Assembly: GCF_042231085.1 (NCBI RefSeq)
Contig: NZ_CP102579.1
Origin: Corallococcus interemptor
GTDB lineage: Bacteria > Myxococcota > Myxococcia > Myxococcales > Myxococcaceae
Length of the DNA: 64,000 nt
Direction: 5' to 3' (one strand)
Program-made: the position numbers and the translations under genes
In this document: piece after piece, positions 1 to 64,000 of the stretch
Numbering within the stretch: the stretch's first letter is position 1
How the letters are laid out: each line of letters begins with the position of its first letter
Notes under the pieces: generated by a model
What the model was told of the DNA's origin: nothing
Database searches by the model: none
The model's input: only the letters and a program-made list of their open reading frames with translations

Positions 1-668
1 CGGTAGTCGAAGTCCAGCGGCACGGGGCGCTCGGAGCTGCGCACCGTGGCCACCTCGCGGCCGGTGAGCTTCTCCAGGCTCTGCTCGATGACGTGCGTGT
101 CGCCCAGCGTGGCGGACATCAGCAGGAACTGCGTCTTGGGCAGCGCCAGCAGCGGGATCTGCCAGGCCACCCCGCGCTCCTTGTCGGAGTAGTAGTGGAA
201 CTCGTCCATCACCACCGCGTCCACGCGCGCGGACGCGTCACGCAGCGCGAGGTTCGACAGGATCTCCGCCGTGCAGCAGAGGATGGGCGCCTCGCGGTTG
301 ATGGACGCGTCGCCCGTCAGCATGCCCACGTTCTCCGGGCCGAAGGCCTTGGAGAGCGCGAAGAACTTCTCGTTCACCAGCGCCTTGATGGGGCACGTGT
401 AGAACGACACCTTGCCCTCGGCCATGGCCTTGAAGTGGAGCGCCATGGCCACCAGCGACTTGCCGGAGCCCGTGGGCGTCTTGAGGAACAGGTGCTTGTC
501 GCTGAGGAGCTCCAGGATGGCCTCCTCCTGGGCGGAGTACAGGCTCAAGCCGTTCGTGGCCACGTAGCTCACGAAGCGGTTGAGGATCTCGTCGGCGTCG
601 AGTGGGGGCTCGCCGGGCTTGGGCAGCAGGGCGGCGAGCGGGGCGCGGGTGTCGGCGGAGGCACTCAT
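1..668 (-). CDS. DExH-box (SF2) helicase, N-terminal part; gene continues beyond window start
   Basis: Minus-strand frame starting at ATG (cat 666-668) reads [11 protein letters not shown]...[10 protein letters not shown] (motif I)...DEFHYY (motif II DExH)...MSATLGD (motif III). It runs off the window edge, so it is absent from the ORF track. It sits 51 nt downstream of the preceding minus-strand gene on the same strand. Confidence 0.8.
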
Positions 669-719
669 CGGGCCCGACTCTAGGGGTTGGCGCCGGGGCT
701 CCGTGAAAAATCGCGCGGC

Positions 720-1154
720 TCAGCCGGTAACGTACAGTCCCACCGCGATGTGACCCTCCGTCAGGGGCGCTCCGGCCGCGGGGCGCTGCCAGCACACCCG
801 CCCCGCCTGCTCCGGCGACAGGCAGGGCACGTCCGTCACCTCCAGCGAGGCTCCGGCCAGGCGGGCCTTGCGCACGGCGGCGCTCCGCGTCAGGCCCAGC
901 AGCTCCGGCGCGGGGGGCGGTGCCGCCTCGGGGCCCTGCTGGACGAACACGGCCCGCACCTCGCCGGGGCCTCCGGGGGTGAAGTGCATCCCCGTCCCGT
1001 CCGCGGTGACCGCGCCGTGCAGCTCCAGCTCCACCGGCCCCAGCACGATGGGGCCGGCGCCGAGCCGCGCCTGGACCCGCGCGAGCGACTCACGCAGGTC
1101 CACCAGCAGGGCCTCCAGGTCGATGGCGTCACTCATCGCGCCAGGGGCCTCCAT
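720..1154 (-). CDS. hypothetical protein (144 aa), last small gene of the paralog operon; C-terminal half weakly PASTA-like
   Basis: ORF with GC3-rich codon usage, 19 nt after the upstream gene stop. Alternative start at M7 (cat 1134-1136). A small palindrome acggac-c-gtccgt lies in the 19-nt spacer. Confidence 0.55.
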   Translation of the reverse strand: MEAPGAMSDAIDLEALLVDLRESLARVQARLGAGPIVLGPVELELHGAVTADGTGMHFTPGGPGEVRAVFVQQGPEAAPPPAPELLGLTRSAAVRKARLAGASLEVTDVPCLSPEQAGRVCWQRPAAGAPLTEGHIAVGLYVTG

Positions 1155-1173
1155 CGCGGCACGGACCGTCCGT

Positions 1174-1842
1174 TCACTTCAAGGGCTCGGCGGCCACGGT
1201 CTCCAGGACGGGCGAGCGGGTGAGGACTCCGGTGGGCGGGAGCTTCCCTCCGCCGGTCGTCTGAACGGTGAGCACCAGCTCGGTGCCGCGCGGCAGCAGC
1301 GTCCCCGGCTCGGCCGAGGCCGAGAGGACCAGGGCGGCGTCCGCCGCGCCGCTGGGGAACCGGTGGGGCACGCCGATGGCGGACAGCAGCGCCCGCGCGT
1401 CCCCCACCGTCTTCCCCACCACCGCCGGCACCACCACCAGCGCCTCCGCCTGGGGCGAGGGCGGCACCGGCACCACCCGGAACTTCAGCCGCGACTGCGC
1501 CGTCAGGCTGTAGGCGAAACGGTTGGTGTAGCTGGCGTCCAGGGGCGCGCCGTACATCTTCAGGCGCGTGCGCCCCTGCGTCCGCTCCTCCGAGGTGATG
1601 GACAGCGCCACGGCGATCTCCGCCTCGGCCTCGGGGATGTGGTACCAGGTCGGCCGGTAGCCGATGCGCTGCAGCTCCACCGCCAGGTCCTCGTCCGAGG
1701 CGTAGAGCTCGCGGATCCGCTCGATGGTCGCCGCGTCCAGCTCCCGCTGCGCCTCCGCCACGCCGCGGCCCACCGAGGAGATCAACGCGCCCAGCGGCGC
1801 GCTCAGCGCCTCCAACTGGGGGACGTCATTCGAATCCGCCAT
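1174..1842 (-). CDS. paralog-family protein (N-terminal helix motif ...GVAEAQRELD..., conserved ...LKFRVVPVPPSP block) fused to C-terminal PASTA-like domain
   Basis: 222 aa. Shares the 'AEAQ..LD' helix and 'VPxPP' block with the ORFs at 4189, 4798, 5393, 5906 and 2574. C-terminus reads VVPAVVGKTVGDARALLSAIGV..., typical of PASTA. 3-nt spacing to the upstream gene. Confidence 0.75.
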   Translation of the reverse strand: MADSNDVPQLEALSAPLGALISSVGRGVAEAQRELDAATIERIRELYASDEDLAVELQRIGYRPTWYHIPEAEAEIAVALSITSEERTQGRTRLKMYGAPLDASYTNRFAYSLTAQSRLKFRVVPVPPSPQAEALVVVPAVVGKTVGDARALLSAIGVPHRFPSGAADAALVLSASAEPGTLLPRGTELVLTVQTTGGGKLPPTGVLTRSPVLETVAAEPLK

Positions 1843-1845
1843 GGT

Positions 1846-2577
1846 TCAGCCCTCCATCGCCTGGCCAATGATCAACTGCACGGGGCCCGAAGCGAGCGGC
1901 TTGCCCGGCTCCGGCACCTGCCGCAGCACGCGGCCCCACTGCCCGGGCTCCTTGACGAAGAGCGGCATCGGGTCCACCCGCAGCCCCGCCTCCGCCGCGC
2001 GCCGCCGGGCCGCCGAGGCCGTCAGCCCCCGGAAGTCCGGCACCTCGCGGGCCGGCGCGTCGCCCGTCTCGGGCGCGGCGGGCGACTGCTCCACGAACTG
2101 GGCCTCCGCCTCCGTCACGCCCTCGGGCGTCGTCTCCATCCACCGCACGCGGACGGTGCTCAACCGCACCGTCGTCAGCGACGCGCGCACCGCTTCAATC
2201 TGCTGGCCCGCCGACTTCAGCTTGTCGGACAGCACCAGGGACGTGCCCTGCTCCAGGGCGGGCTCCTGGGTGGGCTCCACCGCCGCGGAGGACACGGCGC
2301 GCACGTCCTCCCTCGCGGGCTCCAGGACGACCATCGTCCCGTAGTCGATGAGGGTGCTGCTCATCTTCACCGGGAAGGTGGCCACCCCGGCGGAGCCCAG
2401 CCGGAGGTGGGAGCCGAAGGTGGCGCTGCTGACCTCCATCTCCAGCACGCCCGCCTCGTTCGTCACCCCGGTGTCGCGCAGCTCGAAGGTGCCCGTCTTC
2501 GCGGGGACCCACCACGCCACCTTCATTCCCGCCACGGGGACTCCCGTGGCCTTGTGGAACACGGCCCGGACCTTCAT
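1846..2577 (-). CDS. hypothetical protein: N-terminal Ig-like/carboxypeptidase-regulatory-like beta domain + C-terminal PASTA-like domain
   Basis: 243 aa. Start codon overlaps the upstream stop (ATGA at 2574-2577). C-terminus VPDFRGLTASAARRRAAEAGLRVDP...GPVQLIIG is PASTA-like. No signal peptide. Confidence 0.7.
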   Translation of the reverse strand: MKVRAVFHKATGVPVAGMKVAWWVPAKTGTFELRDTGVTNEAGVLEMEVSSATFGSHLRLGSAGVATFPVKMSSTLIDYGTMVVLEPAREDVRAVSSAAVEPTQEPALEQGTSLVLSDKLKSAGQQIEAVRASLTTVRLSTVRVRWMETTPEGVTEAEAQFVEQSPAAPETGDAPAREVPDFRGLTASAARRRAAEAGLRVDPMPLFVKEPGQWGRVLRQVPEPGKPLASGPVQLIIGQAMEG

Positions 2578-3239
2578 CGAGCCACCTCACAGGACAGCGC
2601 CAGCGTCCGCGACGCGGCGTCCACCGTGAGCGCCAGGATGCGGGCCTGCTCGCCGGCCGCCACGCGCAGCGTCGTCCGCGCCTCCCCCGCCGCGTCCGTC
2701 CTCACCACCGCGAGCACCACGTCCGTGCCCGCCAGCGGCGCCACGCCGGACAGCGACTGCGTCGTCCTGCGGTCCAGGTTGAACTCCACCTCCACGCCCG
2801 GCAGGGCCTCGCCCGCAGCGTTGCGCACGCGCACCACCACGCCCGGCACGCCCCCGTCGCCGATGACGCAGCGGGCGTCCAGCACCACCGGAGGCAGGCC
2901 CTCGTTGGCCGGCACCGCGACGAAGCTGCCGCGGATCACGCTGACGATCTCCGTCTTCGTCTGCGAAGAGGCCACGTCCGCCAGCCGCACGGGCCGCATC
3001 TTCAATATCTTCCCGTTGGCCACCGGTCCGGTGGTGGTGGTGGACGTCTCCACCCGCAGGTCCATCCGCAGCTCGAACTCCAGCTTCGGCACGTAGTAGG
3101 TGAACTGCCGGCCGGGCGCGCCCGCCGCGGAGATGCCCCCCAGCTCCTGCTGGGCCTTCGCCAGGCCGTCGGCCAGCTCGAGCAGGTACTCGTCCAGCGT
3201 GCCGAACAACTCCTGCGCCTGCTGTGTCGTGTCACTCAT
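2574..3239 (-). CDS. paralog-family protein with extended C-terminal beta-rich domain
   Basis: Start taken at M14 of the track ORF (cat 3237-3239), 2 nt after the upstream stop (tca 3232-3234). N-terminus LLELADGLAKAQQELG, and YYVPKLEFELRMDLRV matches the family 'FYQFVETIIEVKM' block. Confidence 0.7.
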   Translation of the reverse strand: MSDTTQQAQELFGTLDEYLLELADGLAKAQQELGGISAAGAPGRQFTYYVPKLEFELRMDLRVETSTTTTGPVANGKILKMRPVRLADVASSQTKTEIVSVIRGSFVAVPANEGLPPVVLDARCVIGDGGVPGVVVRVRNAAGEALPGVEVEFNLDRRTTQSLSGVAPLAGTDVVLAVVRTDAAGEARTTLRVAAGEQARILALTVDAASRTLALSCEVAR

Positions 3240-4170
3240 CCCGCGCTCCCTGGCGCCCGCGTTCCCGCCGCGCGTCACGTGCCGTGTCGCGCGCGTCCAT
3301 GTCGTCCATGCCCATGCCGGCGCGCTCCATCTCCATGTCCATCTGCTGCTCCATGGACTCCATGTCCATGCCGGCCATCGCCAGTCCGCGCATCATCAGG
3401 GCCTCGGTGTCCAGCGAGCGGGGATCCAGCCCCCGAAGCTCGCGCGCCACCGCCACCCCCTTCTCCACCTTCCCTATCGTGAGCCCGCCGCGCCCCCCCA
3501 GGGCCCGTCCCACCTGCCCGAGCGAGGGCAGCGTCTGGCCCTTCTCCAGCGCGAGGGGCCTGCGCGCCACCGAGCGTGCCTCCTCCGCCGCGTCCGCCAG
3601 CCGCCGGGTCGCGGACCCCAGCTCCCCCAGCTTCATGCGGCCCCGGCCCGGAGACTCCAGGGCGCGCTCCGCCAGCCGCGTGGCCAGCTTCGCGCGCTCA
3701 CGCGCCTTGCGCGCCCACTGCTGGCGCAGCGTCTGCTGCTTCTGCGCCTGACGCCGGGCCGCCTTCCCCGCCTGCAGGCGCTCGCGGCGCAGCTCCTCCA
3801 CCCGCTCGGCCTCCTCCGCCTCCGTCCGGCGCCGGGCGTACAGCTTCTGCTCCAGCAGCCGCCGCGCGGTGTCCCGCTCGTGCTGCTTGCGCTCCGCGAT
3901 GCGCGACTCCGGAGTGTGCTGGACGACGGGGAACTGCTTCGCCAGCCGCTCGTCCACGGGCGCCTCCTGCACGCCGCTCAGCGCCTTCATCGTGTCTTCG
4001 AGCTGCCGGCGCTCCTTCAGCAGCGCCGCCAGCTCCGGGTCGCTCGCGGCCACCTGCTCCAGCGAGGGCACGGGCGTGTCCGCTCCCGGAGCAGGAGCGG
4101 ACGCGCCAGCGGCGTCGGAGGCCCCGGCGGCGTCCTCCTCCAGCAGGTCTTCCCAACGGACGTGTGACAT
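3232..4170 (-). CDS. highly charged (R/E/A/Q-rich) coiled-coil protein with Met-rich C-terminal tail
   Basis: 312 aa with GC3-rich codon usage. 18 nt downstream of the 4189 gene. C-terminal MMRGLAMAGMDMESMEQQMDMEMERAGMGMDDMD. Confidence 0.65.
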   Translation of the reverse strand: MSHVRWEDLLEEDAAGASDAAGASAPAPGADTPVPSLEQVAASDPELAALLKERRQLEDTMKALSGVQEAPVDERLAKQFPVVQHTPESRIAERKQHERDTARRLLEQKLYARRRTEAEEAERVEELRRERLQAGKAARRQAQKQQTLRQQWARKARERAKLATRLAERALESPGRGRMKLGELGSATRRLADAAEEARSVARRPLALEKGQTLPSLGQVGRALGGRGGLTIGKVEKGVAVARELRGLDPRSLDTEALMMRGLAMAGMDMESMEQQMDMEMERAGMGMDDMDARDTARDARRERGRQGARDE

Positions 4171-4188
4171 GCGCGGCGCCCCTCTGCG

Positions 4189-4779
4189 TCAGGTGACGTT
4201 GCCCACGGCGGTGTCGATCTTCCCGCTGACGGCCTCGCCCTCCGCGGTGCCCTTGAGGCCCTTGGCGATCTCCGCGCAGATCTGCTGGAGCGCCGCCGGA
4301 GGGGGAATGGGCACCAGCTTGGTGCGGATGAGGCTCGAGCCCTCGGCGGAATAGCTGTACTTCTGCGAGTGCTTGGCCGTGACGGTGGTGACGTGGCTCT
4401 TGTGGCCCTTCACCAGCGTGGTGAGGATGCCCTTGTCGCGGTCCACCTTGCGGTCTCGCGTCTGGGTCGAGTCGTCCGTGGACTCGTGCATGGAGATCTC
4501 CATCTTCACTTCGATGATGGTCTCCACGAACTGGTAGAACGTGGGCGTGAAGCCGAGCAGGAGCAGCGGGTACTCGGTGGTCCCCAGCTTCACGAAGCCG
4601 GCCCCGTCCCGCACGGCGTTGCCGCTGTCGTCGATGCGGTAGCCCGCCATGAGCTGGGCGATCTTCAGCGAGGAGCTGTCCAGGGCGTACTGGGCATCCG
4701 CGATGGCGTTGCCCAGGTTGCGGACCATCTCCCCGAAGGGGACGTTGAGCAGATCCTGACCAATGGAGTTGGTAGGCAT
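4189..4779 (-). CDS. paralog-family protein F (196 aa), unknown function
   Basis: N-terminus LLNVPFGEMVRNLGNAIADAQYALD. Core GFTPTFYQFVETIIEVKMEISM. C-terminal block YSYSAEGSSLIRTKLVPIPPP. 18 nt after the upstream stop. Confidence 0.8.
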   Translation of the reverse strand: MPTNSIGQDLLNVPFGEMVRNLGNAIADAQYALDSSSLKIAQLMAGYRIDDSGNAVRDGAGFVKLGTTEYPLLLLGFTPTFYQFVETIIEVKMEISMHESTDDSTQTRDRKVDRDKGILTTLVKGHKSHVTTVTAKHSQKYSYSAEGSSLIRTKLVPIPPPAALQQICAEIAKGLKGTAEGEAVSGKIDTAVGNVT

Positions 4780-4797
4780 GGTGCGCGCTCTCCCGGG

Positions 4798-5370
4798 CTA
4801 CTTCGTGGTGGGCGTGGTGCCGGCCCTGGACGCGATGAGCGCGCGCACCCGCTCCTCGAAGAGGGCCGGCGGAGGCACCGGCACCAGCTTGGTGCGCAGC
4901 AGGCTGGAGCCCTCCACGCTGTAGTCGTACTTGCGCGTGTAGCTGGCGTCCACGGTCGTCACCACGGCCTGGGGCGCGCCGCCGCGCTTGAAGAGGCGCA
5001 GCCCGCCGGCCGTCCGCGAGGTGCTCTGCGTCGCCACCTTGCTCTCCGTGCTCTCCGTCATCTTGATGGCGATCTTCACCTCGATGATGGTGTCCACGAA
5101 CTGGTAGAAGTTGGGCGCGAAGCCCAGCTCCATCATGGACGAGGGCGTGCCCGCGAAGGACACCTTGGTGTCCACCCGGATGGGCTTGCCGGAGCCGTCG
5201 AGCTGGATGTTCCCGTCGGCGTCCCGCAGCAGCGCCTCGCCGCTCATCATCTCCGCGACGAGCATCCCGCTCTTGTCCAGCTCGAGCTGCGCCTCCGCGA
5301 TGGCGGTCGCCATCTCACGAATCATGTCCCCCATGGGGACGTTCAGCAGTTCCTGACCGACGTTGGGCAT
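4798..5370 (-). CDS. paralog-family protein E (190 aa), unknown function
   Basis: LLNVPMGDMIREMATAIAEAQLELD ... LGFAPNFYQFVDTIIEVKIAIKM ... YDYSVEGSSLLRTKLVPVPPP. Confidence 0.8.
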   Translation of the reverse strand: MPNVGQELLNVPMGDMIREMATAIAEAQLELDKSGMLVAEMMSGEALLRDADGNIQLDGSGKPIRVDTKVSFAGTPSSMMELGFAPNFYQFVDTIIEVKIAIKMTESTESKVATQSTSRTAGGLRLFKRGGAPQAVVTTVDASYTRKYDYSVEGSSLLRTKLVPVPPPALFEERVRALIASRAGTTPTTK

Positions 5371-5392
5371 GGTGTCTGGGTCCTTGCGCGCT

Positions 5393-5896
5393 TCAGGCGG
5401 AGGTATTGGTGGAGGCCGCGGGGAGCGGCGGCTGGGCGGCGATCTCGTTGAGCAACTGGTGCAGGCGCGCGGGCGGAGGCAGCGACACCAGCCGCGCGGC
5501 GATGGAGCTGGCGCCCTGCACCTCGAAGCCGTACTTGCGGCTGTACTCGGCGTTGACCGTCACGGAGAAGATGCCGGCCATGCCGCCCGTCGCGCCGCCG
5601 CCCACGGAGAACTCCGTGGACTCGCGGATGGTGAAGGTGAGCTTCGCCTCGAGCGTGGCCTCGGCGAAGGCGTAGAACGTGGGCGTGAAGCCGAGCGCGA
5701 GCAGGCTCCACAACTGCCCGTCGCCCAGGTCCACGGTGCGCTCGGACATGCGCTTGGCGATGTCCAGCGAGTTGACGTCCAGCGCGTGCTGCGCGTCCGC
5801 CACCGCGCGCCCGAGCCGCTCGATGAGCTCGGGCAGCGGCGCGTCCAGCACCGTCATCATCGCGCGCTGGCCCTGCGTGGTGTTGTTTCCGGGCAT
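5393..5896 (-). CDS. paralog-family protein D (167 aa), unknown function
   Basis: LPELIERLGRAVADAQHALD ... LGFTPTFYAFAEATLEAKLTFTI ... YGFEVQGASSIAARLVSLPPP. GGAG Shine-Dalgarno 5 nt upstream (minus strand). Confidence 0.8.
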   Translation of the reverse strand: MPGNNTTQGQRAMMTVLDAPLPELIERLGRAVADAQHALDVNSLDIAKRMSERTVDLGDGQLWSLLALGFTPTFYAFAEATLEAKLTFTIRESTEFSVGGGATGGMAGIFSVTVNAEYSRKYGFEVQGASSIAARLVSLPPPARLHQLLNEIAAQPPLPAASTNTSA

Positions 5897-5905
5897 GGGG
5901 ACTCC

Positions 5906-8002
5906 TTACGGGTACCAGCGTTCGAGGTAGTCGCCGATGGCCTGGAGGAACTGGGGCGGCGCGGGCACCGCCACCAGGCGGGCCTTGATGGTCGAGCTGC
6001 CGGACACGCTCATCTCGTACTTCACCGAAGCGTGCGCATCCACGTTGAGGGCGCGCAGCTCGCGCTCGGAGCTCTCCTCGCGGTCCGCGGACGGCTTGCC
6101 GGCGATGCGGTTGGCCGACAGCAGGAAGGCGGCGGGGTTGCTGGTGCCCAGCATGGTGCCGGAGGGGCCGGAGACGGTGACGATGTTGCCCGCGGACTGG
6201 GCCTGGAGGCCCGCGGCCAGCACGCCGGAGCTGGAGCCCGCCGTGATGGCGGCAGCCAGGTTGCGCGCCGTGTCCGCGGCCGTCACCCCCAGCGTGAACT
6301 GCCCCGGCTGCGGGGCGACGCCTGCCTCCACGGCCACCAACTGCACGTTGTCGATGACGACGGTGTCGCGCGGCTGGGGCGAGGCCGGCGGGCGGCCGTC
6401 GCCGAAGCGGCGGGCCACGCGGATGGAGCCCGCGGCGGACAGGGCCGGCGCGGTGGGCGTGCGCGCGAACAGGGTGAACAGGGCGTGGTCACCGGTGCCG
6501 TACAGGTAGACGCGGTCCCCGCGCGCGAAGGCGCCGAACGCGGTGTTGGCGTTGGCGTCGCGGATGGCGCGGGCCAGGTTGGCGGCGGTGGACTCCGCGG
6601 TGGCGCCCACCGCGAAGGTGGTGCCCTGGGACGCGGTGCCCTGGGTGAAGTCCGTGCCGCGGAAGGTGACGACGGCCGTGGTGGGCGCGTTCGCGGCGGC
6701 GCGCGTGCGCGGCACGATGCGGGCCTCCCGGTCCGTCCCCGTGGGGTCGAAGGCGGCCGTGGCCGCGCCGGTGCGGGCCACCAGCGACGCGGGCACGCCG
6801 GAGAAATGGAAGACGACGCGCCGGTTGGCCGCCAGGTCGGAGCTGCTGAAGTCGACCGTCGCGCCCATGCCCCGGGCCTTGAGCCTGCTGGCCGCCACGC
6901 CCCGCGACGTCAGCGCCCGCAGGACGAAGTCCGCGCGCCGCTGCGACAGGCGCTGGTTGTAGCCGGGGGCCGGCGGCGTGCGCTGATCCGCCCAGCCCTC
7001 CAGGTCCAGCGAGGCGGACGGGTGCTCCGCCAGCAGCGCCGCCACCGCGTCGAGGATGGCGGAGGGCTCGCGGTCCGTGCCGTAGGTGGTGGTGGGCACG
7101 TCGTGGATGTCGGTGTCGAAGTAGATGGCCCGGTTGCAGTCAGCGCCGGAGACGACGAGGAAGGCGGCCGGGTCCACCTGCTGCCCGATGTCCGCCAGCG
7201 CCGCGCCCAACGTCGCCGCGGTGCTGGTGTAGCGCGTGCCGTTGGTGGCCGGCAGCAGCAGCGCGGGCGCGGGCGTCACGCTGCCCAGCCGCGCGATGAC
7301 CAGGTTGTCGCCGGGCGCCGCCTGCGGCGAGGTCCGCACGGTGATGACCGAGCGGTTGATGGCGTAGAGGTCCGGGCGGTTGGTGCTGGCGGTGACGCCC
7401 GACTGCATCTCCCAGTCCATGAAGACGCCCTGCAGGTCCCCCGCGGCCTGGTTCGTCCAGACGGAGTTGTTGCGCAGGGCCACGAGCAGCTCCTGCGCCG
7501 TCTCCCACAGCGTGTCCTGGCGGGTGACCGGCAGGCCGCTGCTGTTGGGGCCCACGCCGCCGTCCAGCGCGTAGCTGGTGGTGCCCACCGTGAGGTGGCC
7601 CGGCGCGTTGGCCACCAACGCCAGACAGGCGTAGGGGGGAATGCCCTCGCCGTCCTGCACCGTGAGGGTGGCGCTGCCGCTGGCGGAGGACGTCTCGAGG
7701 CTGTACTCACTCGACTCGTCCTCGTTGTCGTAGTTGAAGTTGGCGCCCACGTCGATGGTGGTCGAGTAGTAGACGTTGAGGTTCACCTCCAGGTCGGCGT
7801 ACTGGAAGTGGTAGAAGGCCGGCCGCAACCCCAGGGCCAGCAGGTTCTGCGTCATGCCCGGCAGGACGGTCTGCCCCATGCGCAGCGTCTGATCCACGCT
7901 GTTGGTGTCCAGCTTGGTCTGGGCCTCGGCGATGGCGAGCCCCATGTCCCGGATGAAGTCGGAGATGTTGAGATCCGCGAGGATCTTCCCTGCTTTCGGC
8001 AT
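5906..8002 (-). CDS. paralog-family protein C (698 aa): family domain split by a ~500-aa Ala/Thr/Gly-rich insertion containing an OmpA-like peptidoglycan-binding domain
   Basis: N-terminus ILADLNISDFIRDMGLAIAEAQTKLD...LGLRPAFYHFQYADLEVNLNVYY. Internal NQRLSQRRADFVLRALTSRGVAASRLKARGMGAT...ANRRVVF is the OmpA C-terminal motif. C-terminus YEMSVSGSSTIKARLVAVPAPP. Confidence 0.8.
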   Translation of the reverse strand: MPKAGKILADLNISDFIRDMGLAIAEAQTKLDTNSVDQTLRMGQTVLPGMTQNLLALGLRPAFYHFQYADLEVNLNVYYSTTIDVGANFNYDNEDESSEYSLETSSASGSATLTVQDGEGIPPYACLALVANAPGHLTVGTTSYALDGGVGPNSSGLPVTRQDTLWETAQELLVALRNNSVWTNQAAGDLQGVFMDWEMQSGVTASTNRPDLYAINRSVITVRTSPQAAPGDNLVIARLGSVTPAPALLLPATNGTRYTSTAATLGAALADIGQQVDPAAFLVVSGADCNRAIYFDTDIHDVPTTTYGTDREPSAILDAVAALLAEHPSASLDLEGWADQRTPPAPGYNQRLSQRRADFVLRALTSRGVAASRLKARGMGATVDFSSSDLAANRRVVFHFSGVPASLVARTGAATAAFDPTGTDREARIVPRTRAAANAPTTAVVTFRGTDFTQGTASQGTTFAVGATAESTAANLARAIRDANANTAFGAFARGDRVYLYGTGDHALFTLFARTPTAPALSAAGSIRVARRFGDGRPPASPQPRDTVVIDNVQLVAVEAGVAPQPGQFTLGVTAADTARNLAAAITAGSSSGVLAAGLQAQSAGNIVTVSGPSGTMLGTSNPAAFLLSANRIAGKPSADREESSERELRALNVDAHASVKYEMSVSGSSTIKARLVAVPAPPQFLQAIGDYLERWYP

Positions 8003-8005
8003 GGT

Positions 8006-8554
8006 CTACCCCAAGGGTGCGGCGACGGGAGGAAGTGCGACGGCGATGTCGGGACGAACGGTGTCGGGACGGACGACCCAGTAGGCGTGACGGTCCTGCT
8101 CCAGCGTGATGCGGCGCGCGTCCACGTGCAGTCCGGTGCGCGCCCAGCCCAGCACCCGCTCCGACAGCGGGAGCCGCCCGGCGCCGGCCAGCGCCACCGC
8201 GGACTCCAGCCGCGTGCGCGCCTCGGCCAGGCGCCCCAGCTTCGCCAGCGCCAGGCCGTGCCGCTCGTGGTGCGCGGCCAGGTCCTGCCGGGCCAGGTCG
8301 CTCGTGGGAGGCTGCTGCTGGTAGTGGGCCTCCACGCGCAGGCAGAAGGAGATGACGGCCTCGTGGGCCCCCGAGCGCTCCAGCGACTCGAGCACGCACC
8401 ACGCATAGTGGCGCTGGCAGACGTCGGAGCCGCCCTGGAGCGCGGCCAGCCGCAGCGCCTCCCGGTAGTGGCGCAGCGCCTCGTCATGCCGGCCGGCCAG
8501 CGCGAACACCTTGCCCTGCTCCGCCACGCGGAAGTGCAGCGCGAGCGAGCTCAC
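8006..8554 (-). CDS. TPR-like helical protein (start GTG overlapping upstream stop, GTGA)
   Basis: Helical repeat sequence ...GRHDEALRHYREALRLAA...LAKLGRLAEARTRLESAVALAG. The N-terminal 160 aa of the track ORF is low-complexity and overlaps the 8551..9633 gene, so I trimmed the start to GTG 8552-8554. Confidence 0.5.
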   Translation of the reverse strand: MSSLALHFRVAEQGKVFALAGRHDEALRHYREALRLAALQGGSDVCQRHYAWCVLESLERSGAHEAVISFCLRVEAHYQQQPPTSDLARQDLAAHHERHGLALAKLGRLAEARTRLESAVALAGAGRLPLSERVLGWARTGLHVDARRITLEQDRHAYWVVRPDTVRPDIAVALPPVAAPLG

Positions 8555-9633
8555 TGGGACACCAGCGACGTCCGCGTGCCCCGCGCGCGCAGCTCCGCGA
8601 CGAGCCAGCGCGCGCGCGTGTCCCCCACCGTGGCCTGGAAGGTATGCGGCAGCCGGGAGAGCGCGGTGCGCGCCTCGTTGGCTTGCAGCCCCAGCCCCGA
8701 AGACAGCAGCTCCGCGGCCACGGCGGGGTCCTTCGAGTCCTCCACCGTCAGGCGGAAGCTGCGGAAGTTGATGAGCTGCACGGCCAGCTTCGCGCCCGCG
8801 GCCTCCAGGGGCGCGGTGCGCGCCACCACGTCCGCGCGCGACAGCCCCGTGTGCAGCACCACCGGCAGCCGCTTGAGCACCTTCGGCACCAGCGCCGGGG
8901 GCATGCCCGTCTCCCGCACCAGCAGCTCCGGGAAGCCGGCGTCGGCGGGGGCCTCCAGGAGGCTGACGTCGAAGCGCTGGAAGGCGTGATCCAACAACCG
9001 CACCCCACCCCGCGCTCCCAGCTCCCGCCACACGCGCTCCGCCTGCTCGTGCGAGAGGTCCCGGGCCACCAGCGGCGGCTCGCCCGGCGTCACGCCCTGC
9101 GCCTCCAGCACCGAGCGGACCGTCGCGAGGCTGACCGTTTCCGTGGCGAAGACGTCATAGCGGGCGGTGGGCGGATGGCTGGCGTCCACCTCCGCGCCCA
9201 GCGCGGCGAAGCGCTCCCGGAGCGCGTCCACCGTGGCCTGGGACACGGAGCCGACCACCGTGGGCGGCGTGGCGCAGAGCGCCGAGGCGGCGTCCGCCAG
9301 GGGACAGCCCAGGACGGCCGCCAGCTCCGCGCAGACCTCGCGGAAGCGCCCGCCGTCACGCACGTACAGCGCCACGTCGTAGGTCTGCCCGGCGGGAGGA
9401 GGAAGGGGCGCGTCATCCGGCTCCACGACCACGCGCAGGCCCGCGTTGCCCAGCACCTCCGACAGGCCCCGGGCGAGGTCCTCCGGCAGGCCCGACGCCA
9501 GCACCGCGGGGGCGCGGAACAGCCTCGCGGCGAGCTCCGCCGGCGGCAGATCGAAGTGGGGCACCAGGGCGCGGACGATGCTCGCGGAACCCCGGTGCAA
9601 GGAGAGAACAGTGACGCGCCGTGAACCGTCCAT
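8551..9633 (-). CDS. first gene of operon: hypothetical protein with three ~70-aa internal repeats (L7/L12 C-terminal-domain-like by eye)
   Basis: 360 aa, GC3-rich. Repeats such as ...LPPAELAARLFRAPAVLASGLPEDLARGLSEVLGNAGLRVVVE and ...PALVPKVLKRLPVVLHTGLSRADVVARTAPLEAAGAKLAVQL. A divergent promoter region lies upstream. Confidence 0.65.
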   Translation of the reverse strand: MDGSRRVTVLSLHRGSASIVRALVPHFDLPPAELAARLFRAPAVLASGLPEDLARGLSEVLGNAGLRVVVEPDDAPLPPPAGQTYDVALYVRDGGRFREVCAELAAVLGCPLADAASALCATPPTVVGSVSQATVDALRERFAALGAEVDASHPPTARYDVFATETVSLATVRSVLEAQGVTPGEPPLVARDLSHEQAERVWRELGARGGVRLLDHAFQRFDVSLLEAPADAGFPELLVRETGMPPALVPKVLKRLPVVLHTGLSRADVVARTAPLEAAGAKLAVQLINFRSFRLTVEDSKDPAVAAELLSSGLGLQANEARTALSRLPHTFQATVGDTRARWLVAELRARGTRTSLVSQ

Positions 9634-9636
9634 CTG

Positions 9637-9671
9637 GAAACACGAGACACCATCCGGTGTTTCACTGTCAA
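9637..9671. promoter_or_regulatory. imperfect palindrome GAAACAC-N13-GTGTTTC (inner ACACC/GGTGT) plus TTGACA (minus strand) immediately upstream of the operon start codon
   Basis: Read directly in the sequence at 9637-9663. Minus-strand TTGACA at 9671-9666. No convincing -10 element. Confidence 0.3.
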
Positions 9672-9924
9672 CGTTGCGCGACGTGCGACGCGTTTTCCAA
9701 TGTCTGAGAACTGCCTGCTCGCCGCTCTGGATCCAACCTGCTCCGTCATGACGCGGGCTGAAACATGCCCGTGAAACATCCTGGTGGGTCTGGCCGGCGG
9801 GTCGCGCCTGACGGCCTGCCTGCCCGGTCCGTGCTCACGGGCACACTGGCAACGGCTGAAGCGCGCATGGCCATGGCTGGAGGGCCTCCCCATCCTGCCC
9901 CAGCGACATTCACGGGGGTTGGAC

Positions 9925-10554
9925 ATGCGGACAGCGAAATTCTGGATGGGGACGCTGCTGGCGGGGGCGCTGGCGCTGGGCTACGGGTGTGGGAGCGAAG
10001 TGAAGGAGCCGACGCCGCAGGACGCGCCACAGCAGCAGGCCCCGGACTCGGGCACCGACGCGGGCGTGGTGCTGACGCTCAACGACGCGCAGATCGCCCG
10101 CATCCTGCAGGTGGCCAACGAGGGCGAGGTGATGCTGGGCCAGTACGCCGCGCCGCTCGCCACCGAGCAGGCCGTGCGCGACTTCAACAACCAGATGGTG
10201 ACGGAGCACACCGCGGTGAAGCAGCGCCTGGACGCGCTCATCGCGGCCCAGGGCATCACGCCCGAGGACAGCGCGCTGAGCCTCCAGTTGCAGGCGGAGG
10301 TCCAGGAGATGATGCGCATCCTCTCCAGTCCGGAGGCTCCGCCCGTCGGCACCGGGCTCGACCTGGCGCTGATCAGCGCGCAGCTCAACGCGCACGCGCG
10401 CGTCGCCTTCCTCGCGGACAGCCTGCTGTCGCCGCAGATCAAGAACACCGCCCTGGCGCAGGAGGCGACCGCCGAGCGGCAGGCCGTGCAGATGCACATC
10501 AACTCCGCGAGCGACATCCAGTCGAACATCGTGCTGCCGCCCACCACGCCGTAG
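9925..10554 (+). CDS. DUF4142-family lipoprotein
   Basis: Start trimmed to MRTAKFW... with lipobox LALGYGC. Body LNDAQIARILQVANEGEVMLGQYAA...FNNQMVTEHTAVKQRLDAL matches the DUF4142 signature. Confidence 0.8.
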   Translation: MRTAKFWMGTLLAGALALGYGCGSEVKEPTPQDAPQQQAPDSGTDAGVVLTLNDAQIARILQVANEGEVMLGQYAAPLATEQAVRDFNNQMVTEHTAVKQRLDALIAAQGITPEDSALSLQLQAEVQEMMRILSSPEAPPVGTGLDLALISAQLNAHARVAFLADSLLSPQIKNTALAQEATAERQAVQMHINSASDIQSNIVLPPTTP

Positions 10555-10601
10555 CCCGCGCACCGTCCGGAGCGCTTTTTCGGTCTCTGGATGAAAATAC
10601 A

Positions 10602-10632
10602 GCTCGGGCTCTCAGAACCTGAGAGCCCGAGC
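10602..10632. terminator. perfect 14-bp stem / 3-nt loop hairpin (gctcgggctctcag-aac-ctgagagcccgagc); U-tract only on the minus strand
   Basis: Seen directly. 48 nt after the DUF4142 stop and 85 nt before the kinase start. Confidence 0.4.
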
Positions 10633-10716
10633 CTGCTCAGACGACCCGTGGGGGAGGATTCGACCCAGGTGCTTTCCAATCGTGTCGGCCCGGTTTAGTA
10701 GGAATTTGGACCGCCG

Positions 10717-12357
10717 ATGCAAAAGCCAACCGAACCGACCTCCGCGCAGAGCGAGCCGTTGACGACGGGACGGATCCTGCGCTCCACGTATGAGATTGGC
10801 ACCGTGCTGGGCAAGGGTGGGATGGGCGCGGTGTTCCTCGCGCGCCACCTGCGCCTGCCGGGCAAGCAGGTCGCCATCAAGGTGCTGCACGGCGCGGAGG
10901 CGCTGTCGGAAGAGGTGGCGGTGCGCTTCCGGCGCGAGGCGGAGATCGCCTCGCGGCTGGGGCACCCGAACATCGTGGAGGTGCTGGACTTCGACACCCT
11001 GGAGGACGGCACGCCCTTCATGGTGATGGAGTACCTGCGCGGCGAGGGCCTGTCGCGCCGGCTGCGCAAGCAGAAGCAGTTGCCGCTGGAGGAGGTCTTC
11101 TCCATCACGCGGCAGATGGGCGCGGCGTTGCAGGCGGCGCACCGCGCGGGCGTGGTGCACCGCGACCTGAAGCCGGGCAACGTGTTCCTCGTGCCCACGG
11201 AGGCGGGCGGCGTCGTGGGCGAGCGCGTGAAGCTGCTCGACTTCGGCATCTCCAAGCTCGTGGACTCGCGCACGGTGCAGACGCTGGACTCCGTGCTGAT
11301 GGGCACGCCGCAGTACATGGCCCCGGAGCAGGCCATGGGCCACAACAGCAACGTGGACGCGCGCACGGACCTCTTCGCGTTCGGCTGCATCGTCTACGAG
11401 ATGCTCGCGGGCCGGCCGCCCTACTCCGGCGAGAACGTCGCGGAGCTCATCTACCAGATCGTCCACCTGGAGCCCCCGCCGCTCCTGACGCTGGCGCCCC
11501 AGACGCCGCCGCACGTGGTGGCGGCCATCTCCCGCGCGATGGCGAAGAGGCCGGAGGACCGCTACCCGGACGTCGGCGCGTTCATCCTGGAGCTGACGGG
11601 CAGCCCGCTCCAGACGCTCGCGGAAACGAAGCCCGAGCAGCGCTCGCGCCCCCCCCATCCCACGGCCCCGCCGTCCGCGCCGCGTCCGCCGGACCGCGAG
11701 GAGCACATCCCCACGGTGGGCATGCGCCCCCACGCCCCTTCCGGGCCCGAGACGGCGTCCCTGCCCGCGCAGCCGCTGGCCCACGCCCGTCCGAAGTGGC
11801 CGGTGGCCGTGGCCGTGGGGCTGGCGGTCATCGTCGCGTTCGCCGTCGCCTTCTTCTGGAAGCGCCCGGATGTGGCGCCGCCCGCCGCCGTCGTGGCGGA
11901 TCCGCCGGTCCCGCCGCAAGCCCGGCCCGCGGCGCCCGTCACCCCGCCGCCCGCCGTGGTCGTGGCGCAGCCGGTGGATCCGCAGCCGCCCGTGGACCCG
12001 GAGCCCCAGCAGCCACAGCCGACGGGGCCGGAGGAGCCCCGGCAGCCCACCGCGGAGCCGTCCACGGTGACGGCCAGGCCGAAGCCGCGCGGCACCCCGG
12101 AGTCCATGCCGGACAGCGTGCGCGAGGACCTGGCGGCGGCGCAGAAGGCGCTGGACGCGTCCAACACGTCGGAAGCGCTGCGTCACATCCGGCGCAGCCA
12201 GCGCACGAAGATCACCGGCCTGTCGTTCTCGCTGCTCACGCGCGTGTACTGCCAGCAGCACGACCTGGCGAACGCACGGGCGCAATGGACCCGCGTCCCG
12301 GCAACGGAACGTCCAAGGGTCCGACAATACTGTTCGCAGTACGATATCGACCTGTAG
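10717..12357 (+). CDS. Ser/Thr protein kinase with Pro-rich linker, one TM helix and C-terminal extracytoplasmic domain
   Basis: GKGGMGAVFLARH...AIK; HRDLKPGNVFL; DFGISK; APE. TM helix WPVAVAVGLAVIVAFAVAFFW. Confidence 0.9.
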   Translation: MQKPTEPTSAQSEPLTTGRILRSTYEIGTVLGKGGMGAVFLARHLRLPGKQVAIKVLHGAEALSEEVAVRFRREAEIASRLGHPNIVEVLDFDTLEDGTPFMVMEYLRGEGLSRRLRKQKQLPLEEVFSITRQMGAALQAAHRAGVVHRDLKPGNVFLVPTEAGGVVGERVKLLDFGISKLVDSRTVQTLDSVLMGTPQYMAPEQAMGHNSNVDARTDLFAFGCIVYEMLAGRPPYSGENVAELIYQIVHLEPPPLLTLAPQTPPHVVAAISRAMAKRPEDRYPDVGAFILELTGSPLQTLAETKPEQRSRPPHPTAPPSAPRPPDREEHIPTVGMRPHAPSGPETASLPAQPLAHARPKWPVAVAVGLAVIVAFAVAFFWKRPDVAPPAAVVADPPVPPQARPAAPVTPPPAVVVAQPVDPQPPVDPEPQQPQPTGPEEPRQPTAEPSTVTARPKPRGTPESMPDSVREDLAAAQKALDASNTSEALRHIRRSQRTKITGLSFSLLTRVYCQQHDLANARAQWTRVPATERPRVRQYCSQYDIDL

Positions 12358-12417
12358 GGTCGTCCGGGCGCGCGGAAGCTCCAGAGCGGGGGCGCGCCCG
12401 CAATCCAAGGAGTCGTC

Positions 12418-13248
12418 GTGAGAGTGCTACTGGCAGTGGGGGTCGTGGCGCTGTCCCTGGGGTGTACCCGGGGTGTGCGGCCCGACAGCGAGGTGGCGGG
12501 GACGAAGCCCGCCACCGGCAAGGTGTATTCCAACGAGGCCGGCGAGAAGATCACCCTCATCGCGCTGGAGCCCGGTGACGCGAAGAAGGCGCTGGTCGCC
12601 TTCGACGGCACGAAGAGCGAGCTGGACGGCCAGGTGCTGGTCGCCTCCGTGGGCCGGGACAGCCGCGCCATGGAGTACTGGACGCTGTGGCGCGGCCGCA
12701 AGCAGCGCTTCGTCTCCGTGCATGACCGGGGCGGCTACGAGGACCTCGTGTTCAGCGGCGTGAACCACACGGGCTACACGCACCTGAAGCCGGACACGGG
12801 CAAGACGGGCGCGCTGAAGGTGGAGAAGGTCTTCGAGCGCTACCAGGACCTGGAGGGCGACAAGAAGTACCAGGCCCTGCTCGCGTTCGACCGCAAGTTC
12901 TGGGCGAGCCAGGCGGAGACGCAGTTGGCGGAGGCCCTGGAGGCGACGAACAAGGCGTGCGGCTCCAAGCTGACGTCCACCGTGGCCTGGGACTCCATCA
13001 CGGACGAGCAGATCAACGAGATGTCCTTCGGCAGCTACTGCGCGGGCCCGCTGGAGTCGCTCCAGAAGCTGTGCGAGCGCTCCGACGAGGCGAAGCGCAC
13101 CATCCAGCAGAAGCTCCAGACGGTGGAGTGCCGCATGGACGCGAAGGCCGCGCTGAAGCTGGAGGCCCAGAAGGTCATCTGGACCGTGACCTCCGGTGAG
13201 ACGGTCCAGCCGGACGCGACCACCTCCTTCTTCACCGACACCCTCTAG
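12418..13248 (+). CDS. hypothetical lipoprotein (GTG start, lipobox LSLGC)
   Basis: AAGGAG RBS at 12406-12411. Signal peptide plus Cys. Confidence 0.7.
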   Translation: MRVLLAVGVVALSLGCTRGVRPDSEVAGTKPATGKVYSNEAGEKITLIALEPGDAKKALVAFDGTKSELDGQVLVASVGRDSRAMEYWTLWRGRKQRFVSVHDRGGYEDLVFSGVNHTGYTHLKPDTGKTGALKVEKVFERYQDLEGDKKYQALLAFDRKFWASQAETQLAEALEATNKACGSKLTSTVAWDSITDEQINEMSFGSYCAGPLESLQKLCERSDEAKRTIQQKLQTVECRMDAKAALKLEAQKVIWTVTSGETVQPDATTSFFTDTL

Positions 13249-13265
13249 AACGAAAGCCCACTGAC

Positions 13266-14081
13266 ATGACTCTTCGACGCATGGTCATCGCCCTGGGGCT
13301 CGTCCTGGCCCCGCAAGCCGCGCTCGCGATGGATCCCCCCTGGGGCAAGGAGCAGAAGCTGCGCGAGCGCATGGTGCTGGAGTCCGCGAAGGTCTGCGCG
13401 GACGGCAAGGGCCACTACACGGTCCTCCTGCCCCAGACGCCCGAGCACGACGGCGAGCTGTACTACGGGGACGGCAAGACGTTCACGCAGGTGGCGCCCG
13501 TGGGCTACCCCAACGCCACGGAGGGCGGCTTCTTCGAGCCCCGCTTCTTCAACCCCAAGGCCAACGACAACTTCCGCGGCATGGACTACCGGGTCGTGTC
13601 GTACCTGAAGCTCAGCGAGGACCAGAAGACGTGCACGCTGAGCTGCGGGGAGAAGACCCTGCCGCAGCAGCCGGTGCCCGCGGACCAGGCCCGGGAGCTG
13701 CTGCGCAAGGCGGCCTACCAGCCCAACCCGGTGAAGTTCCAGCCGTACGCGCTGCTGCGCGACGACAAGGGCGTCTACTACCTGGTGGAGCGCGGCATCG
13801 GCGCGGACAACAAGAGCTTCCGCATCTTCACGGGCCAGCGCGGCCAGGTGAAGCAGCAGAAGATGCTCAACGTCGTCACCGACTCGCAGGGGGAGATCTT
13901 CTCCACGCAGGGCGGCGACCTGCGCCTCGTGGTGGACCGCGAGGAGCCGTCGTTCTGGGTGGTGAAGAGCAAGCGCCAGAAGCTGCGCGCGGTGCCGGTA
14001 GGTGAGAACCTGCCCTTCATCTACAACGAGCTGGGCGTCTACACGGGCGCGCGGCTGGGCACGCCCTGCGACGACGTGTAG
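13266..14081 (+). CDS. secreted hypothetical protein
   Basis: Signal peptide MTLRRMVIALGLVLAPQAALA. 17 nt after the upstream gene. Confidence 0.7.
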   Translation: MTLRRMVIALGLVLAPQAALAMDPPWGKEQKLRERMVLESAKVCADGKGHYTVLLPQTPEHDGELYYGDGKTFTQVAPVGYPNATEGGFFEPRFFNPKANDNFRGMDYRVVSYLKLSEDQKTCTLSCGEKTLPQQPVPADQARELLRKAAYQPNPVKFQPYALLRDDKGVYYLVERGIGADNKSFRIFTGQRGQVKQQKMLNVVTDSQGEIFSTQGGDLRLVVDREEPSFWVVKSKRQKLRAVPVGENLPFIYNELGVYTGARLGTPCDDV

Positions 14082-14111
14082 TGCCCAGGTGACGGGGAGC
14101 CCCGGGCACGG

Positions 14112-16880
14112 TCAGCCGTTGAGCACCTTCACGGCCTTGACCATGTCCGGGGCCAGCTCCTCGTGCTCCAGGAGCGTGAACCCCAGCTTCTTGCTGACGG
14201 CCTGCATGCCGCGGTTGCGCGTGAGGATGTCCGCGACGATGCGGCGCAGGCCCCAGTCCTTCCCGATGTCCACCAGCCGCCGCAAGAGCTCCGTGCCCAG
14301 GCCCAGCCGCTGGGCCGTGTCGCTGACGGTGATGGCGAACTCCGCGTCCTTCGTGCCGCGCAGGCGCGTGAGCCGGCCCACCGCCAGAATCTCTCCCCCG
14401 CCCTTCCCGTCCGGGGACGGCCTCTCCGCGACGAGCGCCATCTCCCGCGCGTAGTCGTTGAAGCAGATGCGCGCCAGGCGCTCATGGGCCACGCGCTGGC
14501 TGAGCTTCATCAGGCCCGCGTAGCGCATGAACACGGTCTGCTCGGAGAGGGCCTGGTGGAAGCGGCCCATGGCGGGCTCGTCCTCCGGGCGGATGGGGCG
14601 CACCAGGAGCTGCTCGCCGTTCTTCAGCGTGAGCACCTTCGCGTACTGGTGCGGGTACGGTTCGATGGCGAGCTTCGGCAGCGACGCTGCCTGCACGTCC
14701 GGCGGGTGCAGCACCACGCGCGCGTCCAGCGCGATGATGCGCTCACCGGAGACGAGCAGCGGGTTGATGTCCAGCTCGCGGATGAAGGGCTGCTCCACCA
14801 CCAGTTGGCTGAAGCGCACCATCAGCCGCTCCAGCGCGCCCAGGTCCACGGGGGCCCGGCCGCGCACGCCCTTGAGCGCGTGGTGGATGCGCGTGCGCTC
14901 CATCATCCGCCGCGCCAGCGTGGTGGTGAGCGGCGGCAGGCCCAGGGCCCGGTCCTGCATCACCTCCACCAGCGTGCCGCCCGCGCCGAAGAGCAGCACC
15001 GGCCCGAACTGCGCGTCCAGGCTGCTGCCCAGGATGAGCTCGTAGCCGTCCAGCTTCGCCATGGGCTGCACGGTGACGCCCTGGAGCGCGTCCTGGAGGC
15101 CCCGCTCCGCGAGCGCGTCGCGGATGGCGCGGTACGCGTCCCGCACCTGGGCCTCGTCGCGCAGGTCCAGCCGCACGCCGCCCACGTCCGTCTTGTGCGT
15201 CACCGTGAGCGAGTGCAGCTTGAGCACCACGGGGAAGCCCAGCGCGCGGGCCTTCTCCACCGCCTCGTCCTCCGTCGTGGCGAGCCACGTCTCCACGGTG
15301 GGGATGCCGTAGGCGGCCAGCAGGCGCTTGGACTCGTGCTCGGACAGGAGGGTGCGGCCGGAGGCGCGGGCCTCGTCCACCAGGGCGCGGGCGACGTCGC
15401 GGCCTCCGCCGGTGGGCTCCTCCGCCAGCGTGGGCGTCTCATAGAGCCCGGCGATGTTGTCCGAGTAGCGCCACATGTAGTTGAAGACGCGGGCCGCGGT
15501 GTCCGGGTAGCCGAAGGTCGGGATGCCCGCGTCGTTGAGGATGCGCTCGCCCGCGGCGACCTCGGAGCCCCCCATCCAACTGGCGAGCACGGGCTTGCCG
15601 GGCAGCTTCGCGTAGCCCTTGAGGCGGTCCGCCGTCTGGGTGGGCTCCGTCATGTCCTGCGGGGTGAGGATGACGAGCAGGCCGTCGCTGTTGGGGTCCG
15701 CGCCGGTGGTCTCCAGCGCCTTCGCGTAGCGCTCCGCGTCCGCGTCTCCCAGGATGTCCACCGGGTTGGCGTGGCTCCACGGCGGCGGCAGGAAGCCGTC
15801 CAACTGCTTCCGGGTGTCGTCGGACAGCACGGCCAGCTCCCCGCCGCCGGACACGAGCGCGTCCGTGGCGAGCACCGCGGGGCCGCCCGCGTTGGTGAGC
15901 AGCGTGAGCCTGCGGCCGGAGGGCCGGGGCTGGCGGGCCAGCACCTCCGCCATGTGGAACAGGTCCTCGATGGAGTCCACGCGCAGCACGCCCGCGCGGC
16001 GGAAGGCGGCGGAGAGCACCTCGTCGCTGCCGGCGAGCGTGCCGGTGTGGGACGCGGCGGCCTGCGCGGCCTGCGCGGTGCGGCCGGCCTTGATGACGAT
16101 GATGGGCTTGGTGAGGGCCACCTCGCGCGCGGCGGACAGGAAGGCGCGCGCGTCGCCGATGGACTCCATGTACAGCAGGATGGAGCGCGTCATCGGATCA
16201 TCCGCGAGGAAGTCGATGAGGTCCCCCCAGCCCACGTCCAGCATGGAGCCCACGGAGACGAAGGCGCTGAAGCCCACGGCCTCGCGCAGGCTCCAGTCGA
16301 GGATGGAGGTGAGCAGCGCGCCGGACTGGCTGATGAAGGCCACGTTGCCGGGGCGGGCCATGCCCTTGGCGAAGGTGGCGTTGAAGCCACTGGTGGGGCG
16401 CATCACGCCCAGGCAGTTGGGCCCGATGATGCGCAGGTTCGCGGCCTGCGCGATGTGCAGCACCTCCTGCTCCAGCTTCGCGCCCTCCGGCCCCGTCTCC
16501 TTGAAGCCCGCGGAGATGATGATGACGCCCTTGACGCCGACCTCCGCGCACTCGCGGATGATGGCCGGCACGGACTTCGCGGGGGTGACGATGACGGCCA
16601 GGTCCACCGGCTCCGGCAGCGCGCGTAAGGAAGGCCACGCCTTGATGCCGAGCACGTTGGGCCGCTGCGGGTTCACCGGGTAGACGGTGCCGCCGAACGG
16701 GCTGCTGATGAGGTTCCAGAGGACGGTGCGGCCCACGCTGCCGGGCCGCTCGCTCGCCCCCACCACCGCGACGCTGCGGGGGGAGAAGATGACCTCCAGC
16801 GGCTGACGGGTCCGCTGGTGGAGCAGGTCGATGGAGGGGTCCGTCCGGGCCGGGGGCTTGGCGGGGCGTTGCTCGTCCAT
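14112..16880 (-). CDS. bifunctional acyl-CoA synthetase (NDP-forming)-like / GNAT protein acetyltransferase (Pat-like)
   Basis: Start trimmed to MDEQRPAK (cat 16878-16880). CoA-binding and ATP-grasp regions ([14 protein letters not shown]...). C-terminal GNAT (...AVGRLTRL...[14 protein letters not shown]...). Confidence 0.85.
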
Positions 16881-17019
16881 GGTGCGCTCGTCTTCGGTGG
16901 GGTGACCGTACCGGAGCAATCTCCGGCAGGCCCCCATCGTGCACCAGTTGTCAGGGAGGGGGCGGGGCAGCGCACGTCTCCCCCTCCTGTTGCTGATACG
17001 AGCGAACAGGCGGGCGCTG

Positions 17020-17913
17020 TCAGGACGCGCGCGCCCGCTCCACCGCCGGCTTGAGCACGGTGCTGGCGAACTCCGCCAGCGTGGTGGGCGTGGTGGTCTC
17101 CTTCGAGCGCGGCTCCGCCGAAGCCATGCGCCCGTCCTGGATGGCGCCGTACATCTCCACGAAGGTGTCCGCCGCGAAGGCGGGCATGCCCGCGCCCAGC
17201 ATCCCCTTGCGCAGGTCGTCCAGCCCCACCCGCACGTACTTCACGGGCTGGCCCAGCACCTGGGTGAGGATGCTGGCGACCTCCGGATAGGTGAGGTCCT
17301 TGGGCCCGTGCACGCCCACGTAGCGGTGGCCCGTCCATGAAGGGTCCAGCAGGAACTCGGCGGCCTTGGCCGCGATGTCCGCGGTGGCGACCATGGGGAA
17401 GGGCTGGGTCTCCGGGTTCGAGCTGTAGAGCGCGCCCGCCTTCGCCAGACCCGGCACGTCGCGCAGCAGGTTCTCCATGAAGAAGCCCGCGCGCAGGCTG
17501 ACGACGTCCGGCGCCGCCGCCTGGAAGGCCTCTTCGATGGACTTCAGCGCGGACACCGGCCCGGTGCCCGCCCCGCTCTGCGCGCCGACGCTGGAGAGCA
17601 TCACCACGCGCTTCACGCCGTGCGCCTTCACGCGCTCCGCGGCCCGCTGGCCGTTGGCCTTCGCCCAGTCGTGGAAGTCCGGGCGGATGGCGGGCGGAGA
17701 CAGCCAGAACAGCGCCTCCGCGCCCGCGAGCGCCGCGTCCAGCGTGGCCTGCTCGTCGATGGAGCCCTGCACCAGCTTCGCGCCCTGCTTCACCAGGTCC
17801 GCCACCTTCTCCGGCGTGCGCGAGATGAGGGTGACCTTCCTGCCCGCCTTGAGCAGCTTCTCCACGAGGGGACGACCGATGTTGCCGTTCGGGGTGTTGA
17901 TGACGATGGACAT
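17020..17913 (-). CDS. NmrA-family NAD(P)-binding protein
   Basis: [32 protein letters not shown]... Rossmann motif. The track ORF is N-terminally over-extended. Confidence 0.8.
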
Positions 17914-17964
17914 GGGGTGCCTCCAGCGACCGCGAGATGGCGGAACAGTGCCCCCGCGCCCTGC

Positions 17965-18996
17965 ATGAGGCCACTGCATGCTATGCATGCCTCCATGCGC
18001 CGCGCTCATGAAACCCCAGCGCCCTCCCCCGCCGAGGTGGACCTCTCCGGCATCAACCTCAACCTGATGGTGGCGCTGGACGCGCTGCTGCACGAGGTGC
18101 ACGTCACGCGCGCCGCCGCGCGCGTGGGCCTCACCCAGTCCGCGATGAGCCACGCGCTCGCCCAGTTGCGGGAGCTGTTGGGCGACGCGCTCCTCATCCG
18201 CGGCCAGGGCGGCATGGTGCTGACGCCGCGCGCGCAGGCCCTGGCCGCGCCGCTCAAGCGGGGGCTGGCGGAGCTGCGGCGGGCCCTGTGCGACGAGCCC
18301 GCGTTCGCGCCCGCCACCACGAAGCGCCGCTTCACCGTGGCCACGCGCGACTTCTTCGGGTCGGTGCTGCTGCCGGGCGCGCTGGAGCTCCTGGGCCGCG
18401 AGGCCCCCGGCGTGGACCTGTCCGTGCTGCACGTGGACAGCCACACCTTCCCCAGCCACCTGGAGACGGGCGAGGTGGACCTGGCCATCATCGTCGCGCC
18501 GGCGCCGTCCGGGCCGGGCCTGCGCCAGCAGCGGCTGCTCACCGAGGACTTCGTCTGCGTGGTGCGCAAGGACCACCCCACCGTGCGCCGCACGCTGGAC
18601 GTGGACACCTACCTGGAGCTGTCCCACATCCTCATCAGCCCGAAGGGCGACGGCGTGGGCGCGGTGGACCTGGCCCTGGCCCAGCTCGGCCTGCCCCCGC
18701 GCCGCATCGCCGTGCGCGTGCCCTACTTCCTCATCGCGCCGCTGGCGGTGTCGCGCTCGGACCACGTCCTCACCGCGCCCCGCCGCCTCATCGCCGCGTT
18801 CAAGGACGCGTACGCGCTCCAGGTGTTCCCCCCGCCCATCCCCCTGCGCTCCTTCGACATCCTCCAGGTCTGGCACGAGCGCTTCGACGGCGACCCCGCG
18901 CACCAGTGGCTGCGCGGACTCGTGGCGCGGTCCGTCAGCACGGGGTCTGAAAACACCCGGAGTTCACGAAGGGTGCGGCGCGCGCCAGCTTCCTGA
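17965..18996 (+). CDS. LysR-family transcriptional regulator (start uncertain: 17965, 17983 or 17995)
   Basis: HTH INLNLMVALDALLHEVHVTRAAARVGLTQSAMSHALAQLR. Divergent from the NmrA gene. Confidence 0.8.
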   Translation: MRPLHAMHASMRRAHETPAPSPAEVDLSGINLNLMVALDALLHEVHVTRAAARVGLTQSAMSHALAQLRELLGDALLIRGQGGMVLTPRAQALAAPLKRGLAELRRALCDEPAFAPATTKRRFTVATRDFFGSVLLPGALELLGREAPGVDLSVLHVDSHTFPSHLETGEVDLAIIVAPAPSGPGLRQQRLLTEDFVCVVRKDHPTVRRTLDVDTYLELSHILISPKGDGVGAVDLALAQLGLPPRRIAVRVPYFLIAPLAVSRSDHVLTAPRRLIAAFKDAYALQVFPPPIPLRSFDILQVWHERFDGDPAHQWLRGLVARSVSTGSENTRSSRRVRRAPAS

Positions 18997-19075
18997 CACT
19001 CGGGGGGCACGGCACTGAACGTCAGTACACAGGTGGGGGAGCATCGCATGGGGGGCTTCGTGTAGGGTGCTCCGC

Positions 19076-19693
19076 ATGAATCCTGAGAAGCTTGTCTTCG
19101 CCCAGACCGTCGAGGCGCTCTTCGTCCGCGCGTTGGAGAATCGCCTGACGCCCGCGTGCCGAGAGCACCTCAAGCGGGCTGGGCTGGACCTCGACAAGAA
19201 GCTGGAGCGCACCTATTCGCTGGAGCAGTGGCGGGAGTTCCTGCGCATCGCGGCGGGCCACGTCTATGGCGGCGTGCCGGCGGAGGCCGCGTACTACTCC
19301 CTGGGCGAGCGCTTCATGGACGCCTACTTCGGGACGTTCTTTGGCCGCGCGCTGCTGGGCGTGGGCCGGCTGGCCGGTCCCCGGAGGATGCTGCTGCGGG
19401 CGGACCTGGGCTTTCGCGCCGGCAACAACTTCAGTGAAGTCAAAATCGTGGAGCGCAGCGCGACATCGCTGGAGCTCTGGATGAACGACGTGCTGGCGGA
19501 CCAGCCGACGTTCGCGGCGGGCCTGCTGGCGCGCGCGGTGGCGCTGTGCGGGGGTTGGCGGGTGGTGGCGCTGCCGGAGGAGTTCGACGGCACGGCGGCC
19601 ACGTTCCATCTGCGCTGGAGCGAGGCCCCCGTGGAAGGGGCGCTCAGCGCCACTGAGGATGGGTCCGGAGGCGACGCTCGACCTCAGGCGTGA
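19076..19693 (+). CDS. DUF2378 / TIGR02265 'Myxococcus paralogous family' protein
   Basis: MNPEKLVFAQTVEALF...; family assignment is from memory. Confidence 0.6.
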   Translation: MNPEKLVFAQTVEALFVRALENRLTPACREHLKRAGLDLDKKLERTYSLEQWREFLRIAAGHVYGGVPAEAAYYSLGERFMDAYFGTFFGRALLGVGRLAGPRRMLLRADLGFRAGNNFSEVKIVERSATSLELWMNDVLADQPTFAAGLLARAVALCGGWRVVALPEEFDGTAATFHLRWSEAPVEGALSATEDGSGGDARPQA

Positions 19694-20495
19694 GGGTGCC
19701 GCCGTGCGGGGCCCGGGACGACGAGCGCTCCCAGCGCTCCAGCCACCGGGTCCCCAGCGGGGCGGTCAGTGTCTCGTAGCGGGTCGAGGCCACGGTGGTC
19801 TCCCCCTTGGTGCCGGTGGAAGCGCCGGCGCCCACGTAGAACCCCGCGAGCAGCAGCGTGACGCGGGTGGGCGTGGCCGCGCTGTAGGTCATCAGCAGGG
19901 CGCCCTCCCCGTCTTCCCGGCAATGCCGGCGCACCCGGGCGAGGACGGCCTCGGTCCACATGTCCGGGTTGGACGCGGGTGAGAACGGGTCGAAGAAGAC
20001 GAGGTCCGCGGGGGGGAGCTCCGCGTCCGGCTCCAGGAAGGGCACGGCGTCCCCCAGCTTGAGGGTCCACCGGAGGCCGGGCTCGGACCAGGCGCCGTGC
20101 TTCATGAGGCGCTCGGCGGCCTCGCGGAACGGCTGGAGGAAGGGGAAGCCCTCCGCGTCCGCGAGCGCGAGCCGCAGGGGGGCCAGGTCCACCTCGAAGC
20201 TGACGATGTGCAGGTCGCGAGCGCGCTCCGGGCCCAGCTCCCGGGCGCGGGTGAGCGCGGCGACGGCGTTGGTGGCGGCGCCCAGGCCCACGTCGTGGAT
20301 GACGAGCGGCGGGCCGGGCTTTCGCAGGCGGTCCGCGAGGCCGGGCTGGTCGACGTAGAGGCGCAGGGCCTCCTGCCACGGGCCCACCGCGGGGTGCATG
20401 ACCTCGCCATGGCCCAGGTGGCGCACGGCGCGGTGGCCGTTGCGCAGGGTGACGAGCTCGAAGTCGCCGTCGCGCGGATGGGAGGGCTCGGACAT
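19644..20495 (-). CDS. mnmD: tRNA U34 5-methylaminomethyl methyltransferase domain protein (MnmD / MnmC C-terminal-type, DUF752)
   Basis: FFDPFSPASNPDMWTEAVLARV...LMTYSAATPTRVTLLLAGFYV closely matches E. coli MnmC FLDGFAPAKNPDMWTQ...LATFTSAGFVRRGLQEAGF. Start at cat 20493-20495. Confidence 0.85.
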   Translation of the reverse strand: MSEPSHPRDGDFELVTLRNGHRAVRHLGHGEVMHPAVGPWQEALRLYVDQPGLADRLRKPGPPLVIHDVGLGAATNAVAALTRARELGPERARDLHIVSFEVDLAPLRLALADAEGFPFLQPFREAAERLMKHGAWSEPGLRWTLKLGDAVPFLEPDAELPPADLVFFDPFSPASNPDMWTEAVLARVRRHCREDGEGALLMTYSAATPTRVTLLLAGFYVGAGASTGTKGETTVASTRYETLTAPLGTRWLERWERSSSRAPHGGTLTPEVERRLRTHPQWR

Positions 20496-20543
20496 GGGGC
20501 TCCTGGCCTGGAGGGGACGTGTGGGAAAGGATGGGTGCCTAGC

Positions 20544-21527
20544 ATGACGACTCCAGGGCAGGAACATCGGGGCGCGCTTCACGGGGAGGACGTCCGGCAC
20601 GGGGAGGCTGCGTTCGGGGGCGGCCGGGTGCGGCTGTCGCTGCGGGTGGAGGCAGAGACGCGCACGGTGCGGGCGGCGGCGTGGGAGGCCCCCGTGCATG
20701 CGGGGCATCCGCTGGCGGAGTGCCTGGAGTCGCTGTGTCGGAGCGCGGTGGGCATGGGGGTGGACGTGTTCCTGCGCTTCGACGACTTCCACCTGCGCGC
20801 GGGGTGTCCGGAGGGGTTGGAGGCGACGGAGGAGGCGGGGCTGGCGGTGCGGGTGTTCCGGCTGGCCTTCAGCCAGTTTCATCCCCGGGCCACGGGGCCC
20901 GCGTACCTGTCGAGCGGGCTGGTGCTGGCGAAGCTGCCGCGGGGCGCGCGTCCGGAGTGGGACGAGCCGGGGTTCTACTTCGCGCACTACTACCGCGAGG
21001 AGCTGTGGCCCGCGGCGGTGGAGGAGGCGCGCCGGGGCGGCGTGCTGGGGCCGCGGGCGGCGTGTGCGTACATCGACGCGCTGCTGGCGAAGGCGGACGA
21101 CACGGTGGAGCTGGACTGGCCCGTGGAGGAGGGCGCGGCGACCTGGGACTGGCTGACGCGCGTGTGCCTGCCGGCGGTGACGGGAGGGGTGGAGCGGACA
21201 AGGCGACTGCTGGAGGGCGGGTACGGAGGGGCGAGCGGCACGGGGAGCTTCCCCTTCGGGCACCTGGACGGAGGCGCGTGGCATCCGCCGGTGGGGCTGC
21301 CGGAGCCCGAGGGCGTGGGGCACGCGGAGTTCATCCTTGGTGACCTGGAGCACCTGCTGCCGGAGCTGCCGGGGGACGGCGTGCTGCTGGCGGCGCCCCG
21401 GTGGATGGCGGTGGGACAGACGCGGGACTCCCCTGCCCTGCGCCGGGCGGACATCTCCAGCGAGGAGGCCGGGGGCTTCGGCCTCTTCAACGCGGCGGCG
21501 CACGACGCGGGAGAAGATGATGACTGA
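20544..21527 (+). CDS. hypothetical protein (327 aa)
   Basis: In-frame ATG at 20544, divergent from mnmD. Upstream track extension is low-complexity. Confidence 0.5.
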   Translation: MTTPGQEHRGALHGEDVRHGEAAFGGGRVRLSLRVEAETRTVRAAAWEAPVHAGHPLAECLESLCRSAVGMGVDVFLRFDDFHLRAGCPEGLEATEEAGLAVRVFRLAFSQFHPRATGPAYLSSGLVLAKLPRGARPEWDEPGFYFAHYYREELWPAAVEEARRGGVLGPRAACAYIDALLAKADDTVELDWPVEEGAATWDWLTRVCLPAVTGGVERTRRLLEGGYGGASGTGSFPFGHLDGGAWHPPVGLPEPEGVGHAEFILGDLEHLLPELPGDGVLLAAPRWMAVGQTRDSPALRRADISSEEAGGFGLFNAAAHDAGEDDD

Positions 21528-21936
21528 GGGGCGCCTGCTGTGTGGGCTGGTGGCCCTGCTGTGTCTGTCGTGCGCTTCGGGGCCAAGGCAGTACGCCGAG
21601 CTTGGGACAATGAAGCATGACGTTGCCTTCGCATGCGTGCGGCGCGAAATCCTCCGGCTCTTCCCCAACAACGTTTCGATCGAGCCGAGCTATGTGATTC
21701 GCACGGGCAAGTCGGGGAACCAGGACATCCTGAAGCCTGACATCGTCCTTCACGCCTCAGGCCGACCGGATCAGGCCCAGTGCATCTACGACTTCAAGTT
21801 TCCGTGCCTCAAGGCACGAAAGAGCAATCCGCGCTCGGTTCCAGAAACACAGGCGCAGATGACCCGGTACGCAAACCTTGATGGGCAGTGCAACCCCGCC
21901 ATCATCACACCTCAGTTCGGGATCATTCGTGACTAG
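21518..21936 (+). CDS. small lipoprotein (lipobox LSCAS), lower-GC
   Basis: MMTEGRLLCGLVALLCLSCASG. Overlaps the upstream stop. Confidence 0.55.
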
Positions 21937-22933
21937 CTACACTCCCTCCGAGCACTTCGCCACGACACTTCCCAGGGTCCAGCTTGTCCTGCGCATCGTG
22001 TTCTATCTGCCGCATGACCACGGCTCACTTGCTCCATATGCGAGACAGTCACTGGACCTGTTTCTCAACGCCATTGGACATGCGCCTGAAAAATTGACCA
22101 CGGGCTATGACCCCGACATCAGTGAGGCGGCGTTCCCGCTCACACCTGAGTTCTGGGAGGAGCTGCGGCGCCATGTCGAGAGGTCTCGCTTCGAGCCCTT
22201 GGATGACATGGACCAGGACTCCATCTGGTTCCGCACGCTGACCAAGCGGGGCTTTGACACGTGGGTCCATCTCGTCGGTGGAGAGTCGGACCCCAGCGGC
22301 TATGAATTCAGCTTCCGCTCTCGTCTTCCCTGGCGAGAACCTTCTTCTGAGTACAGCGTTCTGAGTGTGAAGGTCCCCATGCGATATCTGGAGGACCAGG
22401 GGCCCGAGAAGGCCCGTGAGCTGGCGCTTTCGCTGGCGGAGCTCCTTCCCTTCAGCACGGGCCATGCGGGACTGTCGCTTTCGTTCACCCGTGGGAGATC
22501 GAGGCTCCTTCCCCTCCTGAAGGATCAACTGGTCCAGCATCCCGGCTGGGATGTCCCACGAGAGAGCACGTGGGGCATGGGAGAAGGAGTGGATGGCATC
22601 CACTGGATGAACTTCCTGGGCCCTCCCCTCCTCGAAACCATTGGCGGCGCCCAGGCGCTCCGCTCGCACCTGAGCCACACGGATACCTCCGTCCAGGAAC
22701 TCACTGGAGGTCGTGCCATGATCGGCCTGGGCCCCGCGCCGCTCGCGGGGAACACGAAGTGGGGTGAGACGCTGCCGGCCTATCGGGAGCTGGCGCGGTT
22801 CCTGGAACCGTGGCTCCTGCCTTCCACTCCCTTCAACAATTTCGAGGGGTACACCCAGGACGAGGCCCGTCTCTGGTGGCGCCGCTTCCTGGAGGCCCCT
22901 CCCGAGAAGGTCTACGACCCACGTGATGGGTAA
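21929..22933 (+). CDS. hypothetical protein, possibly immunity-protein-like (DUF3396-like by recollection); start uncertain (21878 ATG or 21929 GTG)
   Basis: Long ORF in visibly lower-GC DNA. No recognisable catalytic motifs. Confidence 0.5.
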   Translation: MTSYTPSEHFATTLPRVQLVLRIVFYLPHDHGSLAPYARQSLDLFLNAIGHAPEKLTTGYDPDISEAAFPLTPEFWEELRRHVERSRFEPLDDMDQDSIWFRTLTKRGFDTWVHLVGGESDPSGYEFSFRSRLPWREPSSEYSVLSVKVPMRYLEDQGPEKARELALSLAELLPFSTGHAGLSLSFTRGRSRLLPLLKDQLVQHPGWDVPRESTWGMGEGVDGIHWMNFLGPPLLETIGGAQALRSHLSHTDTSVQELTGGRAMIGLGPAPLAGNTKWGETLPAYRELARFLEPWLLPSTPFNNFEGYTQDEARLWWRRFLEAPPEKVYDPRDG

Positions 22934-23062
22934 CCACACCGGATTCTTTAACGCATTGCCCCAGCACCCGGCGCACTGATAATCCGCAACCCGGAGTGTT
23001 CACGTCGAGCGGCGGGCCGACGGTCGTGGTCGCGCCAGCCCTCGCGGATCGGGGTTTCATCG

Positions 23063-26000
23063 ATGCGGTCACAACGCGCTGTCTGGAGCAGGCTCCTGTT
23101 GTTCGCCGCGAGCCTGGGCCTTCTGTCCTGCGGCGGGAACGAGCGCCCGGCGGCATCCGAGGGCATCCGCGCCGCTCACGCCCGTCTCGCGGCGCCGCCG
23201 GCCTGGTACGCCACCGCTCCCATGGGGACGCCACGCGGGCAACACGCGGCCGTCCTGCTACCCAACGGGAAGCTGCTCGTCGTCAACGGCGTCAACTCGA
23301 CCGGCTTCGTGAGCGCGGCGGACACCTACGATCCCGCCACCAACACCTGGGCCTCCGCGGGGACCTCCAGCCTCACGGGCAACATCACCCTGGCCGTGCT
23401 CCTTCCCTCGGGCAAGGTGCTGGTGCTGACCGACGGCTCGCAGGGGGGACGCATCTATGATCCCGTGGCCAACACCTGGTCCGGCACGGGCAACATGGCC
23501 TCCACCCGCAGCCTCCCCACGGCCACGCTGCTGGCCACGGGCCAGGTCCTGATCGCGGGCGGCACCGGCGGTGGCGGCGTCCGGCTCGCGACCGCGGAGC
23601 TCTACGACCCCGCGACCAACACCTTCACCGCCACGGGCTCCATGTCCGTGGGCCGGAACGCGCACAGCGCCACGCGGCTGCGCGATGGGCGCGTGCTCGT
23701 GGTGAGCGGCTTCAGCGGCAGCGGAGAGGTGTCCGGCGCCGACCTCTACAATCCGGCCACCGGCACCTGGTCCGCCGCGGCGCCCCCGCTGGTGGCCCGG
23801 CACTACTTCACCAGCACCCTGCTCCCCGACGGCCGCGTGCTCGTCGCGGGTGGCTTCGCCGCGGGCGGCGCCACGAGCCAGTCGGAGCTCTACGATCCGG
23901 CGGCCAACACCTGGACCGCGACCGGCAGCCTCGCGTCCGCGCGCGCCGGCCACATGGCCACGCTGCTGCCTGACGGCCGGGTGCTCGTCACCGGCGGCTC
24001 TGTCTTCGGGTCGCCGGCGCTGACCTCGGCCGAGATCTACGACCCTGCCACCGGCACGTGGACCTCCGGCGGCACCATGGGCGTCGGCCGCGAGAACCAC
24101 ACCGCGACGCTGCTGCCCTCGGGCAAGGTGTTCATCGCGGGCGGATTCTCCACGACCCCCGGGACGACGTTCTTCGCGCAGACGGAGGTCTACGACCCCG
24201 CCCTGAGCCGCTGGTCTCCCGCTGGCACCATGGGCACGCCCCGGACCGACTCCGCGGCGGCGCTGCTGCCCTCCGGCCAGGTGCTCGTCGTGGGAGGCCG
24301 CGGCCTCTTCACGTCGTCTCCCGCGGCGGAGCTGTATGACCGCGCGAGCAACGCGTGGACCGCCCTGCCCGACCTCGACGTGCCGCGCGAGCGGGGCACC
24401 GCCACCCTCCTGCGCTCGGGCCAGGTCCTGGTCGCGGGTGGCCGCAACGTGAACACCTCGACGCCCAACGCGCAGCGCTTCGACCCCACCACCAACACGT
24501 GGCTGGCCACCGAGAACATGCTGAGCCCGCGCCACCTGCACACCGCCACGCTCCTGCCGGATGGCCGCGTGCTCGTGGTCGGCGGTCAGCAGAACACCAC
24601 GGTGCTGGGCAGCGCGGAGCTCTACGCGCCCGACACGAATACGTGGACCGCGGCGGGCTCGCTCGTCGCGGCGCGCGCCGGACACCGCGCCGTGCTGCTG
24701 CATGACGGCCGGGTGCTCGTCGCTGGCGGCCACAACGCCGGTGGCACGGCGCTGGCCTCGGCGGAGATCTACAACCCCGCCAACGACACCTGGACCCCGG
24801 CGGCGGGCCTCGCGGGCGCGCGGGACGAGCTGACGCTGACGCTGCTGCCGTCGGGCCAGGTGCTCGCGGCGGGCGGCATCTCGGGCGGCACGGAGCTCAC
24901 GTCCTCGGAGCTCTACACGCCCGGCACCAACACCTGGACGTCCGTGGGCGCGCTCTCGCAGCCGCGCTGGCTGCACACCGCCACGCTGATGGCCTCCGGC
25001 AAGGTGCTGGCCGCGGGCGGCATCACCACGAATGGCGACTACGCCAACACGGCGGAGGTCTATGACCCCCTCCTCCGCGCGTGGATCAACGTCGCGGACC
25101 CCACTGCGGCGGGAGGCCTGTTCAGCGTCGCCCTGTCCTCGGGCGAGGTCCTGCTGGCGGGCGGTCAGGAGGCCACCAACGCGCAGGTGTATGACGACAC
25201 CCGGGCCCAGACCGCCTGGAAGCCCACGGTGACGAACCCGGCGACCCTCGTCGCCGCCTGCCCCACCGTCGTGGAGGGCCAGCGGTTCCGGGGCATCTCC
25301 GGCGGGAGCGGCGGCAACAGCGCGGACTCGCCCACCGACTTCCCGCTGGTGCGCCTGCAGGCCGCCGAGGGCGGGCGTCTCTGGACGCTCCCCAGCAGCA
25401 ACACCTCGGACACCCGCGCGACGGTGACCGTGCCCGCCGACGTGCCGCTGGGCACCTACGCGCTCTCCGTCTTCGCCAACGCCATCCCCGGCGGCCGCAT
25501 GGTGACGGTCGTCGCCAACCAGCCCCCGACGGCGGCGGACCAGACGGTCACCATCCAGAAGGACACGCCGACGGCGCTCGCCCTGGCAGGCACGGATCCG
25601 GACGTCGGGCAGGTGTTGACCTGGACGATCGTCACCCCGCCGCAGCACGGCACGCTGGGCACCAGCGCGCAGGGGAACCTCGAGTACACGCCCGCCGCCG
25701 GCTACGTGGGCCCGGACAGCTTCACGTACCGCGTCCGCGACTGCGCCACGGACAGCAACGTCGCCACCGTCACCCTCAACGTGACGGAGGACGTCGTGGC
25801 CCCCACCCTCACCTGCCCCGCGAACCTCGTCGTGGAGGCGACGGATCCGGACGGCGCGATCGTGACCTACGACCCCGCGGTGCTGGAGCCGGCGGGCCTC
25901 CCGGTGAGCTACTCGCAGCCGTCGGGCGCGCTCTTCCCCATTGGCACCACGACGGTCACCGCGACCTCCACCGGCCTCACCTGTACGTTCACGGTGACGG

Positions 26001-26362
26001 TGCAGGACACCACCGCGCCCACCGTCACCTGCCCCGCGGACATCACGGTGGCGCCGGACACGCAGGTGACGTTCACGCCCACGGCCACGGACGCGGTGAC
26101 GGCGAATCCCACCGTGACGTCCTCGCCCGACTCAGGCAGCGCGTTCGCGCCGGGGGCCACGCAGGTCACCGTCACCGCCACGGATGAGGCGGGCAACACC
26201 GCGCAGTGCACGTTCCAGGTCCGGGTCCAGGCGCAGGTCGTGGAGATCGCTGGCGGTGGCTGCGACAGCACCGGCGGCGGCTCGTCCGCGCTGGCGCTCC
26301 TCGCCGCGCTGGCGGCCTGGGGCACGTCGCGTCGCCGTCAGAACCCGGCCCGGGGGAACTGA
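23063..26362 (+). CDS. Kelch-repeat / HYR-domain lipoprotein with MYXO-CTERM sorting signal
   Basis: Lipobox LLSCGG. More than 15 Kelch-like repeats (...ATLLPSGKVLVAGG...). HYR-like APTLTCPANLVVEATDPDGAIVTYD. C-terminus GGGCDSTGGGSSALALLAALAAWGTSRRR. Confidence 0.85.
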   Translation: MRSQRAVWSRLLLFAASLGLLSCGGNERPAASEGIRAAHARLAAPPAWYATAPMGTPRGQHAAVLLPNGKLLVVNGVNSTGFVSAADTYDPATNTWASAGTSSLTGNITLAVLLPSGKVLVLTDGSQGGRIYDPVANTWSGTGNMASTRSLPTATLLATGQVLIAGGTGGGGVRLATAELYDPATNTFTATGSMSVGRNAHSATRLRDGRVLVVSGFSGSGEVSGADLYNPATGTWSAAAPPLVARHYFTSTLLPDGRVLVAGGFAAGGATSQSELYDPAANTWTATGSLASARAGHMATLLPDGRVLVTGGSVFGSPALTSAEIYDPATGTWTSGGTMGVGRENHTATLLPSGKVFIAGGFSTTPGTTFFAQTEVYDPALSRWSPAGTMGTPRTDSAAALLPSGQVLVVGGRGLFTSSPAAELYDRASNAWTALPDLDVPRERGTATLLRSGQVLVAGGRNVNTSTPNAQRFDPTTNTWLATENMLSPRHLHTATLLPDGRVLVVGGQQNTTVLGSAELYAPDTNTWTAAGSLVAARAGHRAVLLHDGRVLVAGGHNAGGTALASAEIYNPANDTWTPAAGLAGARDELTLTLLPSGQVLAAGGISGGTELTSSELYTPGTNTWTSVGALSQPRWLHTATLMASGKVLAAGGITTNGDYANTAEVYDPLLRAWINVADPTAAGGLFSVALSSGEVLLAGGQEATNAQVYDDTRAQTAWKPTVTNPATLVAACPTVVEGQRFRGISGGSGGNSADSPTDFPLVRLQAAEGGRLWTLPSSNTSDTRATVTVPADVPLGTYALSVFANAIPGGRMVTVVANQPPTAADQTVTIQKDTPTALALAGTDPDVGQVLTWTIVTPPQHGTLGTSAQGNLEYTPAAGYVGPDSFTYRVRDCATDSNVATVTLNVTEDVVAPTLTCPANLVVEATDPDGAIVTYDPAVLEPAGLPVSYSQPSGALFPIGTTTVTATSTGLTCTFTVTVQDTTAPTVTCPADITVAPDTQVTFTPTATDAVTANPTVTSSPDSGSAFAPGATQVTVTATDEAGNTAQCTFQVRVQAQVVEIAGGGCDSTGGGSSALALLAALAAWGTSRRRQNPARGN

Positions 26363-26404
26363 GACATGCGCTCCCTCTTTTCTCGAATGGACCTCCCCTT
26401 GCGT

Positions 26405-28120
26405 ATGAAGGCAAAGAGCTGGGCGCTGGCCGCGCTGCTGGCCACCGCCGTCACCCCCGCCGCGTTCGCGCAGACCCCCACGAGCCCGCTCGTCCCGCTG
26501 GACCTGGAGCGCCTGCGCTTCACGCCGGCGGCGACGGACTCGATGCTGGTGGACACCGGCCGCGTGCTCCCCGAGGGCGGCTACCGCCTGCTCCTCATGG
26601 TCAACTACGAGCGCGGCATCCTGCTGCTCCAGGGCAGTGACGGGCTGGAGCGCTCCATCCTCCACTACCGCACCGCGGGCTGGCTGGCCGGCGCGTGGTC
26701 GCCGGTGGACCGGTTGGAGTTCTCCGCGAAGCTGCCCGTCATCATCGCGCAGGGCGGTCACGGCGCGGAGCAGTTGGTGGGCGTGAGCGAGCCGGACTCG
26801 TTCGGCCTGGGCACGCCGGAGCTGGGCGTGCGCTACGAGCTGCTGCGGCGCGAGGAAGGCGCGCCGGTGTTCCTGGGCCTGGGCCTGGACATCGGGATTC
26901 CGGGAGGCACGGCGGACGCGTTCGGCCGTCAGGCGGGCTGGGCCGGGTTCCAGTTCGCGCCCCGCGTGTCCATCAGCCGCGAGGTGGGCCCCGTGGTGCT
27001 GGGCGCCAACGCGGGCATCCGGATCCGCTCCAAGGAGGTCGAGCCGGGCCGCGACGTCGGCACGGAGTTGGAGCAGGGCGTGGTGGTGGCCACGCGCGGC
27101 AAGGGGCTGCGCGCCGAAGTCGCGCTGCAGGCCGCCGAGTCGCTCGTGGAGTCGGACCTGGCGCTGGAGCTGCTGGGCGGCGTGCGGCTGCCGGTGGGCG
27201 CGGGCTTCGAGGCCTTCGCTCTTGGCGGGCACGGCTTCACGGACATCCCGGGCACGCCGTCGTTCCGGCTGGCCGCGGGCATCGCGTACGCGAACGAGCC
27301 CGAGCCCGTGGACCGCTGCCGCACCGGCCGCAGCCACACGCCGGAGCAGTGCCCCAACGAGGACGACGACGGCGACGGCGTGGCCAACAAGGACGACCGC
27401 TGCCCGCTGGAGGCCGGCTCCGTGGAGAACAACGGCTGCCCGGACAAGGACACGGACGGCGACGGCGTGGTGGACCGCGAGGACCAGTGCCCGAACGAAG
27501 CCGGTCCGTCTTCCGAGCGCGGCTGCCCCGTGAAGGACACGGATGGTGACGGCGTGCCGGACAAGGACGACGCCTGCCCGAACGAGGCCGGTCCGTCTTC
27601 CGAGCGCGGCTGCCCCGTGAAGGACACGGATGGCGACGGCGTGCCGGACAAGGACGACGCCTGCCCGAACGAGGCGGGCCCCGCGTCCGAGCGTGGCTGC
27701 CCCGCGAAGCCGCAGCCCAAGCCCGAGGAGCCCAAGCCCCAGCCGCCTCCCGAGGAGAAGCCCGCGGAGGAGACGAAGTCGCCGCTGGAGCACATCGTCC
27801 AGTTCCCGGTGAACCAGTCGGAGTTCCAGGAGAACGAGCAGCAGCAACTGGATGACATCGTGGCCTACCTGAAGGCGAACCCGAAGCTGAAGGTCCGGAT
27901 CGAAGGCCACACGGACAACAGCGGCCCGGAGGAGGCCAACCGCACGCTGAGCCACCAGCGCGCGAACCGCGTGCGCGCGTACCTCATCCAGAAGGGCATC
28001 GCGGGCTCGCGGCTGGAGGCGAAGGGCTACGGCCCCGACCGTCCGCGCGTGTCCAACGAGACGCCGGAGGGCCGCAGCGCGAACCGCCGCGTGGAGTTCA
28101 TCCCCGTGACGGGGGGCTGA
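26405..28120 (+). CDS. OmpA-family outer-membrane protein with thrombospondin type-3 repeats
   Basis: Signal peptide MKAKSWALAALLATAVTPAAFA. DTDGDGVPDKDDACPNEAG repeats. C-terminal OmpA motif NRTLSHQRANRVRAYL...ANRRVEF. Confidence 0.85.
   Translation: MKAKSWALAALLATAVTPAAFAQTPTSPLVPLDLERLRFTPAATDSMLVDTGRVLPEGGYRLLLMVNYERGILLLQGSDGLERSILHYRTAGWLAGAWSPVDRLEFSAKLPVIIAQGGHGAEQLVGVSEPDSFGLGTPELGVRYELLRREEGAPVFLGLGLDIGIPGGTADAFGRQAGWAGFQFAPRVSISREVGPVVLGANAGIRIRSKEVEPGRDVGTELEQGVVVATRGKGLRAEVALQAAESLVESDLALELLGGVRLPVGAGFEAFALGGHGFTDIPGTPSFRLAAGIAYANEPEPVDRCRTGRSHTPEQCPNEDDDGDGVANKDDRCPLEAGSVENNGCPDKDTDGDGVVDREDQCPNEAGPSSERGCPVKDTDGDGVPDKDDACPNEAGPSSERGCPVKDTDGDGVPDKDDACPNEAGPASERGCPAKPQPKPEEPKPQPPPEEKPAEETKSPLEHIVQFPVNQSEFQENEQQQLDDIVAYLKANPKLKVRIEGHTDNSGPEEANRTLSHQRANRVRAYLIQKGIAGSRLEAKGYGPDRPRVSNETPEGRSANRRVEFIPVTGG
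27503..27676 (+). repeat. two near-identical 87-bp tandem copies (encode 29-aa TSP3 repeats), flanked by diverged copies (about 27416-27700)
   Basis: ggtccgtcttccgagcgcggctgccccgtgaaggacacggatgg(t/c)gacggcgtgccggacaaggacgacgcctgcccgaacgaggc(c/g)g repeated head-to-tail. Confidence 0.85.
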
Positions 28121-28142
28121 CCCTCGCGGGGCCCGACATGAC

Positions 28143-28217
28143 GCCGCTTCGTGGTCCCCCACGAAGCGGCGCGTGAGGTTTCAGTGAGACGGGCGTGGAG
28201 GCTTCCTCCACGCCCGT
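28143..28217 (+). terminator. two GC-rich hairpins between convergent genes (gccgcttcgtgg-tccc-ccacgaagcggc; acgggcgtggagg-ctt-cctccacgcccgt + TTTC)
   Basis: Inverted repeats read directly. They lie between the OmpA stop (28120) and the HAD stop (28224). Confidence 0.55.
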
Positions 28218-28223
28218 TTCGCG

Positions 28224-29006
28224 TCAGGCCTCTTCGGGGTGCAGTTGCACCAGCGCGGGCAGCTCCGCCGCGCGGTCGCGCAGCCGCGCCTTGGGCCGGA
28301 TGGCCACCGGGACGCGGGAGGCCGCGAGCAGCTCCAGGTCGAACACGTTGTCTCCGAACGCCGCGTAGAGCGGCCGGTCCGTCCGCAGCCTCAGGCTGTT
28401 CACCTTGCCGGGGCCATAGGGCACGGGCTCGAAGACAGACGTGAGCAGCCGTCCGCCCTGCTCCTTCGGCGTGCACGCCACCACGAAGTCCGGCGGGATG
28501 CCCACCTCGCGCACGGCGGCCTCCACCACCGCGCGCGGTGACGCGCTGACCACGTAGCAGTCCACGCCCTGCCCCCGGGCCCACTCCACCACGCGGCGGG
28601 CCTCCGGGTGGACGCGGCCGGCCACGCCCCGCCGGGCCACCACGTCGTGGGCGAAGCCGCGCAGCTCCTCCGCGTGCCAGCCGGCGAAGATCCACGCCAT
28701 CATCTCGTAGGTGTCCTTCTCCGGCAGCCGCCCGGCCTCGAACGCCTTGAACAGCGCGTGCGCCAGCGTCACCGCGTCCGGATGCCCCTCCACGCCATGG
28801 CGGGCCCCCAGCGACTCCAGGGCCCCGCGCGCCTCGGGGCGCACGCCGCCGTGCTCCAGCAGGGCCATGAACAGGTCGTCCCCCACGTCCCCGCTCCACA
28901 GCGTGCCGTCGCCATCGAAGGCCAGCACGCCATCCGGCGTCCGCTCCACCTCGCGACGGATGCGCTCCAGCGTCTCCTCGACCCGCTCAGTCCTCATGGC
29001 CGGCAT
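28224..29006 (-). CDS. HAD-superfamily hydrolase (subfamily IB-like)
   Basis: AFDGDGTLW motif I. ...GDNVFDLELL near the C-terminus. Confidence 0.75.
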   Translation of the reverse strand: MPAMRTERVEETLERIRREVERTPDGVLAFDGDGTLWSGDVGDDLFMALLEHGGVRPEARGALESLGARHGVEGHPDAVTLAHALFKAFEAGRLPEKDTYEMMAWIFAGWHAEELRGFAHDVVARRGVAGRVHPEARRVVEWARGQGVDCYVVSASPRAVVEAAVREVGIPPDFVVACTPKEQGGRLLTSVFEPVPYGPGKVNSLRLRTDRPLYAAFGDNVFDLELLAASRVPVAIRPKARLRDRAAELPALVQLHPEEA

Positions 29007-29083
29007 CCTCGCTGGCCGCGCCGTCCGGTGTCACCCGTGTCCGCGCAGCCGGGAGGCGGGCTGTTCACCATCCAGGAGAACGG

Positions 29084-29683
29084 ATGACCAACCTTCAGGG
29101 CATGGCACGAACCGAGAAAGAGAAGATGCTCGCGGGCGAGCTGTACAGCGCCACCGACCCGCAACTGGTGGCCGAGCGGATCCGCGCCCGGAAGCTCCTG
29201 CGCTCCTACAACCAGTCCACCGAGGACGCGTTGCCGCTGCGTGAGAGCCTGCTCGCCGAGCTTCTGGGCAAGGTGGGCGCCGGGACGTGGATCGAACCGC
29301 CGTTCCTCTGCGACTACGGCGAGCACATCCGGCTGGGCGAGCGCGTCTTCATGAACTTCAACTGCGTCATCCTGGACTGCAACACGGTGACGATTGGCGA
29401 CGACGTGTCCTTCGGCCCGGGGGTGCAGGTGTACGCGGCCACGCATCCCCTGGACCCGGATGAGCGCATCAAGGGCCCGGAGCTGGGCCGCGCCATCACC
29501 ATCGGCGCCAAGGTGTGGATTGGCGGCGGGTCCATCATCTGCCCGGGCGTCACCATCGGCGAGGGGACCACCATCGGCGCGGGGAGCGTGGTGACGCGGG
29601 ACATCCCCCCGTATGTCTTCGCCGCCGGCAATCCCTGTCGCGTCATCCGGAACCTCAGCCCACGGCCTGGTGGGTCTCCGTGA
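29084..29683 (+). CDS. maa: sugar O-acetyltransferase (maltose/galactoside acetyltransferase-like, hexapeptide LbH)
   Basis: Hexapeptide repeats IGDDVSFGPGVQVY...IGAKVWIGGGSIICPGVTIGEGTTIGAGSVV. N-terminal Mac domain (EKMLAGELYSATDPQL). Confidence 0.85.
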   Translation: MTNLQGMARTEKEKMLAGELYSATDPQLVAERIRARKLLRSYNQSTEDALPLRESLLAELLGKVGAGTWIEPPFLCDYGEHIRLGERVFMNFNCVILDCNTVTIGDDVSFGPGVQVYAATHPLDPDERIKGPELGRAITIGAKVWIGGGSIICPGVTIGEGTTIGAGSVVTRDIPPYVFAAGNPCRVIRNLSPRPGGSP

Positions 29684-30359
29684 CGCCCTGGTACTTGTAG
29701 GCGCCGCCGTCATACGGGGTGATGGCGTCGTCGGCCTTCTTGGTGCAGGCCGCGGCGGTGGGGTCGAAGGCCTGGAACTGGCCCTTGTCGTCCTTGAACT
29801 CCACCCACGCATGAAGGCCCTGGTCCGTATTGCCGAAGACGACCTGCGCGTCCACGCCGGCCTGCTCGAAGCGCTGCTCGGCCTCGATGGCCATGTCCAC
29901 GCAGACGCCGGACTTGGACGCGTCGAAGTTGCCGGCGTTCTTCATGGCGGCATCCCACGACTTGCCGCCCGAATAGTCATACTTCCAGGACGTGGCCTCC
30001 TTCGCGATGTCCTGGGCCACCGCATCCGCGCTCTTGCCGGAGGACGGGCCCTTCGCGCCCTGCGCCTTGGCCGGCTCGAAGCTGTCGCGCTGCCAGTCCT
30101 GCTGGAAGCGCTGTGAGCCACCGGTGGGCAGCGGGCATCGGGTCTTGACGCCCTCGCCCTTCAGCAGGGCCTCCTTCGTCAGGCCCATGTCCTTCAGCAG
30201 CTTCGCGAACTCCTGGGGCTGCTTCGCGGAGTCCACCGTCTTCACGTGCGAGCCATCCGGGTTGACGACCTTCACCACGACATTCCGCGGGGCCTGCGCG
30301 GCTTCGGGAGAGGGCTTCGCGCACGGGCTGGAGGACGGACGCAGGGAGGAGATCGCCAT
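29655..30359 (-). CDS. transglutaminase-like cysteine-protease-fold protein
   Basis: Start trimmed to MAISSLRP (cat 30357-30359). Cys...His...Asp triad context GVCVDMA / HAWVEF / FDPT. Confidence 0.55.
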   Translation of the reverse strand: MAISSLRPSSSPCAKPSPEAAQAPRNVVVKVVNPDGSHVKTVDSAKQPQEFAKLLKDMGLTKEALLKGEGVKTRCPLPTGGSQRFQQDWQRDSFEPAKAQGAKGPSSGKSADAVAQDIAKEATSWKYDYSGGKSWDAAMKNAGNFDASKSGVCVDMAIEAEQRFEQAGVDAQVVFGNTDQGLHAWVEFKDDKGQFQAFDPTAAACTKKADDAITPYDGGAYKYQGVTETHQAVG

Positions 30360-30528
30360 GGGACAGGGCCTCGAAGGAACAGCGGGGATGCCTGTCCCTT
30401 GAGCACGGCGCGTGCCAGCGCCCGGGGCGCCCAGGGCGAACGCCAAACCCCTGTCTTTCCAGCCTGACCTCCTCAGCGCAGGTCCGCGCCCCTGATGACA
30501 GCCGTGCGCCGGGTGATGTCCGGCGTCA

Positions 30529-31713
30529 TCACCCCGCCGGCTCAGCGGCACCCTCGGGCTCTGGTTCCTCCGGCCCCTCCACGGTGCGCTCCAACGTGCG
30601 AGCGAGCGCGGCCCGTGCCTCCGCCGCCTCTTCGAAGGGCTCATCGCTCCCGGCCCGCGCCGGAGGAGGCACCGTCGCATCCAGTTCGTCGGGGTGCAGG
30701 CGGAACCACTTCGCGACGAGCATCACCTCCTGGGCCTCCTGCGCGCGGAGGCCAATCGCCTCCGGCTCCGGCACGTCGAAGATGGCCCGCACGCGCGCAT
30801 CCAGCGCCGCCTGCTCCTCCGGCGTCCGGGGCGTGGGCACCTCCGCGCGGATCCGCCCCCGCCTGAGGACATACGTGCGATCCTCACCGTCGTACCCGCG
30901 CGCCGTGTAGATCAGCGACAGCCGCCGCAGCGTGCGCCCCAGCTCGACGATCCACGCCTGCACGTTCTCCAGCCGCTCCGCGCGATCCCGCAGCTCCGCC
31001 GCGTATTCGAACTGAAGCCGCCGCGCCGCCATCGCCATGCGCTCGCGCAGGATGACGAGCGGCCGGTCCGACTCGCCGTTGAGGAACGCCCGAGCCAGCG
31101 AGACCTGCGCCAGGTACTCCGCCGTCGTGCACCCGCCCGCGCACGGAGAGAGGCACCGCGCCGTCTGTCCGCGCATGCACCGCGGATCATCCTTCAGCGG
31201 GAAGAGCTGGATCTGATCCGCCAGCCGCATGGGCGTCTCCGACGGGCAGTCGCGAAGCTCCAGCAGGTCGTTCACCGCGCGCACCACGTCCGCCATGGTG
31301 TGCCGGCCGTGGAAGGGCCCGAAGTACTCCGCGCTCCCGCCGCCGCCGGGCTGGCCCACCACGCGCAGCCGGGGCACGGCCTCTCGCGTGAGCTGGAGGA
31401 AGCAGTGCGCGCGGTCGCGCTTGTGCTCCACGTTGTAGAGGGGCCGGTGGCTCTTGATGAGGCGGAACTCATGCAGGAGCGCCGCGAACTCGCTGGCCGT
31501 GTACTCCCACTCCACCTGGTGCGCCTGGGCGACGATCTCCCAGGCTTTCTCGCCCTCGTCCGCGCGGAAGTACGACAACAGCCGCGTGCGCACCCGCACG
31601 GACTTGCCCACGTAGAGCAGCTCCCCGGCGGGACCGAAGAACCGGTACACGCCGGGCCGGTTCTCCGCGTTCGCGCGGACGTGACTCAGGAGGGTGGCGA
31701 CGCGCGGGTCCAT
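30529..31713 (-). CDS. GIY-YIG nuclease-domain protein, UvrC-N-terminal/Cho-like
   Basis: PGVYRFFGPAGELLYVGKSVRVRTRLLSY...EFRLIKSHRPLYN. Confidence 0.8.
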   Translation of the reverse strand: MDPRVATLLSHVRANAENRPGVYRFFGPAGELLYVGKSVRVRTRLLSYFRADEGEKAWEIVAQAHQVEWEYTASEFAALLHEFRLIKSHRPLYNVEHKRDRAHCFLQLTREAVPRLRVVGQPGGGGSAEYFGPFHGRHTMADVVRAVNDLLELRDCPSETPMRLADQIQLFPLKDDPRCMRGQTARCLSPCAGGCTTAEYLAQVSLARAFLNGESDRPLVILRERMAMAARRLQFEYAAELRDRAERLENVQAWIVELGRTLRRLSLIYTARGYDGEDRTYVLRRGRIRAEVPTPRTPEEQAALDARVRAIFDVPEPEAIGLRAQEAQEVMLVAKWFRLHPDELDATVPPPARAGSDEPFEEAAEARAALARTLERTVEGPEEPEPEGAAEPAG

Positions 31714-31845
31714 GCGGCGGAGAGGGCGCCGGGCAACACGGCCCGGGCACCGCAGGCTAACCCGCCACGTCCCCGCGCACCGCCGTTCGCGTGGCGCCCG
31801 TCACAACCCGGCCGGAGGGCGGCCGGCGGGCCACGCGCCCGGACT

Positions 31846-34850
<3,005 letters not shown>

Positions 34851-35023
34851 TCCTTCGTTACTCTTGGCAGTGCCTACGCCGCCCGTTTCCGGTGCATCCG
34901 GAAGCGAGGCGGCGTTTTCGCGTGGGTGTCAATCACCCTCACGGGGGATGCAACCGCAGCGAGGAGTGCGCCAGAACCTGGGTGCCAGGTCGTCCCACCC
35001 ATGACGACCCGGGGGGCACCTCC

Positions 35024-38000
35024 ATGAATCCGCACGACTCGGTCCTGCTGAAAGAGCTTCAGCGGCAACGCACCCGGTTGCTGGATTTGAGCGCAACCAA
35101 CCGACTCCTCAACTTCAAGCACACGGCCCGGACGTCGCTGCGCATTGTGGATGAACTGCCAGGTGTCGTCTTCGAGCGCCTGAGCAACCACCGCGCGCTC
35201 ACGTTCCTTCCGGTGATGCCACCGGAGCAAGCCTCCGAGGAAGAGGAGGACTTCGATCCCGCCGCCGCGACGGTGGTGTTTTCGATGACGACGGAGGAGG
35301 CCCCAAGCAAGGACGCTCGGCAGAAGCTGCTGCTTCAACAGGCGAAGAAGCTGGGCATCGATACCCGGTATGAGCTGCCCAAGGCGGTCCCGGCAGAGAG
35401 CGGCAGCAATCCTCGCAAGCACCAGGATCGCCACCTCCAGACGTTGTACTTCCCGGAGGATCTGGAGAGCCACCTGCACCGACTCCAGGGCCTCGCGCAA
35501 ACGGCCATCCAGGAGACCGGGGCCAATCTGCTCCACTTCGCCTTCGGGTTCCTGCGCTGGTACGAGTCCGGCGACACGCGGCAGGAGAAGCCTCGCAGCG
35601 CTCCACTCGTGCTCATGCCGGTGAGCCTCAAACGCGGCCAAGCCCACCCGGAGACGCAGGTCCACTCCTACGAGGTGGACTACAATGAAGGCGAGTCCAT
35701 CGACTCGAACCTCACGCTCCAGGAGAAGCTGCGGCAGGAGTTCGGCATCACGCTGCCGGCCTTCTCCGCGGAGGAGGGGCTGGAGGCGTACTTCGACAAG
35801 GTGACGGCGCTGCTCAAAGGCCTGCGCCCTGGCTGGAGCCTGGAGCGGCAGGTGACCCTGACGCTCCTGTCCTTCGGGCGGCTCCTGATGTGGCGGGACC
35901 TGGAGCCCAGCCGCTGGCCTCAGAACAGTCCCATGCTGGCGAACCCGCTCGTCCGGACGCTGATGGGAGGACAGGCGGAGGCGAACGAACCTGGCGGAGG
36001 TGGCGGGGGCAGCCGGGAGCGCCGGAGCGAGGTCTACGATTTGGACTCGCAGGAGGTCAATCCGCCGCCACTCATCACGGACGCGGACAGCAGCCAGCAC
36101 AGCGTGTTGGTGGACGTGCTCCGGGGCGAGAATCTGGTGGTGCAAGGGCCGCCCGGCACCGGGAAATCACAGACCATCACCAACCTCATTGGCGCGGCGT
36201 TGGCGGCGGGCAAGACCGTGCTGTTCGTCACGCAGAAGTTGGCGGCGTTGGAGGTCGTCTCACGCCGCCTCCAGCATGCGGGGCTCGGCGAGTTCTGCCT
36301 GGAGTTGCACAGCCACAAGACCCAGAAACAGCAGTTCATGGAGGACCTGCGTCGCCGACTCAACCTGGATGCGAGCGCGACCGATCCCCGCCCGCTCACC
36401 GAACAGGTCTCGAACGCGGCGGGCATCCTGCGCGCGCATACCGAGCGAATGCACAAGCCGTTCGGGACACTCGGCATGTCACCGCATGACGTGTTCTGGA
36501 AGGTCAGTCGCGCGGAATCGGAACTGGGAGACGCGGTCGTGGAGCTGGAAGGCCTCCGCTTCGAGGGCGCCGAAGGCATGTCTACCCATGCGCTATCGGA
36601 GGTTCGCGACGCGGTTCGGAGTCTCGCGGCGCAGCTTGGGGATGTTCGCCGCGTCGCGCCCATCCTCAGTGCCCACCCCTGGGCGGGTGTGACGAACGAT
36701 GCGCTGACCGACAAGGACCGTCAGACACTCGTTCAGCGTATCGCCACCTGGGAGGAGTCCGCGCTGCTCCTGGAGAAGGCGCTGGCGGCCTTCACCGTCC
36801 GCACGGGCGTCACGCCCAGATCGAGCGCACTCGCGGTGGATGCGCTGATCTCCAACGTCCGAGTCCTGCCACGGCTTCCAGAAGGGACTCCCGCGACGCT
36901 GGTCCCTGCCCTGCTCGATTCCACGCAGAGAGAGGGATTACGAGCCCTGCTTGATGCCATTGAAGCGGTCCAGGCCCGGTGGGCGGGGTTGGAGGCAGGC
37001 TGGCGTGCCCAGGAAGACCTGACCGCGTCCGCGCTGCGCGGCGCGGAAGCCGTCCTCGACATGGCCCTGCGTCTGCTCTCGCCTGACACCACGCTCGTGA
37101 CACTGACGCGCGCGCATGAAGCGGTGGAGGCCGCTGCTCGAATCCTGGCGCAGGCTCGCCGGTTCGCGGCCGACGTGGCTTCCCGCCTGGAAGTCGACGT
37201 CACGCGCTGGACGCCCCAGCAACTCCAGTCTTTCGCCCGCGTCGTCGAGGCGATGGCCGCCCTGAACGACACCACTTTGGAGTGGCGGGACCCGTGCTGG
37301 ATCGAACGCGAAGCCGAGGAGACACTTCGGAAGGCTGACAGCACCTGCACGGAATTGAAAGAGCAGGCACGGGCGCTCGCGGTGCGCTTCATGCCCGAAC
37401 TCGTTCCTCCCCTCGCGACGCTCAAGTCCCATGCGGTTGCGGTTTCAACCGCGCCATTCATCCCCTGGCTCTCGAGCGCATGGCGTGCCGCGCGGCGGGA
37501 CTTCCAGGCCATGGCACATGGCGTACGTCCAACAAGGCCCGTACTGGTTCAGGGCTACAACGACCTGCTGGCTCATTACGCGGCACGGGAGCGGTTCCAG
37601 GAGGACGCGACCTTGAAAGCGACCCTTGGCGCCCGCTTCCAGGAAGTCGAGACACGCTTCGACCGAATCCTTTCGTGGTTGGACGCATACCGGACCATCG
37701 ACGCATTGATCCTCCCCATGGGTGAGCGAGGTTTGGGGCTACGCCGAGCAGTGTTGGAGCGTTCCCCGAGCCATTGGCGCGAGATCCTGGCGATGGTCCG
37801 CGCGAAGAGCGAAGAACTGTCCCAGGTCCGAGACGTAAGCACTTTCGTGCAAGAAGCCTCGACGCGCATGGGGCTGCCGAGCGCCCCCTGGAACACCGAG
37901 TCCTGCGGAAAGGCCCAGGACAGCCTCGACGCCCTGCTGAAGCACCTGAGCCAGGTCCTGAACTGGGCACGGAAGGGAGATGCCCCGCCGTCCCTGACCC

Positions 38001-40222
38001 TCTCCCAACTCCAGGGACAACTGCGCCGGGTGCGTGAAGCGTGCGAAGCCGCAGACCGACTGGAAGCGCACGCTTCCGCGGCGACCCTGCCAGGGGTGGC
38101 CTACCAGGGGCGGAAAACCTCCCTAGCGGGTCCCCGAAGCATCCTCCGACATGTTGATGACCTCCTCGCGGCGCCGCTCCCTGAAGGGCTGGCGGAGTGG
38201 CTGCTACGAGAGGACACGCCACGAAGGCACGCGGACCTGCTCGCCATCACGAACGAATTGGAGACAGCCCTCAGTGCCTACAGACAGTCCGCAACCCAAG
38301 CCCGGGAGCTGGGAAGGATGGCCCAGGGCACCTGGGAGGATCTCGCCGCCGAGAAGCCGCTCCAATCGACGGTCTTGCGACTGCGCCAGGCCCGAAGCCA
38401 GTCCGCGACGCTTCCAGCCTGGTGCGCGTATCAACGGCAGCGGCGTGCCGTCGCGCGAGCGCGGAGCACCGCTGGGTTCCTGGAGCGCGTCGACACACGT
38501 CCGGGCCTGGAGCCGGAACGGCTGGTCGCGGCCTTCGACGCTGTCTTCTTCCGCTCCCTGGCGGAAGCCATCCTGCGAGACCAACCCGAGCTCGACCAGT
38601 TCACGGGCGCCGTTCATGCCTCCCAGAGAGAGGAGTTCGCACGCCTGGACACGCATTGCATCGAAAGGCAGGGCCGATACCTGGCACGTCAACTCAGCCA
38701 GCGTCCGGTTCCTCCGGGTGTGTCCTCGGCGAAAGTGGCGGGTATGACGGAGACCCATCTTCTGCGGCACGAGTTGGGAAAGAAGCAGCGGCACCTCCCC
38801 ATTCGTGAACTGGTCGCCCGTGCCGGCAGTGCGCTCCAGACGCTGATGCCGTGTTTCATGATGGGTCCGCAGTCGGTCGCCCAGTACCTGCCCGCCGGCC
38901 AGTTGACCTTCGACCTGGTCGTGATGGACGAGGCCAGCCAGATGCGTCCCGAAGATGCGCTGGGCGCCATCGCGCGAGGGAGACAGTTGGTGGTAGTGGG
39001 CGACCCGGAGCAACTCCCTCCCACCAGCTTCTTCGCCCAGATGGAACAGGAGGACACAGAGTCCAACGACGAGGCGGGAGACGAGGCTCAGGGCCCGTCC
39101 TTCCTGGAGGATTCAGAGAGCATCCTCACGGCGGCGGCGGAGCGGTTCCCCATGCGCATGCTGCGCTGGCATTACCGTTCACGTCACCCCTCGCTCATCG
39201 CCTTCAGCAATCGTGAGTTCTACAACGGCGACCTCATCACCTTCCCTGCACCGGGTGAGCAACTGGAAGGTTTGGGGCTGCGCTTCCACAAAGTGGACGG
39301 AGGACTGTACGAGTCCAACCGAAACGTCCCCGAAGCCCGCGAAGTGCTGGCGAAGGTGAAGGAGCACGCGCGGACACGTCCTGAGCAGAGCCTGTTGGTC
39401 GTCACGCTGAATTCGAAGCAGCGGGATCTCATCGACGACCTGGTGACTGCCGAGGAGAAGAACGACGCGACCCTCCGAGCCTTCCTGGCGAAGTGGGAGA
39501 AGTCACCCATGCCCTTCGACGTGAAGAACCTGGAGAACGTGCAAGGCGACGAGCGCGACGCCATCTTCGTGTCGGTCACGTTCGGTCCCGACAAGAACGA
39601 GCGCTTCCGGATGAACTTCGGGCCCATCAACCAGGCGGACGGATACCGCCGGTTGAACGTCCTCTTCACGAGGGCGCGGTGTGCACTGACGGTGTTCGCG
39701 TCCTTCGACCCGTCACAGCTCAAGGTCCAGGAGAGCAGTCCCCGTGGGATGCGCGTCCTGCAACGGTACCTGTCCGAAGCCAAGGGAGAGAAGGTGGCGC
39801 ACGGCGTGGGGAGCGGCCGTCCACCGGATTCCGACTTCGAAATCGCCGTCGCGAAGGCGCTCGCGGCGCGGGGCTTCGAGGTGGTTCCGCAGGTAGGCGT
39901 TGCGGGCTACTTCATCGACATGGCCCTCCGGCATCCCCAGCAACCAGGCCGGTACATCCTCGGTGTCGAGTGTGACGGCGAGCGGTACCACTCGTCGCGT
40001 TCCGCGCGGGACCGGGACCGGCTCCGGGACCAGGTGTTGAAGGGCCTGGGGTGGAAGCTTCACCGCATCTGGTCCACGGACTGGTTCCGCTCGCCTTCAG
40101 AAGAGGTCGCCCGGATCGTCGCGCGCGTCGAGGAGCTCCTTCGGGAGGAGGCGGCTGAGCTGCCAGCCGTCGTGCGTGAAGAGTCCCCGGTGGAGCATCA
40201 GATGCGGGCCGTCAGCGCCTGA
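35024..40222 (+). CDS. giant DUF4011 - SF1 (Upf1-like AAA_11/AAA_12) helicase - C-terminal Vsr/DUF559-like restriction-endonuclease-fold protein (1732 aa)
   Basis: N-terminus LLKELQRQRTRLLDLSATNRLLNFKHTARTSLRIVDELP (DUF4011-like). Walker A VVQGPPGTGKSQTITNLIG. C-terminal helicase ...YRRLNVLFTRARCALTVFAS. Terminal ...YFIDMAL...ILGVECDGERYHSSRSARDRDRLRDQVLKGLGWKLHRIWSTDWF. Confidence 0.9.
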   Translation: MNPHDSVLLKELQRQRTRLLDLSATNRLLNFKHTARTSLRIVDELPGVVFERLSNHRALTFLPVMPPEQASEEEEDFDPAAATVVFSMTTEEAPSKDARQKLLLQQAKKLGIDTRYELPKAVPAESGSNPRKHQDRHLQTLYFPEDLESHLHRLQGLAQTAIQETGANLLHFAFGFLRWYESGDTRQEKPRSAPLVLMPVSLKRGQAHPETQVHSYEVDYNEGESIDSNLTLQEKLRQEFGITLPAFSAEEGLEAYFDKVTALLKGLRPGWSLERQVTLTLLSFGRLLMWRDLEPSRWPQNSPMLANPLVRTLMGGQAEANEPGGGGGGSRERRSEVYDLDSQEVNPPPLITDADSSQHSVLVDVLRGENLVVQGPPGTGKSQTITNLIGAALAAGKTVLFVTQKLAALEVVSRRLQHAGLGEFCLELHSHKTQKQQFMEDLRRRLNLDASATDPRPLTEQVSNAAGILRAHTERMHKPFGTLGMSPHDVFWKVSRAESELGDAVVELEGLRFEGAEGMSTHALSEVRDAVRSLAAQLGDVRRVAPILSAHPWAGVTNDALTDKDRQTLVQRIATWEESALLLEKALAAFTVRTGVTPRSSALAVDALISNVRVLPRLPEGTPATLVPALLDSTQREGLRALLDAIEAVQARWAGLEAGWRAQEDLTASALRGAEAVLDMALRLLSPDTTLVTLTRAHEAVEAAARILAQARRFAADVASRLEVDVTRWTPQQLQSFARVVEAMAALNDTTLEWRDPCWIEREAEETLRKADSTCTELKEQARALAVRFMPELVPPLATLKSHAVAVSTAPFIPWLSSAWRAARRDFQAMAHGVRPTRPVLVQGYNDLLAHYAARERFQEDATLKATLGARFQEVETRFDRILSWLDAYRTIDALILPMGERGLGLRRAVLERSPSHWREILAMVRAKSEELSQVRDVSTFVQEASTRMGLPSAPWNTESCGKAQDSLDALLKHLSQVLNWARKGDAPPSLTLSQLQGQLRRVREACEAADRLEAHASAATLPGVAYQGRKTSLAGPRSILRHVDDLLAAPLPEGLAEWLLREDTPRRHADLLAITNELETALSAYRQSATQARELGRMAQGTWEDLAAEKPLQSTVLRLRQARSQSATLPAWCAYQRQRRAVARARSTAGFLERVDTRPGLEPERLVAAFDAVFFRSLAEAILRDQPELDQFTGAVHASQREEFARLDTHCIERQGRYLARQLSQRPVPPGVSSAKVAGMTETHLLRHELGKKQRHLPIRELVARAGSALQTLMPCFMMGPQSVAQYLPAGQLTFDLVVMDEASQMRPEDALGAIARGRQLVVVGDPEQLPPTSFFAQMEQEDTESNDEAGDEAQGPSFLEDSESILTAAAERFPMRMLRWHYRSRHPSLIAFSNREFYNGDLITFPAPGEQLEGLGLRFHKVDGGLYESNRNVPEAREVLAKVKEHARTRPEQSLLVVTLNSKQRDLIDDLVTAEEKNDATLRAFLAKWEKSPMPFDVKNLENVQGDERDAIFVSVTFGPDKNERFRMNFGPINQADGYRRLNVLFTRARCALTVFASFDPSQLKVQESSPRGMRVLQRYLSEAKGEKVAHGVGSGRPPDSDFEIAVAKALAARGFEVVPQVGVAGYFIDMALRHPQQPGRYILGVECDGERYHSSRSARDRDRLRDQVLKGLGWKLHRIWSTDWFRSPSEEVARIVARVEELLREEAAELPAVVREESPVEHQMRAVSA

Positions 40223-40224
40223 AC

Positions 40225-40230
40225 AGGAGA
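40225..40230 (+). promoter_or_regulatory. AGGAGA Shine-Dalgarno 5 nt upstream of the second gene of the operon (14-nt intergenic gap)
   Basis: Seen directly; supports translational coupling with the helicase gene. Confidence 0.5.
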
Positions 40231-40235
40231 CATCC

Positions 40236-41801
40236 ATGACAACGATCATCGCCATTGGCCTGGGCATTCTGGGCCTGTTGCTCCTTGGCTTGTGGCTGCG
40301 GACACAGAGCCGGCTCAAAGCCGTCCAGGAACGATTCAAGCCCATCCTGGACCTGGAGGCCGAACGGCGCCGGGTCGCGGAGGAGTTGACGCGGGCCCGC
40401 ACGGACGCGACCACCGCGATGGCCGCGGAACAGAAGCGGGTCCAGGACGATTTGGCGAAGGCACGGAGCGAAGCGGACAGTGCACTGGCGGCGGAGCGGA
40501 AGCGGGTAGAGACCGAGCTTGCCCGGGCAAAAGCGGACGTTGAGCAGGCCATCGCCGCTGAGCAGGGCCGAGCGAAAGCGGAGTTGAACCGGCTCCGCGA
40601 AGAGACGAGCCGGACGACGCAAAGCGCGACGCGCGCCATGGAGGAGGCAGAAGCCCGTCGAAAGCAGGCGAACGCCGAGCGGACCAACCTGGAGTCAGGC
40701 ATCGCCCGCCTGAGGGCCGAGTTGAAGGCACTGGAGGAAGAGGAGGTCCTGCTCTCCTTCGGCTTCTACAAGCCGGTGTACGCGCTGGCGTCGGTCAAGG
40801 AGTACGAGGACCGGCTGGAGAAGATCCGCGACGCGCAGAAGCAGATGCTGAAAAACAAGGAAGCCGCCACGTGCTCCATTCAGTGGGAAGTGAATGGAAG
40901 CAAGGCGGAAGGCAAGAAGCAGATTGAGCGGACCTTGAAGCTGATGCTCCGGGCCTTCAATGGCGAGGCGGACGCGTGTGTAGCGAAGGTGTCCTACAAG
41001 AACGTCAAGGCCATGGAGACGCGCATCGAGAAGGCAGCCGCCGCCATCAATGGTCTCGCGGAGATCCAGCAGTGCGTCATCGCCAGGCGCTACGTCAAGC
41101 TCAAGGTCGAGGAGCTGATGCTCGCGTACGAGTACGAGGAGAAGGTGCAGCAGGAGCGTGACGAGCAGCGCCGGATCCGGGAGCAGATGCGTGAGGAGGA
41201 AGCCGCCCAACGCGAGTTGGAGAAGGCGAAGCTGGAAGCGGAGCGCGAAGCGAAGCGCGATGCAGAAGCGCTGGCCAAGGCGCGGGCGGACTACGAGCAG
41301 GCGAAGGGCTCGGAGCAGCAGAAGCTGATGGAGCGCATCGCGGAGCTGGAGCGCCGTGTGGCAGAAGACATGGAGAAGCAGCGCGCCATCTCCCAGGCAC
41401 AGCTCACGCGCACCGGGCACGTCTACGTCATCTCCAATATTGGTTCCTTCGGGGAGGGCGTGTTCAAGCTGGGGATGACCCGACGATTGGTCCCCCAGGA
41501 CCGCATCGACGAACTTGGAGATGCCTCGGTGCCGTTCGAGTTCGATGTCCACGCCATCATCCGGACCTCGGACGCCCCTGCCCTGGAGAACGCCCTGCAC
41601 AAGGCCTTCGCGAACCGGCGAGTCAACCGCATCAATGAGCGAAAGGAGTTCTTCCGCGTCGGCCTGGATGAGATCGCGGAGGCAGTCCGCAAGCATCACG
41701 GTGAGTTTGAACTGACCCGGGCGGCCGAGGCTGCGGAATACCGGAAGACATTGGCACTCCAAGAGGAGGAACAAGGTCGACCAAGTGAGCGAGCCGCATG
41801 A
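40236..41801 (+). CDS. N-terminal TM helix + long coiled coil + DUF4041 + T5orf172/MUG113 (GIY-YIG-like) domain protein
   Basis: TM IIAIGLGILGLLLLGLWL. Heptad-rich AEQKRVQDDLAKARSEAD... C-terminus GHVYVISNIGSFGEGVFKLGMTRR...DRIDELGDASVPFEFDVHAII...FANRRVNRINERKEFFRV. Confidence 0.85.
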   Translation: MTTIIAIGLGILGLLLLGLWLRTQSRLKAVQERFKPILDLEAERRRVAEELTRARTDATTAMAAEQKRVQDDLAKARSEADSALAAERKRVETELARAKADVEQAIAAEQGRAKAELNRLREETSRTTQSATRAMEEAEARRKQANAERTNLESGIARLRAELKALEEEEVLLSFGFYKPVYALASVKEYEDRLEKIRDAQKQMLKNKEAATCSIQWEVNGSKAEGKKQIERTLKLMLRAFNGEADACVAKVSYKNVKAMETRIEKAAAAINGLAEIQQCVIARRYVKLKVEELMLAYEYEEKVQQERDEQRRIREQMREEEAAQRELEKAKLEAEREAKRDAEALAKARADYEQAKGSEQQKLMERIAELERRVAEDMEKQRAISQAQLTRTGHVYVISNIGSFGEGVFKLGMTRRLVPQDRIDELGDASVPFEFDVHAIIRTSDAPALENALHKAFANRRVNRINERKEFFRVGLDEIAEAVRKHHGEFELTRAAEAAEYRKTLALQEEEQGRPSERAA

Positions 41802-41840
41802 ATTAGGCCCCGCCTGCGGTTCTGATAGCGTTCGCCCTCG

Positions 41841-43568
41841 ATGAGTTCCTATTCGTTCCTGCATCCCAAGGATGCTCTCCCCAACGCTGTCATCACTGCC
41901 GCCAAAAGCCGGAAAATCGCGTTTCTGGTCGGTTCCCCCTTGTCGACGCAGGAACGAGCCGACGCCCCCCAGGTGCCTGGGGTAGAGGCGATGCTGGATC
42001 TCATCCGCGAGCACGTCCCGACCGGATTCAAGGCGAGATTCGACACGGAGCGCGAGCACACCAAAGAGAACAGATACCAATGGGCCATGCATTTCGTGCA
42101 AGGCCTTGAGGACAAGAAAGTCTCCGAGAAGGTTGTTCGAGAGGCTGTGCTTCGCGCACGGGTGGACCGCCAACGCGATGGAGTAGCGACTGACGACGAA
42201 CTGGATCTGGATTATGGCGGATGGGCCTTACCTCCGGCGACGGAGCATCTCGGAAGATTGCTGGTGGAGAGAGCCGATACGTTTGGCCCCGTCTTGACCA
42301 CGAATTTTGATCCCCTCATCTCAGCATCGGTGAAGGTGGCTGGCGGTGATTTCCATCGCACGATCGTGACTCACGACAGCCCGTTCGGGCAGACGGTTCC
42401 TTCCTCTTCCAAATCCACGCACATCATCCACCTTCACGGCTACTGGCATGACTCGCCTACGTTGCACACTGGCATCCAGCTTGGTCGCGAGCGCAAACTC
42501 GTCTCTGCGGAGCTGATCCAGATCCTTCAAAGCCACACACTTGTCGTTATCGGATACGGCGGATGGGACGATGTCTTCACCCAGACACTCGCGGCGATTG
42601 ACGTCGACAGACACAAGGATGTCGACATCCTCTGGGGTTTCTACGAGAAGAATGACGCTGTAATCGAGGCCTGCAATCCGACGCTCTTCAGCAGGGTTGC
42701 CAATTTACGAGGCAACAAAGGGCTTCGTTGTTATGGCGGAATCGATTGCCACAAATTCTTCCCTGAACTGCGTCAACACTTTGGCGCATCCGTTGCCCCG
42801 CAGTCGCCCCCTCCAAGCACAGTCCGACAGCCACCGTCGCCATCCATCCCAATCGCCTCGGCCACCAGAGCCCCTGGGCCGGCGACCTCGCCCCACTCAA
42901 GTGCGGCGAAGCCACCCGAGCCTGTGCCTTCCGCTTCGGATCGTTCCGTTTCCCGGTCCGCTCCGAAGACGGACGGCACAGGCAGCCCTTCGAAATCAGG
43001 CTCCAAGAGAATCCTGCTGTTTGCTGCTGCCGCGCTGATTGCTGGCGGCGTGGCAGCGGTCTGGCCATCCCCGAGCAAAAGCGTCAACAATGACGTCTTT
43101 GTCGTTCAGACTCCGCGCAATCTGAGACCTGTCCAGCCGCAGCCCCCGACGGCTGCTCCGGTCCCGGCACTCGCGAGCACGCTCAGAAACGTTCGCCAGC
43201 AGCATCAGGTCGTCGCCGCTTCGGACGCCGAGCGTGGGGCTCGCGTCTCGCAGCTTCCCAGGGGACGCTACGCGTTTGTACCGATGAGCACCGTTCCCAC
43301 CTACAGCGCGGACACACCCATCTATGGCCCCATCCAGGAGGGGATTGAGCTTCATCGCGCGCTCTCGGATGGATCCCTGTACCTCGTGGGCTACGCGGAT
43401 GCCCCAACCATCACGGCCCTGGGGTATCCGAACCCTGCGCCCATCGTCATCACGCCCACGCCCAGCAACAGAAGGGCGCAGGTCGCGAGCATTCCTGTGA
43501 CTCGGATGGTCACCGCTGAAGTTCGCATGGACAAAGGCACCCGCGTGTTGGTTCTCCACCTCAACTAA
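41841..43568 (+). CDS. SIR2-like (SIR2_2 / DHS-like NAD-binding) domain protein with central TM helix and C-terminal extracytoplasmic domain
   Basis: IAFLVGSPLS; TTNFDPLI; HIIHLHGYWHD; VVIGYGGWDD. Pro/Ser-rich linker, then TM ILLFAAAALIAGGVAAVW. Visibly lower GC. Confidence 0.8.
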   Translation: MSSYSFLHPKDALPNAVITAAKSRKIAFLVGSPLSTQERADAPQVPGVEAMLDLIREHVPTGFKARFDTEREHTKENRYQWAMHFVQGLEDKKVSEKVVREAVLRARVDRQRDGVATDDELDLDYGGWALPPATEHLGRLLVERADTFGPVLTTNFDPLISASVKVAGGDFHRTIVTHDSPFGQTVPSSSKSTHIIHLHGYWHDSPTLHTGIQLGRERKLVSAELIQILQSHTLVVIGYGGWDDVFTQTLAAIDVDRHKDVDILWGFYEKNDAVIEACNPTLFSRVANLRGNKGLRCYGGIDCHKFFPELRQHFGASVAPQSPPPSTVRQPPSPSIPIASATRAPGPATSPHSSAAKPPEPVPSASDRSVSRSAPKTDGTGSPSKSGSKRILLFAAAALIAGGVAAVWPSPSKSVNNDVFVVQTPRNLRPVQPQPPTAAPVPALASTLRNVRQQHQVVAASDAERGARVSQLPRGRYAFVPMSTVPTYSADTPIYGPIQEGIELHRALSDGSLYLVGYADAPTITALGYPNPAPIVITPTPSNRRAQVASIPVTRMVTAEVRMDKGTRVLVLHLN

Positions 43569-43574
43569 CATCCA

Positions 43575-44234
43575 ATGACATTCAACAACCGAATTCTTCT
43601 TGGGCTGACGTCGATTCTCTTGCTAGCAGGCTGTGGGCCCGAAGACTCAAGCTCAGGCCCCATCACGGAGAACCCGCCACTCGAAGAAATCTGTACTGCA
43701 GCGAATTGTGCAGGCTGCTGCGATCCGACCACGAACCAGTGCGTCGAAGTTCGTACCAACGACGCGTGCGGTGTTACCGGCACCAAATGCTCGAAGTGCG
43801 CGACCGGGACCATCTGCCATCCGTCACAGCAACAGTGCTACACCCCCACCATTCGCACGAAGATCCAGCCCCTGCGCGCCACGATCGCTCCGCAGGATCC
43901 TGCTGACAACAGTGACTGGGACGTAGATGGCTCGCCGCCGGATGTCGTGGTCAAGCTGTCCTGTCCCAACGCACAGCCTGCGCCCCCTTCGGAGGAAGTT
44001 GAAAGCTTCACCCCTACGTGGACGCAGGGGGCATGCGACGTCCTGAGTACCGATCTGCTTTCGGCCCCCATCCAGTTCACCGTCATTGACGTTGACACCC
44101 TCTTTGACGACCCGATTGCGTCTGCGCAGTATCAGATGACCCGAGCCGACATTGACCGTGGCGTCGTGGAGTTCGCGAGTTCCGGTGCGTTGCTCTCCTT
44201 GGCCCTCCAGATCACCACATACTACGCCGAATAG
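43575..44234 (+). CDS. Cys-rich secreted lipoprotein (paralog of 48303..48923)
   Basis: 7 nt after the SIR2 stop. Lipobox LLAGCGP. CTAANCAGCCDPTTNQCV...CSKCATGTIC. DWDVDGSPPDVVVKLSCPN. Confidence 0.7.
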   Translation: MTFNNRILLGLTSILLLAGCGPEDSSSGPITENPPLEEICTAANCAGCCDPTTNQCVEVRTNDACGVTGTKCSKCATGTICHPSQQQCYTPTIRTKIQPLRATIAPQDPADNSDWDVDGSPPDVVVKLSCPNAQPAPPSEEVESFTPTWTQGACDVLSTDLLSAPIQFTVIDVDTLFDDPIASAQYQMTRADIDRGVVEFASSGALLSLALQITTYYAE

Positions 44235-45258
44235 ACGGACACCTCGGCCCGCCGCCAGCGTTGTTGGATGCTGGCGGCCATGTTCTTGCGGAGGTTTGCC
44301 ATCCAGCGCTGACAAATCGACACCCCTGAGCGTCCCCACACATTCTTGCTTTGATCCAAGCCAAGAGCCCACATGAGGCTGGAGGCAGCCTCGTACCGCA
44401 GCTCATCCGGGGCCTCGAGTCGTAAGCGCACCGCTGCCTCAAAGTCTGGATCCAGGAGGAGCGCGAGGATTTCCGCATCCACCGCGGGGCTCATCTCGAC
44501 CGCTGCTTCCACATGCATCAGGATTTCCTTCCTGTCCAACCATCGGAGCGCACGCATACCCGGGTCGAGCAGGATGGCATCCACGAACGATGGGTACCCG
44601 CCATGCTCCCGGTAATAGCTCACGTCCGCATTGCCCAGCCCCACCCGCCCATAAGTACGAGGCCGATCCATGCGAACACCCGCGACGCACGCTTCCTCCA
44701 TGTCACAGAAGGACAACTCCGCGCCTCGGAGATCAGCGCAGCGCAGGTCCGCCTTCATCAACGTCGCTGCGGTCAAACGGGCGCCCTGAAGTCGGCGCGA
44801 CGGAATGAGCCGTGAACCAGGTTTGAAGCCGTGAGGACTGCCCCTTCCAAGGAAGCATCCTCCCAGCACGTGCCCATCGCGACGCAAGCCATCAGGCTGG
44901 CGCGCTCCATGCGCGCCCAGGTCAGCGAGGCGCCAGACAACGTGGTGAAGTCGAGCCGCGCCTCGTTGAGCCCGCAGTCATCCAGGCGGGCGCCATCGAG
45001 CCGAACATGGACGAACTCCGCGCCCGGTAGCTCTTCCTGAGTGAGGTCGATGCCTCGGAGATCCCCCACGTGGGGTCCCAATGCATCTGCTCCCGGAAAG
45101 CCCTTGAGGACTTCACGCCAGGGTCCTTGAAATCCCGAGGCGATCAAGCGCTCGCGCCGGCGCTGACCATCGGGTGTGAGCCAGCGTTCTGCCAGGTCGG
45201 ATCGCATGACCGGGCTATAACATCCAGAACCAAAGGCATTCGATGAACCTCCACGCAT
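44222..45258 (-). pseudogene. pentapeptide-repeat protein gene, apparently disrupted by a frameshift near 44800 (two overlapping ORFs 44773..45258 and 44222..44887)
   Basis: Pentapeptide repeats run to the very C-terminus of the upstream ORF (...EDASL EGAVL TASNL VHGSF RRADF). They resume in the other frame (RRLQG ARLTA ATLMK ADLRC ADLRG AELSF). Confidence 0.45.
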
Positions 45259-47021
45259 CCACCGTGCACTCCAGCTCCCGAAGGCTCATCGGGCTCCTGT
45301 TGGCGCTGCTGCCTTTCCATGTCGGCGCTGTCCCCATGTCTGCGGAGGCGTTGGTGGGCATCTGGGGCAGTGAGCGTATTCTTGGGCCCCAGGTTCAGGG
45401 TGAGCTGACGCTGGTCCGGCATGGGGACACCTGGCGCGCGCGCATCGGCGGATTCGATGTTCCTGCCCGGTTCGAGGGCTGCAAGGTGTCCGTCGTCTTC
45501 CCAGGAGGAGAACTCCGAGCGACGTTGATGGAGAACAGTCAGAGCATCACGGGTCACTGGATCCAACCGCGTGTGCTCATGAGCGGCATGAAGTTCGCCT
45601 CTCCCGTGGAACTGCGCGCGCTCCAGCCGGGTGTCTGGCGCGGCAACGTGGCTCCGCTGGAGGACCGGTTCTCGCTGTATCTTGTCGTCCAGAAGCAGCC
45701 TGACGGCTCCGTGACGGCGTTCATTCGCAACCCGGAGCGGAACTTCGGCAACCGGATGCTGTTCCGTGTGGAGCTTCAGGACCGCACGGTCCGGCTCACG
45801 GACACCAAGAGTGACACCCAGATTGAAGGCACGTTCGACGAGCAGTCCGGACGGCTGTCTCTCCCCTACCCTCCCTTTGACACGAGCTTCGACTTCACTC
45901 GTCGGGACCGCTCGCAGGCCGTGGGGCTCTACTCCCGCACTCCTGCTCCTGGCCCCTACGCCTACCAGAAGCCCATCGCGGAGGACGATGGCTGGACCAC
46001 GGCCTCCCCTGCGGACGTCGGCATGGACGTCCAGCCGCTCCAGCAGCTCGTGCAGCGCATCCTCGACCAGGAACCGAGCCCGGAGTCCGTGCCCGCCATC
46101 CAGGGCCTGCTCATCGCGCGCCACGGAAAGCTCATCGTCGAAGAGTACTTCCAGGGCTTCGACAAGGAGCGTCCCCACGACCTGCGGTCCTCCTCCAAGT
46201 CCTATGCGTCCCTGCTCATCGGCATCGCCCTGGACCAGGGCGCCCCGTTCACCGTGGACACGCCCGTCGTCTCACTCTTCCCTGAGTACAAGGGCAAGCT
46301 CTCCAACCTGGACGCTCGCAAGCGCAAGGTCACCGTCGCGCACCTGATGACCATGGCGACGGGCCTGGCCTGTGACGACGACAATCCAGAGTCACCCGGC
46401 AACGAGGACCGGCTCGAGGACTCCGTACCGGATTGGTACAAGTACACGCTGGACCTCCCCATGGTCCGCGCTCCCGGCGGCGGGAAGGCCGTGTACTGCT
46501 CCGCGAACATCAACCTCCTCGGCGGCGTCCTCCGCAACACCACCCGTACCTGGATCCCCGAGTTCTTCACGAAGAACGTCGCCACGCCCCTCCAGATGCG
46601 CGGCTACCACCTGGACCTCATGCCCGATGGTGAGCAGTACCTGGGCGGCGGCATCTACATGCGCCCTCGTGATGCCCTGAAGCTCGGGCAGCTCTACCTC
46701 TCCGGCGGCACCTGGAACGGGAAGCGCGTGGTCAGCCAGCGCTGGGTGGAACGCTCCGTCGCGAAACAGGCGACGATGCCGGACGGACGGACCTATGGCT
46801 ACACGTGGTGGCGCCACGAGCTGCGCGTCGGTGGCCGGGTGTATTCACAGTACGAAGCCAGCGGGAACGGTGGCCAGCTCGTGATGGTCGTCCCGGAGCT
46901 GGACCTCGTCGTGCTCTTCACCGCCGGCAACTACAACCACGTCTCCCTCTGGCGGAAGTTCCGCGAGGAACTCCTGCCCCGGTACATCATGGCCGCGGTC
47001 TCCCCTCCCCCGCGGCCCTGA
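45243..47021 (+). CDS. secreted serine hydrolase, beta-lactamase/PBP-like (class C-like fold)
   Basis: Signal peptide. S-x-x-K motif SSSKSY. ~590 aa with N-terminal extra domain. Confidence 0.8.
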   Translation: MNLHASTVHSSSRRLIGLLLALLPFHVGAVPMSAEALVGIWGSERILGPQVQGELTLVRHGDTWRARIGGFDVPARFEGCKVSVVFPGGELRATLMENSQSITGHWIQPRVLMSGMKFASPVELRALQPGVWRGNVAPLEDRFSLYLVVQKQPDGSVTAFIRNPERNFGNRMLFRVELQDRTVRLTDTKSDTQIEGTFDEQSGRLSLPYPPFDTSFDFTRRDRSQAVGLYSRTPAPGPYAYQKPIAEDDGWTTASPADVGMDVQPLQQLVQRILDQEPSPESVPAIQGLLIARHGKLIVEEYFQGFDKERPHDLRSSSKSYASLLIGIALDQGAPFTVDTPVVSLFPEYKGKLSNLDARKRKVTVAHLMTMATGLACDDDNPESPGNEDRLEDSVPDWYKYTLDLPMVRAPGGGKAVYCSANINLLGGVLRNTTRTWIPEFFTKNVATPLQMRGYHLDLMPDGEQYLGGGIYMRPRDALKLGQLYLSGGTWNGKRVVSQRWVERSVAKQATMPDGRTYGYTWWRHELRVGGRVYSQYEASGNGGQLVMVVPELDLVVLFTAGNYNHVSLWRKFREELLPRYIMAAVSPPPRP

Positions 47022-47028
47022 GCCGCGC

Positions 47029-47688
47029 TCAATCGCGGTCCGGCGCTCCTAGCGGGAAGAGATGCCGATACGGCCGGCCCCCGTCCACCGCGCGGGCCAC
47101 CGACGGACGCGCGAGCAACCTCGCGCGATAGGCGCGCAGTTGGGGACACGACTCGGGAATCCGGTGCGTCCAGTCCGCGTAGAACAGCGACGGCGCCGCC
47201 GCACAGTCCGCCAACGTGAAGTCGTTGCCCGCCGCCCAGGTCCGGCCACCCAACTGCCCTTCAATCCAGCCGTAGGCGCGCTCCAGCTTCTCCACCGCCA
47301 GCTTCATCCCGTCCTGGCGCGTCACCGGGTCCCCCGTCAACGCCCCGTCCACGGCGTGCTGGGCCGCGTTCATGACGTGCAGGTCGAAGAACCGGTCGAG
47401 GAACCGCACGTCCAGCGCGGCCATCGGGTCCTCCGGCAGCAGGCGCACCGGCCCGGGATGCTTGAGCTGGAGGTACTCGATGATGATGCTCGTCTCGACG
47501 ACCTGACGGTCACCGTCCACCAGCAGCGGGAACTTGCGCAGCGGCCAGCGGCGCAGCCACTCGGCTGAGTGCTCCGGCGTCTCCGGGCTGATGCTTCGAA
47601 ACTCGAAGGGTGTTCCGTTCTCATACAGCGCGATGAGCACCTTCTGCGTGTACGAAGAGAAATAGTGACCGTAGACCGCGAGCGACAT
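47029..47688 (-). CDS. glutathione S-transferase
   Basis: N-terminal thioredoxin-like GST domain (VYGHYFSSYTQKVLIAL...). C-terminal helical domain. Confidence 0.85.
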   Translation of the reverse strand: MSLAVYGHYFSSYTQKVLIALYENGTPFEFRSISPETPEHSAEWLRRWPLRKFPLLVDGDRQVVETSIIIEYLQLKHPGPVRLLPEDPMAALDVRFLDRFFDLHVMNAAQHAVDGALTGDPVTRQDGMKLAVEKLERAYGWIEGQLGGRTWAAGNDFTLADCAAAPSLFYADWTHRIPESCPQLRAYRARLLARPSVARAVDGGRPYRHLFPLGAPDRD

Positions 47689-47772
47689 CGTCCGCCCCCT
47701 TGCGTTTCACAACGAGTTGAACCGTATTTCGACCCCTTGCATACTGCAAGCAGCATCCCCAGGAGCACGGCC

Positions 47773-48270
47773 ATGCCGCAGACAGGGCGCTCCGGCTGCC
47801 CCATCAACCTGACGCTCGAACAGCTCGGCGACCGCTGGAGCCTGATCGTCATCCGCGACGTCATGTTCGGGAACCGGCGCAGCTACGGCGACCTGCTCTC
47901 CCGGAGCGAGGAGGGCATCGCCTCCAACATCCTCGCGGACCGGCTGAAGCGCCTGACCGCGTCCGGACTGCTGTCGCGCCGCCCGGATCCGAACCACCAG
48001 CAGAAAGGCATCTACAGCCTCACGGAGGCGTCCATCCAATTGGTGCCCCTGCTCGCGCACATGGGCGCCTGGGGCCGCCGGCACACGCAGGTGACCGAGG
48101 AGCTTTCGGTGCGCGCGGAGCTGCTTGAAAAGGGCGGCCCGCCCCTCTGGAACGCGTTCATGGCGGAGCTGCGCCACCTGCACCTGGACGCGCCGCGCCC
48201 TTCCCGCTCGGTGTTCCGGGAGCTTCAGGCCGCCTATGAGAAAGCCATCGCACGCAAGGCCCGGGACTGA
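47773..48270 (+). CDS. HxlR-family transcriptional regulator
   Basis: CPINLTLEQLGDRWSLIVIRDV...RSYGDLL...EGIASNILADRLKRLTASGLLSR. Divergent from the GST gene. Confidence 0.85.
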   Translation: MPQTGRSGCPINLTLEQLGDRWSLIVIRDVMFGNRRSYGDLLSRSEEGIASNILADRLKRLTASGLLSRRPDPNHQQKGIYSLTEASIQLVPLLAHMGAWGRRHTQVTEELSVRAELLEKGGPPLWNAFMAELRHLHLDAPRPSRSVFRELQAAYEKAIARKARD

Positions 48271-48302
48271 GGGCCCTGAAGCGGGTAGCGTTCACCGCGC
48301 TC

Positions 48303-48923
48303 ATGAAAGTCCTCGGCGGTTGGATGTTCATCCTGATGTGCGCGCTGTGGCTCCCCGCCTGCGGTCCCTATGACTGCACCCCGGAGAACTGCGCGGACGG
48401 GTGCTGCTCCTCGTTCAACGAGTGCATCTCGTTCCGGAGCGACTCGGAATGCGGCCCCGATGGCAGCGTCTGTGAACCCTGCGCGGAGGGCAGCGTCTGC
48501 CGGCTCGACCAGCACACCTGCTACGTGGGCGTGATGCGCACCTTCATCCAGCCCCGGTACGCCACCATCGCGGACGCCGACCCGGACACGGGCGAGGACT
48601 GGGACTCCGACGGCTCCCCGCCGGACGTCGTCGTGGAGATGAACTGCCCCTCCGCTCCCGAACGCACCCGCACCGAGGAAAGCGAGAGCTGGGATCCCGA
48701 ATGGCGCACCGGCGGCTGCCAGATCATCACCTCCAACCTGCTGCGCTACCCGCTCGAAATCTCCATCTTCGACAACGACAACTACACCTTCGATGACGAG
48801 TTCGGCGGCCTCTCCTACCAGGTCACCCACGGCGACCTGAACCGGGGCCGCATCGAGCTCTCCATCCCGCCCATCGTGAAGACGCTCGTCTTCGAACTGA
48901 GCCACAACTACGCGCCGCGCTGA
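48303..48923 (+). CDS. Cys-rich secreted lipoprotein (paralog of 43575..44234)
   Basis: LPACGPYDC. CTPENCADGCCSSFNEC...CEPCAEGSVC. DWDSDGSPPDVVVEMNCPS. Confidence 0.7.
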   Translation: MKVLGGWMFILMCALWLPACGPYDCTPENCADGCCSSFNECISFRSDSECGPDGSVCEPCAEGSVCRLDQHTCYVGVMRTFIQPRYATIADADPDTGEDWDSDGSPPDVVVEMNCPSAPERTRTEESESWDPEWRTGGCQIITSNLLRYPLEISIFDNDNYTFDDEFGGLSYQVTHGDLNRGRIELSIPPIVKTLVFELSHNYAPR

Positions 48924-48971
48924 GCCGGGCCCGGCTGTAACCGCCCCCTCGCCCCCGGCGTAGTCCTGGCC

Positions 48972-49457
48972 ATGCGCGCCCACCTCCTGCCGCTCATGGT
49001 CCTGTTCTCCACCGCCTGCGGCCCCTCCTCCTCCGTGGACGAGGGCCTCGGCGTCGTCCAGGGCATCGACACGTCCGAGACCGGCATCACCGCCTTCGTT
49101 CGCTCGGGCCAGTACACCTCCTGGCTCGCGGAGCCCTCGGTCCACGACACACGCGCGCCCCACGGCAGCAAGGTCCGCGTGTTCTTCAACGACGTCGTCG
49201 CGCGTTCGCTCCGCGACGGCAACGCCACGCATCCCGTGGGCAGCATCCTGGTGAAGGAGCTCTTCGAGGACGACGGGAAGACGCTCCGGGGCCACGCGCT
49301 GGACGTGAAGGTCGCGGAAGGCCCCGGCAAGGACACCTGGCTCTTCTACGAGGGCTTCGGCCCCGACTACACCCGGAACTACTACGGCCGCGCCCACTCG
49401 ACCTGTCACGGCTGCCACTCCGACGGGGTGGACTACGTCACCTCCCCCCTGCCGTGA
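48972..49457 (+). CDS. small lipoprotein with C-terminal CXXCH haem-binding motif (cytochrome P460-like?)
   Basis: Lipobox LFSTACG. ...HSTCHGCHSDGVDY contains CHGCH. Confidence 0.55.
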   Translation: MRAHLLPLMVLFSTACGPSSSVDEGLGVVQGIDTSETGITAFVRSGQYTSWLAEPSVHDTRAPHGSKVRVFFNDVVARSLRDGNATHPVGSILVKELFEDDGKTLRGHALDVKVAEGPGKDTWLFYEGFGPDYTRNYYGRAHSTCHGCHSDGVDYVTSPLP

Positions 49458-49511
49458 AAATGACGACGGGCGGCCCCCTTTCGAGGACCGCCCGCAAATG
49501 GACGACACGGC

Positions 49512-50573
49512 CTACCGCGCGGCGGACCTGCGGCGCATCAGGAACACGCCCAGGCCCACGCCCGCCGCCCACTTCGCCGCGGCGGCCAGCGGCGTCTTGC
49601 TCAGCGCCACCGGGCGGCTCTCGTAGCGCGGCTCGGGCGGGATGGGACGGAAGTCCGTGGCGCCGGGCAGGCTCGCGCCCCGCTCCTCCGCCTCCGACTT
49701 CGTCACGTTCGGTCCCGGCGCGTTCGGGTCTCGCGCGCCCGGCGACTTCCCTTCCGGCGACTTGTGCTCGAGGATGCCGTTGATCTCCGCGCCCAGCAGC
49801 ACGACCATGCAGGAGATCTGCATCCACAGCAGCATCACGATGACACCGCCGATGGCGCCGTAGTTCACGTCGTACGAGCCGAAGTTCGACACGTACTTCG
49901 AGAAGCCCCACGAGGCGATGACCCAGATGATCACGCTCACCACCGACCCCGGGGTGATGAACTTGAACTTCTGCTTCACGTCCGGCAGCACGTAGTACAG
50001 CACCGCCAGGAGCAGCATCATCAGCAGGCCCGCAACCGGCATGCGCAGCCACAGCACGATGCTGGTGAACGGCTCGCCCAGCTTGTTCGCGATGGCCGGC
50101 GTCACGATGGCGACCAGCGCCGCCAGCACCACCGTCACCGCCGTCCCCAGCGTCGTCAGGAGCGCGATGCCGCGCTTCTTCCAGAACGGGCGCTTCTCCG
50201 TCACGCCGTAGACCGTGTTGAGCGCCTCCATCAGCGCCACCACACCGCCCGACGCCGCCCAGATGGCGCCCACGCCGCCGATGGTCAGGAGCCCCACCGG
50301 GTTGCTGCTCGCCAGCGCCTCCAGGCGCTCGCCGAGGATCTTCGTCACCTCCTGCGGCGCCACCTTCGACAGCTCCTGGATGAGCTGCTGCGCCTGGTGC
50401 GGGTCAATCAGCACGCCCGCGAGCGACACGAGGAACAGCAAGAACGGGAAGAGCGCGAGGATGCTCTGGAACGTCAGCGCCCCCGCGACGTTGCCCACGT
50501 TGTCGCGCCCCCACTCGTCCTTGAGGGACTTGAAGAACTCCTTCCAACTCATTCCCCTGCCGGGCAGGACCAT
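49512..50573 (-). CDS. YihY/BrkB-family inner-membrane protein
   Basis: ...GNVAGALTFQSILALFPFLLFLVSLAG...; six TM segments. Start may be M8 (50552). Confidence 0.85.
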   Translation of the reverse strand: MVLPGRGMSWKEFFKSLKDEWGRDNVGNVAGALTFQSILALFPFLLFLVSLAGVLIDPHQAQQLIQELSKVAPQEVTKILGERLEALASSNPVGLLTIGGVGAIWAASGGVVALMEALNTVYGVTEKRPFWKKRGIALLTTLGTAVTVVLAALVAIVTPAIANKLGEPFTSIVLWLRMPVAGLLMMLLLAVLYYVLPDVKQKFKFITPGSVVSVIIWVIASWGFSKYVSNFGSYDVNYGAIGGVIVMLLWMQISCMVVLLGAEINGILEHKSPEGKSPGARDPNAPGPNVTKSEAEERGASLPGATDFRPIPPEPRYESRPVALSKTPLAAAAKWAAGVGLGVFLMRRRSAAR

Positions 50574-50719
50574 GCGTCTCCTCCTTGGAGGAGATTGGGC
50601 ATTCCCTCCCCCGGCTGGCTTCCACCCCCGGGACGAGGCCCGCCCCCCTGCCTGCTCACCGCGCAGGAGGCGGGGAATGGCAAGCCCCCCACGCCACGCC
50701 TGCCCAGCCGCCTTTCGCG

Positions 50720-51265
50720 TCAGAAGACGGGCAGCACGGGCGCGTCCTTCAGCCGGGGCGCGCGCTGATCCTTGGGCGAGAGCAGGGGCTCCTTCACGGG
50801 CCAGGGGATGGCCAGGTCCGGATCATTCCAGACCACGCTGCGCTCGGACTCCGGGGAGTACAGCGCCGTGCACTTGTAGAAGAAGTCCGCCGAGTCACTC
50901 ACCACGCAGAACCCATGCGCGAAGCCCGCCGGCACCCAGAGCTGGTGCTTGTTCTCGCCCGTCAGCTCCGCGGCCACCCAGCGGCCGAACGTGGGCGACC
51001 CCTTGCGGATGTCCACCGCCACGTCCCACACCGCGCCCGCCAGGCACTGCACCAGCTTGCCCTGCGCGTTCGGCTCCTGGAAGTGCAGCCCTCGCAGCGT
51101 GCCCTTCACCGAGCGCGACAGGTTGTCCTGCACGAACGGACCCACGACGCCCACGTCCGCGTAGCGCTTCGCGTGGAAGGACTCGAGGAAGAAGCCCCGG
51201 TCGTCGCCGAACACCTTCGGCTCGATGAGCAGGACGTCCGGAATCGCCAGCGGGGTGACCTTCAC
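50720..51265 (-). CDS. rfbC: dTDP-4-dehydrorhamnose 3,5-epimerase
   Basis: GTG start overlapping rfbA stop (GTGA). [26 protein letters not shown]... Confidence 0.9.
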
Positions 51266-52143
51266 GACACCGCCCCCCGCTTCTCCACCAGGTCCAACAG
51301 GTACTGGCCGTATTCGTTCTTGCGCATGGGCTCCGCCAGCGCCGTCAGCCGCTGCTCGTCGATGTAGCCCATGCGGAAGGCGATCTCCTCCGGACAGGCC
51401 ACCTTGAGGCCCTGACGGCGCTCGATGATCTCGATGTAGTTGGAGGCCTGCATCAGCGACTCGTGCGTGCCGGTGTCCAGCCACGCATAGCCGCGTCCCA
51501 TCAGCTCCACGTTGAGCTGCCCGCGGCGCAGGTACTCCGCGTTGACGTCGGTGATTTCGTACTCGCCGCGCTTGCCCGGCTTGAGGTTCGCCGCGATGTC
51601 GATGACCTGGTTGTCGTAGAAGTACAGGCCCGTGACGGCGTAGTGCGACTTGGGCTTCGCCGGCTTCTCCTCGATGCTGACGGCCTTGTGCTGGGCGTTG
51701 AGCTCCACCACGCCGTAGCGCTCCGGATCCTTCACGTAGTAGCCGAACACCGTGGCGCCCTGCGTGCGCTTCGACGCGCGCTGCGTGAGCTCCCCCATGC
51801 CGTGGCCGTAGAAGATGTTGTCACCCAGGATGAGCGACACCGGATCCTTGCCCACGAAGTCCCGGCCGATGACGAACGCCTGCGCCAGGCCCTCCGGGCG
51901 CGGCTGCTCGGCGTACTGGAGGCGGATGCCCCACTGCTCCCCGTCGCCCAGCAGCTCGCGGAAGCGCGGCAGGTCCTGCGGCGTGGAGATGACGAGGATC
52001 TCCCGGATGCCCGCCAGCATCAGCGTCGTCAGCGGGTAGTAGATCATCGGCTTGTCGTAGACGGGCAGCAGTTGCTTGCTCACCACGCGCGTCAGCGGGT
52101 ACAGGCGCGTGCCCGAACCCCCGGCCAGAATGATTCCCTTCAT
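51262..52143 (-). CDS. rfbA: glucose-1-phosphate thymidylyltransferase
   Basis: [18 protein letters not shown]... Confidence 0.9.
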
Positions 52144-52214
52144 GCGTGCTCCCCTGTGTTCCACGGCGCGGCCGCGAAACGGATGCGCGCGGCCCGGCCG
52201 CCACGCGCGGATGC

Positions 52215-53114
52215 TCAACCGGCGCGGTGCGCCTTCCAGGCCGCGTGGAAGCGCGCCAGGGACTCCGCCAGCTCCAGCGGTTGGGCCTTCAGCTCCGTAC
52301 GAACCTTGTCCGTCTTGAGGCCGCTTCGCAGCGGGCGGGGGCTGGCCAGCTTCAGGTCCGCCATCCGCGTGGGGGTGATGAGCGACGCGTCGAAGCCGAA
52401 CACCTCGCAGAGCGCCCGGCCGAAGCCCACCCGGTCGATGACCGTGCCGCCGCAGGTGTTCCACACGCCGCCGAGCCGCCGCTCGCCCAGCTCCACCAGC
52501 ATGGCGGCCACGCTGTCCGCGAAGCTGGGGGACACCACCTGGTCCTCGAAGAGCTTCACCGGCTGGCCCTTCTCCAGCGCCCCCACCAGCCAGGCCCCGA
52601 AGTTGGGGCGTCCCGCCGCGGGCCAGCCGTACACCACCGCGGTGCGCGCGATGGCGCAGCCCGGCACGAAGACGCGCGCCGCCTGCTCCGCCATGTGCTT
52701 GGTCAGCGCGTAGACGCCGCGCGGGTTGGGCAGCGCGTCCTCCGAATAGGGCCCCGCGTCCCCGTCGAAGACGTAGTCCGTGGAGACGTGCACCAGGTGC
52801 GCGCCCGCCGCCTTCGCCGCGCGGGCCACCGCCGCCGTGGCGTGGACGTTCGCCGCGTAGGCCGCGTCCGGGTCCTTCTCACACGCGTCCACCTCCGTCA
52901 TGGAGGCGGGGTGGATGATGGCCTCCGGACGGGCCTGGGCGATGGCCGCAGCCACGTCCTGCTCGCGCGTGAGGTCCACCTCCACGTAGCCGTGCGTGCC
53001 ACCCGTGCGCCGGGGCCCGCGCCCCAGGCCCACGACTTCGTGTCCGCGCTCGGTCAACTGCGCGCAGACGCGGCTGCCCACCAGGCCGTTGGCCCCCGTG
53101 ACGACGAAGCGCAT
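52215..53114 (-). CDS. rfbD: dTDP-4-dehydrorhamnose reductase
   Basis: [16 protein letters not shown]... Rossmann motif. Sits between rfbB and rfbA. Confidence 0.85.
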
Positions 53115-53118
53115 GGCG

Positions 53119-54145
53119 CTAACCCCGCCCCTGCAGACGGGCCTTGTACTGGGTGTCGAAGTACTGGCGGTAGGCGCCGCTGGTGACGCGCTCCCACCAG
53201 GCGCGGTGCTCCACGTACCAGGTCACCGTCTCCGCCAGCCCCTGCTCGAAGGTGTGCTTCGGCTGATAGCCCAGCTCCGTGCGGATCTTCGTGGGGTCGA
53301 TGGCGTAGCGCCGGTCATGGCCCGGACGGTCCGCCACGTATTGGATGAGCGACTCGGGCTTGTTGAGCAGGCCCAGGATGCCCTTGACGATCTCGATGTT
53401 GCGCCGCTCGGAGCCGCCGCCGATGTTGTAGACCTCGCCCGCGCGGCCCTTCTCCAGCGCCACCAGCAGGCCCTGGCAGTGGTCCTCCACGTGGAGCCAG
53501 TCGCGCACGTTGGCGCCGTCGCCGTAGACGGGCAGCGGCTTGTCGTGCAGCGCGTTCACCACCATCAGCGGGATGAGCTTCTCCGGGAACTGGTAGCGGC
53601 CGTAGTTGTTCGAGCAACGCGTCACCACCACGTCCATCTTGAACGTGTGGTGGTAGGCCAGCGCGATGAGGTCCGAGGACGTCTTGGAGGCGGAGTACGG
53701 GCTGGAGGGCTGCAGCGGAGAGGTCTCCGTGAAGGCGCCCGTGGGGCCCAGCGAGCCGTAGACCTCGTCGGTGGAGACCATCAGGAAGCGCTTCACGCCC
53801 CGGGCGCGGCAGGCCTCCAGGAGCTGCTGGGTGCCCAGCACGTTGGTGTTGATGAACACCTCCGGGCCCAGGATGGAGCGGTCCACGTGGCTCTCGGCCG
53901 CCAGGTGCATCACGGCGTCGACGCCGTGCTGGACGAGCAGGTGCTCCACCAGCTCCCGGTTGCCGATGTCGCCGCGCACGAAGACGTGCTTCGGGTCGCC
54001 TTCCAGGTCGGCGAGGGTCTCGAGGTTGCCCGCGTACGTGAGCTTGTCGAGGTTGATGATCTTCCAGTCGGGCCGCTCGCGGCGGAGGTACTTCACCAGG
54101 TTGGAGCCGATGAAGCCGCAGCCCCCTGTCACCAGGACGTTCATT
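53119..54145 (-). CDS. rfbB: dTDP-glucose 4,6-dehydratase
   Basis: MNVLVTGGCGFIGSN...YSASK catalytic motif. Start cat 54143-54145. Confidence 0.9.
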
Positions 54146-54258
54146 GACACGCCACCACTCGTACGTCGGGAGAAAGCGCCCTCCGTAGCGGAGGGACGGA
54201 TCCCCGTCAAGGCAAGCGCGCGACCACTTGTGGCCGGTCCGGGCCAGGGGTAAATGCC

Positions 54259-55905
54259 TTGCCCAACGTGAGCCTCTGGAACAGCAAGCGAGGGACCGCG
54301 TCCTCGAGCGCCGGAGCGGTCCACCAGCTCGTGCCGCGGCTGGCCTGGGGCGACGCCGTGGGCAACCAGGTGCGCTACCTGCGCGACCTGCTGCGCGGGT
54401 GGGGGTACGCGTCGGAGATCTACGCGGAGCAGTGGGACGAGGCGTGCCGCGACGAGGTGCGCCCCGCCCTGGACTACGCCCGCGACGCGGGCCGGGACAC
54501 CGCGCTGCTCGTCCACCACAGCTTCGAGTCGAGGCTGGTGCCGCTGGTGGCCAAGGCCAAGGGGCGCAAGGCGCTGCTGTACCACAACGTCACGCCCGAG
54601 CGGTTCTTCGAGGGCACGGACCGCCACGTCGCCCGAGGCTGCATGCTGGCGCGCGAGGAGCTGCTCCAGCTCCGCGAGCACGTGACGCACGCCTGGGCCT
54701 ACTCGCACTTCAGCGTGGAGGAGCTGTCCGCCGCGGGCTACCCGGACGCGAGCGTCCTGCCCTTCGCGGTGGACTGGAACGCGTTCAACGTGGCGCCGGA
54801 CGCGGCCCTGCGCGAGCAGATGGCGGACGGGTGCGCCAACGTGCTCTTCGTGGGCCGCACCGTGCCCAGCAAGCGGCTGGAGGACGTGCTGCGCGTCTTC
54901 ACCGCCTACCAGCGGCTGTACCAGCCCCGGAGCCGGCTGCTGGTGGCGGGGACGCTCTACAGCAGCGCGCCCTATGACGCGTCCGTGCTGGCGCTGCGCG
55001 AGCAACTGGGCCCGGATCGCGTGGTGTTCCTGGGGCGGGTGGACGCCGCCCAGTTGTCCGCGTGCTTCGCCTCCGCCACCGCGTACCTCTCCATGAGCCG
55101 CCACGAGGGCTTCGGCGTGCCGCTGCTGGAGGCCATGTACCGGGGCGTGCCGGTGGTGGCCTACGGCGCCGCGGCGGTGCCGGAGACCATGGGCGGCGCG
55201 GGCCTCACCACCCTGTCGGACGACCCCGCGCAGGTGGCGGGGCTGCTGGCGGTGCTGGAGCGCGACCCCGCCCTGCGCTCGCGGGTGGTGGAGGCGCAGC
55301 GCCAGCGTCTGGCGTCCCTGGACCAGCAGGCCGTGGCCCAGCGCGTGCGCGAGGCGCTCACGCCCTTCCTCCAGGGCGCCGCGCCCCACGCCCGCCCTCC
55401 CGCCGGACCCGCCGCCACCGTCGTGTGCCCGGGCTTCGACGCCGCGCCGGACGCGCCCATGTCCCGGCTGGCGCGCGCGGTGGTGGACCGGCTGCCGGAC
55501 GCGAGCCTGTGGACGGTGCGCCGGCAGGTGCTGCCCCTCCAGTTGGCCCCGCGCGACGAGCACGAGGGCGTGACGCGGGTGCGGCGCTTCACGCCGGACG
55601 AGCCCTCCTTCGGGTTGGAGGGGGTCAGCCCGCCGTCGTCGTCGCTGGAGACGGGCGTGCGGTGCGCCTCCGGGCCGCTGCTGTTCGCGGGCGCCGGGGA
55701 GGAGGTCGCCCGGAGGACCGTGTCGCGGCTGCCGCCGGAGGCGTGCGTCGCGGGCGTCTGGGAGGCCCGCCGCGCGCCGGACGCGGGCGTCAAGCAGGTC
55801 CTGGGAAAGAAGCTGTGGGAGCTCACCCCGGGGCGCGACCTGGTGTCGCTCGCGGCGGAGCTGGCGAGGGAGCTGGACGTGGGAGGACACCCGCATGCGC
55901 GCTGA
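54259..55905 (+). CDS. glycosyltransferase family 1 (GT4-like)
   Basis: ...SRHEGFGVPLLEAMYRGVPVVA... EX7E motif. Divergent from rfbB. Confidence 0.8.
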   Translation: MPNVSLWNSKRGTASSSAGAVHQLVPRLAWGDAVGNQVRYLRDLLRGWGYASEIYAEQWDEACRDEVRPALDYARDAGRDTALLVHHSFESRLVPLVAKAKGRKALLYHNVTPERFFEGTDRHVARGCMLAREELLQLREHVTHAWAYSHFSVEELSAAGYPDASVLPFAVDWNAFNVAPDAALREQMADGCANVLFVGRTVPSKRLEDVLRVFTAYQRLYQPRSRLLVAGTLYSSAPYDASVLALREQLGPDRVVFLGRVDAAQLSACFASATAYLSMSRHEGFGVPLLEAMYRGVPVVAYGAAAVPETMGGAGLTTLSDDPAQVAGLLAVLERDPALRSRVVEAQRQRLASLDQQAVAQRVREALTPFLQGAAPHARPPAGPAATVVCPGFDAAPDAPMSRLARAVVDRLPDASLWTVRRQVLPLQLAPRDEHEGVTRVRRFTPDEPSFGLEGVSPPSSSLETGVRCASGPLLFAGAGEEVARRTVSRLPPEACVAGVWEARRAPDAGVKQVLGKKLWELTPGRDLVSLAAELARELDVGGHPHAR

Positions 55906-56398
55906 GGACCTCATCACCCGCGACCCCACGGTGGAGGCGGTGCTGGAGTCCCTGGCGCGGCTGCCCACGCCGGAGCCCGAGAAGGTGGAGGCGCTGCGCC
56001 GGCGCCTCGCCGCCACCCAGGCCCCGGCCATCAACGCCGCGTGGCCCCCGTTCCTGGAGGGCGCGCGGCTGAAGCGCGACGCGCGCTACGCGGATCCGCC
56101 TTCATCCCACCGGCCCCTGGTGGGGCCCGCGCTGGTGATGGCCAAGCGCGCCTTCCGGCTGGCGTTCCAGCCCTTCATCAACGAGGCGCTCCGGCGGCAG
56201 GTGGAGTTCAACGAGGCCATCCTGGACGCGCTCGCGCTCATCCACGAGCACCAGCGCGTCCAGGCGCGCACGCAGTCCCTGTGGCGCCAGGAGGTGGAGC
56301 GCCAGTTGGAGCAGTTGCTGTCGCGCCTGCCTCCGCCCCCACAGGAGCCCCCGAAGGAGCCGCCGCGCCGCGCGCCCTCGCGGCGCCGGGGCCGCTGA
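55895..56398 (+). CDS. hypothetical protein (167 aa), start overlaps GT1 stop
   Basis: ATGCGCGCTGA overlap. No recognisable domain. Confidence 0.45.
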   Translation: MRAEDLITRDPTVEAVLESLARLPTPEPEKVEALRRRLAATQAPAINAAWPPFLEGARLKRDARYADPPSSHRPLVGPALVMAKRAFRLAFQPFINEALRRQVEFNEAILDALALIHEHQRVQARTQSLWRQEVERQLEQLLSRLPPPPQEPPKEPPRRAPSRRRGR

Positions 56399-56690
56399 CC
56401 GGCCTGGGAGCCGGGCGGCCACGTGACGGGGGGTGCGCGGAAGCGTCAGGGACACCTTCGGGGGCCTGGACTTCGAGGCCGACAGCCTGGCGGACCGGGC
56501 GCGCGCCCTGCGCAGGCTCCCCCGGCCGCTCGTCTCCCTGGCGGGCCAGGGGCTGGGAGCGCTGGCCCGGGGCCTGAGGTTGGAGGACGCGGGTATCTTC
56601 GTCGAGCGAGTGGTGGAGAACCGGGCGTAGCGGGTTGTTCGCGCGTGCCGGGTAACGGTAGAAGGCCCGGAAGACGCAGGAGGGGGCTGA

Positions 56691-57389
56691 ATGGACACCC
56701 GACGGGGCCTCATCGTGTTGCTGGCCTTCAACGAAGAGGAGTGCATCGGCTCGACGGTGGCGGAGCTGCGCGAGGCGCTGCCGGAGTTCGACGTGCTCGT
56801 GGTGGACGACGGCTCGCGCGACGCCACGGCGCAGCGCGCGCGCGACTGCGGGGCGCGGGTGCTCAGCCATCCCTTCAACCTGGGCGTCGCCGCGGGCGAG
56901 GCCAGCGGCCTGCTGTTCGCGTCCCGCAACGGGTACGACCACGTCATCCGCATGGACGGCGACGGCCAGCATGACCCGGCGTCCGTGCCCGCGCTGCGCG
57001 AGGCGCTCCAGTCGGGCGTGGAGCTGGTCATCGGCAGCCGCTTCGCGGGCGTCACCAGCTTCCGCTCCACGCGGCTGCGCCGCTTCGGCAACCGGTTCCT
57101 GGCGGGCCTGCTGTCCACGCTGAGCCGCCACCGCATCACCGACCCCACCTCCGGCTTCCGGGGCTTCGGTCCGCAGGCGATCCGCTTCTTCGCGCGCGTC
57201 CACCCGCATGACTACCCGGAGCCGGAGAGCGTGCTGATGGCGGCGCGCCAGGGCTTCGCCATCGCGGAGGTGCCGGTGCGCATGCGGCCGCGCCTCACCG
57301 GCACCAGCTCGCTGACGCCGTGGAAGTCGGCCTTCTACATGGCGAAGGTGTCCTTCGCCCTGCTCATGGAGCGGGTCCGTCCCGTCTGA
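56691..57389 (+). CDS. glycosyltransferase family 2 (polyprenyl-phosphate sugar synthase-like)
   Basis: LVVDDGSRD... Confidence 0.85.
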   Translation: MDTRRGLIVLLAFNEEECIGSTVAELREALPEFDVLVVDDGSRDATAQRARDCGARVLSHPFNLGVAAGEASGLLFASRNGYDHVIRMDGDGQHDPASVPALREALQSGVELVIGSRFAGVTSFRSTRLRRFGNRFLAGLLSTLSRHRITDPTSGFRGFGPQAIRFFARVHPHDYPEPESVLMAARQGFAIAEVPVRMRPRLTGTSSLTPWKSAFYMAKVSFALLMERVRPV

Positions 57390-57805
57390 TGCCCATGCTT
57401 CGCTCCAGCCTCATCGGCGTGGCCTTCGCGGCCGTCTTCGCCTTCAGCGTCCTGTGGTCGGCCCGGGGCCGGCGCACCAGCGAGCGGCACACCTTCGCGT
57501 GGCTGCTGGTGGCGGCGGCCATCGCGGGCCTGTCGCTGTGGCGCCACGGCATCGACGCGCTGGCGGCGGCCATGGGCATCTACTACGCCCCGTCCGCCCT
57601 CTTCTTCATCGCCCTGTCGTGCCTCATGTGGCTGGTGTACCGGCTGAGCCTCCAGGTGGCGGATCAGCGCCAGCAGCTCAAGCGGTTGGCCCAGGAGGTC
57701 GCCCTGCTCACCTCCGCGGAGGCCGAGCGCGCCGCGCGCGCGCAGCCCCGTCCCGAAGCCGTCCCCCCCGCCGCCGCAGCCCGGCGCGACCCGCACGCCG
57801 CCTGA
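57389..57805 (+). CDS. DUF2304-family small membrane protein
   Basis: ATGA overlap with the GT2 stop. Three TM helices. Typical partner of GT2. Confidence 0.7.
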   Translation: MPMLRSSLIGVAFAAVFAFSVLWSARGRRTSERHTFAWLLVAAAIAGLSLWRHGIDALAAAMGIYYAPSALFFIALSCLMWLVYRLSLQVADQRQQLKRLAQEVALLTSAEAERAARAQPRPEAVPPAAAARRDPHAA

Positions 57806-57832
57806 GGGCCCACCGGGCCCCCTCCGTCCTCC

Positions 57833-59230
57833 ATGCTTCCGTCTGCTCCGTCCCCGTCCCCGCTGCGTCCGTTCTTCATCGCGCCCGTCGTGGCCTTCCT
57901 CGTCGTGGCCGCGGTGCTGGGCGCGGTGTTGAGCTTCCTCACCCCGCCGTTCCAGGTGGCGGACGAGCCGGCGCACTTCTACCGCGCGTATCAGGTCTCC
58001 GAGGGGCAGCTCACGGCCACGCGCATCCCGGTGGGTGACGCGGGCGGGCAGCTCCCGCGCAGCATCGTGCGGGTGGCGCAGGAGGTGTCCGAGGGCGTGG
58101 GCGGCAACCCCGCGGCGCGCCAGGACCGGCAGCGCCTGCGCGACGCGATGCACGCGGCGCTGGCGCCCCAGGACACCCAGGAGTGGCGCTTCGCCGCGTC
58201 CGCCATCTACTTCCCGCTGGTCTACTTCCCGCAGTCGCTGGGCATGGCGCCCGCGCGGATCCTGGAGGCGCCCCCGGTGGTGGTGCTGTGGGCGGGCCGG
58301 CTGGGCAACGTGCTGGTGGCGCTGGTGCTCACCGCGGTGGCGCTGCGCCTGATGCCCTTCCAGCGGTGGGCCTTCGCGCTGCTGGCGCTCACGCCCATGG
58401 TGCTCTTCCAGCGTGCGTCCGTGTCCGCGGACCCCATCACGATGTCGGCGTGCCTGCTGCTGGTGGCGCTGTCGCTGCACTTCACCTTCGCGCACCCGGG
58501 GCCGCTGGGCGCGAAGCACCTGGGCCTGCTGCTGGCGAGCGCGGTGTTCGTGGCGCTGTGCAAGCAGGCCTACCTGCCGCTGACGCTGGTGTTCCTGCTG
58601 CTGCCGCTCACCCGGCTGGGGACGCGCGGCCGCTATGCCCTGGCCCTGGCCGCCATCGTCGCCGTGCCCGCGCTGCTCCAGTTCGCGTGGTCCGCCACGG
58701 TGCGGGACATCTTCCGCCCCAGCGAGGTGGTGGCGCAGGTGGCCCACGTGCGCGCGCACCCCTTCCAGGTGCTGGGCGTGCTGGTGAGCGACTTCTGGAC
58801 GCGGCTGCCGGACTTCCTGCACCAGGGCGGCGGCGTGCTGGGCTGGCTGGACACGCCGGTGCCCCGCCCCGCGCTCCTCGGGCTGGCCGCGTTGCTCCTG
58901 GGGGTGATGGTGCTGGACGCCGACGGGGCCGCGCCGAAGGTGGGCTGGCGCGAGCGCGCGGTGGCCCTGGGGGTGGCGGTGGCGGGCGTGCTGGCCATCC
59001 AGGCCATGCTGTACCTGGCGTGGACGGCGCCGGGCGCGAACCACGTGGACGGGGTGCAGGGCCGCTACCTGTTGCCCTACACGCCGCTGCTGGTGGTGGC
59101 GCTGGCCCCGCCCACCTGGGCACCGCGCGCGCTGACGCGCCTCAAGCCGGTGCTCATCGCCGGCTTCATCCTGCTCACCACGGTGGTGACGCTCACCACC
59201 GTGTACCAGCGCTACTACGGCCCGGCGTAG
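57833..59230 (+). CDS. DUF2142-family polytopic membrane protein (putative glycosyl/arabinosyl transferase-like)
   Basis: More than 10 TM helices. Located after GT2-DUF2304. Confidence 0.7.
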   Translation: MLPSAPSPSPLRPFFIAPVVAFLVVAAVLGAVLSFLTPPFQVADEPAHFYRAYQVSEGQLTATRIPVGDAGGQLPRSIVRVAQEVSEGVGGNPAARQDRQRLRDAMHAALAPQDTQEWRFAASAIYFPLVYFPQSLGMAPARILEAPPVVVLWAGRLGNVLVALVLTAVALRLMPFQRWAFALLALTPMVLFQRASVSADPITMSACLLLVALSLHFTFAHPGPLGAKHLGLLLASAVFVALCKQAYLPLTLVFLLLPLTRLGTRGRYALALAAIVAVPALLQFAWSATVRDIFRPSEVVAQVAHVRAHPFQVLGVLVSDFWTRLPDFLHQGGGVLGWLDTPVPRPALLGLAALLLGVMVLDADGAAPKVGWRERAVALGVAVAGVLAIQAMLYLAWTAPGANHVDGVQGRYLLPYTPLLVVALAPPTWAPRALTRLKPVLIAGFILLTTVVTLTTVYQRYYGPA

Positions 59231-59234
59231 GCGC

Positions 59235-60107
59235 TCAGGACCGGGGCTTCGTCGCTTCCAGGACCCACACCACCTCCAGACACGGCGGATCCAGGAAGGC
59301 CAGCTTGACGTCGAAGGGCAGGCCCAACTGGTTGCGGGCCGCGGAGAACAGCTCGGACATCTCGTTGAAGGTCCACACGTGGAAGTGGATGTTCGTGCGG
59401 TTCTGGAGGAAGTCCTCCGTCAGGCGGGCCAGCTCCTCGCCCTCCTTCCGGTCGATGAGGCGCAGCCACTCGTCGTAGTGGGCGCGCCGGGAGACCTCCG
59501 GCCCCTTCAGGTGGTCCTCCACGACGTGCGCCGCGGAGGTGAGCTCCCGGGGCAGGTCGAAGGTGAAGCGCTTGTCCGGGATGGCCATGAAGAGGATGCC
59601 TCCGGGGCGCAGGACCCGGAGGAAGTTCTTCAGCGTGCCAATGGGGTCTTCGCAGTGCTCCAGGACGTGGTTGGCGATGACGAAGTCCTGGGAGTCCGGC
59701 GCCACCGTGCCCAGCTCCTCGCCGTTGTCCACGATGTCCGGCGTGACGATGCGGTCGGCCACCTCCGGGAAGCGGGCGCGCAGCACGTCGATGGGCGCCA
59801 CGTCCACATAGCGGACCCGGACCCCGGCGGGCACCTTCGTGGGATTGGACAGGGCTCCGATCTCCAGGCCCTCGCCGCGCAGGTACTGGGCCGCGATGAG
59901 CTCCCGGGTGATGGGCGGAAGCGCGGGGGCCGGCGGTGGCGGCGCCTCGACGACCGGCGGTGACGGCTCCACGGGGGCCGGCGGCGACCAGCGAGACCGG
60001 AGCGACGCCAACTGGTTCTCCGTGCGCAGCAGCCCCGTCTGGAGCTGTGCGCGCACGGCGGTCTTGATCGCGGGAGGAATCAGGGCCTTGAGCTGGGACA
60101 AGGGCAT
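59235..60107 (-). CDS. class I SAM-dependent methyltransferase
   Basis: Start trimmed to MPLSQLK (cat 60105-60107). ...EGLEIGALSN...FVIANHVLEH... Confidence 0.8.
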   Translation of the reverse strand: MPLSQLKALIPPAIKTAVRAQLQTGLLRTENQLASLRSRWSPPAPVEPSPPVVEAPPPPAPALPPITRELIAAQYLRGEGLEIGALSNPTKVPAGVRVRYVDVAPIDVLRARFPEVADRIVTPDIVDNGEELGTVAPDSQDFVIANHVLEHCEDPIGTLKNFLRVLRPGGILFMAIPDKRFTFDLPRELTSAAHVVEDHLKGPEVSRRAHYDEWLRLIDRKEGEELARLTEDFLQNRTNIHFHVWTFNEMSELFSAARNQLGLPFDVKLAFLDPPCLEVVWVLEATKPRS

Positions 60108-60124
60108 GGAGCGTCTCCGGGGGT

Positions 60125-63100
60125 TCAACGGTGGGGCACCGCGGCGCTGGCGTCCTGGCGGGGCGTGCTCCGGGCGGGAGGATTCACCAGGCCGGACAGG
60201 AGCGCGTGGAGCTCCCGGGCCTGGGTCTCGTAGTCGCGCACCGGGGTGCGCTGGGCGTTCGGGTCGCGCGCGATGCGCTCCGGGTGGGCCACCAGGTCGC
60301 GCAGCACGCGGCGGAAGCCGTCGGCGTCCGACATGTCCACGACGTTGCCGTTGACGCCCTCCACGATGTCCTCGCTGACGCCGCCCGACGCCGTGGTGAC
60401 CACCCACACGTTCCGGGCCATGGCCTCGCGCACGGTCAGCCCGAAGCTCTCCTTGCACTGCGAGGGCATCAGCAGCACGTCCACTCCGTCGAAGAAGGCG
60501 TCCATCCCGTCCTGATCATACGGAGGCACCACCTCCACCTGGCCCTTCACCTTCCATTCCTTCGCGTCGATGGAGGCCGACCCCATGCGCAACTGGATGT
60601 CGGTCATCTTCAGGACCCAGCCGGACTCCGGCACCGACTCCAGGATGTCCTTGAGCCAGAAGTACCCCTTGTGCCCCGCGCGGCCGCCCAGGTAGGCGAA
60701 GCGGACGGGGGCGTTCGCGGGGCGCGGGGCGCGCGCGCGGCCAGGCAGCAGCACGCCGTTCTTGTTCACGACGATGCGCTCCGGCGCGACGCCGTTGGCG
60801 ATGTAGAGCTGGCGCTGGAACTCGCTGGGCGCCAGCAGCAGGGCCGCGCCGTCCAGCACCTTGCGCAGGGCGAACGTGCGCTTGAAGGTGTAGCGCGAGT
60901 CCGGCACGCACTTGGTGCACACGCGCAGGTCGATGCCCTTCTGGCCGCAGTACGTGGAGTCCTCGCGGACCATGAACTGGCGCTCGCACAGCCACCACGC
61001 GTCATGCACGGTGATGGTGTACGGGATGCCCTCCGCGGCGCACGCCGTGGCGAGCGCGGAGCTCAGGAGCTGGATGGAGTGGAAGTGCACCACGTCCGGG
61101 CGCACGGCCTTGAGCACCTGGGTGAAGGTCTCCCCCATGCGCGGGTTCTGGTACTCCTGGGCGCGGTCGGTGAGGGACGGCACCTGGGTGGCGATGACCG
61201 GCAGGCCCAGCGCCTCGTAGCGCACCACCGAATAGGCGGGCAGCGGCGAGTTCATGATGCCGGTGAACACGGTGACGTCGCAGCCCTCCGCCTTCAACTG
61301 GTGCGCCAGTTGCTCCGTGACGACGGTCGCCCCGCCGAAGCTCAGGGGCGCGAAGAGGATGTTGGCCTCCAGGACCTTCAGGCGCGGCGGCGGCGCGGGC
61401 GGCAGGTGCTGGAGGATGGGCTGCAGCCGCTCCGTGGCCACGACCGCCGGATGGTAGCGCGACAGCACGCTGCGGTGCGCCTCCTCGCCCATGCGCTTGC
61501 GCAGCGACGCGTCCTGCACCAGCGCGGAGAGCGCGGACTCCCACTCCTCACGGGTGGTGGCGATGAAGCCGTTGCGGCCGTGGTCGATGATCTCCCGGAA
61601 CGGCCCGGAGCCGGAGCACACCGCGGGCACGCGGAAGATGGACGCCTCGATGAACTTGATGTTGCTCTTGGCGTCGTTGAAGACCGTCTGCTCCAGCGGC
61701 GCGATGGAGATCTGCCAGGACGCGAGCGCGCGCAGGTAGTCGTCCGCGTCCAGGAACGGGATGCGGAAGACGCGGTCGGAGAAGCGCGAGAAGCCCTCCG
61801 GCAGCTCCAGGAAGCCGTGGATGGCCAGGCGCACGTTCGGATGGCGCTCCATCACCGCGAGGATGGCGTCGGAGGCGATGGTGAAGTCCGCGTCGTGCGT
61901 GCGCGTTCCGCTGCCGTAGCCGATGGTGACCGTGTCCGGGTCCACCGCGGGCGGGCGCGCTTCCATCTCCCGGGCCAGCTCCAGGATGCCGTCGTCCAGG
62001 CAGTTCTCGACGACGTAGACCTTGCCGGAGATGACGCGGGACATCTGCTCCGCGATGGTGGGCGTGCTGGCGATGGCGTGCTCACACAGGCTGAGCGCCT
62101 TGCGGTAGAGCTTCGCGCCGTTGAGCAGCAGCTCGCGCTCGTTCGCGGGCAGCCGCTGCACGTTGGTGTTCCGCTGGTACTCCTCCACGTCGAAGATGAG
62201 GTCGTCGACGTCGAAGAAGTGCGGGAGGCCCAGGCGCTTGGTCTCCGCCAGCAGCTCCTCCACGCCGGGGAAGGCGGGCACCCGGTAGTAGATGACCAGG
62301 CCGTGGAACTGGAGCGCGGCCTTGCACTCCTCGTGGTCGTTCCAGCGCAGGACGGTGACGTCGTACCCGAGCCGGTGGAACATGGCGACCTTCTGATCCA
62401 CGCGGTAGCGCTTGCACTGGGGCAGCGACAGCTCCGCGATGATCAGGATGCGCCGGCCCAGGCTGGCCTGGGAGACGTGCGTGAGCGGCGCGGTCCACGG
62501 CGCCGGGCGCGCGGGCGGCGCGCTCGGGGCCTCGACCAAGGCGGCGGTGGGGGGGACGGGGGCGGCCGGCGTGAGGGCGGCCTTCGCGGCGCGCAGGGCC
62601 TGGAGGGCGCCCTTCTTCGCGGGCAGCTTGATCAGCTTCGCGCCCACCTTGTGCAGCGTGCCCTTGCTCTTCTGGTAGAGGTGGCCGCGCTTCGTGCCGG
62701 GGGGCAGCACGCGCTCGCGCATGGCCCAGTAGCGGTTGATGGCCTTCCAGGCGAGGCTGCCGTTGATGTGCGCCAACTGCGAGCCCTGGGTCGCCACATG
62801 CGCGTCCAGTTCGTAGATGCGGGCGTTCTTGCGGCCCAGCTCCTCCTGGAGCATCCGCTGGGCCAGGCCCATCCGCGCGAGCCGGCCTTCGAACTCGCGA
62901 AGGGTGCTCGCGGTGTCGCGCGCCGCTTCGCGGGCGGCGTCCAGCTCCGCCTGGAGCTGCTGCGCCTGACGCGCGTGGTCCGCGGCCTGCTGCTCCTTCT
63001 GGCCGTAGGCGTCGCGCAGGTGCTGCCGGTGCAGCAGGAGCGTCAGGCGCCCGCCGAGCGTGGCGAAGGCCTGCCGCACGTGTTCGCGCTCCGCGTCCCG

Positions 63101-63835
63101 GGTGCTCGTCAGGGCCAACAGCCCCTCCGGCTGCTCCGGGCCCACCGCGAGCACGCCCAGACCGAAGCCGTGCTCGAACTCGAAGGAGGGATGCTGGCCC
63201 CGCAGCTCCTCCCACAGCCGCCAGACGCCGAAGTCGCGCTCGTGCACGTGGGTGTCGTGGAAGAGGACGACGCCGCGCGCGCTCAGCTTGGGGCGCCAGC
63301 GCTCGAAGTCCGCCTTCACCTGCGCGTACTCGTGGCAGCCGTCGATGTGGAGCAGGTCGATGGAGCCGTCCTCGAACTGGCCCAGGGCCTGGTCGAAGGT
63401 CATCTGGTGGAGATGGGAGAACCGGCTGTAGAGCGGGTCGTGGTGCGCGCGCAGGTCCGCGAGGACGTCCGGCCCGTAGAAGCCCGCGTGCGGGTCGCCC
63501 TGCCAGGTGTCCACCGCGTGGCAGCGCGTCTCCAGCTTCAGCGCGTCCACCGCCTGGCAGAACGCGGAGTAGGACACGCCGGTGTGCGTTCCCAGCTCCA
63601 CCAGCGTCGCGGGACGCAGCAGGTCCACCAGGAACATCGCGAACGGGACGTGCTCCACCCAGGCGGAGGACTCCAGCAGGCGCAGGGGCTGCGTGAGGCA
63701 GAGGGGATGTTCCAGGGGATTGAGCTGTGGATGCATGTTCGTGGCGTCCGGAAGGCAGACCCTCGCGGCAGGCAAGGCACGCCCCCCCTCTCCTTGGCGG
63801 ATGTCCTCCATGTCATCCCCCCCTGAGAGCGTCAA
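60125..63835 (-). CDS. trifunctional fusion: class I SAM methyltransferase (TylF/CmcI-like) - coiled coil - two GT1/GT4-like glycosyltransferase modules (start uncertain: 63835, 63811 or 63736)
   Basis: ...[20 protein letters not shown]...HAVDTWQGD...[10 protein letters not shown]... Then two Rossmann GT-B halves with ...[19 protein letters not shown]... Confidence 0.85.
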
Positions 63836-64000
63836 GGCTGGCAGGCCGCCCGCTCCTCATGGAGGGAAGCGCGTTCGCTGTTCTTTTCTACGGTGTCTGG
63901 ACGAAGCCGAGCCGCGGATGCCCCGTGGGGTCGGGCCGTCCCGAGCGGGCCCACGCTTCACGGAGCCGGTCGGCATCGTGGGAAGCCGCAGGTACGCCCT

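Follow-up and report, generated by a model that had tools for sequence, protein, structure and literature searches.

An OmpA-like module nested in a predicted helix and long-hairpin domain within a widespread operon, seen from Corallococcus interemptor

The window analyzed here, meaning the whole stretch of DNA under study, comprises 64,000 nucleotides of Corallococcus interemptor and has a G+C content of about 72%. It carries on its minus strand an operon of roughly ten genes, which we list from the first gene to the last.

8551..9633, minus strand: L7/L12 C-terminal-domain-like repeat protein, 360 aa, first gene of the operon (PF00542, 32.2 bits for a threshold of 25.9)
8006..8575, minus strand: small TPR protein, about 185 aa, start uncertain (TPR_12, 32.2 bits for a threshold of 30.1)
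5906..8002, minus strand: split family member, 698 aa, first family paralog of the operon (defined from the list of open reading frames, GC3 and orthologs)
5393..5896, minus strand: small family paralog, 167 aa (family HMM, E 4e-48)
4798..5370, minus strand: small family paralog, 190 aa (family HMM, E 2.6e-76)
4189..4779, minus strand: small family paralog, 196 aa, modelled here (family HMM, tblastn, AlphaFold2)
3232..4170, minus strand: acidic, charged protein, 312 aa, with an N-terminal W-(E/Q)-D-L-L-(E/D)-(E/D) motif and local HMM matches in many loci
2574..3278, minus strand: divergent family-like protein, about 220-234 aa, one region of which weakly resembles Big_1
1846..2577, minus strand: protein of 243 aa, weakly Ig-like (Big_1) in its N-terminal region and bearing PASTA at its C-terminus (31.4 bits for a threshold of 23.2)
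1174..1842, minus strand: fifth family paralog, 222 aa (family HMM, E 9.3e-18), with a C-terminal PASTA domain (31.8 bits for a threshold of 23.2)
720..1154, minus strand: last gene of the operon, 144 aa, with sub-threshold matches to PASTA (19.7 bits for 23.2) and Trypco2 (19.5 bits for 24.2)

The central object of this study is the 698-aa protein. Its gene begins with an ATG, has a GC3 of 0.98 and corresponds to the maximal possible open reading frame, so that no upstream extension can hide a signal peptide. Orthologs form 13 full-length clusters from Corallococcus and Archangium with 47-95% identity, the closest being a Corallococcus protein named "OmpA family protein" (95%). Directly downstream on the same strand, and separated by gaps of 9-22 nt, lie the 167-, 190- and 196-aa open reading frames, whose products are paralogous to one another and to both ends of the 698-aa protein. 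Concerning the other partners, the N-terminal motif of the acidic protein is conserved at the N-termini of four lineages, and the counterpart of the divergent family-like protein at another locus (L003) matches the family HMM with an E value of 5e-6. Comparison of the L12-like gene with PDB sequences gave nothing meaningful, and no NTPase, enzyme or secretion component was found among the operon proteins.

We described the family by a profile HMM made of 98 diverse small members. The whole 698-aa protein matches this profile with an E value of 8.7e-24 and does so in two pieces, HMM positions 2-117 corresponding to residues 2-98 (E 1.5e-11) and positions 119-170 to residues 642-693 (E 1.8e-10). 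There is a single, contiguous cut, and no part of the profile is lost. In tblastn, both terminal blocks also find the three small paralogs (5393-5896, 4798-5370 and 4189-4779), at E values between 1.9e-8 and 4e-3. When the 698-aa protein and the small paralogs were aligned by MAFFT, the C-blocks of the latter were misplaced, and the HMM domain coordinates were used instead. The initial annotation had described conserved N- and C-blocks around an Ala/Thr/Gly-rich insertion, and this description holds: Ala, Thr and Gly account for 17.7%, 10.3% and 9.0% of the insert, respectively. Its lengths are to be corrected, the insertion measuring 543 aa (residues 99-641) instead of about 500, and the C-block about 57 residues instead of 50. 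The elements of the protein are as follows.

7709..8002, minus strand: N-block, residues 1-98, N-terminal helix and first long beta-strand as assigned from the HMM match
6080..7708, minus strand: insert, residues 99-641, the gap between the two HMM stretches, placed at the hairpin tip
6824..7063, minus strand: OmpA-like peptidoglycan-binding module (Pfam match over residues 314-393; folded unit about 290-404)
6494..6640, minus strand: repeat module, copy 1, residues about 455-503 (hhalign of ortholog sub-alignments)
6164..6322, minus strand: repeat module, copy 2, residues about 561-613 (hhalign of ortholog sub-alignments)
5906..6079, minus strand: C-block, residues 642-698, second long beta-strand, VPAPP motif and C-terminal helix as assigned from the HMM match

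The insert is conserved over its whole length in the 13 ortholog clusters. At larger distance, the split proteins of Corallococcus and Halomonas share 41% identity in both blocks, whereas their inserts have no similarity detectable by BLAST, which indicates an old split and an insert that changes more rapidly than the core.

An idea of the fold came from the 196-aa paralog, which was modelled as a monomer by AlphaFold2 with the 98-sequence alignment. The model has a mean pLDDT of 70, with values of 84-92 over residues 21-90, and displays successively an N-terminal helix of 30 residues, short strands, a very long beta-hairpin and a C-terminal helix. The hairpin strands cover residues 81-110 and 130-158; confidence is good at the base of the hairpin, and the pLDDT falls below 50 at its tip (109-139). 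The first strand is amphipathic across the family, with I89, V91, M93, I95 and M97 alternating with charged or polar residues. The break of the 698-aa protein falls, in this paralog, at residue ~116, i.e. inside the low-pLDDT tip. On the other hand, the full-length model of the 698-aa protein, calculated with 14 orthologs, has a mean pLDDT of 47 and values of 22-38 over both terminal blocks, so that the re-association of these blocks is read from homology only. By this homology, the N- and C-blocks would pair again into the hairpin. Altogether, the one-point split of the profile, its position at the modelled tip and its recurrence in about 58 of 80 genomes (see below) bear out the earlier reading of a domain insertion, and the view of the 698-aa protein as a family domain interrupted by an insertion is well supported.

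The OmpA-like nature of the central module had been proposed from two motifs, which are indeed present: NQRLSQRRADFVLRAL begins at residue 349, and residue 392 is the first of ANRRVVF. Pfam recognizes OmpA (PF00691) over residues 314-393 with 43.4 bits for a gathering threshold of 27.2 (E = 4.6e-11), and searches of NCBIfam and PDB sequences returned OmpA-like relatives only, such as YiaD, Pal and PorE. The confident part of the full-length model (about residues 231-430, pLDDT 63-89) superimposes by Foldseek on Pal from Escherichia coli (1oap, TM 0.79) and Acinetobacter baumannii (4g4w, TM 0.82), with E values of ~1e-6 in both cases. In OmpA-like domains, as seen in complexes of A. baumannii OmpA and Pal, the Asp of a GxTD motif and the Arg of an LSxxRA motif contact the diaminopimelate (DAP) of the stem peptide. 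We take D339 and R356 to be the corresponding pair in the 698-aa protein; neither varies among the 13 ortholog clusters. Across 25 diverse homologs from many phyla, R356 is invariant together with N349, L352, G336, G368, G380 and R394, and position 339 is occupied by Asp in 20 sequences and by Ser in the remaining five. The OmpA module is an ordinary member of the known family and, its ligand residues being conserved, may bind peptidoglycan.

The part of the insert that follows the OmpA domain contains a duplicated module: when the ortholog sub-alignments of residues 405-540 and 541-641 are compared by hhalign, residues ~455-503 match ~561-613 with a probability of 96.1% and an E value of 3.1e-9. 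Profile-profile comparison also points to a possible third, degenerate copy upstream of the OmpA domain (E 0.02). These repeats were found by profile-profile comparison, whereas a BLAST self-comparison of the insert had revealed none, and the module that follows the OmpA domain has no match in Pfam or the PDB. Inserts in other phyla measure about 400-430 aa, and that of myxobacteria (544 aa) is some 120 aa longer, an excess consistent with one extra copy of the module.

The family itself is large: one search gave no fewer than 1,719 clusters at 90% identity, and an exhaustive HMMER scan gave 1,211 representatives of 50%-identity clusters with E <= 1e-3. No Pfam or NCBIfam model of it was found, its profile has no match among PDB sequences, and we found neither a solved structure of the family or operon proteins nor, in literature searches, a paper describing the family or the operon. 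Kinship with Trypco2, DUF2489 and Aerolysin was considered and rejected, every match being sub-threshold; family members gave no Pfam match to Trypco2 (PF19631), and the Aerolysin threshold was not reached by any of the 98 members, four of which have sub-threshold matches (best E 0.078). Many members match the profile in two stretches with a break near profile positions 56-68, and this second hot spot suggests that the fold is generally tolerant to insertions.

The same gene order as in the window is observed in the genomic contexts of Halomonas alkalicola, an Anaerolineales MAG and one further lineage. It runs from an L7/L12-CTD-like protein of ~365 aa and a TPR protein of ~190 aa to a family member in position 3 and further small paralogs, then to the acidic protein, the divergent family-like protein, the Ig-like/PASTA protein and the family member with PASTA. 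Because a query made of the N- and C-blocks without the insert returned mostly fragments on short contigs, unfit for a census, we used instead a genome scan with one genome per species, which gave 109 relatives, 80 loci being kept. With local HMMs, exactly one L12-like gene, one TPR gene and five paralogs were found in nearly every locus with enough flanking sequence, as well as one "H" gene and one to three open reading frames with PASTA. The 698-aa gene is the first of the five paralogs, a position shared with Halomonas and about 70 other loci. This first paralog is split in ~58 of the 80 loci by an insert of 324-569 aa that matches the OmpA profile, a proportion biased upward since the scan was seeded with motifs of the split subfamily. 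The position of the split is constant in these loci (HMM positions ~95-120), and all of 25 diverse split proteins passed the Pfam OmpA scan (E <= 1e-3). In about a dozen complete operons the first paralog is uninterrupted and 186-290 aa long; these belong to Amphritea, Neptuniibacter, Acidobacteriota, Gemmatimonadota and a Mycobacteriaceae MAG, and the first paralog of L003 (238 aa) is also uninterrupted. The recurrence of large OmpA-bearing inserts, together with the insertions that other members carry elsewhere, agrees with the initial proposal that the fold tolerates a large loop.

The operon is present in Myxococcota, Proteobacteria, Bacteroidota, Gemmatimonadota, Nitrospirota and other phyla. 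It is chromosomal, with one match on a megaplasmid, and its proteins elsewhere carry PG_binding_1 (in one lineage), Big_2 and Laminin_G_3/pentaxin modules. A phage origin was rejected, since tblastn against 50,697 phage records gave no match, and in PHROGs the operon proteins match through the OmpA region only. A known anti-phage defence system was rejected likewise, as the PADLOC 2023 models gave nothing but one insignificant match (E 0.039). As to neighbours, one operon adjoins a type III-A CRISPR-Cas locus and that of Halomonas is flanked by housekeeping genes.

One would then wonder where these proteins act. OmpA-like, PASTA, PG_binding_1, Ig-like and Laminin_G_3/pentaxin modules are usually found outside the cytoplasm; in four lineages, nevertheless, we found no signal peptide, lipobox or transmembrane/hydrophobic segment in any operon protein, and the family domain begins at residue 2 in the 698-aa protein and at residues 2-17 across the split proteins. 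Anchoring of the assembly to the cell wall by the 698-aa protein, as first suggested for this locus, is plausible because the ligand residues of OmpA are conserved and because PASTA, or PG_binding_1 in one lineage, occurs in the same operon; it stays short of proof because the operon proteins carry no signal peptide or transmembrane segment. If the proteins do reach the wall, their export would follow a route other than Sec or Tat.

We propose that the conserved operon encodes a multi-paralog structural assembly in which the 698-aa protein serves as the peptidoglycan-binding subunit, a reading to which we give a probability of about 0.5. In the family domain, a very long amphipathic beta-hairpin would lie between an N-terminal and a C-terminal helix, and the five paralogs of each operon probably co-assemble through the helices and the hairpin, forming a putative hetero-oligomer. 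The hairpin tip of the first paralog would bear the nested insert, composed of the OmpA-like module and one or two copies of a module of ~90 aa, this tip being the sole place where extra mass would spare the pairing of the hairpin. The OmpA-like module would bind the DAP-containing stem peptide non-covalently by means of its conserved Asp/Arg pair and, with PASTA domains at the C-termini of other subunits, the assembled structure would display a number of wall-binding modules that tether it to the sacculus. A role as chaperone or assembly factor may fall to the small TPR protein. One could go further and see in the operon a widespread wall-associated nanostructure of a new class, with a fold of its own and five paralogs, leaving the cell independently of Sec/Tat (by self-export, another route or lysis) and fastened by OmpA and PASTA. 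We advance this broader view as a tentative one, for which the odds are rather against than in favor.

Another hypothesis takes the absence of export signals in four lineages at face value. The complex would then be a cytoplasmic sensor or scaffold whose OmpA and PASTA domains bind soluble wall precursors or muropeptides, such as UDP-MurNAc-pentapeptide, anhydro-muropeptides or the cytoplasmic face of lipid II, and report wall damage. The structure of Haemophilus influenzae Pal with a UDP-N-acetylmuramyl precursor (PDB 2aiz) illustrates that OmpA-like domains can bind a soluble precursor, and a type III-A CRISPR-Cas locus beside one operon would fit a role in stress or defence. However, this neighbour was seen once, Halomonas having housekeeping genes at that place, and PADLOC provides a single insignificant match (E 0.039). 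Moreover, the operon encodes no output domain, be it a kinase, nuclease, cyclase or NTPase, the Ig-like, Laminin_G_3/pentaxin and PG_binding_1 modules of homologous operons typify extracytoplasmic proteins, and the fixed number of five structural paralogs suggests a built structure. We consequently judge a cytoplasmic sensor unlikely, even if it is the alternative that we take most seriously.

It could also be imagined that the amphipathic hairpins oligomerise into a membrane-inserting beta-barrel pore or tube, docked by OmpA and PASTA on the wall of either the cell that makes it or a target, lysis possibly having set it free beforehand. The strands of ~30 residues with alternating hydrophobic and charged residues in the paralog model go in this direction, as do the Gly-rich hydrophobic tips of some paralogs, e.g. 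FSVGGGATGGMAGIF, the sub-threshold Aerolysin matches of four of the 98 members and the weak similarity that Foldseek finds to lower-collar proteins of podoviruses. Type III translocators have TPR chaperones, and the small TPR protein could by comparison be the chaperone of such a pore. Nevertheless, these similarities lie below significance (best E 0.078 for Aerolysin, TM ~0.2 for the collar), the family is absent from the phage records searched, the model covers a monomer only, and a folded insert of 543 aa, placed at the tip, would be unable to pass through a bilayer without help. This makes a barrel somewhat less credible still than a cytoplasmic sensor. As for the split architecture being an artefact or a recent accident, whether through mis-assembly, gene fusion or a degenerate, functionless insertion, nothing speaks for it besides the unusual architecture and the poor full-length model. 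A single open reading frame with the same GC3 of 0.98 throughout, an insert that 13 ortholog clusters conserve from end to end, the same split in about 58 independent genomes of many phyla and the invariant core residues of OmpA all argue against it; ortholog conservation, the recurrent split and the invariant core rule out a recent accident or artefact, and we regard this explanation as highly improbable.

Returning to the peptidoglycan-binding subunit that we favor, what deserves attention here is the nesting of an OmpA module in an uncharacterised structural domain, in a context devoid of export signals and within a widespread host operon. That several wall-binding modules coexist with no export signal at all makes for a concrete, testable paradox, whose resolution would reveal either an unrecognised route of export or assembly or a cytoplasmic use of wall-binding domains. 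Furthermore, as the hairpin tip tolerates 324-569 aa, it should accept tags and so offers a natural experimental handle.

A parallel can be drawn with several known systems. OmpA-like domains are the standard wall grip of Tol-Pal, flagellar stators, T6SS, T9SS and Dot/Icm. Like the OmpA_C, Pal and MotB domains, residues ~290-404 of the insert pass Pfam, superimpose on Pal (TM ~0.8) and keep the DAP-contacting Asp/Arg pair and, as in the machines of Pal, MotB, TssL, PorE and the DotU-like proteins of Dot/Icm, one subunit of a multi-protein set bears the module. In those machines, however, the latter is a C-terminal periplasmic domain, whereas it is nested here at the tip of a beta-hairpin, in a protein without signal peptide, lipobox or transmembrane helix that belongs to an uncharacterised family and operon. 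The PASTA domains call for a similar remark. Two operon partners in the window pass Pfam PASTA, a feature that recurs across phyla and recalls PBP2x and PknB/StkP, which bind the wall or muropeptides; the latter are membrane-anchored with extracellular PASTA repeats, whereas a single PASTA is found here on structural proteins without signal. With beta-pore-forming toxins and the lower-collar tubes of podoviruses, whose long hairpins assemble into barrels, the family shares the dominance of a long amphipathic beta-hairpin, but the similarity is sub-threshold (E >= 0.078 for Aerolysin, TM ~0.2 for the collar). Finally, the architecture resembles that of flagellin, in which conserved terminal blocks pack against each other and a variable central region is exposed outward. 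Here the terminal blocks would re-associate around a region of 324-569 aa that varies between lineages and, as in flagellin-type architectures, several homologous subunits are encoded together.

The acidic protein of the operon and its counterparts in three homologous operons were compared at their N-termini:

window 3232-4170, - strand, acidic operon protein
L001 10544-11248, counterpart
L003 11215-12219, counterpart
L005 622-2190, counterpart

Across phyla, these N-termini share a motif, which reads HVRWEDLLEED in the window, NSWTSLLDD in L001, VSWEDLLEED in L003 and NTWQDLLDED in L005. It could serve as the peptide onto which the operon's TPR protein docks.

Two of these loci display additional features:

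L003 1-5237 and 14919-20425, regions beside the operon (CRISPR-Cas; PG_binding_1 proteins)
L005 3027-7667, PASTA-bearing operon protein enlarged to 1,546 aa

In L005, from an Anaerolineales MAG, the modules added to the PASTA protein are Laminin_G_3, pentaxin and a Toxin_R_bind_N-like module; no signal peptide was found in this 1,546-aa protein. The L003 operon, in this single instance, immediately adjoins a type III-A CRISPR-Cas locus (Csm/Cas10/Cas6), and two mutually paralogous proteins of about 650 aa with PG_binding_1 domains come after it.

The operon is also present in two bins labelled Actinobacteria, L031 ('uncultured Brachybacterium'), where the OmpA-split form is found, and L078 (a Mycobacteriaceae MAG). 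Either the operon is genuinely present in monoderm or mycolate lineages, or these bins result from a binning error.

In the window, the operon is flanked by the following genes:

1-665, - strand, N-terminal part of a DEAD/DEAH-type helicase, with the motifs GSGKS and DEFH
9784-10554, + strand, DUF4142 protein, divergent from the operon
10717-12357, + strand, Ser/Thr protein kinase (Pkinase, 157.6 bits), divergent from the operon

The helicase lies immediately downstream of the operon, and its reading frame continues beyond the window start. The adjacency of the DUF4142 and kinase genes to the operon is not conserved in Halomonas.

Further away, tblastn of the 698-aa OmpA-split protein against the window matched its residues 317-398 to 27848-28099 (E 1e-7), within a second OmpA-domain protein:

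26366-28120, + strand, 584-aa ORF

This protein is unrelated to the 698-aa protein. Between about 34000 and 46000, G+C falls from about 0.72 to 0.60-0.66, and no ORF at 34850-45243 passed the high-GC3 filter; this region may be horizontally acquired or otherwise atypical.

Concerning the family as a whole, many members of about 290-340 aa (e.g. P0137, P0144 and P0151 from the HMMER scan) match the profile in two stretches, with a break near positions 56-68. These positions are a second insertion hot spot, located after the N-terminal helix and separate from the hairpin tip. Our search found no literature on the Pfam family DUF2489, to which 22 of the 98 aligned members gave sub-threshold matches (best E 0.0093). 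Judging from these sequence matches, the family and DUF2489 may be remotely related.

What the first reader, a model, noticed from the sequence alone, without database searches (positions are those of the whole stretch)
35024..44234. Four-gene operon resembling a novel anti-phage defence module: giant helicase-nuclease, T5orf172 protein, SIR2-TM protein and lipoprotein
Four + strand genes have 14-, 40- and 7-nt gaps (SD AGGAGA before gene 2). They encode:
1. DUF4011 + SF1/Upf1-like helicase + Vsr/REase-fold nuclease (1732 aa);
2. TM helix + ~250-aa coiled coil + DUF4041 + T5orf172 (GIY-YIG-like);
3. a SIR2_2 NADase-like domain, followed by a TM helix and a 170-aa outside domain;
4. a Cys-rich lipoprotein.
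Helicase-nuclease fusions, T5orf172 and SIR2 domains are each hallmarks of defence islands, since SIR2 effectors deplete NAD+. I do not recognise this particular combination as a named system. It is unusual in that three of the four products are membrane-anchored.
Basis: partly seen in the sequence, partly recalled or inferred. Interest (0 to 1): 0.85.

Follow-up and report, generated by a model that had tools for sequence, protein, structure and literature searches.

The report
Defence operon with membrane-spanning SIR2 module
This Corallococcus operon is not one new four-part defence system: it strings together two already-known single-gene anti-phage systems (an Hhe-like helicase-nuclease and the membrane nuclease SNIPE) and a third, apparently undescribed two-gene unit in which a membrane-spanning SIR2 enzyme with a periplasmic domain is paired with a C2-domain lipoprotein.

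Summary
The four + strand genes exist as described (35024-44234; gaps 13, 39 and 6 nt; terminator-like hairpin after gene 4). The single-system interpretation holds only in part.

- Gene 1 is collinear with Hhe / PADLOC PDC-S37.
- Gene 2 is a full-length SNIPE (PD-lambda-1) homologue. Both families are single-gene systems, and in the four plasmid or prophage contexts inspected their homologues stand alone.
- The four-gene order was found only in Corallococcus, always at the same ABC-F-flanked site, so it reflects shared descent.
- Genes 3 and 4 recur as a pair without genes 1 and 2 in five other contexts. They also diverge together faster (68/75%) than genes 1 and 2 (89/91%).

X also follows a TM helix behind TIR, PNP, phosphoesterase and FAD/NAD-Rossmann domains, mostly in Myxococcota. 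One Rossmann-type member is also followed by a gene-4 homologue.

Best reading: a three-module defence operon whose third module is a new envelope-sensing NAD+-depleting unit. That function is inferred, not shown.

The parts
35024..40222 (+). g1: Hhe-like DUF4011 + SF1 helicase (Walker A GPPGTGKS) + MTES_1575/Vsr-like REase, 1732 aa; module 1 (single-gene defence family)
   Evidence: Pfam; PADLOC PDC-S37 1266 bits / Hhe 944 bits; NCBIfam Hhe_antiphage 1444 bits, collinear 12-1723 vs model 2-1701/1797, below the 2000-bit equivalog cutoff; closest plasmid homologues are PGAP-annotated Hhe at 37-38% identity
40236..41801 (+). g2: SNIPE / PD-lambda-1 homologue: N-terminal TM helix (aa ~4-24), long spacer, DUF4041 (aa 235-290), GIY-YIG/T5orf172 nuclease (aa 394-486); module 2 (single-gene defence family)
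   Evidence: Pfam; PADLOC PD-Lambda-1 E=2e-153, aa 91-515 vs model 51-478/496; architecture matches SNIPE as described in PMC13190303
41841..42800 (+). g3 N-terminal cytoplasmic SIR2 domain (aa 1-320) with invariant N155/D157 (TTNFDPL) and H199 (HLHG)
42801..43172 (+). g3 Pro/Ser-rich low-complexity linker (aa ~321-444) containing the single TM helix (aa ~391-409, nt 43011-43067)
   Evidence: Hydropathy scan; AF2 pLDDT <50 for 317-444; basic residues KSGSKR precede the helix, consistent with N-in/C-out topology (inference)
43173..43568 (+). g3 C-terminal periplasmic domain 'X' (aa ~445-575), an alpha/beta fold with no Pfam model
   Evidence: Conserved across the SIR2-TM clade; AF2 pLDDT 76-94; 488 representatives at E<=1e-3 in an exhaustive HMM search; found behind a TM helix in proteins with SIR2, TIR, PNP, Metallophos and FAD/NAD-Rossmann N-termini; no PDB sequence match
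43575..44234 (+). g4: lipoprotein (lipobox Cys20, nt 43632-43634) + Cys-rich module (aa 40-88, nt 43692-43838) + C2 domain (aa 92-218, nt 43848-44228); partner of g3
44251..44278 (+). Terminator-like hairpin (12-bp stem, 8 G-C pairs) 17 nt after the g4 stop; likely operon end
   Evidence: consensus scan only; the T-tract is poor

Best explanation
The block is a compact, probably co-transcribed defence operon made of three separable modules, not one four-component system.

Module 1 (g1) is an Hhe-family DUF4011 helicase-nuclease. Module 2 (g2) is a SNIPE/PD-lambda-1 membrane-tethered GIY-YIG nuclease, which in E. coli cuts phage DNA as it is injected. Both families act as single genes.

Module 3 (g3+g4) is a conserved two-gene unit that I could not find described. 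g3 is an inner-membrane protein with a cytoplasmic defence-type SIR2 (NAD+ glycohydrolase-like) domain, one TM helix and a periplasmic domain X. g4 is a periplasmic lipoprotein carrying a disulphide-rich module and a C2 (Ca2+/phospholipid-binding type) domain.

Proposed mechanism for module 3 (inferred): X, together with the C2 lipoprotein, detects an event in the cell envelope, such as membrane perturbation or lipid or Ca2+ exposure caused by phage adsorption or genome injection. The signal crosses the membrane by changing the oligomeric state of g3, and the SIR2 domains assemble and hydrolyse NAD+, causing growth arrest or abortive infection.

Shown here: domain identities, topology-compatible architecture, conserved pairing of g3 with g4, independence from g1 and g2, and swapping of the cytoplasmic effector on a constant TM-X scaffold. 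Inferred: NADase activity, the trigger, physical g3-g4 contact, and an anti-phage role.
For: g1 and g2 belong to known single-gene systems; SNIPE architecture and single-gene function in PMC13190303 and PMC9519451.

g1 and g2 homologues stood alone in the four contexts inspected: Hymenobacter plasmid and E. coli prophage for g2; Klebsiella and Vibrio plasmids for g1.

The four-gene order occurs only in Corallococcus, always after the same ABC-F gene.

g3-g4 pairs occur without g1 or g2 in L003, L004/L005, L006, L011 and L089. None of the 66 loci that matched only the SIR2 domain has a g1, g2 or g4 homologue.

Between the window and L001, g3 and g4 are 68% and 75% identical, g1 and g2 are 89% and 91%, and ABC-F is 98%.

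The SIR2 domain is structurally closest to anti-phage NADase sirtuins (ThsA, PsSIR2, KomC, Nezha, Avs5), has invariant N155 and H199, and is 36-42% identical to the N-terminal SIR2 of SIR2-NB-ARC/STAND proteins.

The X domain is a confident fold. It sits behind a TM helix in proteins with SIR2, TIR, PNP(+EAD5), calcineurin-like phosphoesterase or FAD/NAD-Rossmann N-termini. PNPase, TIR, SIR2 and calcineurin-like phosphoesterase are described as interchangeable effectors in conflict systems of multicellular prokaryotes (PMC7159879, PMC8195603).

A g4 homologue (37% identity, E=2e-37) lies 1 nt downstream of an FAD/NAD-Rossmann-type TM-X gene (L092).

g4 is a C2-fold lipoprotein with invariant Asp clusters.
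Against: No experiment or expression data exists; NADase activity and any phage link for g3-g4 are inferred from homology.

The g3-g4 pair is not always in a defence context. In L011 and L004 the neighbours are housekeeping or unknown genes.

The g4 family also has solitary members (the window paralogue at 48303-48923, L090, L091), so it is not exclusively a SIR2 partner.

Only one cross-effector context (L092) could be retrieved, and it is a short contig.

About 64 of the 150 best X hits are TM-less ~140-aa proteins, so X is not intrinsically extracytoplasmic.

The TM helix is not modelled confidently by AF2, and topology rests on hydropathy and the positive-inside rule.

In Corallococcus the four genes have stayed adjacent, with tiny gaps, down to ~47% g3 identity. 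This is compatible with functional cooperation and does not exclude it.
Confidence: 0.68

Rival explanations
1. The four genes are one integrated system. The membrane nuclease g2 and the membrane SIR2 protein g3 (with g4) would sense injection at the envelope, and the g1 helicase-nuclease would degrade the invading DNA, with all four needed for full function.
For: Same strand, 13/39/6-nt gaps, no internal terminator-like site and one hairpin after g4. The order g1-g2-g3-g4 is kept in every Corallococcus locus, down to 47% g3 identity. Three products are membrane-associated.
Against: All Corallococcus loci sit at the same ABC-F-flanked site, so the synteny is inherited, not independently assembled. 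No locus outside the genus has the four together. g3-g4 occur alone in five other contexts. The g1 and g2 homologue contexts inspected elsewhere stand alone, and SNIPE works as a single gene (PMC13190303). g3 and g4 evolve at a different rate from g1 and g2. L002, the only g2-g3 adjacency labelled as non-Corallococcus, has g2 at 90% identity to Corallococcus, a truncated g3, and GC that falls along the contig.
Confidence: 0.12
2. g3-g4 is not anti-phage. It would be a myxobacterial social or envelope-surveillance device: an outer-membrane lipoprotein (g4), possibly exchanged between cells by outer-membrane exchange, is read by the periplasmic X domain. This triggers SIR2-mediated self-intoxication or growth arrest in kin discrimination, developmental cell death, or the response to envelope damage by competitors or prey.
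For: The TM-X and g4 families are concentrated in Myxococcota (Corallococcus, Archangium, Pyxidicoccus, Myxococcaceae MAGs). Myxobacteria exchange OM lipoproteins and use polymorphic lipoprotein toxins for kin discrimination (PMC3325183 and PMC5562445, seen in titles and abstracts only). g3 and g4 are highly polymorphic between close strains. Some g3-g4 loci lie among housekeeping genes. The same effector set is linked to conflict and apoptosis-like systems of multicellular prokaryotes.
Against: In Corallococcus the pair is co-oriented with, and likely co-transcribed with, two bona fide anti-phage genes. In L003 and L006 it follows an HSDR_N restriction-type nuclease gene. The SIR2 domain's nearest structural and sequence relatives are anti-phage effectors. 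There is no toxin-immunity gene arrangement like sitA/sitI. The two readings are not fully exclusive.
Confidence: 0.15
3. g4 is only a neighbour. X alone would be the sensor, or g3 would be a regulatory sirtuin (a protein deacylase or ADP-ribosyltransferase acting on envelope-related targets) rather than an NAD+-depleting suicide effector.
Against: Every intact SIR2-TM-X gene retrieved (Corallococcus plus five other contexts) is followed within 0-120 nt by a g4 homologue, and so is one FAD/NAD-Rossmann-type TM-X gene. X and g4 identities fall in parallel across loci. The top structural matches are NADase-type defence SIR2s, not deacetylases. Replacement of SIR2 by TIR or PNP on the same scaffold points to NAD/nucleotide destruction, not protein deacylation.
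Confidence: 0.05

Closest known systems
Hhe (DUF4011 helicase + Vsr/REase-type endonuclease; single-gene anti-phage system; NCBIfam NF042953, PADLOC Hhe and PDC-S37)
   Same: g1 is collinear with the Hhe model over its full length (aa 12-1723) and has DUF4011, an SF1 helicase core and a C-terminal MTES_1575 REase. The nearest plasmid homologues are annotated Hhe.
   Different: It scores 1444 bits, below the 2000-bit equivalog cutoff, and is only 37-38% identical to annotated Hhe proteins. PADLOC ranks PDC-S37 above Hhe. It is an Hhe-family member, not a strict orthologue.
SNIPE / PD-lambda-1 (Vassallo et al. 2022, PMC9519451; Saxton et al. 2026, PMC13190303)
   Same: g2 has the N-terminal TM helix, central DUF4041 and C-terminal GIY-YIG/T5orf172 nuclease, and matches the PD-Lambda-1 HMM at E=2e-153.
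   Different: The N-terminal region is long (~200 aa between the TM helix and DUF4041). The paper reports this region as the most variable among homologues. The host is a myxobacterium, and the cognate phages and host partner (ManYZ in E. coli) are unknown.
Defence-associated SIR2 NADases (Thoeris ThsA, DSR1/2, SIR2-HerA/Nezha, SIR2-pAgo, Avs5 SIR2-STAND)
   Different: None of these has a TM helix, a periplasmic domain or a lipoprotein partner. g3 lacks SLOG, HerA, APAZ/Ago, STAND and DSR-type C-terminal sensor regions. The presumed sensing compartment is the periplasm, not the cytoplasm.
Effector-swapping conflict systems of multicellular prokaryotes (Kaur, Burroughs, Iyer, Aravind 2020/2021; e.g. 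EACC1-caspase 'System 4', EAD-linked systems)
   Same: A constant component is combined with interchangeable PNPase, TIR, SIR2 and calcineurin-phosphoesterase effectors. One member carries EAD5. The systems are enriched in Myxococcota.
   Different: The constant part here is TM + X domain plus a Cys-rich C2 lipoprotein. No NTPase, vWA, caspase or EACC1 is present. System 4 as described is a different pair of genes. No mention of a C2 or lipoprotein partner was found in those papers.
Eukaryotic-type C2 domains (cPLA2, synaptotagmin, Munc13, perforin)
   Different: Here the C2 domain is on a bacterial periplasmic lipoprotein, preceded by a 10-Cys module. Ca2+ or lipid binding is untested, and sequence identity to C2 domains is 10-20%.

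Membership tests
Hhe (single-gene anti-phage helicase-nuclease) | N-terminal DUF4011 domain | tested here: met
   PF13195, E=8e-35, aa 18-236
Hhe (single-gene anti-phage helicase-nuclease) | SF1 helicase core (AAA_11/AAA_12) with Walker A motif | tested here: met
   PF13086 and PF13087; GPPGTGKS in the translation
Hhe (single-gene anti-phage helicase-nuclease) | C-terminal Vsr/REase-type endonuclease | tested here: met
   PF18741 MTES_1575, E=4e-37, aa 1605-1701
Hhe (single-gene anti-phage helicase-nuclease) | Passes the NCBIfam equivalog cutoff (2000 bits) | tested here: not met
   1444 bits, full-length alignment. It is a family-level relative only, and PADLOC prefers PDC-S37
Hhe (single-gene anti-phage helicase-nuclease) | Protects against phage as a single gene | not testable with these tools
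   Needs expression and phage challenge
SNIPE / PD-lambda-1 | Central DUF4041 (SNIPE) domain | tested here: met
   PF13250, E=1e-20, aa 235-290
SNIPE / PD-lambda-1 | C-terminal GIY-YIG / T5orf172 nuclease | tested here: met
   PF10544, E=2e-17, aa 394-486
SNIPE / PD-lambda-1 | N-terminal membrane anchor within the first ~70 residues | tested here: met
   The hydrophobic stretch IIAIGLGILGLLLLGLWL at aa ~4-24 matches the published range. Topology was not tested
SNIPE / PD-lambda-1 | Full-length match to the system's HMM | tested here: met
   PADLOC PDLC03977, E=2e-153, aa 91-515 vs model 51-478/496
SNIPE / PD-lambda-1 | Cleaves phage DNA during injection | not testable with these tools
   Experimental
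Thoeris ThsA (SIR2-SLOG) | SLOG (or Macro) ligand-binding domain and a ThsB TIR partner gene | tested here: not met
   g3 has no SLOG or Macro hit, and the neighbours are g2 and g4, with no TIR gene
Avs5 / SIR2-STAND | STAND NTPase (NB-ARC) and repeat sensor C-terminal to SIR2 | tested here: not met
   g3 has a TM helix + X domain instead. STAND-type relatives share only the N-terminal ~55%
SIR2-HerA (Nezha) and SIR2-pAgo (SPARSA) | Adjacent HerA helicase, or an APAZ/short pAgo partner | tested here: not met
   No such gene in the operon or flanks. There are only weak SIR2-domain-level PADLOC hits
Defence-type SIR2 NADase domain (fold and active site) | SIR2 Rossmann fold with conserved catalytic Asn and His | tested here: met
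Defence-type SIR2 NADase domain (fold and active site) | NAD+ hydrolysis on activation | not testable with these tools
   Needs an enzymatic assay
Proposed new class: [effector]-TM-X + Cys-rich C2 lipoprotein | X domain located C-terminal to a single TM helix | tested here: met
   g3. 25 of 32 X proteins with an N-terminal region >=150 aa have a helix within 170 aa upstream
Proposed new class: [effector]-TM-X + Cys-rich C2 lipoprotein | g4-type lipoprotein gene immediately downstream | tested here: met
   Window, L001, L003, L004/5, L006, L007-L011 and L089, and L092 with a different effector.
Proposed new class: [effector]-TM-X + Cys-rich C2 lipoprotein | Physical interaction of X with the lipoprotein, and envelope-triggered activation | not testable with these tools
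   Needs complex prediction, pull-down and physiology
C2 domain | Eight-stranded beta-sandwich superposable on C2 domains | tested here: met
C2 domain | Ca2+-dependent phospholipid binding | not testable with these tools
   Invariant Asp clusters (D108, D116, D118, D123, D172, D174, D178, D179 in 10 sequences; seven of the eight remain invariant in 21 sequences) are suggestive only

The most novel reading that the evidence does not exclude
g3-g4 would be the founding example of an undescribed class of bacterial outside-in immune or suicide receptors: a periplasmic sensing unit (domain X plus a disulphide-rich C2 lipoprotein) wired through a single TM helix to interchangeable cytoplasmic NAD/nucleotide-destroying effectors (SIR2, TIR, PNP nucleosidase, calcineurin-like phosphoesterase, an FAD/NAD-Rossmann domain). 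It would detect phage attack, or another envelope breach, before or as the genome enters. This would be conceptually parallel to eukaryotic single-pass receptors with cytoplasmic TIR domains, and it uses a C2 domain, which is rare in bacteria.
Probability: 0.4. Interest if true: 0.82.

Novelty: new variant of a known kind. Interest (0 to 1): 0.62.

Why it matters
For the finding as stated, the result is sobering. Half of the "novel system" consists of Hhe-like and SNIPE genes that annotation tools already recognise, and the unusual membrane anchoring of g2 already has a published explanation.

What remains is narrower and more interesting. Almost all characterised SIR2, TIR and PNP defence effectors are switched on by cytoplasmic cues such as phage proteins, nucleic acids or second messengers. 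A SIR2 effector joined through one TM helix to a conserved periplasmic domain, and always paired with a C2-domain lipoprotein, suggests that NAD+-depletion immunity can be triggered from the envelope. The same TM-X scaffold carrying TIR, PNP and phosphoesterase heads suggests this is a general, modular solution in Myxococcota.

It gives concrete handles for testing how bacteria sense phage at the cell surface: the X domain, the C2 lipoprotein, and residues N155 and H199. That question is currently represented by only a few systems, such as SNIPE, and (from my own knowledge, not checked here) Zorya and Kiwa.

It also adds a confident bacterial periplasmic C2 domain and an uncharacterised domain family of 488 representatives.

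Tried and rejected
1. Mobile-element origin. There is no tRNA and no integrase or transposase in the flanks. The GC dip extends into ordinary genes, so I could not define an island by its borders.

2. L002 as independent evidence for g2-g3 linkage. I rejected it. Its g2 is 90% identical to Corallococcus, its g3 is truncated after the TM helix, it has no g4, its GC falls along the contig and it carries a plasmid Rep3 gene. It is probably chimeric or mis-binned.

3. Exact-sequence context look-ups for P0007, P0008 and P0009 found nothing on record. The genome scan covered those loci instead.

5. Phage origin of the TM-less X-only proteins. There are no PHROG hits and the sources are unnamed metagenomes.

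6. A metagenome scan with a diverse X alignment failed for lack of a conserved pattern. The narrower alignment returned a single short locus.

7. L093 was uninformative because the gene sits at the contig start.

8. 'System 4' of Kaur et al. 2020 was checked as a possible prior description. It is a different gene pair.

9. Literature searches for a SIR2-TM/lipoprotein system, for C2 lipoproteins in myxobacteria, and for ProA found nothing relevant. I could not trace what NCBIfam's 'ProA' refers to.

10. A single-sequence PDB search with the SIR2 domain found nothing. The profile search did.


Full report
**Observation**

The window is high-GC (~72%), with a dip to 60-68% at about 32-52 kb.

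| Gene | Coordinates | Length |
|---|---|---|
| g1 | 35024-40222 | 1732 aa |
| g2 | 40236-41801 | 521 aa |
| g3 | 41841-43568 | 575 aa |
| g4 | 43575-44234 | 219 aa |

- The gaps are 13, 39 and 6 nt, and AGGAGA precedes g2.
- No terminator-like site lies between the genes. The strongest hairpin of the region (12-bp stem, 44251-44278) follows g4.
- The source is a Corallococcus: g4 is 100% identical to a C. interemptor protein, and g3 is 98% identical to a C. coralloides protein.
- The flanks are ordinary genes. Upstream are tgt and an ABC-F ATPase. Downstream are pentapeptide proteins, a beta-lactamase-like protein, GST, HxlR, BrkB and rmlCAD.
- There is no tRNA, integrase or transposase.

**Genes 1 and 2 are known systems**

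- **g1.** PADLOC assigns it to PDC-S37 (1266 bits) and Hhe (944 bits). NCBIfam's Hhe_antiphage model aligns collinearly over aa 12-1723 at 1444 bits, below the 2000-bit equivalog cutoff. The nearest plasmid homologues (37-38% identity) are annotated Hhe by PGAP. g1 is therefore an Hhe-family member rather than a strict orthologue.
- **g2.** It matches PD-Lambda-1 at E=2e-153 over essentially the whole model. Pfam now names DUF4041 'SNIPE'.
- **What SNIPE is.** Saxton et al. (PMC13190303) show that SNIPE (the gene first found as PD-lambda-1; PMC9519451) is a single-gene system. It has an N-terminal TM anchor, a DNA-binding DUF4041 and a GIY-YIG nuclease, and it cuts phage DNA during injection. 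They report that 59% of homologues have one TM helix. g2 has all of these features, so its membrane anchoring is already explained.
- **Independence.** In the four homologue contexts I inspected, both families stand alone. These were SNIPE on a Hymenobacter plasmid and in an E. coli lambdoid prophage, and Hhe on Klebsiella and Vibrio plasmids.

**Synteny test**

I scanned one genome per species (GTDB) with the SIR2-TM clade alignment and then ran tblastn with all four proteins.

- g1-g2-g3-g4 appears in every Corallococcus locus (C. coralloides, C. interemptor, C. sicarius, C. praedator; also L001), always after the same ABC-F gene. This is one orthologous locus, so it is not independent evidence of functional coupling.
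- Outside the genus only g3-g4 recur together:
  - L003 and L006, where a soluble HSDR_N nuclease-like gene lies upstream instead;
  - L004/L005;
  - L011;
  - L089.
- The 66 other SIR2 loci, which matched only the SIR2 domain, carry no g1, g2 or g4 homologue.
- Between the window and L001, identities are ABC-F 98%, g1 89%, g2 91%, g3 68% and g4 75%. g3 and g4 form a faster-evolving unit.
- L002, a contig with g2 next to a g3 homologue and labelled Hymenobacter, is not independent. Its g2 is 90% identical to Corallococcus, its g3 is truncated after the TM helix, and its GC drifts downward into plasmid-like sequence.

**Anatomy of g3**

- Residues 1-316 are a SIR2 domain. The TTNFDPL (N155, D157), HLHG (H199) and GYGGWDD motifs are invariant in the TM clade and in soluble relatives.
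- A profile of the domain aligns the two motifs onto FAM118B and onto the Sir2 partner of short pAgo.
- By sequence, the closest non-TM relatives are the N-terminal SIR2 domains of SIR2-NB-ARC/STAND proteins, at 36-42% identity.
- Residues 317-444 are Pro/Ser-rich and disordered. They contain one hydrophobic helix at ~391-409, preceded by KSGSKR.
- Residues 445-575 form a confident alpha/beta domain (pLDDT 76-94) that is conserved throughout the clade. I call it X.
- The SIR2+TM+X architecture is confined to the 13 best hits among 5.8 billion clusters.

**Anatomy of g4**

- g4 has a lipobox (LLAGC), an invariant Gly at position +2, a module with ten invariant Cys, and a C-terminal domain with invariant Asp clusters.
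- The family is tiny, at ~31 clusters, all from Myxococcota or metagenomes.
- It has two branches. The g4-type branch always lies next to a TM-X gene.
- The solitary branch is found among housekeeping genes. It includes the window's own paralogue at 48303-48923 (37% identity). In C. sicarius and C. praedator this paralogue sits directly after g4.

**The X domain defines a wider class**

- An exhaustive HMM search of 1.84 billion representatives with X alone found 488 proteins at E<=1e-3 and 74 at E<=1e-10.
- Among the best 150 hits, 79 have a hydrophobic helix within 170 residues upstream of X. Of the 32 with an N-terminal region of at least 150 aa, 25 have that helix.
- Those N-terminal regions are SIR2, TIR/TIR_2/ThsB_TIR, PNP_UDP_1 nucleosidase (one with EAD5), calcineurin-like phosphoesterase, or an FAD/NAD-binding Rossmann domain.
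- PNPase, TIR, SIR2 and calcineurin-like phosphoesterase are described as interchangeable effectors in conflict systems of multicellular prokaryotes (PMC7159879, PMC8195603).
- Named sources are Archangium, Pyxidicoccus and Myxococcaceae.
- In the single metagenomic context I could fetch for a non-SIR2 member (L092), the TM-X gene is near-identical to the C-terminus of the Archangium FAD/NAD-Rossmann protein P0163. It is followed after 1 nt by a 227-aa g4 homologue (37% identity, E=2e-37).
- The constant unit is therefore TM-X plus the C2 lipoprotein, and the cytoplasmic head is exchangeable.
- X has no Pfam model, no PDB sequence match and no viral structural match.

**Interpretation**

The best-supported reading is a three-module defence operon.
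- Modules 1 and 2 are members of known single-gene families.
- Module 3 (g3+g4) is a self-contained pair. I propose that it couples an extracytoplasmic signal, sensed by X and the C2 lipoprotein, to assembly and activation of a cytoplasmic SIR2 NADase, giving NAD+ depletion and abortive infection or growth arrest.

What is shown: the architecture, the conserved pairing, the effector swapping and the kinship of the SIR2 domain.

What is inferred: the enzymatic activity, the topology, the g3-g4 contact, the trigger and the anti-phage role.

Points against or limiting:
- Some g3-g4 loci are not in recognisable defence neighbourhoods.
- Solitary g4-type paralogues exist.
- Many X-only proteins lack a TM helix.
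- Only one cross-effector context is available.

Rivals:
- An integrated four-gene system. It is disfavoured because the synteny is confined to one orthologous locus in one genus.
- A social, kin-discrimination or envelope-surveillance role specific to myxobacteria. It is plausible and partly overlaps with the main reading.
- g4 as a bystander. It is disfavoured by the strict adjacency.

**Comparison and novelty**

- g1 is a new member of the Hhe/PDC-S37 kind, and g2 is a new member of SNIPE.
- g3 uses a known effector kind, the defence SIR2. It fails the membership tests for Thoeris, Avs5, SIR2-HerA, SIR2-pAgo and DSR, because it has none of their partner or sensor domains.
- I found no description of a SIR2-TM-periplasmic-domain protein with a C2 lipoprotein partner in PADLOC, NCBIfam, Pfam or the searchable literature. 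The library does not cover subscription-only papers.
- I rate the whole finding as a new variant of a known kind: effector-swapping NAD-targeting conflict systems, with a new, envelope-located constant component.
- Interest is 0.62. It remains substantial because of the g3-g4/TM-X class.

Noticed in passing
window 48303-48923 (+): A paralogue of g4 (37% identity, E=2e-53): a 206-aa lipoprotein with the same Cys-rich module and C2 domain, ~4 kb downstream and not next to any SIR2 gene. The same solitary type occurs in Corallococcus, Myxococcus and Pyxidicoccus. In C. sicarius and C. praedator (L009 12524-13138; L010 11488-12051) it lies directly after g4, which suggests tandem duplication.
   Followed up: partly
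window ~32000-52000: The GC dip (60-68% against ~72%) extends well beyond the four defence genes into ordinary-looking genes (pentapeptide proteins, beta-lactamase-like, GST, HxlR, BrkB, rmlCAD). There is no integrase, transposase or tRNA, so the low-GC region is not a classical mobile island.
   Followed up: partly
L003 3902-5134 and L006 282-1517: A ~410-aa soluble protein with an HSDR_N (type I restriction R-subunit N-terminal, PD-(D/E)xK-like) domain sits directly upstream of the SIR2-TM-X/g4 pair in two independent metagenome contigs. It could be another neighbouring defence gene or a lineage-specific third component.
   Followed up: partly
L002 1-7587: A contig binned as a Hymenobacter MAG carries a SNIPE fragment 90% identical to Corallococcus g2 and a g3 homologue truncated just after its TM helix, followed by Rep3 plasmid-replication and SocA_Panacea genes. 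GC falls from 67% to ~42-57% along the contig. This is probably a chimeric or mis-binned assembly, or a recent transfer with decay.
   Followed up: partly
L011 (BNCN01000021.1): The record is labelled Comamonas sp. KCTC 72670 / JC664 (Betaproteobacteria). It has 68% GC, a SIR2-TM-X/g4 pair otherwise seen only in Myxococcota-like sequences, and the same deformylase and fatty-acid-desaturase neighbours as metagenome contig L003. The organism label may be wrong.
   Followed up: partly
proteins P0204, P0212, P0218, P0229, P0244 and others: About 64 of the 150 best X-domain hits are ~135-150-aa proteins consisting of the X domain alone, with no TM helix or signal peptide. All are from unnamed metagenome sequences and have no PHROG or Pfam match. 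Their role is unknown; a soluble sensor, an antagonist or an unrelated function are all possible.
   Followed up: partly
P0163, P0166, P0167: TM-X proteins of 730-815 aa carry an N-terminal ~430-aa FAD/NAD(P)-binding Rossmann region (GxGxxG) in the effector position. This is not a standard defence effector, and one of them (from Archangium) is paired with a g4-type lipoprotein.
   Followed up: no
window 35024-40222 (NCBIfam hit): g1 also scores 1138 bits against an NCBIfam model called 'anti-phage protein ProA' (NF058533, cutoff 1500). I could not find a paper describing ProA in the searchable library.
   Followed up: partly

Follow-up and report, generated by a model that had tools for sequence, protein, structure and literature searches.

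A SIR2 protein with a predicted membrane helix and an adjoining lipoprotein gene in Corallococcus interemptor suggest a two-gene module for sensing envelope trouble

Described SIR2 and envelope-sensing systems

To our knowledge, the SIR2, TIR and PNP defence effectors known so far are almost all triggered by phage proteins, nucleic acids or signalling nucleotides in the cytoplasm, and the detection of infection at the envelope is understood for very few bacterial systems, of which Zorya is the best studied. Zorya is an inner-membrane complex which monitors the envelope and signals to cytoplasmic effectors (PMC11946911), and a further precedent for envelope-coupled defence is found in Myxococcus, where DdvA is a transmembrane anti-sigma factor (PMC11506125). 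We have analysed a stretch of 64,000 nucleotides of C. interemptor DNA (referred to here as the window) containing a gene for a SIR2 protein, which we call the receptor, followed directly by a gene for a lipoprotein partner. The constant pairing of the two genes suggests a previously undescribed two-gene immune module for sensing envelope trouble, and no account of such a module was found when we searched the openly accessible literature for transmembrane SIR2 proteins, SIR2 or TIR proteins paired with lipoproteins, and bacterial C2 lipoproteins. The receptor gene and the parts of its product are listed below.

41841..43568, plus strand: receptor gene, an ATG-to-TGA open reading frame of 575 aa encoding a SIR2_2 domain, linker, TM helix, linker and C-terminal domain
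41841..42785, plus strand: predicted cytoplasmic SIR2_2-type domain, residues 1–315 (PF13289), with the predicted NAD site N155, H199 and D244 intact
42786..43010, plus strand: Ser/Pro-rich, presumably disordered cytoplasmic linker, residues 316–390 (18 S and 17 P in 75 residues), ending in KSGSKR
43011..43064, plus strand: single predicted TM helix ILLFAAAALIAGGVAAVW, residues 391–408, Ala/Gly-rich (from hydropathy)
43065..43175, plus strand: Pro-rich linker on the predicted far side, residues 409–445 (~37 aa), variable in length and sequence among homologues
43176..43565, plus strand: C-terminal alpha/beta domain of ~130 aa, residues 446–575, probably periplasmic (AlphaFold2 model and profile search)

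The closest sequence relatives of the receptor SIR2 domain belong to SIR2-STAND (Avs-type) proteins, in which, as in the receptor, an N-terminal effector precedes a sensing or oligomerising module. STAND NTPases of the NB-ARC or nSTAND5 type, some of them with TPR, carry the SIR2 cassette at their N-terminus with 38–40% identity over ~320 aa, and make up ~50 of the 120 receptor homologues among the matches listed (nSTAND_NTPase5 was confirmed by Pfam in homologue P0023). However, SIR2-STAND proteins have an NTPase and repeats where the receptor has a linker, a TM helix and a 130-aa domain predicted to be extracytoplasmic, plus a lipoprotein gene, and sensing is cytoplasmic in the former but would be periplasmic in the latter. 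We do not regard the receptor as an Avs protein, since Pfam found no NTPase domain (NB-ARC or nSTAND) in it; its TM helix and C-terminal domain appear to take the position of the STAND sensor-oligomeriser.

Human FAM118B was the best match (E = 9.4e-11) when a 15-sequence profile of the SIR2 family was compared with PDB, with weaker matches to SPARSA-type Sir2, KomC, the SIR2 of SIR2-HerA, and DSR2 (at positions 152–239 only, E = 0.003); no canonical sirtuin structure was returned by this profile, and the SIR2 domain submitted to PDB as a single sequence gave no match. FAM118B and FAM118A (PDB 9r0p, 9r3e) have the Asn/His/Asp NAD site in common with the receptor, and the filament-dependent NAD processing of FAM118B would fit activation by clustering, as the lowering of cellular NAD by this protein requires filament formation (PMC12700824). 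FAM118B is nonetheless a soluble vertebrate protein lacking a TM helix or ectodomain, and the likeness is confined to the SIR2 core.

Membership of the SIR2 superfamily and the expected depletion of NAD+ also connect the receptor to ThsA, DSR1/DSR2, SIR2-HerA, SPARSA and KomC, but these are soluble, the receptor lacks the SLOG domain, large helical C-terminal domain, HerA or pAgo that accompany their SIR2 domains, and none of them combines SIR2 with a TM helix and ectodomain or with a lipoprotein partner. We rejected Thoeris ThsA because Pfam found no SLOG or Macro domain, PADLOC gave no Thoeris match, and the neighbouring genes encode a PD-Lambda-1-like protein and a lipoprotein and not a TIR protein. 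DSR1/DSR2 are soluble proteins of ~1000 aa with a helical sensor, unlike the 575-aa receptor with its predicted TM helix, and no PADLOC DSR match was obtained; SIR2-HerA and SIR2-APAZ/pAgo (SPARSA) were rejected as there is no HerA or short pAgo gene between 34.9 and 47 kb in the window. The PADLOC 'pAgo' and 'Aga_SIR2' matches cover only the SIR2 core (residues 143–270). PADLOC-DB v2.0.0 returned no system-specific model, the receptor's matches being confined to the SIR2 cores of pAgo, Aga and PDC-S65 (E of at least 1e-8), and no family in this database matched the lipoprotein.

The concept of membrane-coupled defence is common to Zorya (ZorAB) and our module (PMC11946911), but there is no homology between them and no PADLOC Zorya match, and whereas the receptor is predicted to be single-pass with its own effector, Zorya resembles a proton-driven motor, crosses the membrane several times and recruits nucleases. 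DdvA (PMC11506125), RcsF of the Rcs system (PMC11709261) and QseG/QseE (PMC6075780) likewise combine a cytoplasmic output, a TM segment and a periplasmic domain with a lipoprotein or periplasmic partner. Their output is transcription or a phosphorelay, whereas that of the receptor would be a nucleotide-degrading enzyme, and the C-terminal domain of the receptor is unrelated to the periplasmic domains of these systems (no Pfam or PDB match). By analogy, Toll-like receptors have the three-part layout of ectodomain, TM segment and TIR domain which is also seen in the TIR-bearing members described below, but their TIR domain is at the C-terminus and their ectodomain consists of leucine-rich repeats, unlike in this family.

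The receptor and its predicted topology

The layout given in the first-pass annotation, with a cytoplasmic SIR2 domain connected through one TM helix to a domain across the membrane, was upheld by Pfam, hydropathy and the comparison of homologues, and the SIR2 motifs it quoted are all found in the receptor (GSPLS at residues 31–35, TTNFD at 153–157, HLHGYW at 197–202 and GYGGWDD at 238–244). It had made the SIR2 assignment dependent on HMM thresholds, and Pfam placed PF13289 (SIR2_2) at residues 151–253 with 31.2 bits, above the gathering cut-off of 24.5. The same domain is present in all 120 receptor homologues among the matches listed. Taking the Asn of TTNFD, the His of HxHG and the Asp specific to FAM118-type enzymes as the NAD-site residues, a profile alignment paired N155, H199 and D244 of the receptor with N163, H206 and D255 of FAM118B, and all three receptor residues are invariant (alignments A1 and A5); the SIR2 domain is described here as a putative NADase.

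Homologues of the receptor had E = 0 in Corallococcus, including a near-identical C. coralloides 'SIR2 family protein' (98% identity), and full-length homologues were found among the matches listed from metagenomes with identities down to 32%. The minus-strand ORFs at 40695–42173 and 42996–43571 were rejected on the codon-position GC pattern as shadow ORFs of a GC-rich gene.

The Ser/Pro-rich linker of residues 316–390, which shows no conservation in the alignment, is followed, as first proposed, by the sole strong hydrophobic peak of the receptor. This segment, ILLFAAAALIAGGVAAVW, has a Kyte-Doolittle 19-mer mean of 2.15 (the runner-up elsewhere in the receptor reaches 1.41) and a Hessa sum of -1.2 kcal/mol over 18 residues, whereas no other 19-residue stretch does better than +7.6. 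Every full-length homologue has a comparable hydrophobic peak at ~380–396 despite the divergent sequence, and the position is conserved across homologues of every effector class. Hessa sums are ~0 or below in P0012, P0135, P0136, P0138, P0142, P0145 and P0191, and are +3.6 to +3.8 kcal/mol in close Corallococcus orthologues, where the segment is Ala/Gly-rich with Pro. Four K/R residues flank the receptor helix on the N side and one on the C side, K/R residues are mostly N-terminal of the segment in effector-fused homologues, and no N-terminal signal peptide is present in the receptor translation. From its hydropathy, its conserved position and the positive-inside rule, the receptor is predicted to be a bitopic, single-pass inner-membrane protein with its N-terminus inside and its C-terminus outside the cytoplasm.

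The C-terminal domain had been estimated at ~170 aa, and while this is correct for the length of the protein after the TM helix (167 aa), the folded domain covers only ~130 aa; in effector-fused proteins, 28–78 residues separate the TM segment from this domain. AlphaFold2 modelled it with a mean pLDDT of 93.4 and a pTM of 0.87 (8 sequences). It belongs to no described family: there was no match in Pfam, NCBIfam or a PDB sequence profile search, and its modelled structure matched nothing in PDB or BFVD. A profile search found 503 cluster representatives at E <= 1e-3, and R7, V12, P28, G30, F34, E58, H60, R61, G72, P107 and R110 (domain numbering) are invariant. It should be noted that a word-index search with the domain alone returned no match and so missed even the C. 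coralloides protein that is nearly identical, which reflects a limit of the tool. The domain also occurs in exported proteins, namely P0132, P0165 and P0199, where two or three copies in tandem follow a signal peptide or lipobox, and many distant homologues are small and lack both a signal peptide and a TM segment. Small forms with an N-terminal TM segment have K/R residues on its C side, implying that the domain there is cytoplasmic, and because of these small homologues we do not consider the domain to be intrinsically periplasmic.

The lipoprotein partner and interchangeable effector domains

The receptor was earlier described as a single protein, but it appears to work as one half of a two-gene operon, to which we add a probable end point and a paralogue.

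43575..44234, plus strand: partner lipoprotein gene, 219 aa, with the start codon 7 nt past the receptor stop
44251..44278, plus strand: terminator-like hairpin of 12 bp with 8 G-C pairs (a pattern match from a consensus scan, with a weak T-tract)
48303..48923, plus strand: stand-alone lipoprotein paralogue with 37% identity (tblastn; L004 12733–13341)

The hairpin starts 17 nt past the lipoprotein stop and probably ends the operon. The lipoprotein gene is directly downstream of the receptor gene in 8/8 loci which were found via the receptor protein and had downstream DNA (L001, L002, L021, L022, L025, L026, L027 and L029), the two genes being 7 nt apart in the window and overlapping by 4 nt in L002. 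Conversely, a gene encoding the C-terminal domain is upstream in all eight full-length lipoprotein loci found via the lipoprotein. The paralogue shares the Cys pattern and the WDSDGSPPDVVV motif but has no receptor gene upstream, and this stand-alone gene indicates that the lipoprotein family also works without a receptor; the paralogue directly follows the first lipoprotein gene in C. sicarius and C. praedator (L006 and L007).

The partner consists of a signal peptide, a lipobox (LAG followed by C20), a Cys-rich module (residues 40–88) and a putative C2-like beta-sandwich (residues ~92–219). Its N-terminus, MTFNNRILLGLTSILLLAG followed by C20, fits the lipobox [LVI][ASTVI][GAS]C, and Cys20 is invariant in 7 homologues. 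Ten invariant Cys are located in the Cys-rich module and invariant Asp clusters in the C2-like part (alignment A3), and because of the lipobox and the 12 invariant Cys found beyond the lipidated Cys, we regard the partner as exported. Pfam gave only sub-threshold matches, to LPAM_1 (E = 0.01) and C2 (E = 0.058), the latter scoring 14.1 bits against a gathering score of 22, and the structure model is moderately confident (pLDDT 64.5 from a 5-sequence alignment). No canonical Ca2+-binding aspartate of C2 domains seems to be missing, but compared to eukaryotic-type C2 domains (cPLA2, PKC, synaptotagmin and perforin) the partner domain differs in that it is predicted to be exported and lipid-anchored behind a 10-Cys module.

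The TM segment, C-terminal domain and lipoprotein are constant across the family, while the cytoplasmic part is a SIR2, TIR, PNP nucleosidase, metallophosphoesterase or FAD-type Rossmann domain, and the linkage to the lipoprotein gene holds across these five effector types (8/8 independently found loci). The best 150 of the 503 C-domain clusters included 7 SIR2, 7 PNP_UDP_1 (one of which also bears EAD5), 6 TIR_2, 4 FAD-type Rossmann and 2 Metallophos members, and nearly all effector-bearing C-domain proteins have a hydrophobic segment ahead of the C-terminal domain. For L027 (PNP) and L011 (TIR), the lipoproteins are 77% identical and the C-terminal domains 50%. Such swapping of effectors is the usual signature of conflict systems. 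The suggestion in the first-pass annotation that the receptor signals across the membrane is strengthened by the effector swap, the constant lipoprotein gene and the defence neighbours in Corallococcus, and we regard it as partly supported on these comparative grounds.

Genomic context, proposed mechanism and rival explanations

The module lies in a defence island in Corallococcus, where two genes immediately precede it in the window.

34892..40222, plus strand: Hhe / PDC-S37-like giant helicase-nuclease with DUF4011, SF1 helicase and REase_MTES_1575 (Pfam and PADLOC)
40176..41801, plus strand: PD-Lambda-1-like gene (PADLOC E = 2.7e-153; Pfam DUF4041 and T5orf172)

PADLOC scored the first of these at 1266 bits for PDC-S37 and 944 bits for Hhe, and the second stops 39 nt short of the receptor gene. 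In the window, as in two other Corallococcus species, the receptor–lipoprotein pair comes directly after the Hhe-like and PD-Lambda-1-like genes, and in L005 it adjoins a PDC-M51A-like radical-SAM gene and a transposase. Defence neighbours are seen in Corallococcus only, with the neighbours in L001, L002, L008–L011, L022 and L025–L029 being housekeeping genes or of unknown function. L008 has a DUF2380-lipoprotein / Gmx_para_CXXCG pair nearby, which is typical of myxobacterial paralogous families. At every locus the GC3 of the module is 0.62–0.76, compared to mostly 0.8–0.97 in adjacent genes, and within one genus the identity of receptor and lipoprotein falls from 98% to 47%, indicating fast divergence. 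All loci with a named source are from Myxococcota or a relative; collection scans found no lipoprotein in viral contigs or plasmids and no C-terminal domain in phages, and a scan of metagenome contigs for the lipoprotein gave one short locus. No conserved third (cytoplasmic) gene was seen in the examined loci.

We propose that the receptor and lipoprotein form a two-gene, envelope-spanning, outside-in immune module built around a single-pass receptor, a reading which we consider to be as well founded as it is open to doubt. The receptor would hold its N-terminal SIR2 NADase in the cytoplasm and its 130-aa C-terminal domain in the periplasm, where it may contact the exported lipoprotein with its disulfide-rich module and C2-like domain. 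At rest, receptors would be dispersed and the SIR2 domains inactive. An envelope event, likeliest phage adsorption, genome injection or membrane damage, would alter the contact between the C-terminal domain and the lipoprotein, whereupon the Ala/Gly-rich TM helix and the ectodomains would drive receptor clustering and gather the SIR2 domains into an active oligomer or filament; NAD+ would then be degraded and the infected cell would arrest or die ahead of phage release. A bolder reading, which we offer tentatively, is that this is the founding example of TLR-like transmembrane immune receptors that detect phage in the periplasm before it enters the cytoplasm and respond by clustering-driven nucleotide depletion; in them a sensor and a co-receptor lipoprotein able to bind lipids would face outwards, and the death effector on the inner side could be exchanged between TIR, SIR2 and PNP.

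The same architecture could instead serve myxobacterial cell–cell conflict or kin discrimination, with an outer-membrane lipoprotein shared or probed during outer-membrane exchange or predator–prey contact and the receptor killing or arresting the cell upon a non-self or toxic envelope event. This would suit the restriction of the named loci to Myxococcota or a relative, a lineage with social and predatory conflicts, as well as the lack of copies in phages, plasmids and viral contigs, the rapid divergence of both proteins within a genus, the DUF2380-lipoprotein / Gmx_para_CXXCG neighbours in L008, and EAD5 (a Pfam 'effector-associated domain') on one PNP member. Outer-membrane exchange carries outer-membrane lipoproteins, and SitA lipoprotein toxins are reported to move by the same route (PMC5562445 and PMC8546572). 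Nevertheless, the lipoprotein has a putative C2-like fold and no toxin-like domain, no traA/traB or sitI-like genes adjoin the pair, the SIR2, TIR and PNP set is typical of anti-phage abortive infection, and the pair adjoins Hhe-like and PD-Lambda-1-like genes in three Corallococcus species, and we judge a role in conflict to be somewhat unlikely. We find it unlikely that the TM helix and C-terminal domain merely anchor or oligomerise the enzyme, with a cytoplasmic trigger such as a phage protein or nucleotide signal acting on SIR2 and the lipoprotein serving not as a sensor but in structure or assembly, or as an antitoxin-like brake. Soluble defence SIR2, TIR and PNP effectors do normally respond to cytoplasmic cues, the C-domain family has many apparently cytoplasmic stand-alone proteins, and the domain shows no recognisable ligand-binding fold; however, a cytoplasmic trigger would have to fit the unrelated folds of five enzymes which have one TM, C-domain and lipoprotein arrangement in common, the constant part would sit outside the cytoplasm, and the loci have no conserved third cytoplasmic gene.

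Two further explanations depart more from the proposed immune module. The SIR2 domain could be a protein deacylase or ADP-ribosyltransferase tuning envelope physiology on a periplasmic cue, as canonical sirtuins are deacylases, many loci have housekeeping neighbours, and envelope stress pathways offer examples of a lipoprotein acting with an inner-membrane sensor, such as RcsF in the Rcs phosphorelay (PMC11709261) and QseG with QseE (PMC6075780). We consider such a non-lethal enzyme to be improbable given that the domain is of the SIR2_2 type and not a deacylase sirtuin, with FAM118B and defence NADases as its nearest solved relatives, and its replacement by TIR, PNP or metallophosphoesterase domains fits interchangeable nucleotide-degrading effectors and not a single, specific regulatory reaction; the unusual GC3 and the patchy distribution also speak against housekeeping. 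The remaining explanation, to which we attach very little weight, is that the hydrophobic stretch does not span the membrane, leaving the whole protein cytoplasmic and the lipoprotein gene functionally unrelated. The positive Hessa sums of the Ala/Gly-rich, Pro-containing segments in Corallococcus orthologues would allow this, but the segment is the sole hydrophobic peak, far above the rest of the protein and with low-complexity linkers on both sides, it is strongly hydrophobic in most homologues and keeps its position while the sequence changes, and the lipoprotein gene is linked in 8/8 loci and across five effector types.

If the proposed immune module is correct, the direct coupling of a periplasmic domain and a C2-like lipoprotein to a nucleotide-degrading enzyme would provide a simple and tractable two-gene model of bacterial outside-in immune signalling, and the TIR-bearing members would show the ectodomain–TM–TIR layout in prokaryotes. 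The analysis also newly defines two families, one being the 130-aa, confidently modelled C-terminal domain with ~500 cluster representatives and a fold that has no structural match in PDB or BFVD, and the other an exported, Cys-rich bacterial C2-like lipoprotein.

The proposed receptor gene and its SIR2 domain

41841–43568 (+): receptor ORF, ATG to TGA, 575 aa

The product of this gene (here called the receptor), encoded in a window with a G+C of 69.7%, carries an N-terminal SIR2 domain followed by a linker, a transmembrane (TM) helix, a second linker and a C-terminal domain (the C-domain), and a homologue with 98% identity is annotated as a 'SIR2 family protein'. Every SIR2 motif quoted in the first-pass annotation could be found in the translation, and when checked against HMM thresholds the receptor was found to belong to SIR2_2 (Pfam; 31.2 bits for a gathering score of 24.5), while the Ser/Pro-rich linker described at the same time corresponds to residues 316–390, which have that composition. 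Using a 15-sequence profile of the SIR2 domain, the best solved relative was human FAM118B (E = 9.4e-11), with weaker matches to SPARSA-type Sir2, KomC, DSR2 and the SIR2 of SIR2-HerA. Residues N155 (TTNFD), H199 (HLHG) and D244 (GWDD) of the receptor correspond in a HMMER alignment to N163, H206 and D255 of the FAM118B NAD site (PMC12700824) and are invariant across the receptor family, and from sequence the domain looks catalytically competent and of the immune type.

Outside the TM-bearing clade, the nearest sequence relatives of the SIR2 domain (38–40% identity, ~320 aa) are proteins in which SIR2 is the N-terminal effector of a STAND NTPase (NB-ARC or nSTAND_NTPase5, often with TPR), an architecture seen in about 50 of the 120 homologues listed. 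Where these STAND proteins have their sensor-oligomeriser, the receptor instead has the linker, TM helix and C-terminal domain.

Membrane topology and the C-domain

The TM helix proposed earlier, ILLFAAAALIAGGVAAVW (residues 391–408), proved to be the sole strongly hydrophobic stretch of the receptor, with a Kyte-Doolittle mean of 2.15 (the next best stretch reaches 1.41) and a Hessa-scale sum of −1.2 kcal/mol (+7.6 elsewhere in the receptor). A hydrophobic peak of divergent sequence is found at ~380–396 in all full-length homologues, and an equivalent segment precedes the C-domain in proteins with wholly different N-terminal enzymes; that the receptor might not be a TM protein at all is barely credible to us. 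The helix is flanked by four K/R residues on the N side and one on the C side, a bias also seen in most effector-fused homologues, and the receptor has no N-terminal signal peptide. Since an NAD-consuming enzyme has to sit in the cytoplasm, and only one TM helix follows, the last 167 residues are predicted to be periplasmic. These residues had been described as a domain of ~170 aa; the extent beyond the helix is right, although it begins with a Pro-rich linker of ~37 aa and the domain itself is restricted to residues 446–575.

The C-domain is conserved from Corallococcus to metagenomic proteins (22–33% identity) and was modelled by AlphaFold2 as a mixed alpha/beta structure (pLDDT 93.4 and pTM 0.87, from 8 sequences only). 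Its invariant residues include R7, E58, H60, R61 and R110 (domain numbering). Foldseek comparison of this model with BFVD gave no match at E ≤ 0.001, and there were no matches to Pfam, NCBIfam or the PDB by sequence profile. By the model and these searches, the C-domain is a well-defined but undescribed fold.

When 1.84 billion cluster representatives were searched exhaustively with a profile, 503 C-domain proteins were found at E ≤ 1e-3, 80 of them at E ≤ 1e-10. Some are exported proteins with two to three tandem copies and a signal peptide or lipobox (P0132, P0165 and P0199), in which no enzyme domain was recognisable, and many are homologues of 130–150 aa that lack a signal peptide or TM helix, also after upstream extension of the ORF. 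In small forms whose TM helix is N-terminal, K/R residues lie on its C side, pointing to a cytoplasmic C-domain in these proteins. The family is therefore not purely periplasmic, and the existence of non-exported and cytoplasmic-type forms weakens any case for the fold being a sensor dedicated to the periplasm. We note that the distant stand-alone homologues number in the hundreds (P0160–P0274, such as P0181, P0188 and P0200; loci L018–L020) and share the motif LRxxHxVR...EEG...LPxGVYGF, and that at L019 the stand-alone gene is followed by one for an exported CxxCH protein, with an HTH_37 regulator divergent. In two further proteins, P0014 and P0034, the same SIR2, linker and TM helix, the helix at an unchanged position, are followed by an unrelated C-terminal domain of ~105 aa (a weak DUF4829 match), which suggests that the ectodomain is swappable too.

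The lipoprotein partner and genomic context

34892–40222 (+): Hhe / PDC-S37-like helicase-nuclease, 1776 aa (DUF4011, SF1 helicase and REase_MTES_1575)
40176–41801 (+): PD-Lambda-1-like gene (DUF4041 and T5orf172), on the same strand and directly before the receptor/lipoprotein pair
43575–44234 (+): lipoprotein gene, 219 aa, starting 7 nt past the receptor stop codon
44251–44278: terminator-like hairpin, 3' of the lipoprotein gene

The first-pass annotation did not see the lipoprotein encoded immediately downstream of the receptor. Its N-terminus, MTFNNRILLGLTSILLLAG|C, is a lipobox, and the protein has twelve invariant Cys residues (ten within residues 40–88 and two further at 130 and 154) as well as invariant Asp clusters (WDxDxSxPD and DxDxxxDD). 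A lipoprotein homologue is the next gene in all eight receptor-derived loci with downstream DNA (L001, L002, L021, L022, L025, L026, L027 and L029), and a C-domain gene lies directly upstream in 8/8 full-length lipoprotein loci from GTDB genomes, so the linkage is strict both ways.

The window also holds a stand-alone paralogue of this C2-like lipoprotein (48303–48923, +; 37% identity), followed by a second lipoprotein gene (48972–49457, +; CxxCH motif and a weak Cytochrome_P460 match). Genes matching these two lie directly 3' of the first lipoprotein gene at L006 and L007, and from this arrangement the window genome seems to have a ~4-kb insertion (44.2–48.3 kb; pentapeptide-repeat, beta-lactamase-family, GST and HxlR genes). 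Two pentapeptide-repeat ORFs that overlap in different frames (44773–45258 and 44222–44887, together 44222–45258, −) run convergently to the lipoprotein gene and may represent a single frameshifted gene or two separate ones.

Upstream, the Hhe-like and PD-Lambda-1-like ORFs overlap by 47 nt, and at L006 (C. sicarius) and L007 (C. praedator) the four genes keep this order, from Hhe through PD-Lambda-1 and the receptor to the lipoprotein; downstream of the module at L005 are a PDC-M51A-like radical-SAM gene and a transposase. Outside Corallococcus, the genes next to the module (TM helix, C-domain and lipoprotein) have housekeeping or unknown functions. At every locus the module has a lower GC3 (0.62–0.76) than its neighbours (mostly 0.8–0.97), which suggests that it has moved laterally. 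Wherever a locus has a record title, it comes from Myxococcota or close relatives, and scans of phages, plasmids and viral contigs yielded no copies of the module. In the window, G+C is ~0.58–0.67 at 34.9–47 kb (0.70 overall) and GC3 is 0.69–0.70 for the receptor and lipoprotein genes, 0.80–0.82 for Hhe and PD-Lambda-1, and 0.92–0.99 for core genes; no tRNA genes occur within it. Elsewhere, a DUF2380 predicted lipoprotein and a Gmx_para_CXXCG protein adjoin the module at L008 (4102–5622, −), and a pair alike in size and arrangement is found at L022 (3041–4256, +) without a Pfam match, the first protein having a WHH-like motif; there are hints that these pairs are of toxin/immunity type.

Effector swapping and the proposed mechanism

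The gene preceding the lipoprotein does not always encode a SIR2 domain, with a TM helix and C-domain preceded by PNP_UDP_1 at L008, by an FAD/NAD-type Rossmann domain at L009, and by a frameshifted TIR_2 at L011. A hydrophobic segment lies ahead of the C-domain in nearly all effector-bearing clusters.

N-terminal effector domains among the 150 best C-domain clusters
SIR2: 7 clusters
PNP_UDP_1: 7 clusters, one also with EAD5
TIR_2: 6 clusters
FAD-type Rossmann: 4 clusters
Metallophos: 2 clusters

The lipoproteins of L027 (PNP) and L011 (TIR) are 77% identical and their C-domains 50%, with corresponding values of 63% and 55% for L026 (TIR) and L027, and effector swaps can thus be recent in some cases. 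Exchange of SIR2, TIR and PNP domains on an otherwise unchanged module is what immune or conflict systems typically show. PNP-type effectors in defence are known ATP nucleosidases (bioRxiv 10.1101/2023.01.24.525353). The Rossmann domain found in the effector position (P0138, P0141, P0142, P0150; L009 5448–7928), an FAD/NAD(P)-binding type of ~460 aa, is annotated as 'FAD-dependent oxidoreductase' and precedes the TM helix and C-domain. To our knowledge this enzyme type is not familiar as a defence effector. It should be noted that the L011 gene (6625–7870, uncultured deltaproteobacterium MAG) is split between a TIR_2 ORF (6625–7074) and an overlapping TM–C-domain ORF in another frame (6788–7870), by either a frameshift or an assembly error, and that the PNP–TM–C-domain protein P0154 has an N-terminal EAD5, listed in Pfam as 'Effector-associated domain 5'.

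We give roughly even confidence to the reading that the pair is a single-pass outside-in receptor with a co-receptor, acting by clustering-driven NAD+ depletion, possibly in phage defence. The lipoprotein would keep watch on some property of the membrane or envelope and the periplasmic C-domain would read the lipoprotein's state, a change in which would cause receptors to cluster, aided by the small-residue-rich TM helix, so that SIR2 domains could form an active oligomer and deplete NAD+. A single TM helix can transmit proximity more easily than conformation. Among immune sirtuins related to the receptor SIR2, FAM118B is reported to act as filaments (PMC12700824), and so is ThsA. Both points favour activation by clustering. 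The domain anatomy, catalytic residues, operon linkage, exchange of effectors and defence-island setting are established computationally; the topology, C-domain–lipoprotein contact, trigger, NADase activity and a role against phage are inferred.

The same machine might serve myxobacterial cell–cell conflict or kin discrimination. We consider this unlikely; it would agree with a module confined to Myxococcota and with the part that outer-membrane lipoproteins play in outer-membrane exchange. A reading in which an enzyme switched on by a cytoplasmic cue is simply anchored and held back by the TM helix, C-domain and lipoprotein is distinctly unlikely, as it does not sit well with five unrelated enzymes that have only the extracytoplasmic part in common, and we see a slim chance of a non-lethal envelope-stress enzyme.

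The proposed receptor pair has a likeness in the lipoprotein-assisted sensor RcsF of the Rcs phosphorelay, and in mode of action its closest counterparts are defence and sensing systems coupled to the envelope, for example Zorya (PMC11946911) and the Myxococcus DdvA anti-sigma factor (PMC11506125), all without homology. Thoeris, DSR1/2, SIR2-HerA, SPARSA and SIR2-STAND were rejected, as a required partner or domain is absent from the receptor or locus. Neither gene matched PADLOC v2.0.0 models beyond the SIR2 core, and a search of openly accessible full-text literature found no account of a lipoprotein paired with a transmembrane SIR2 or TIR module. The pair joins known effector classes to what would be a new trans-envelope sensing module.
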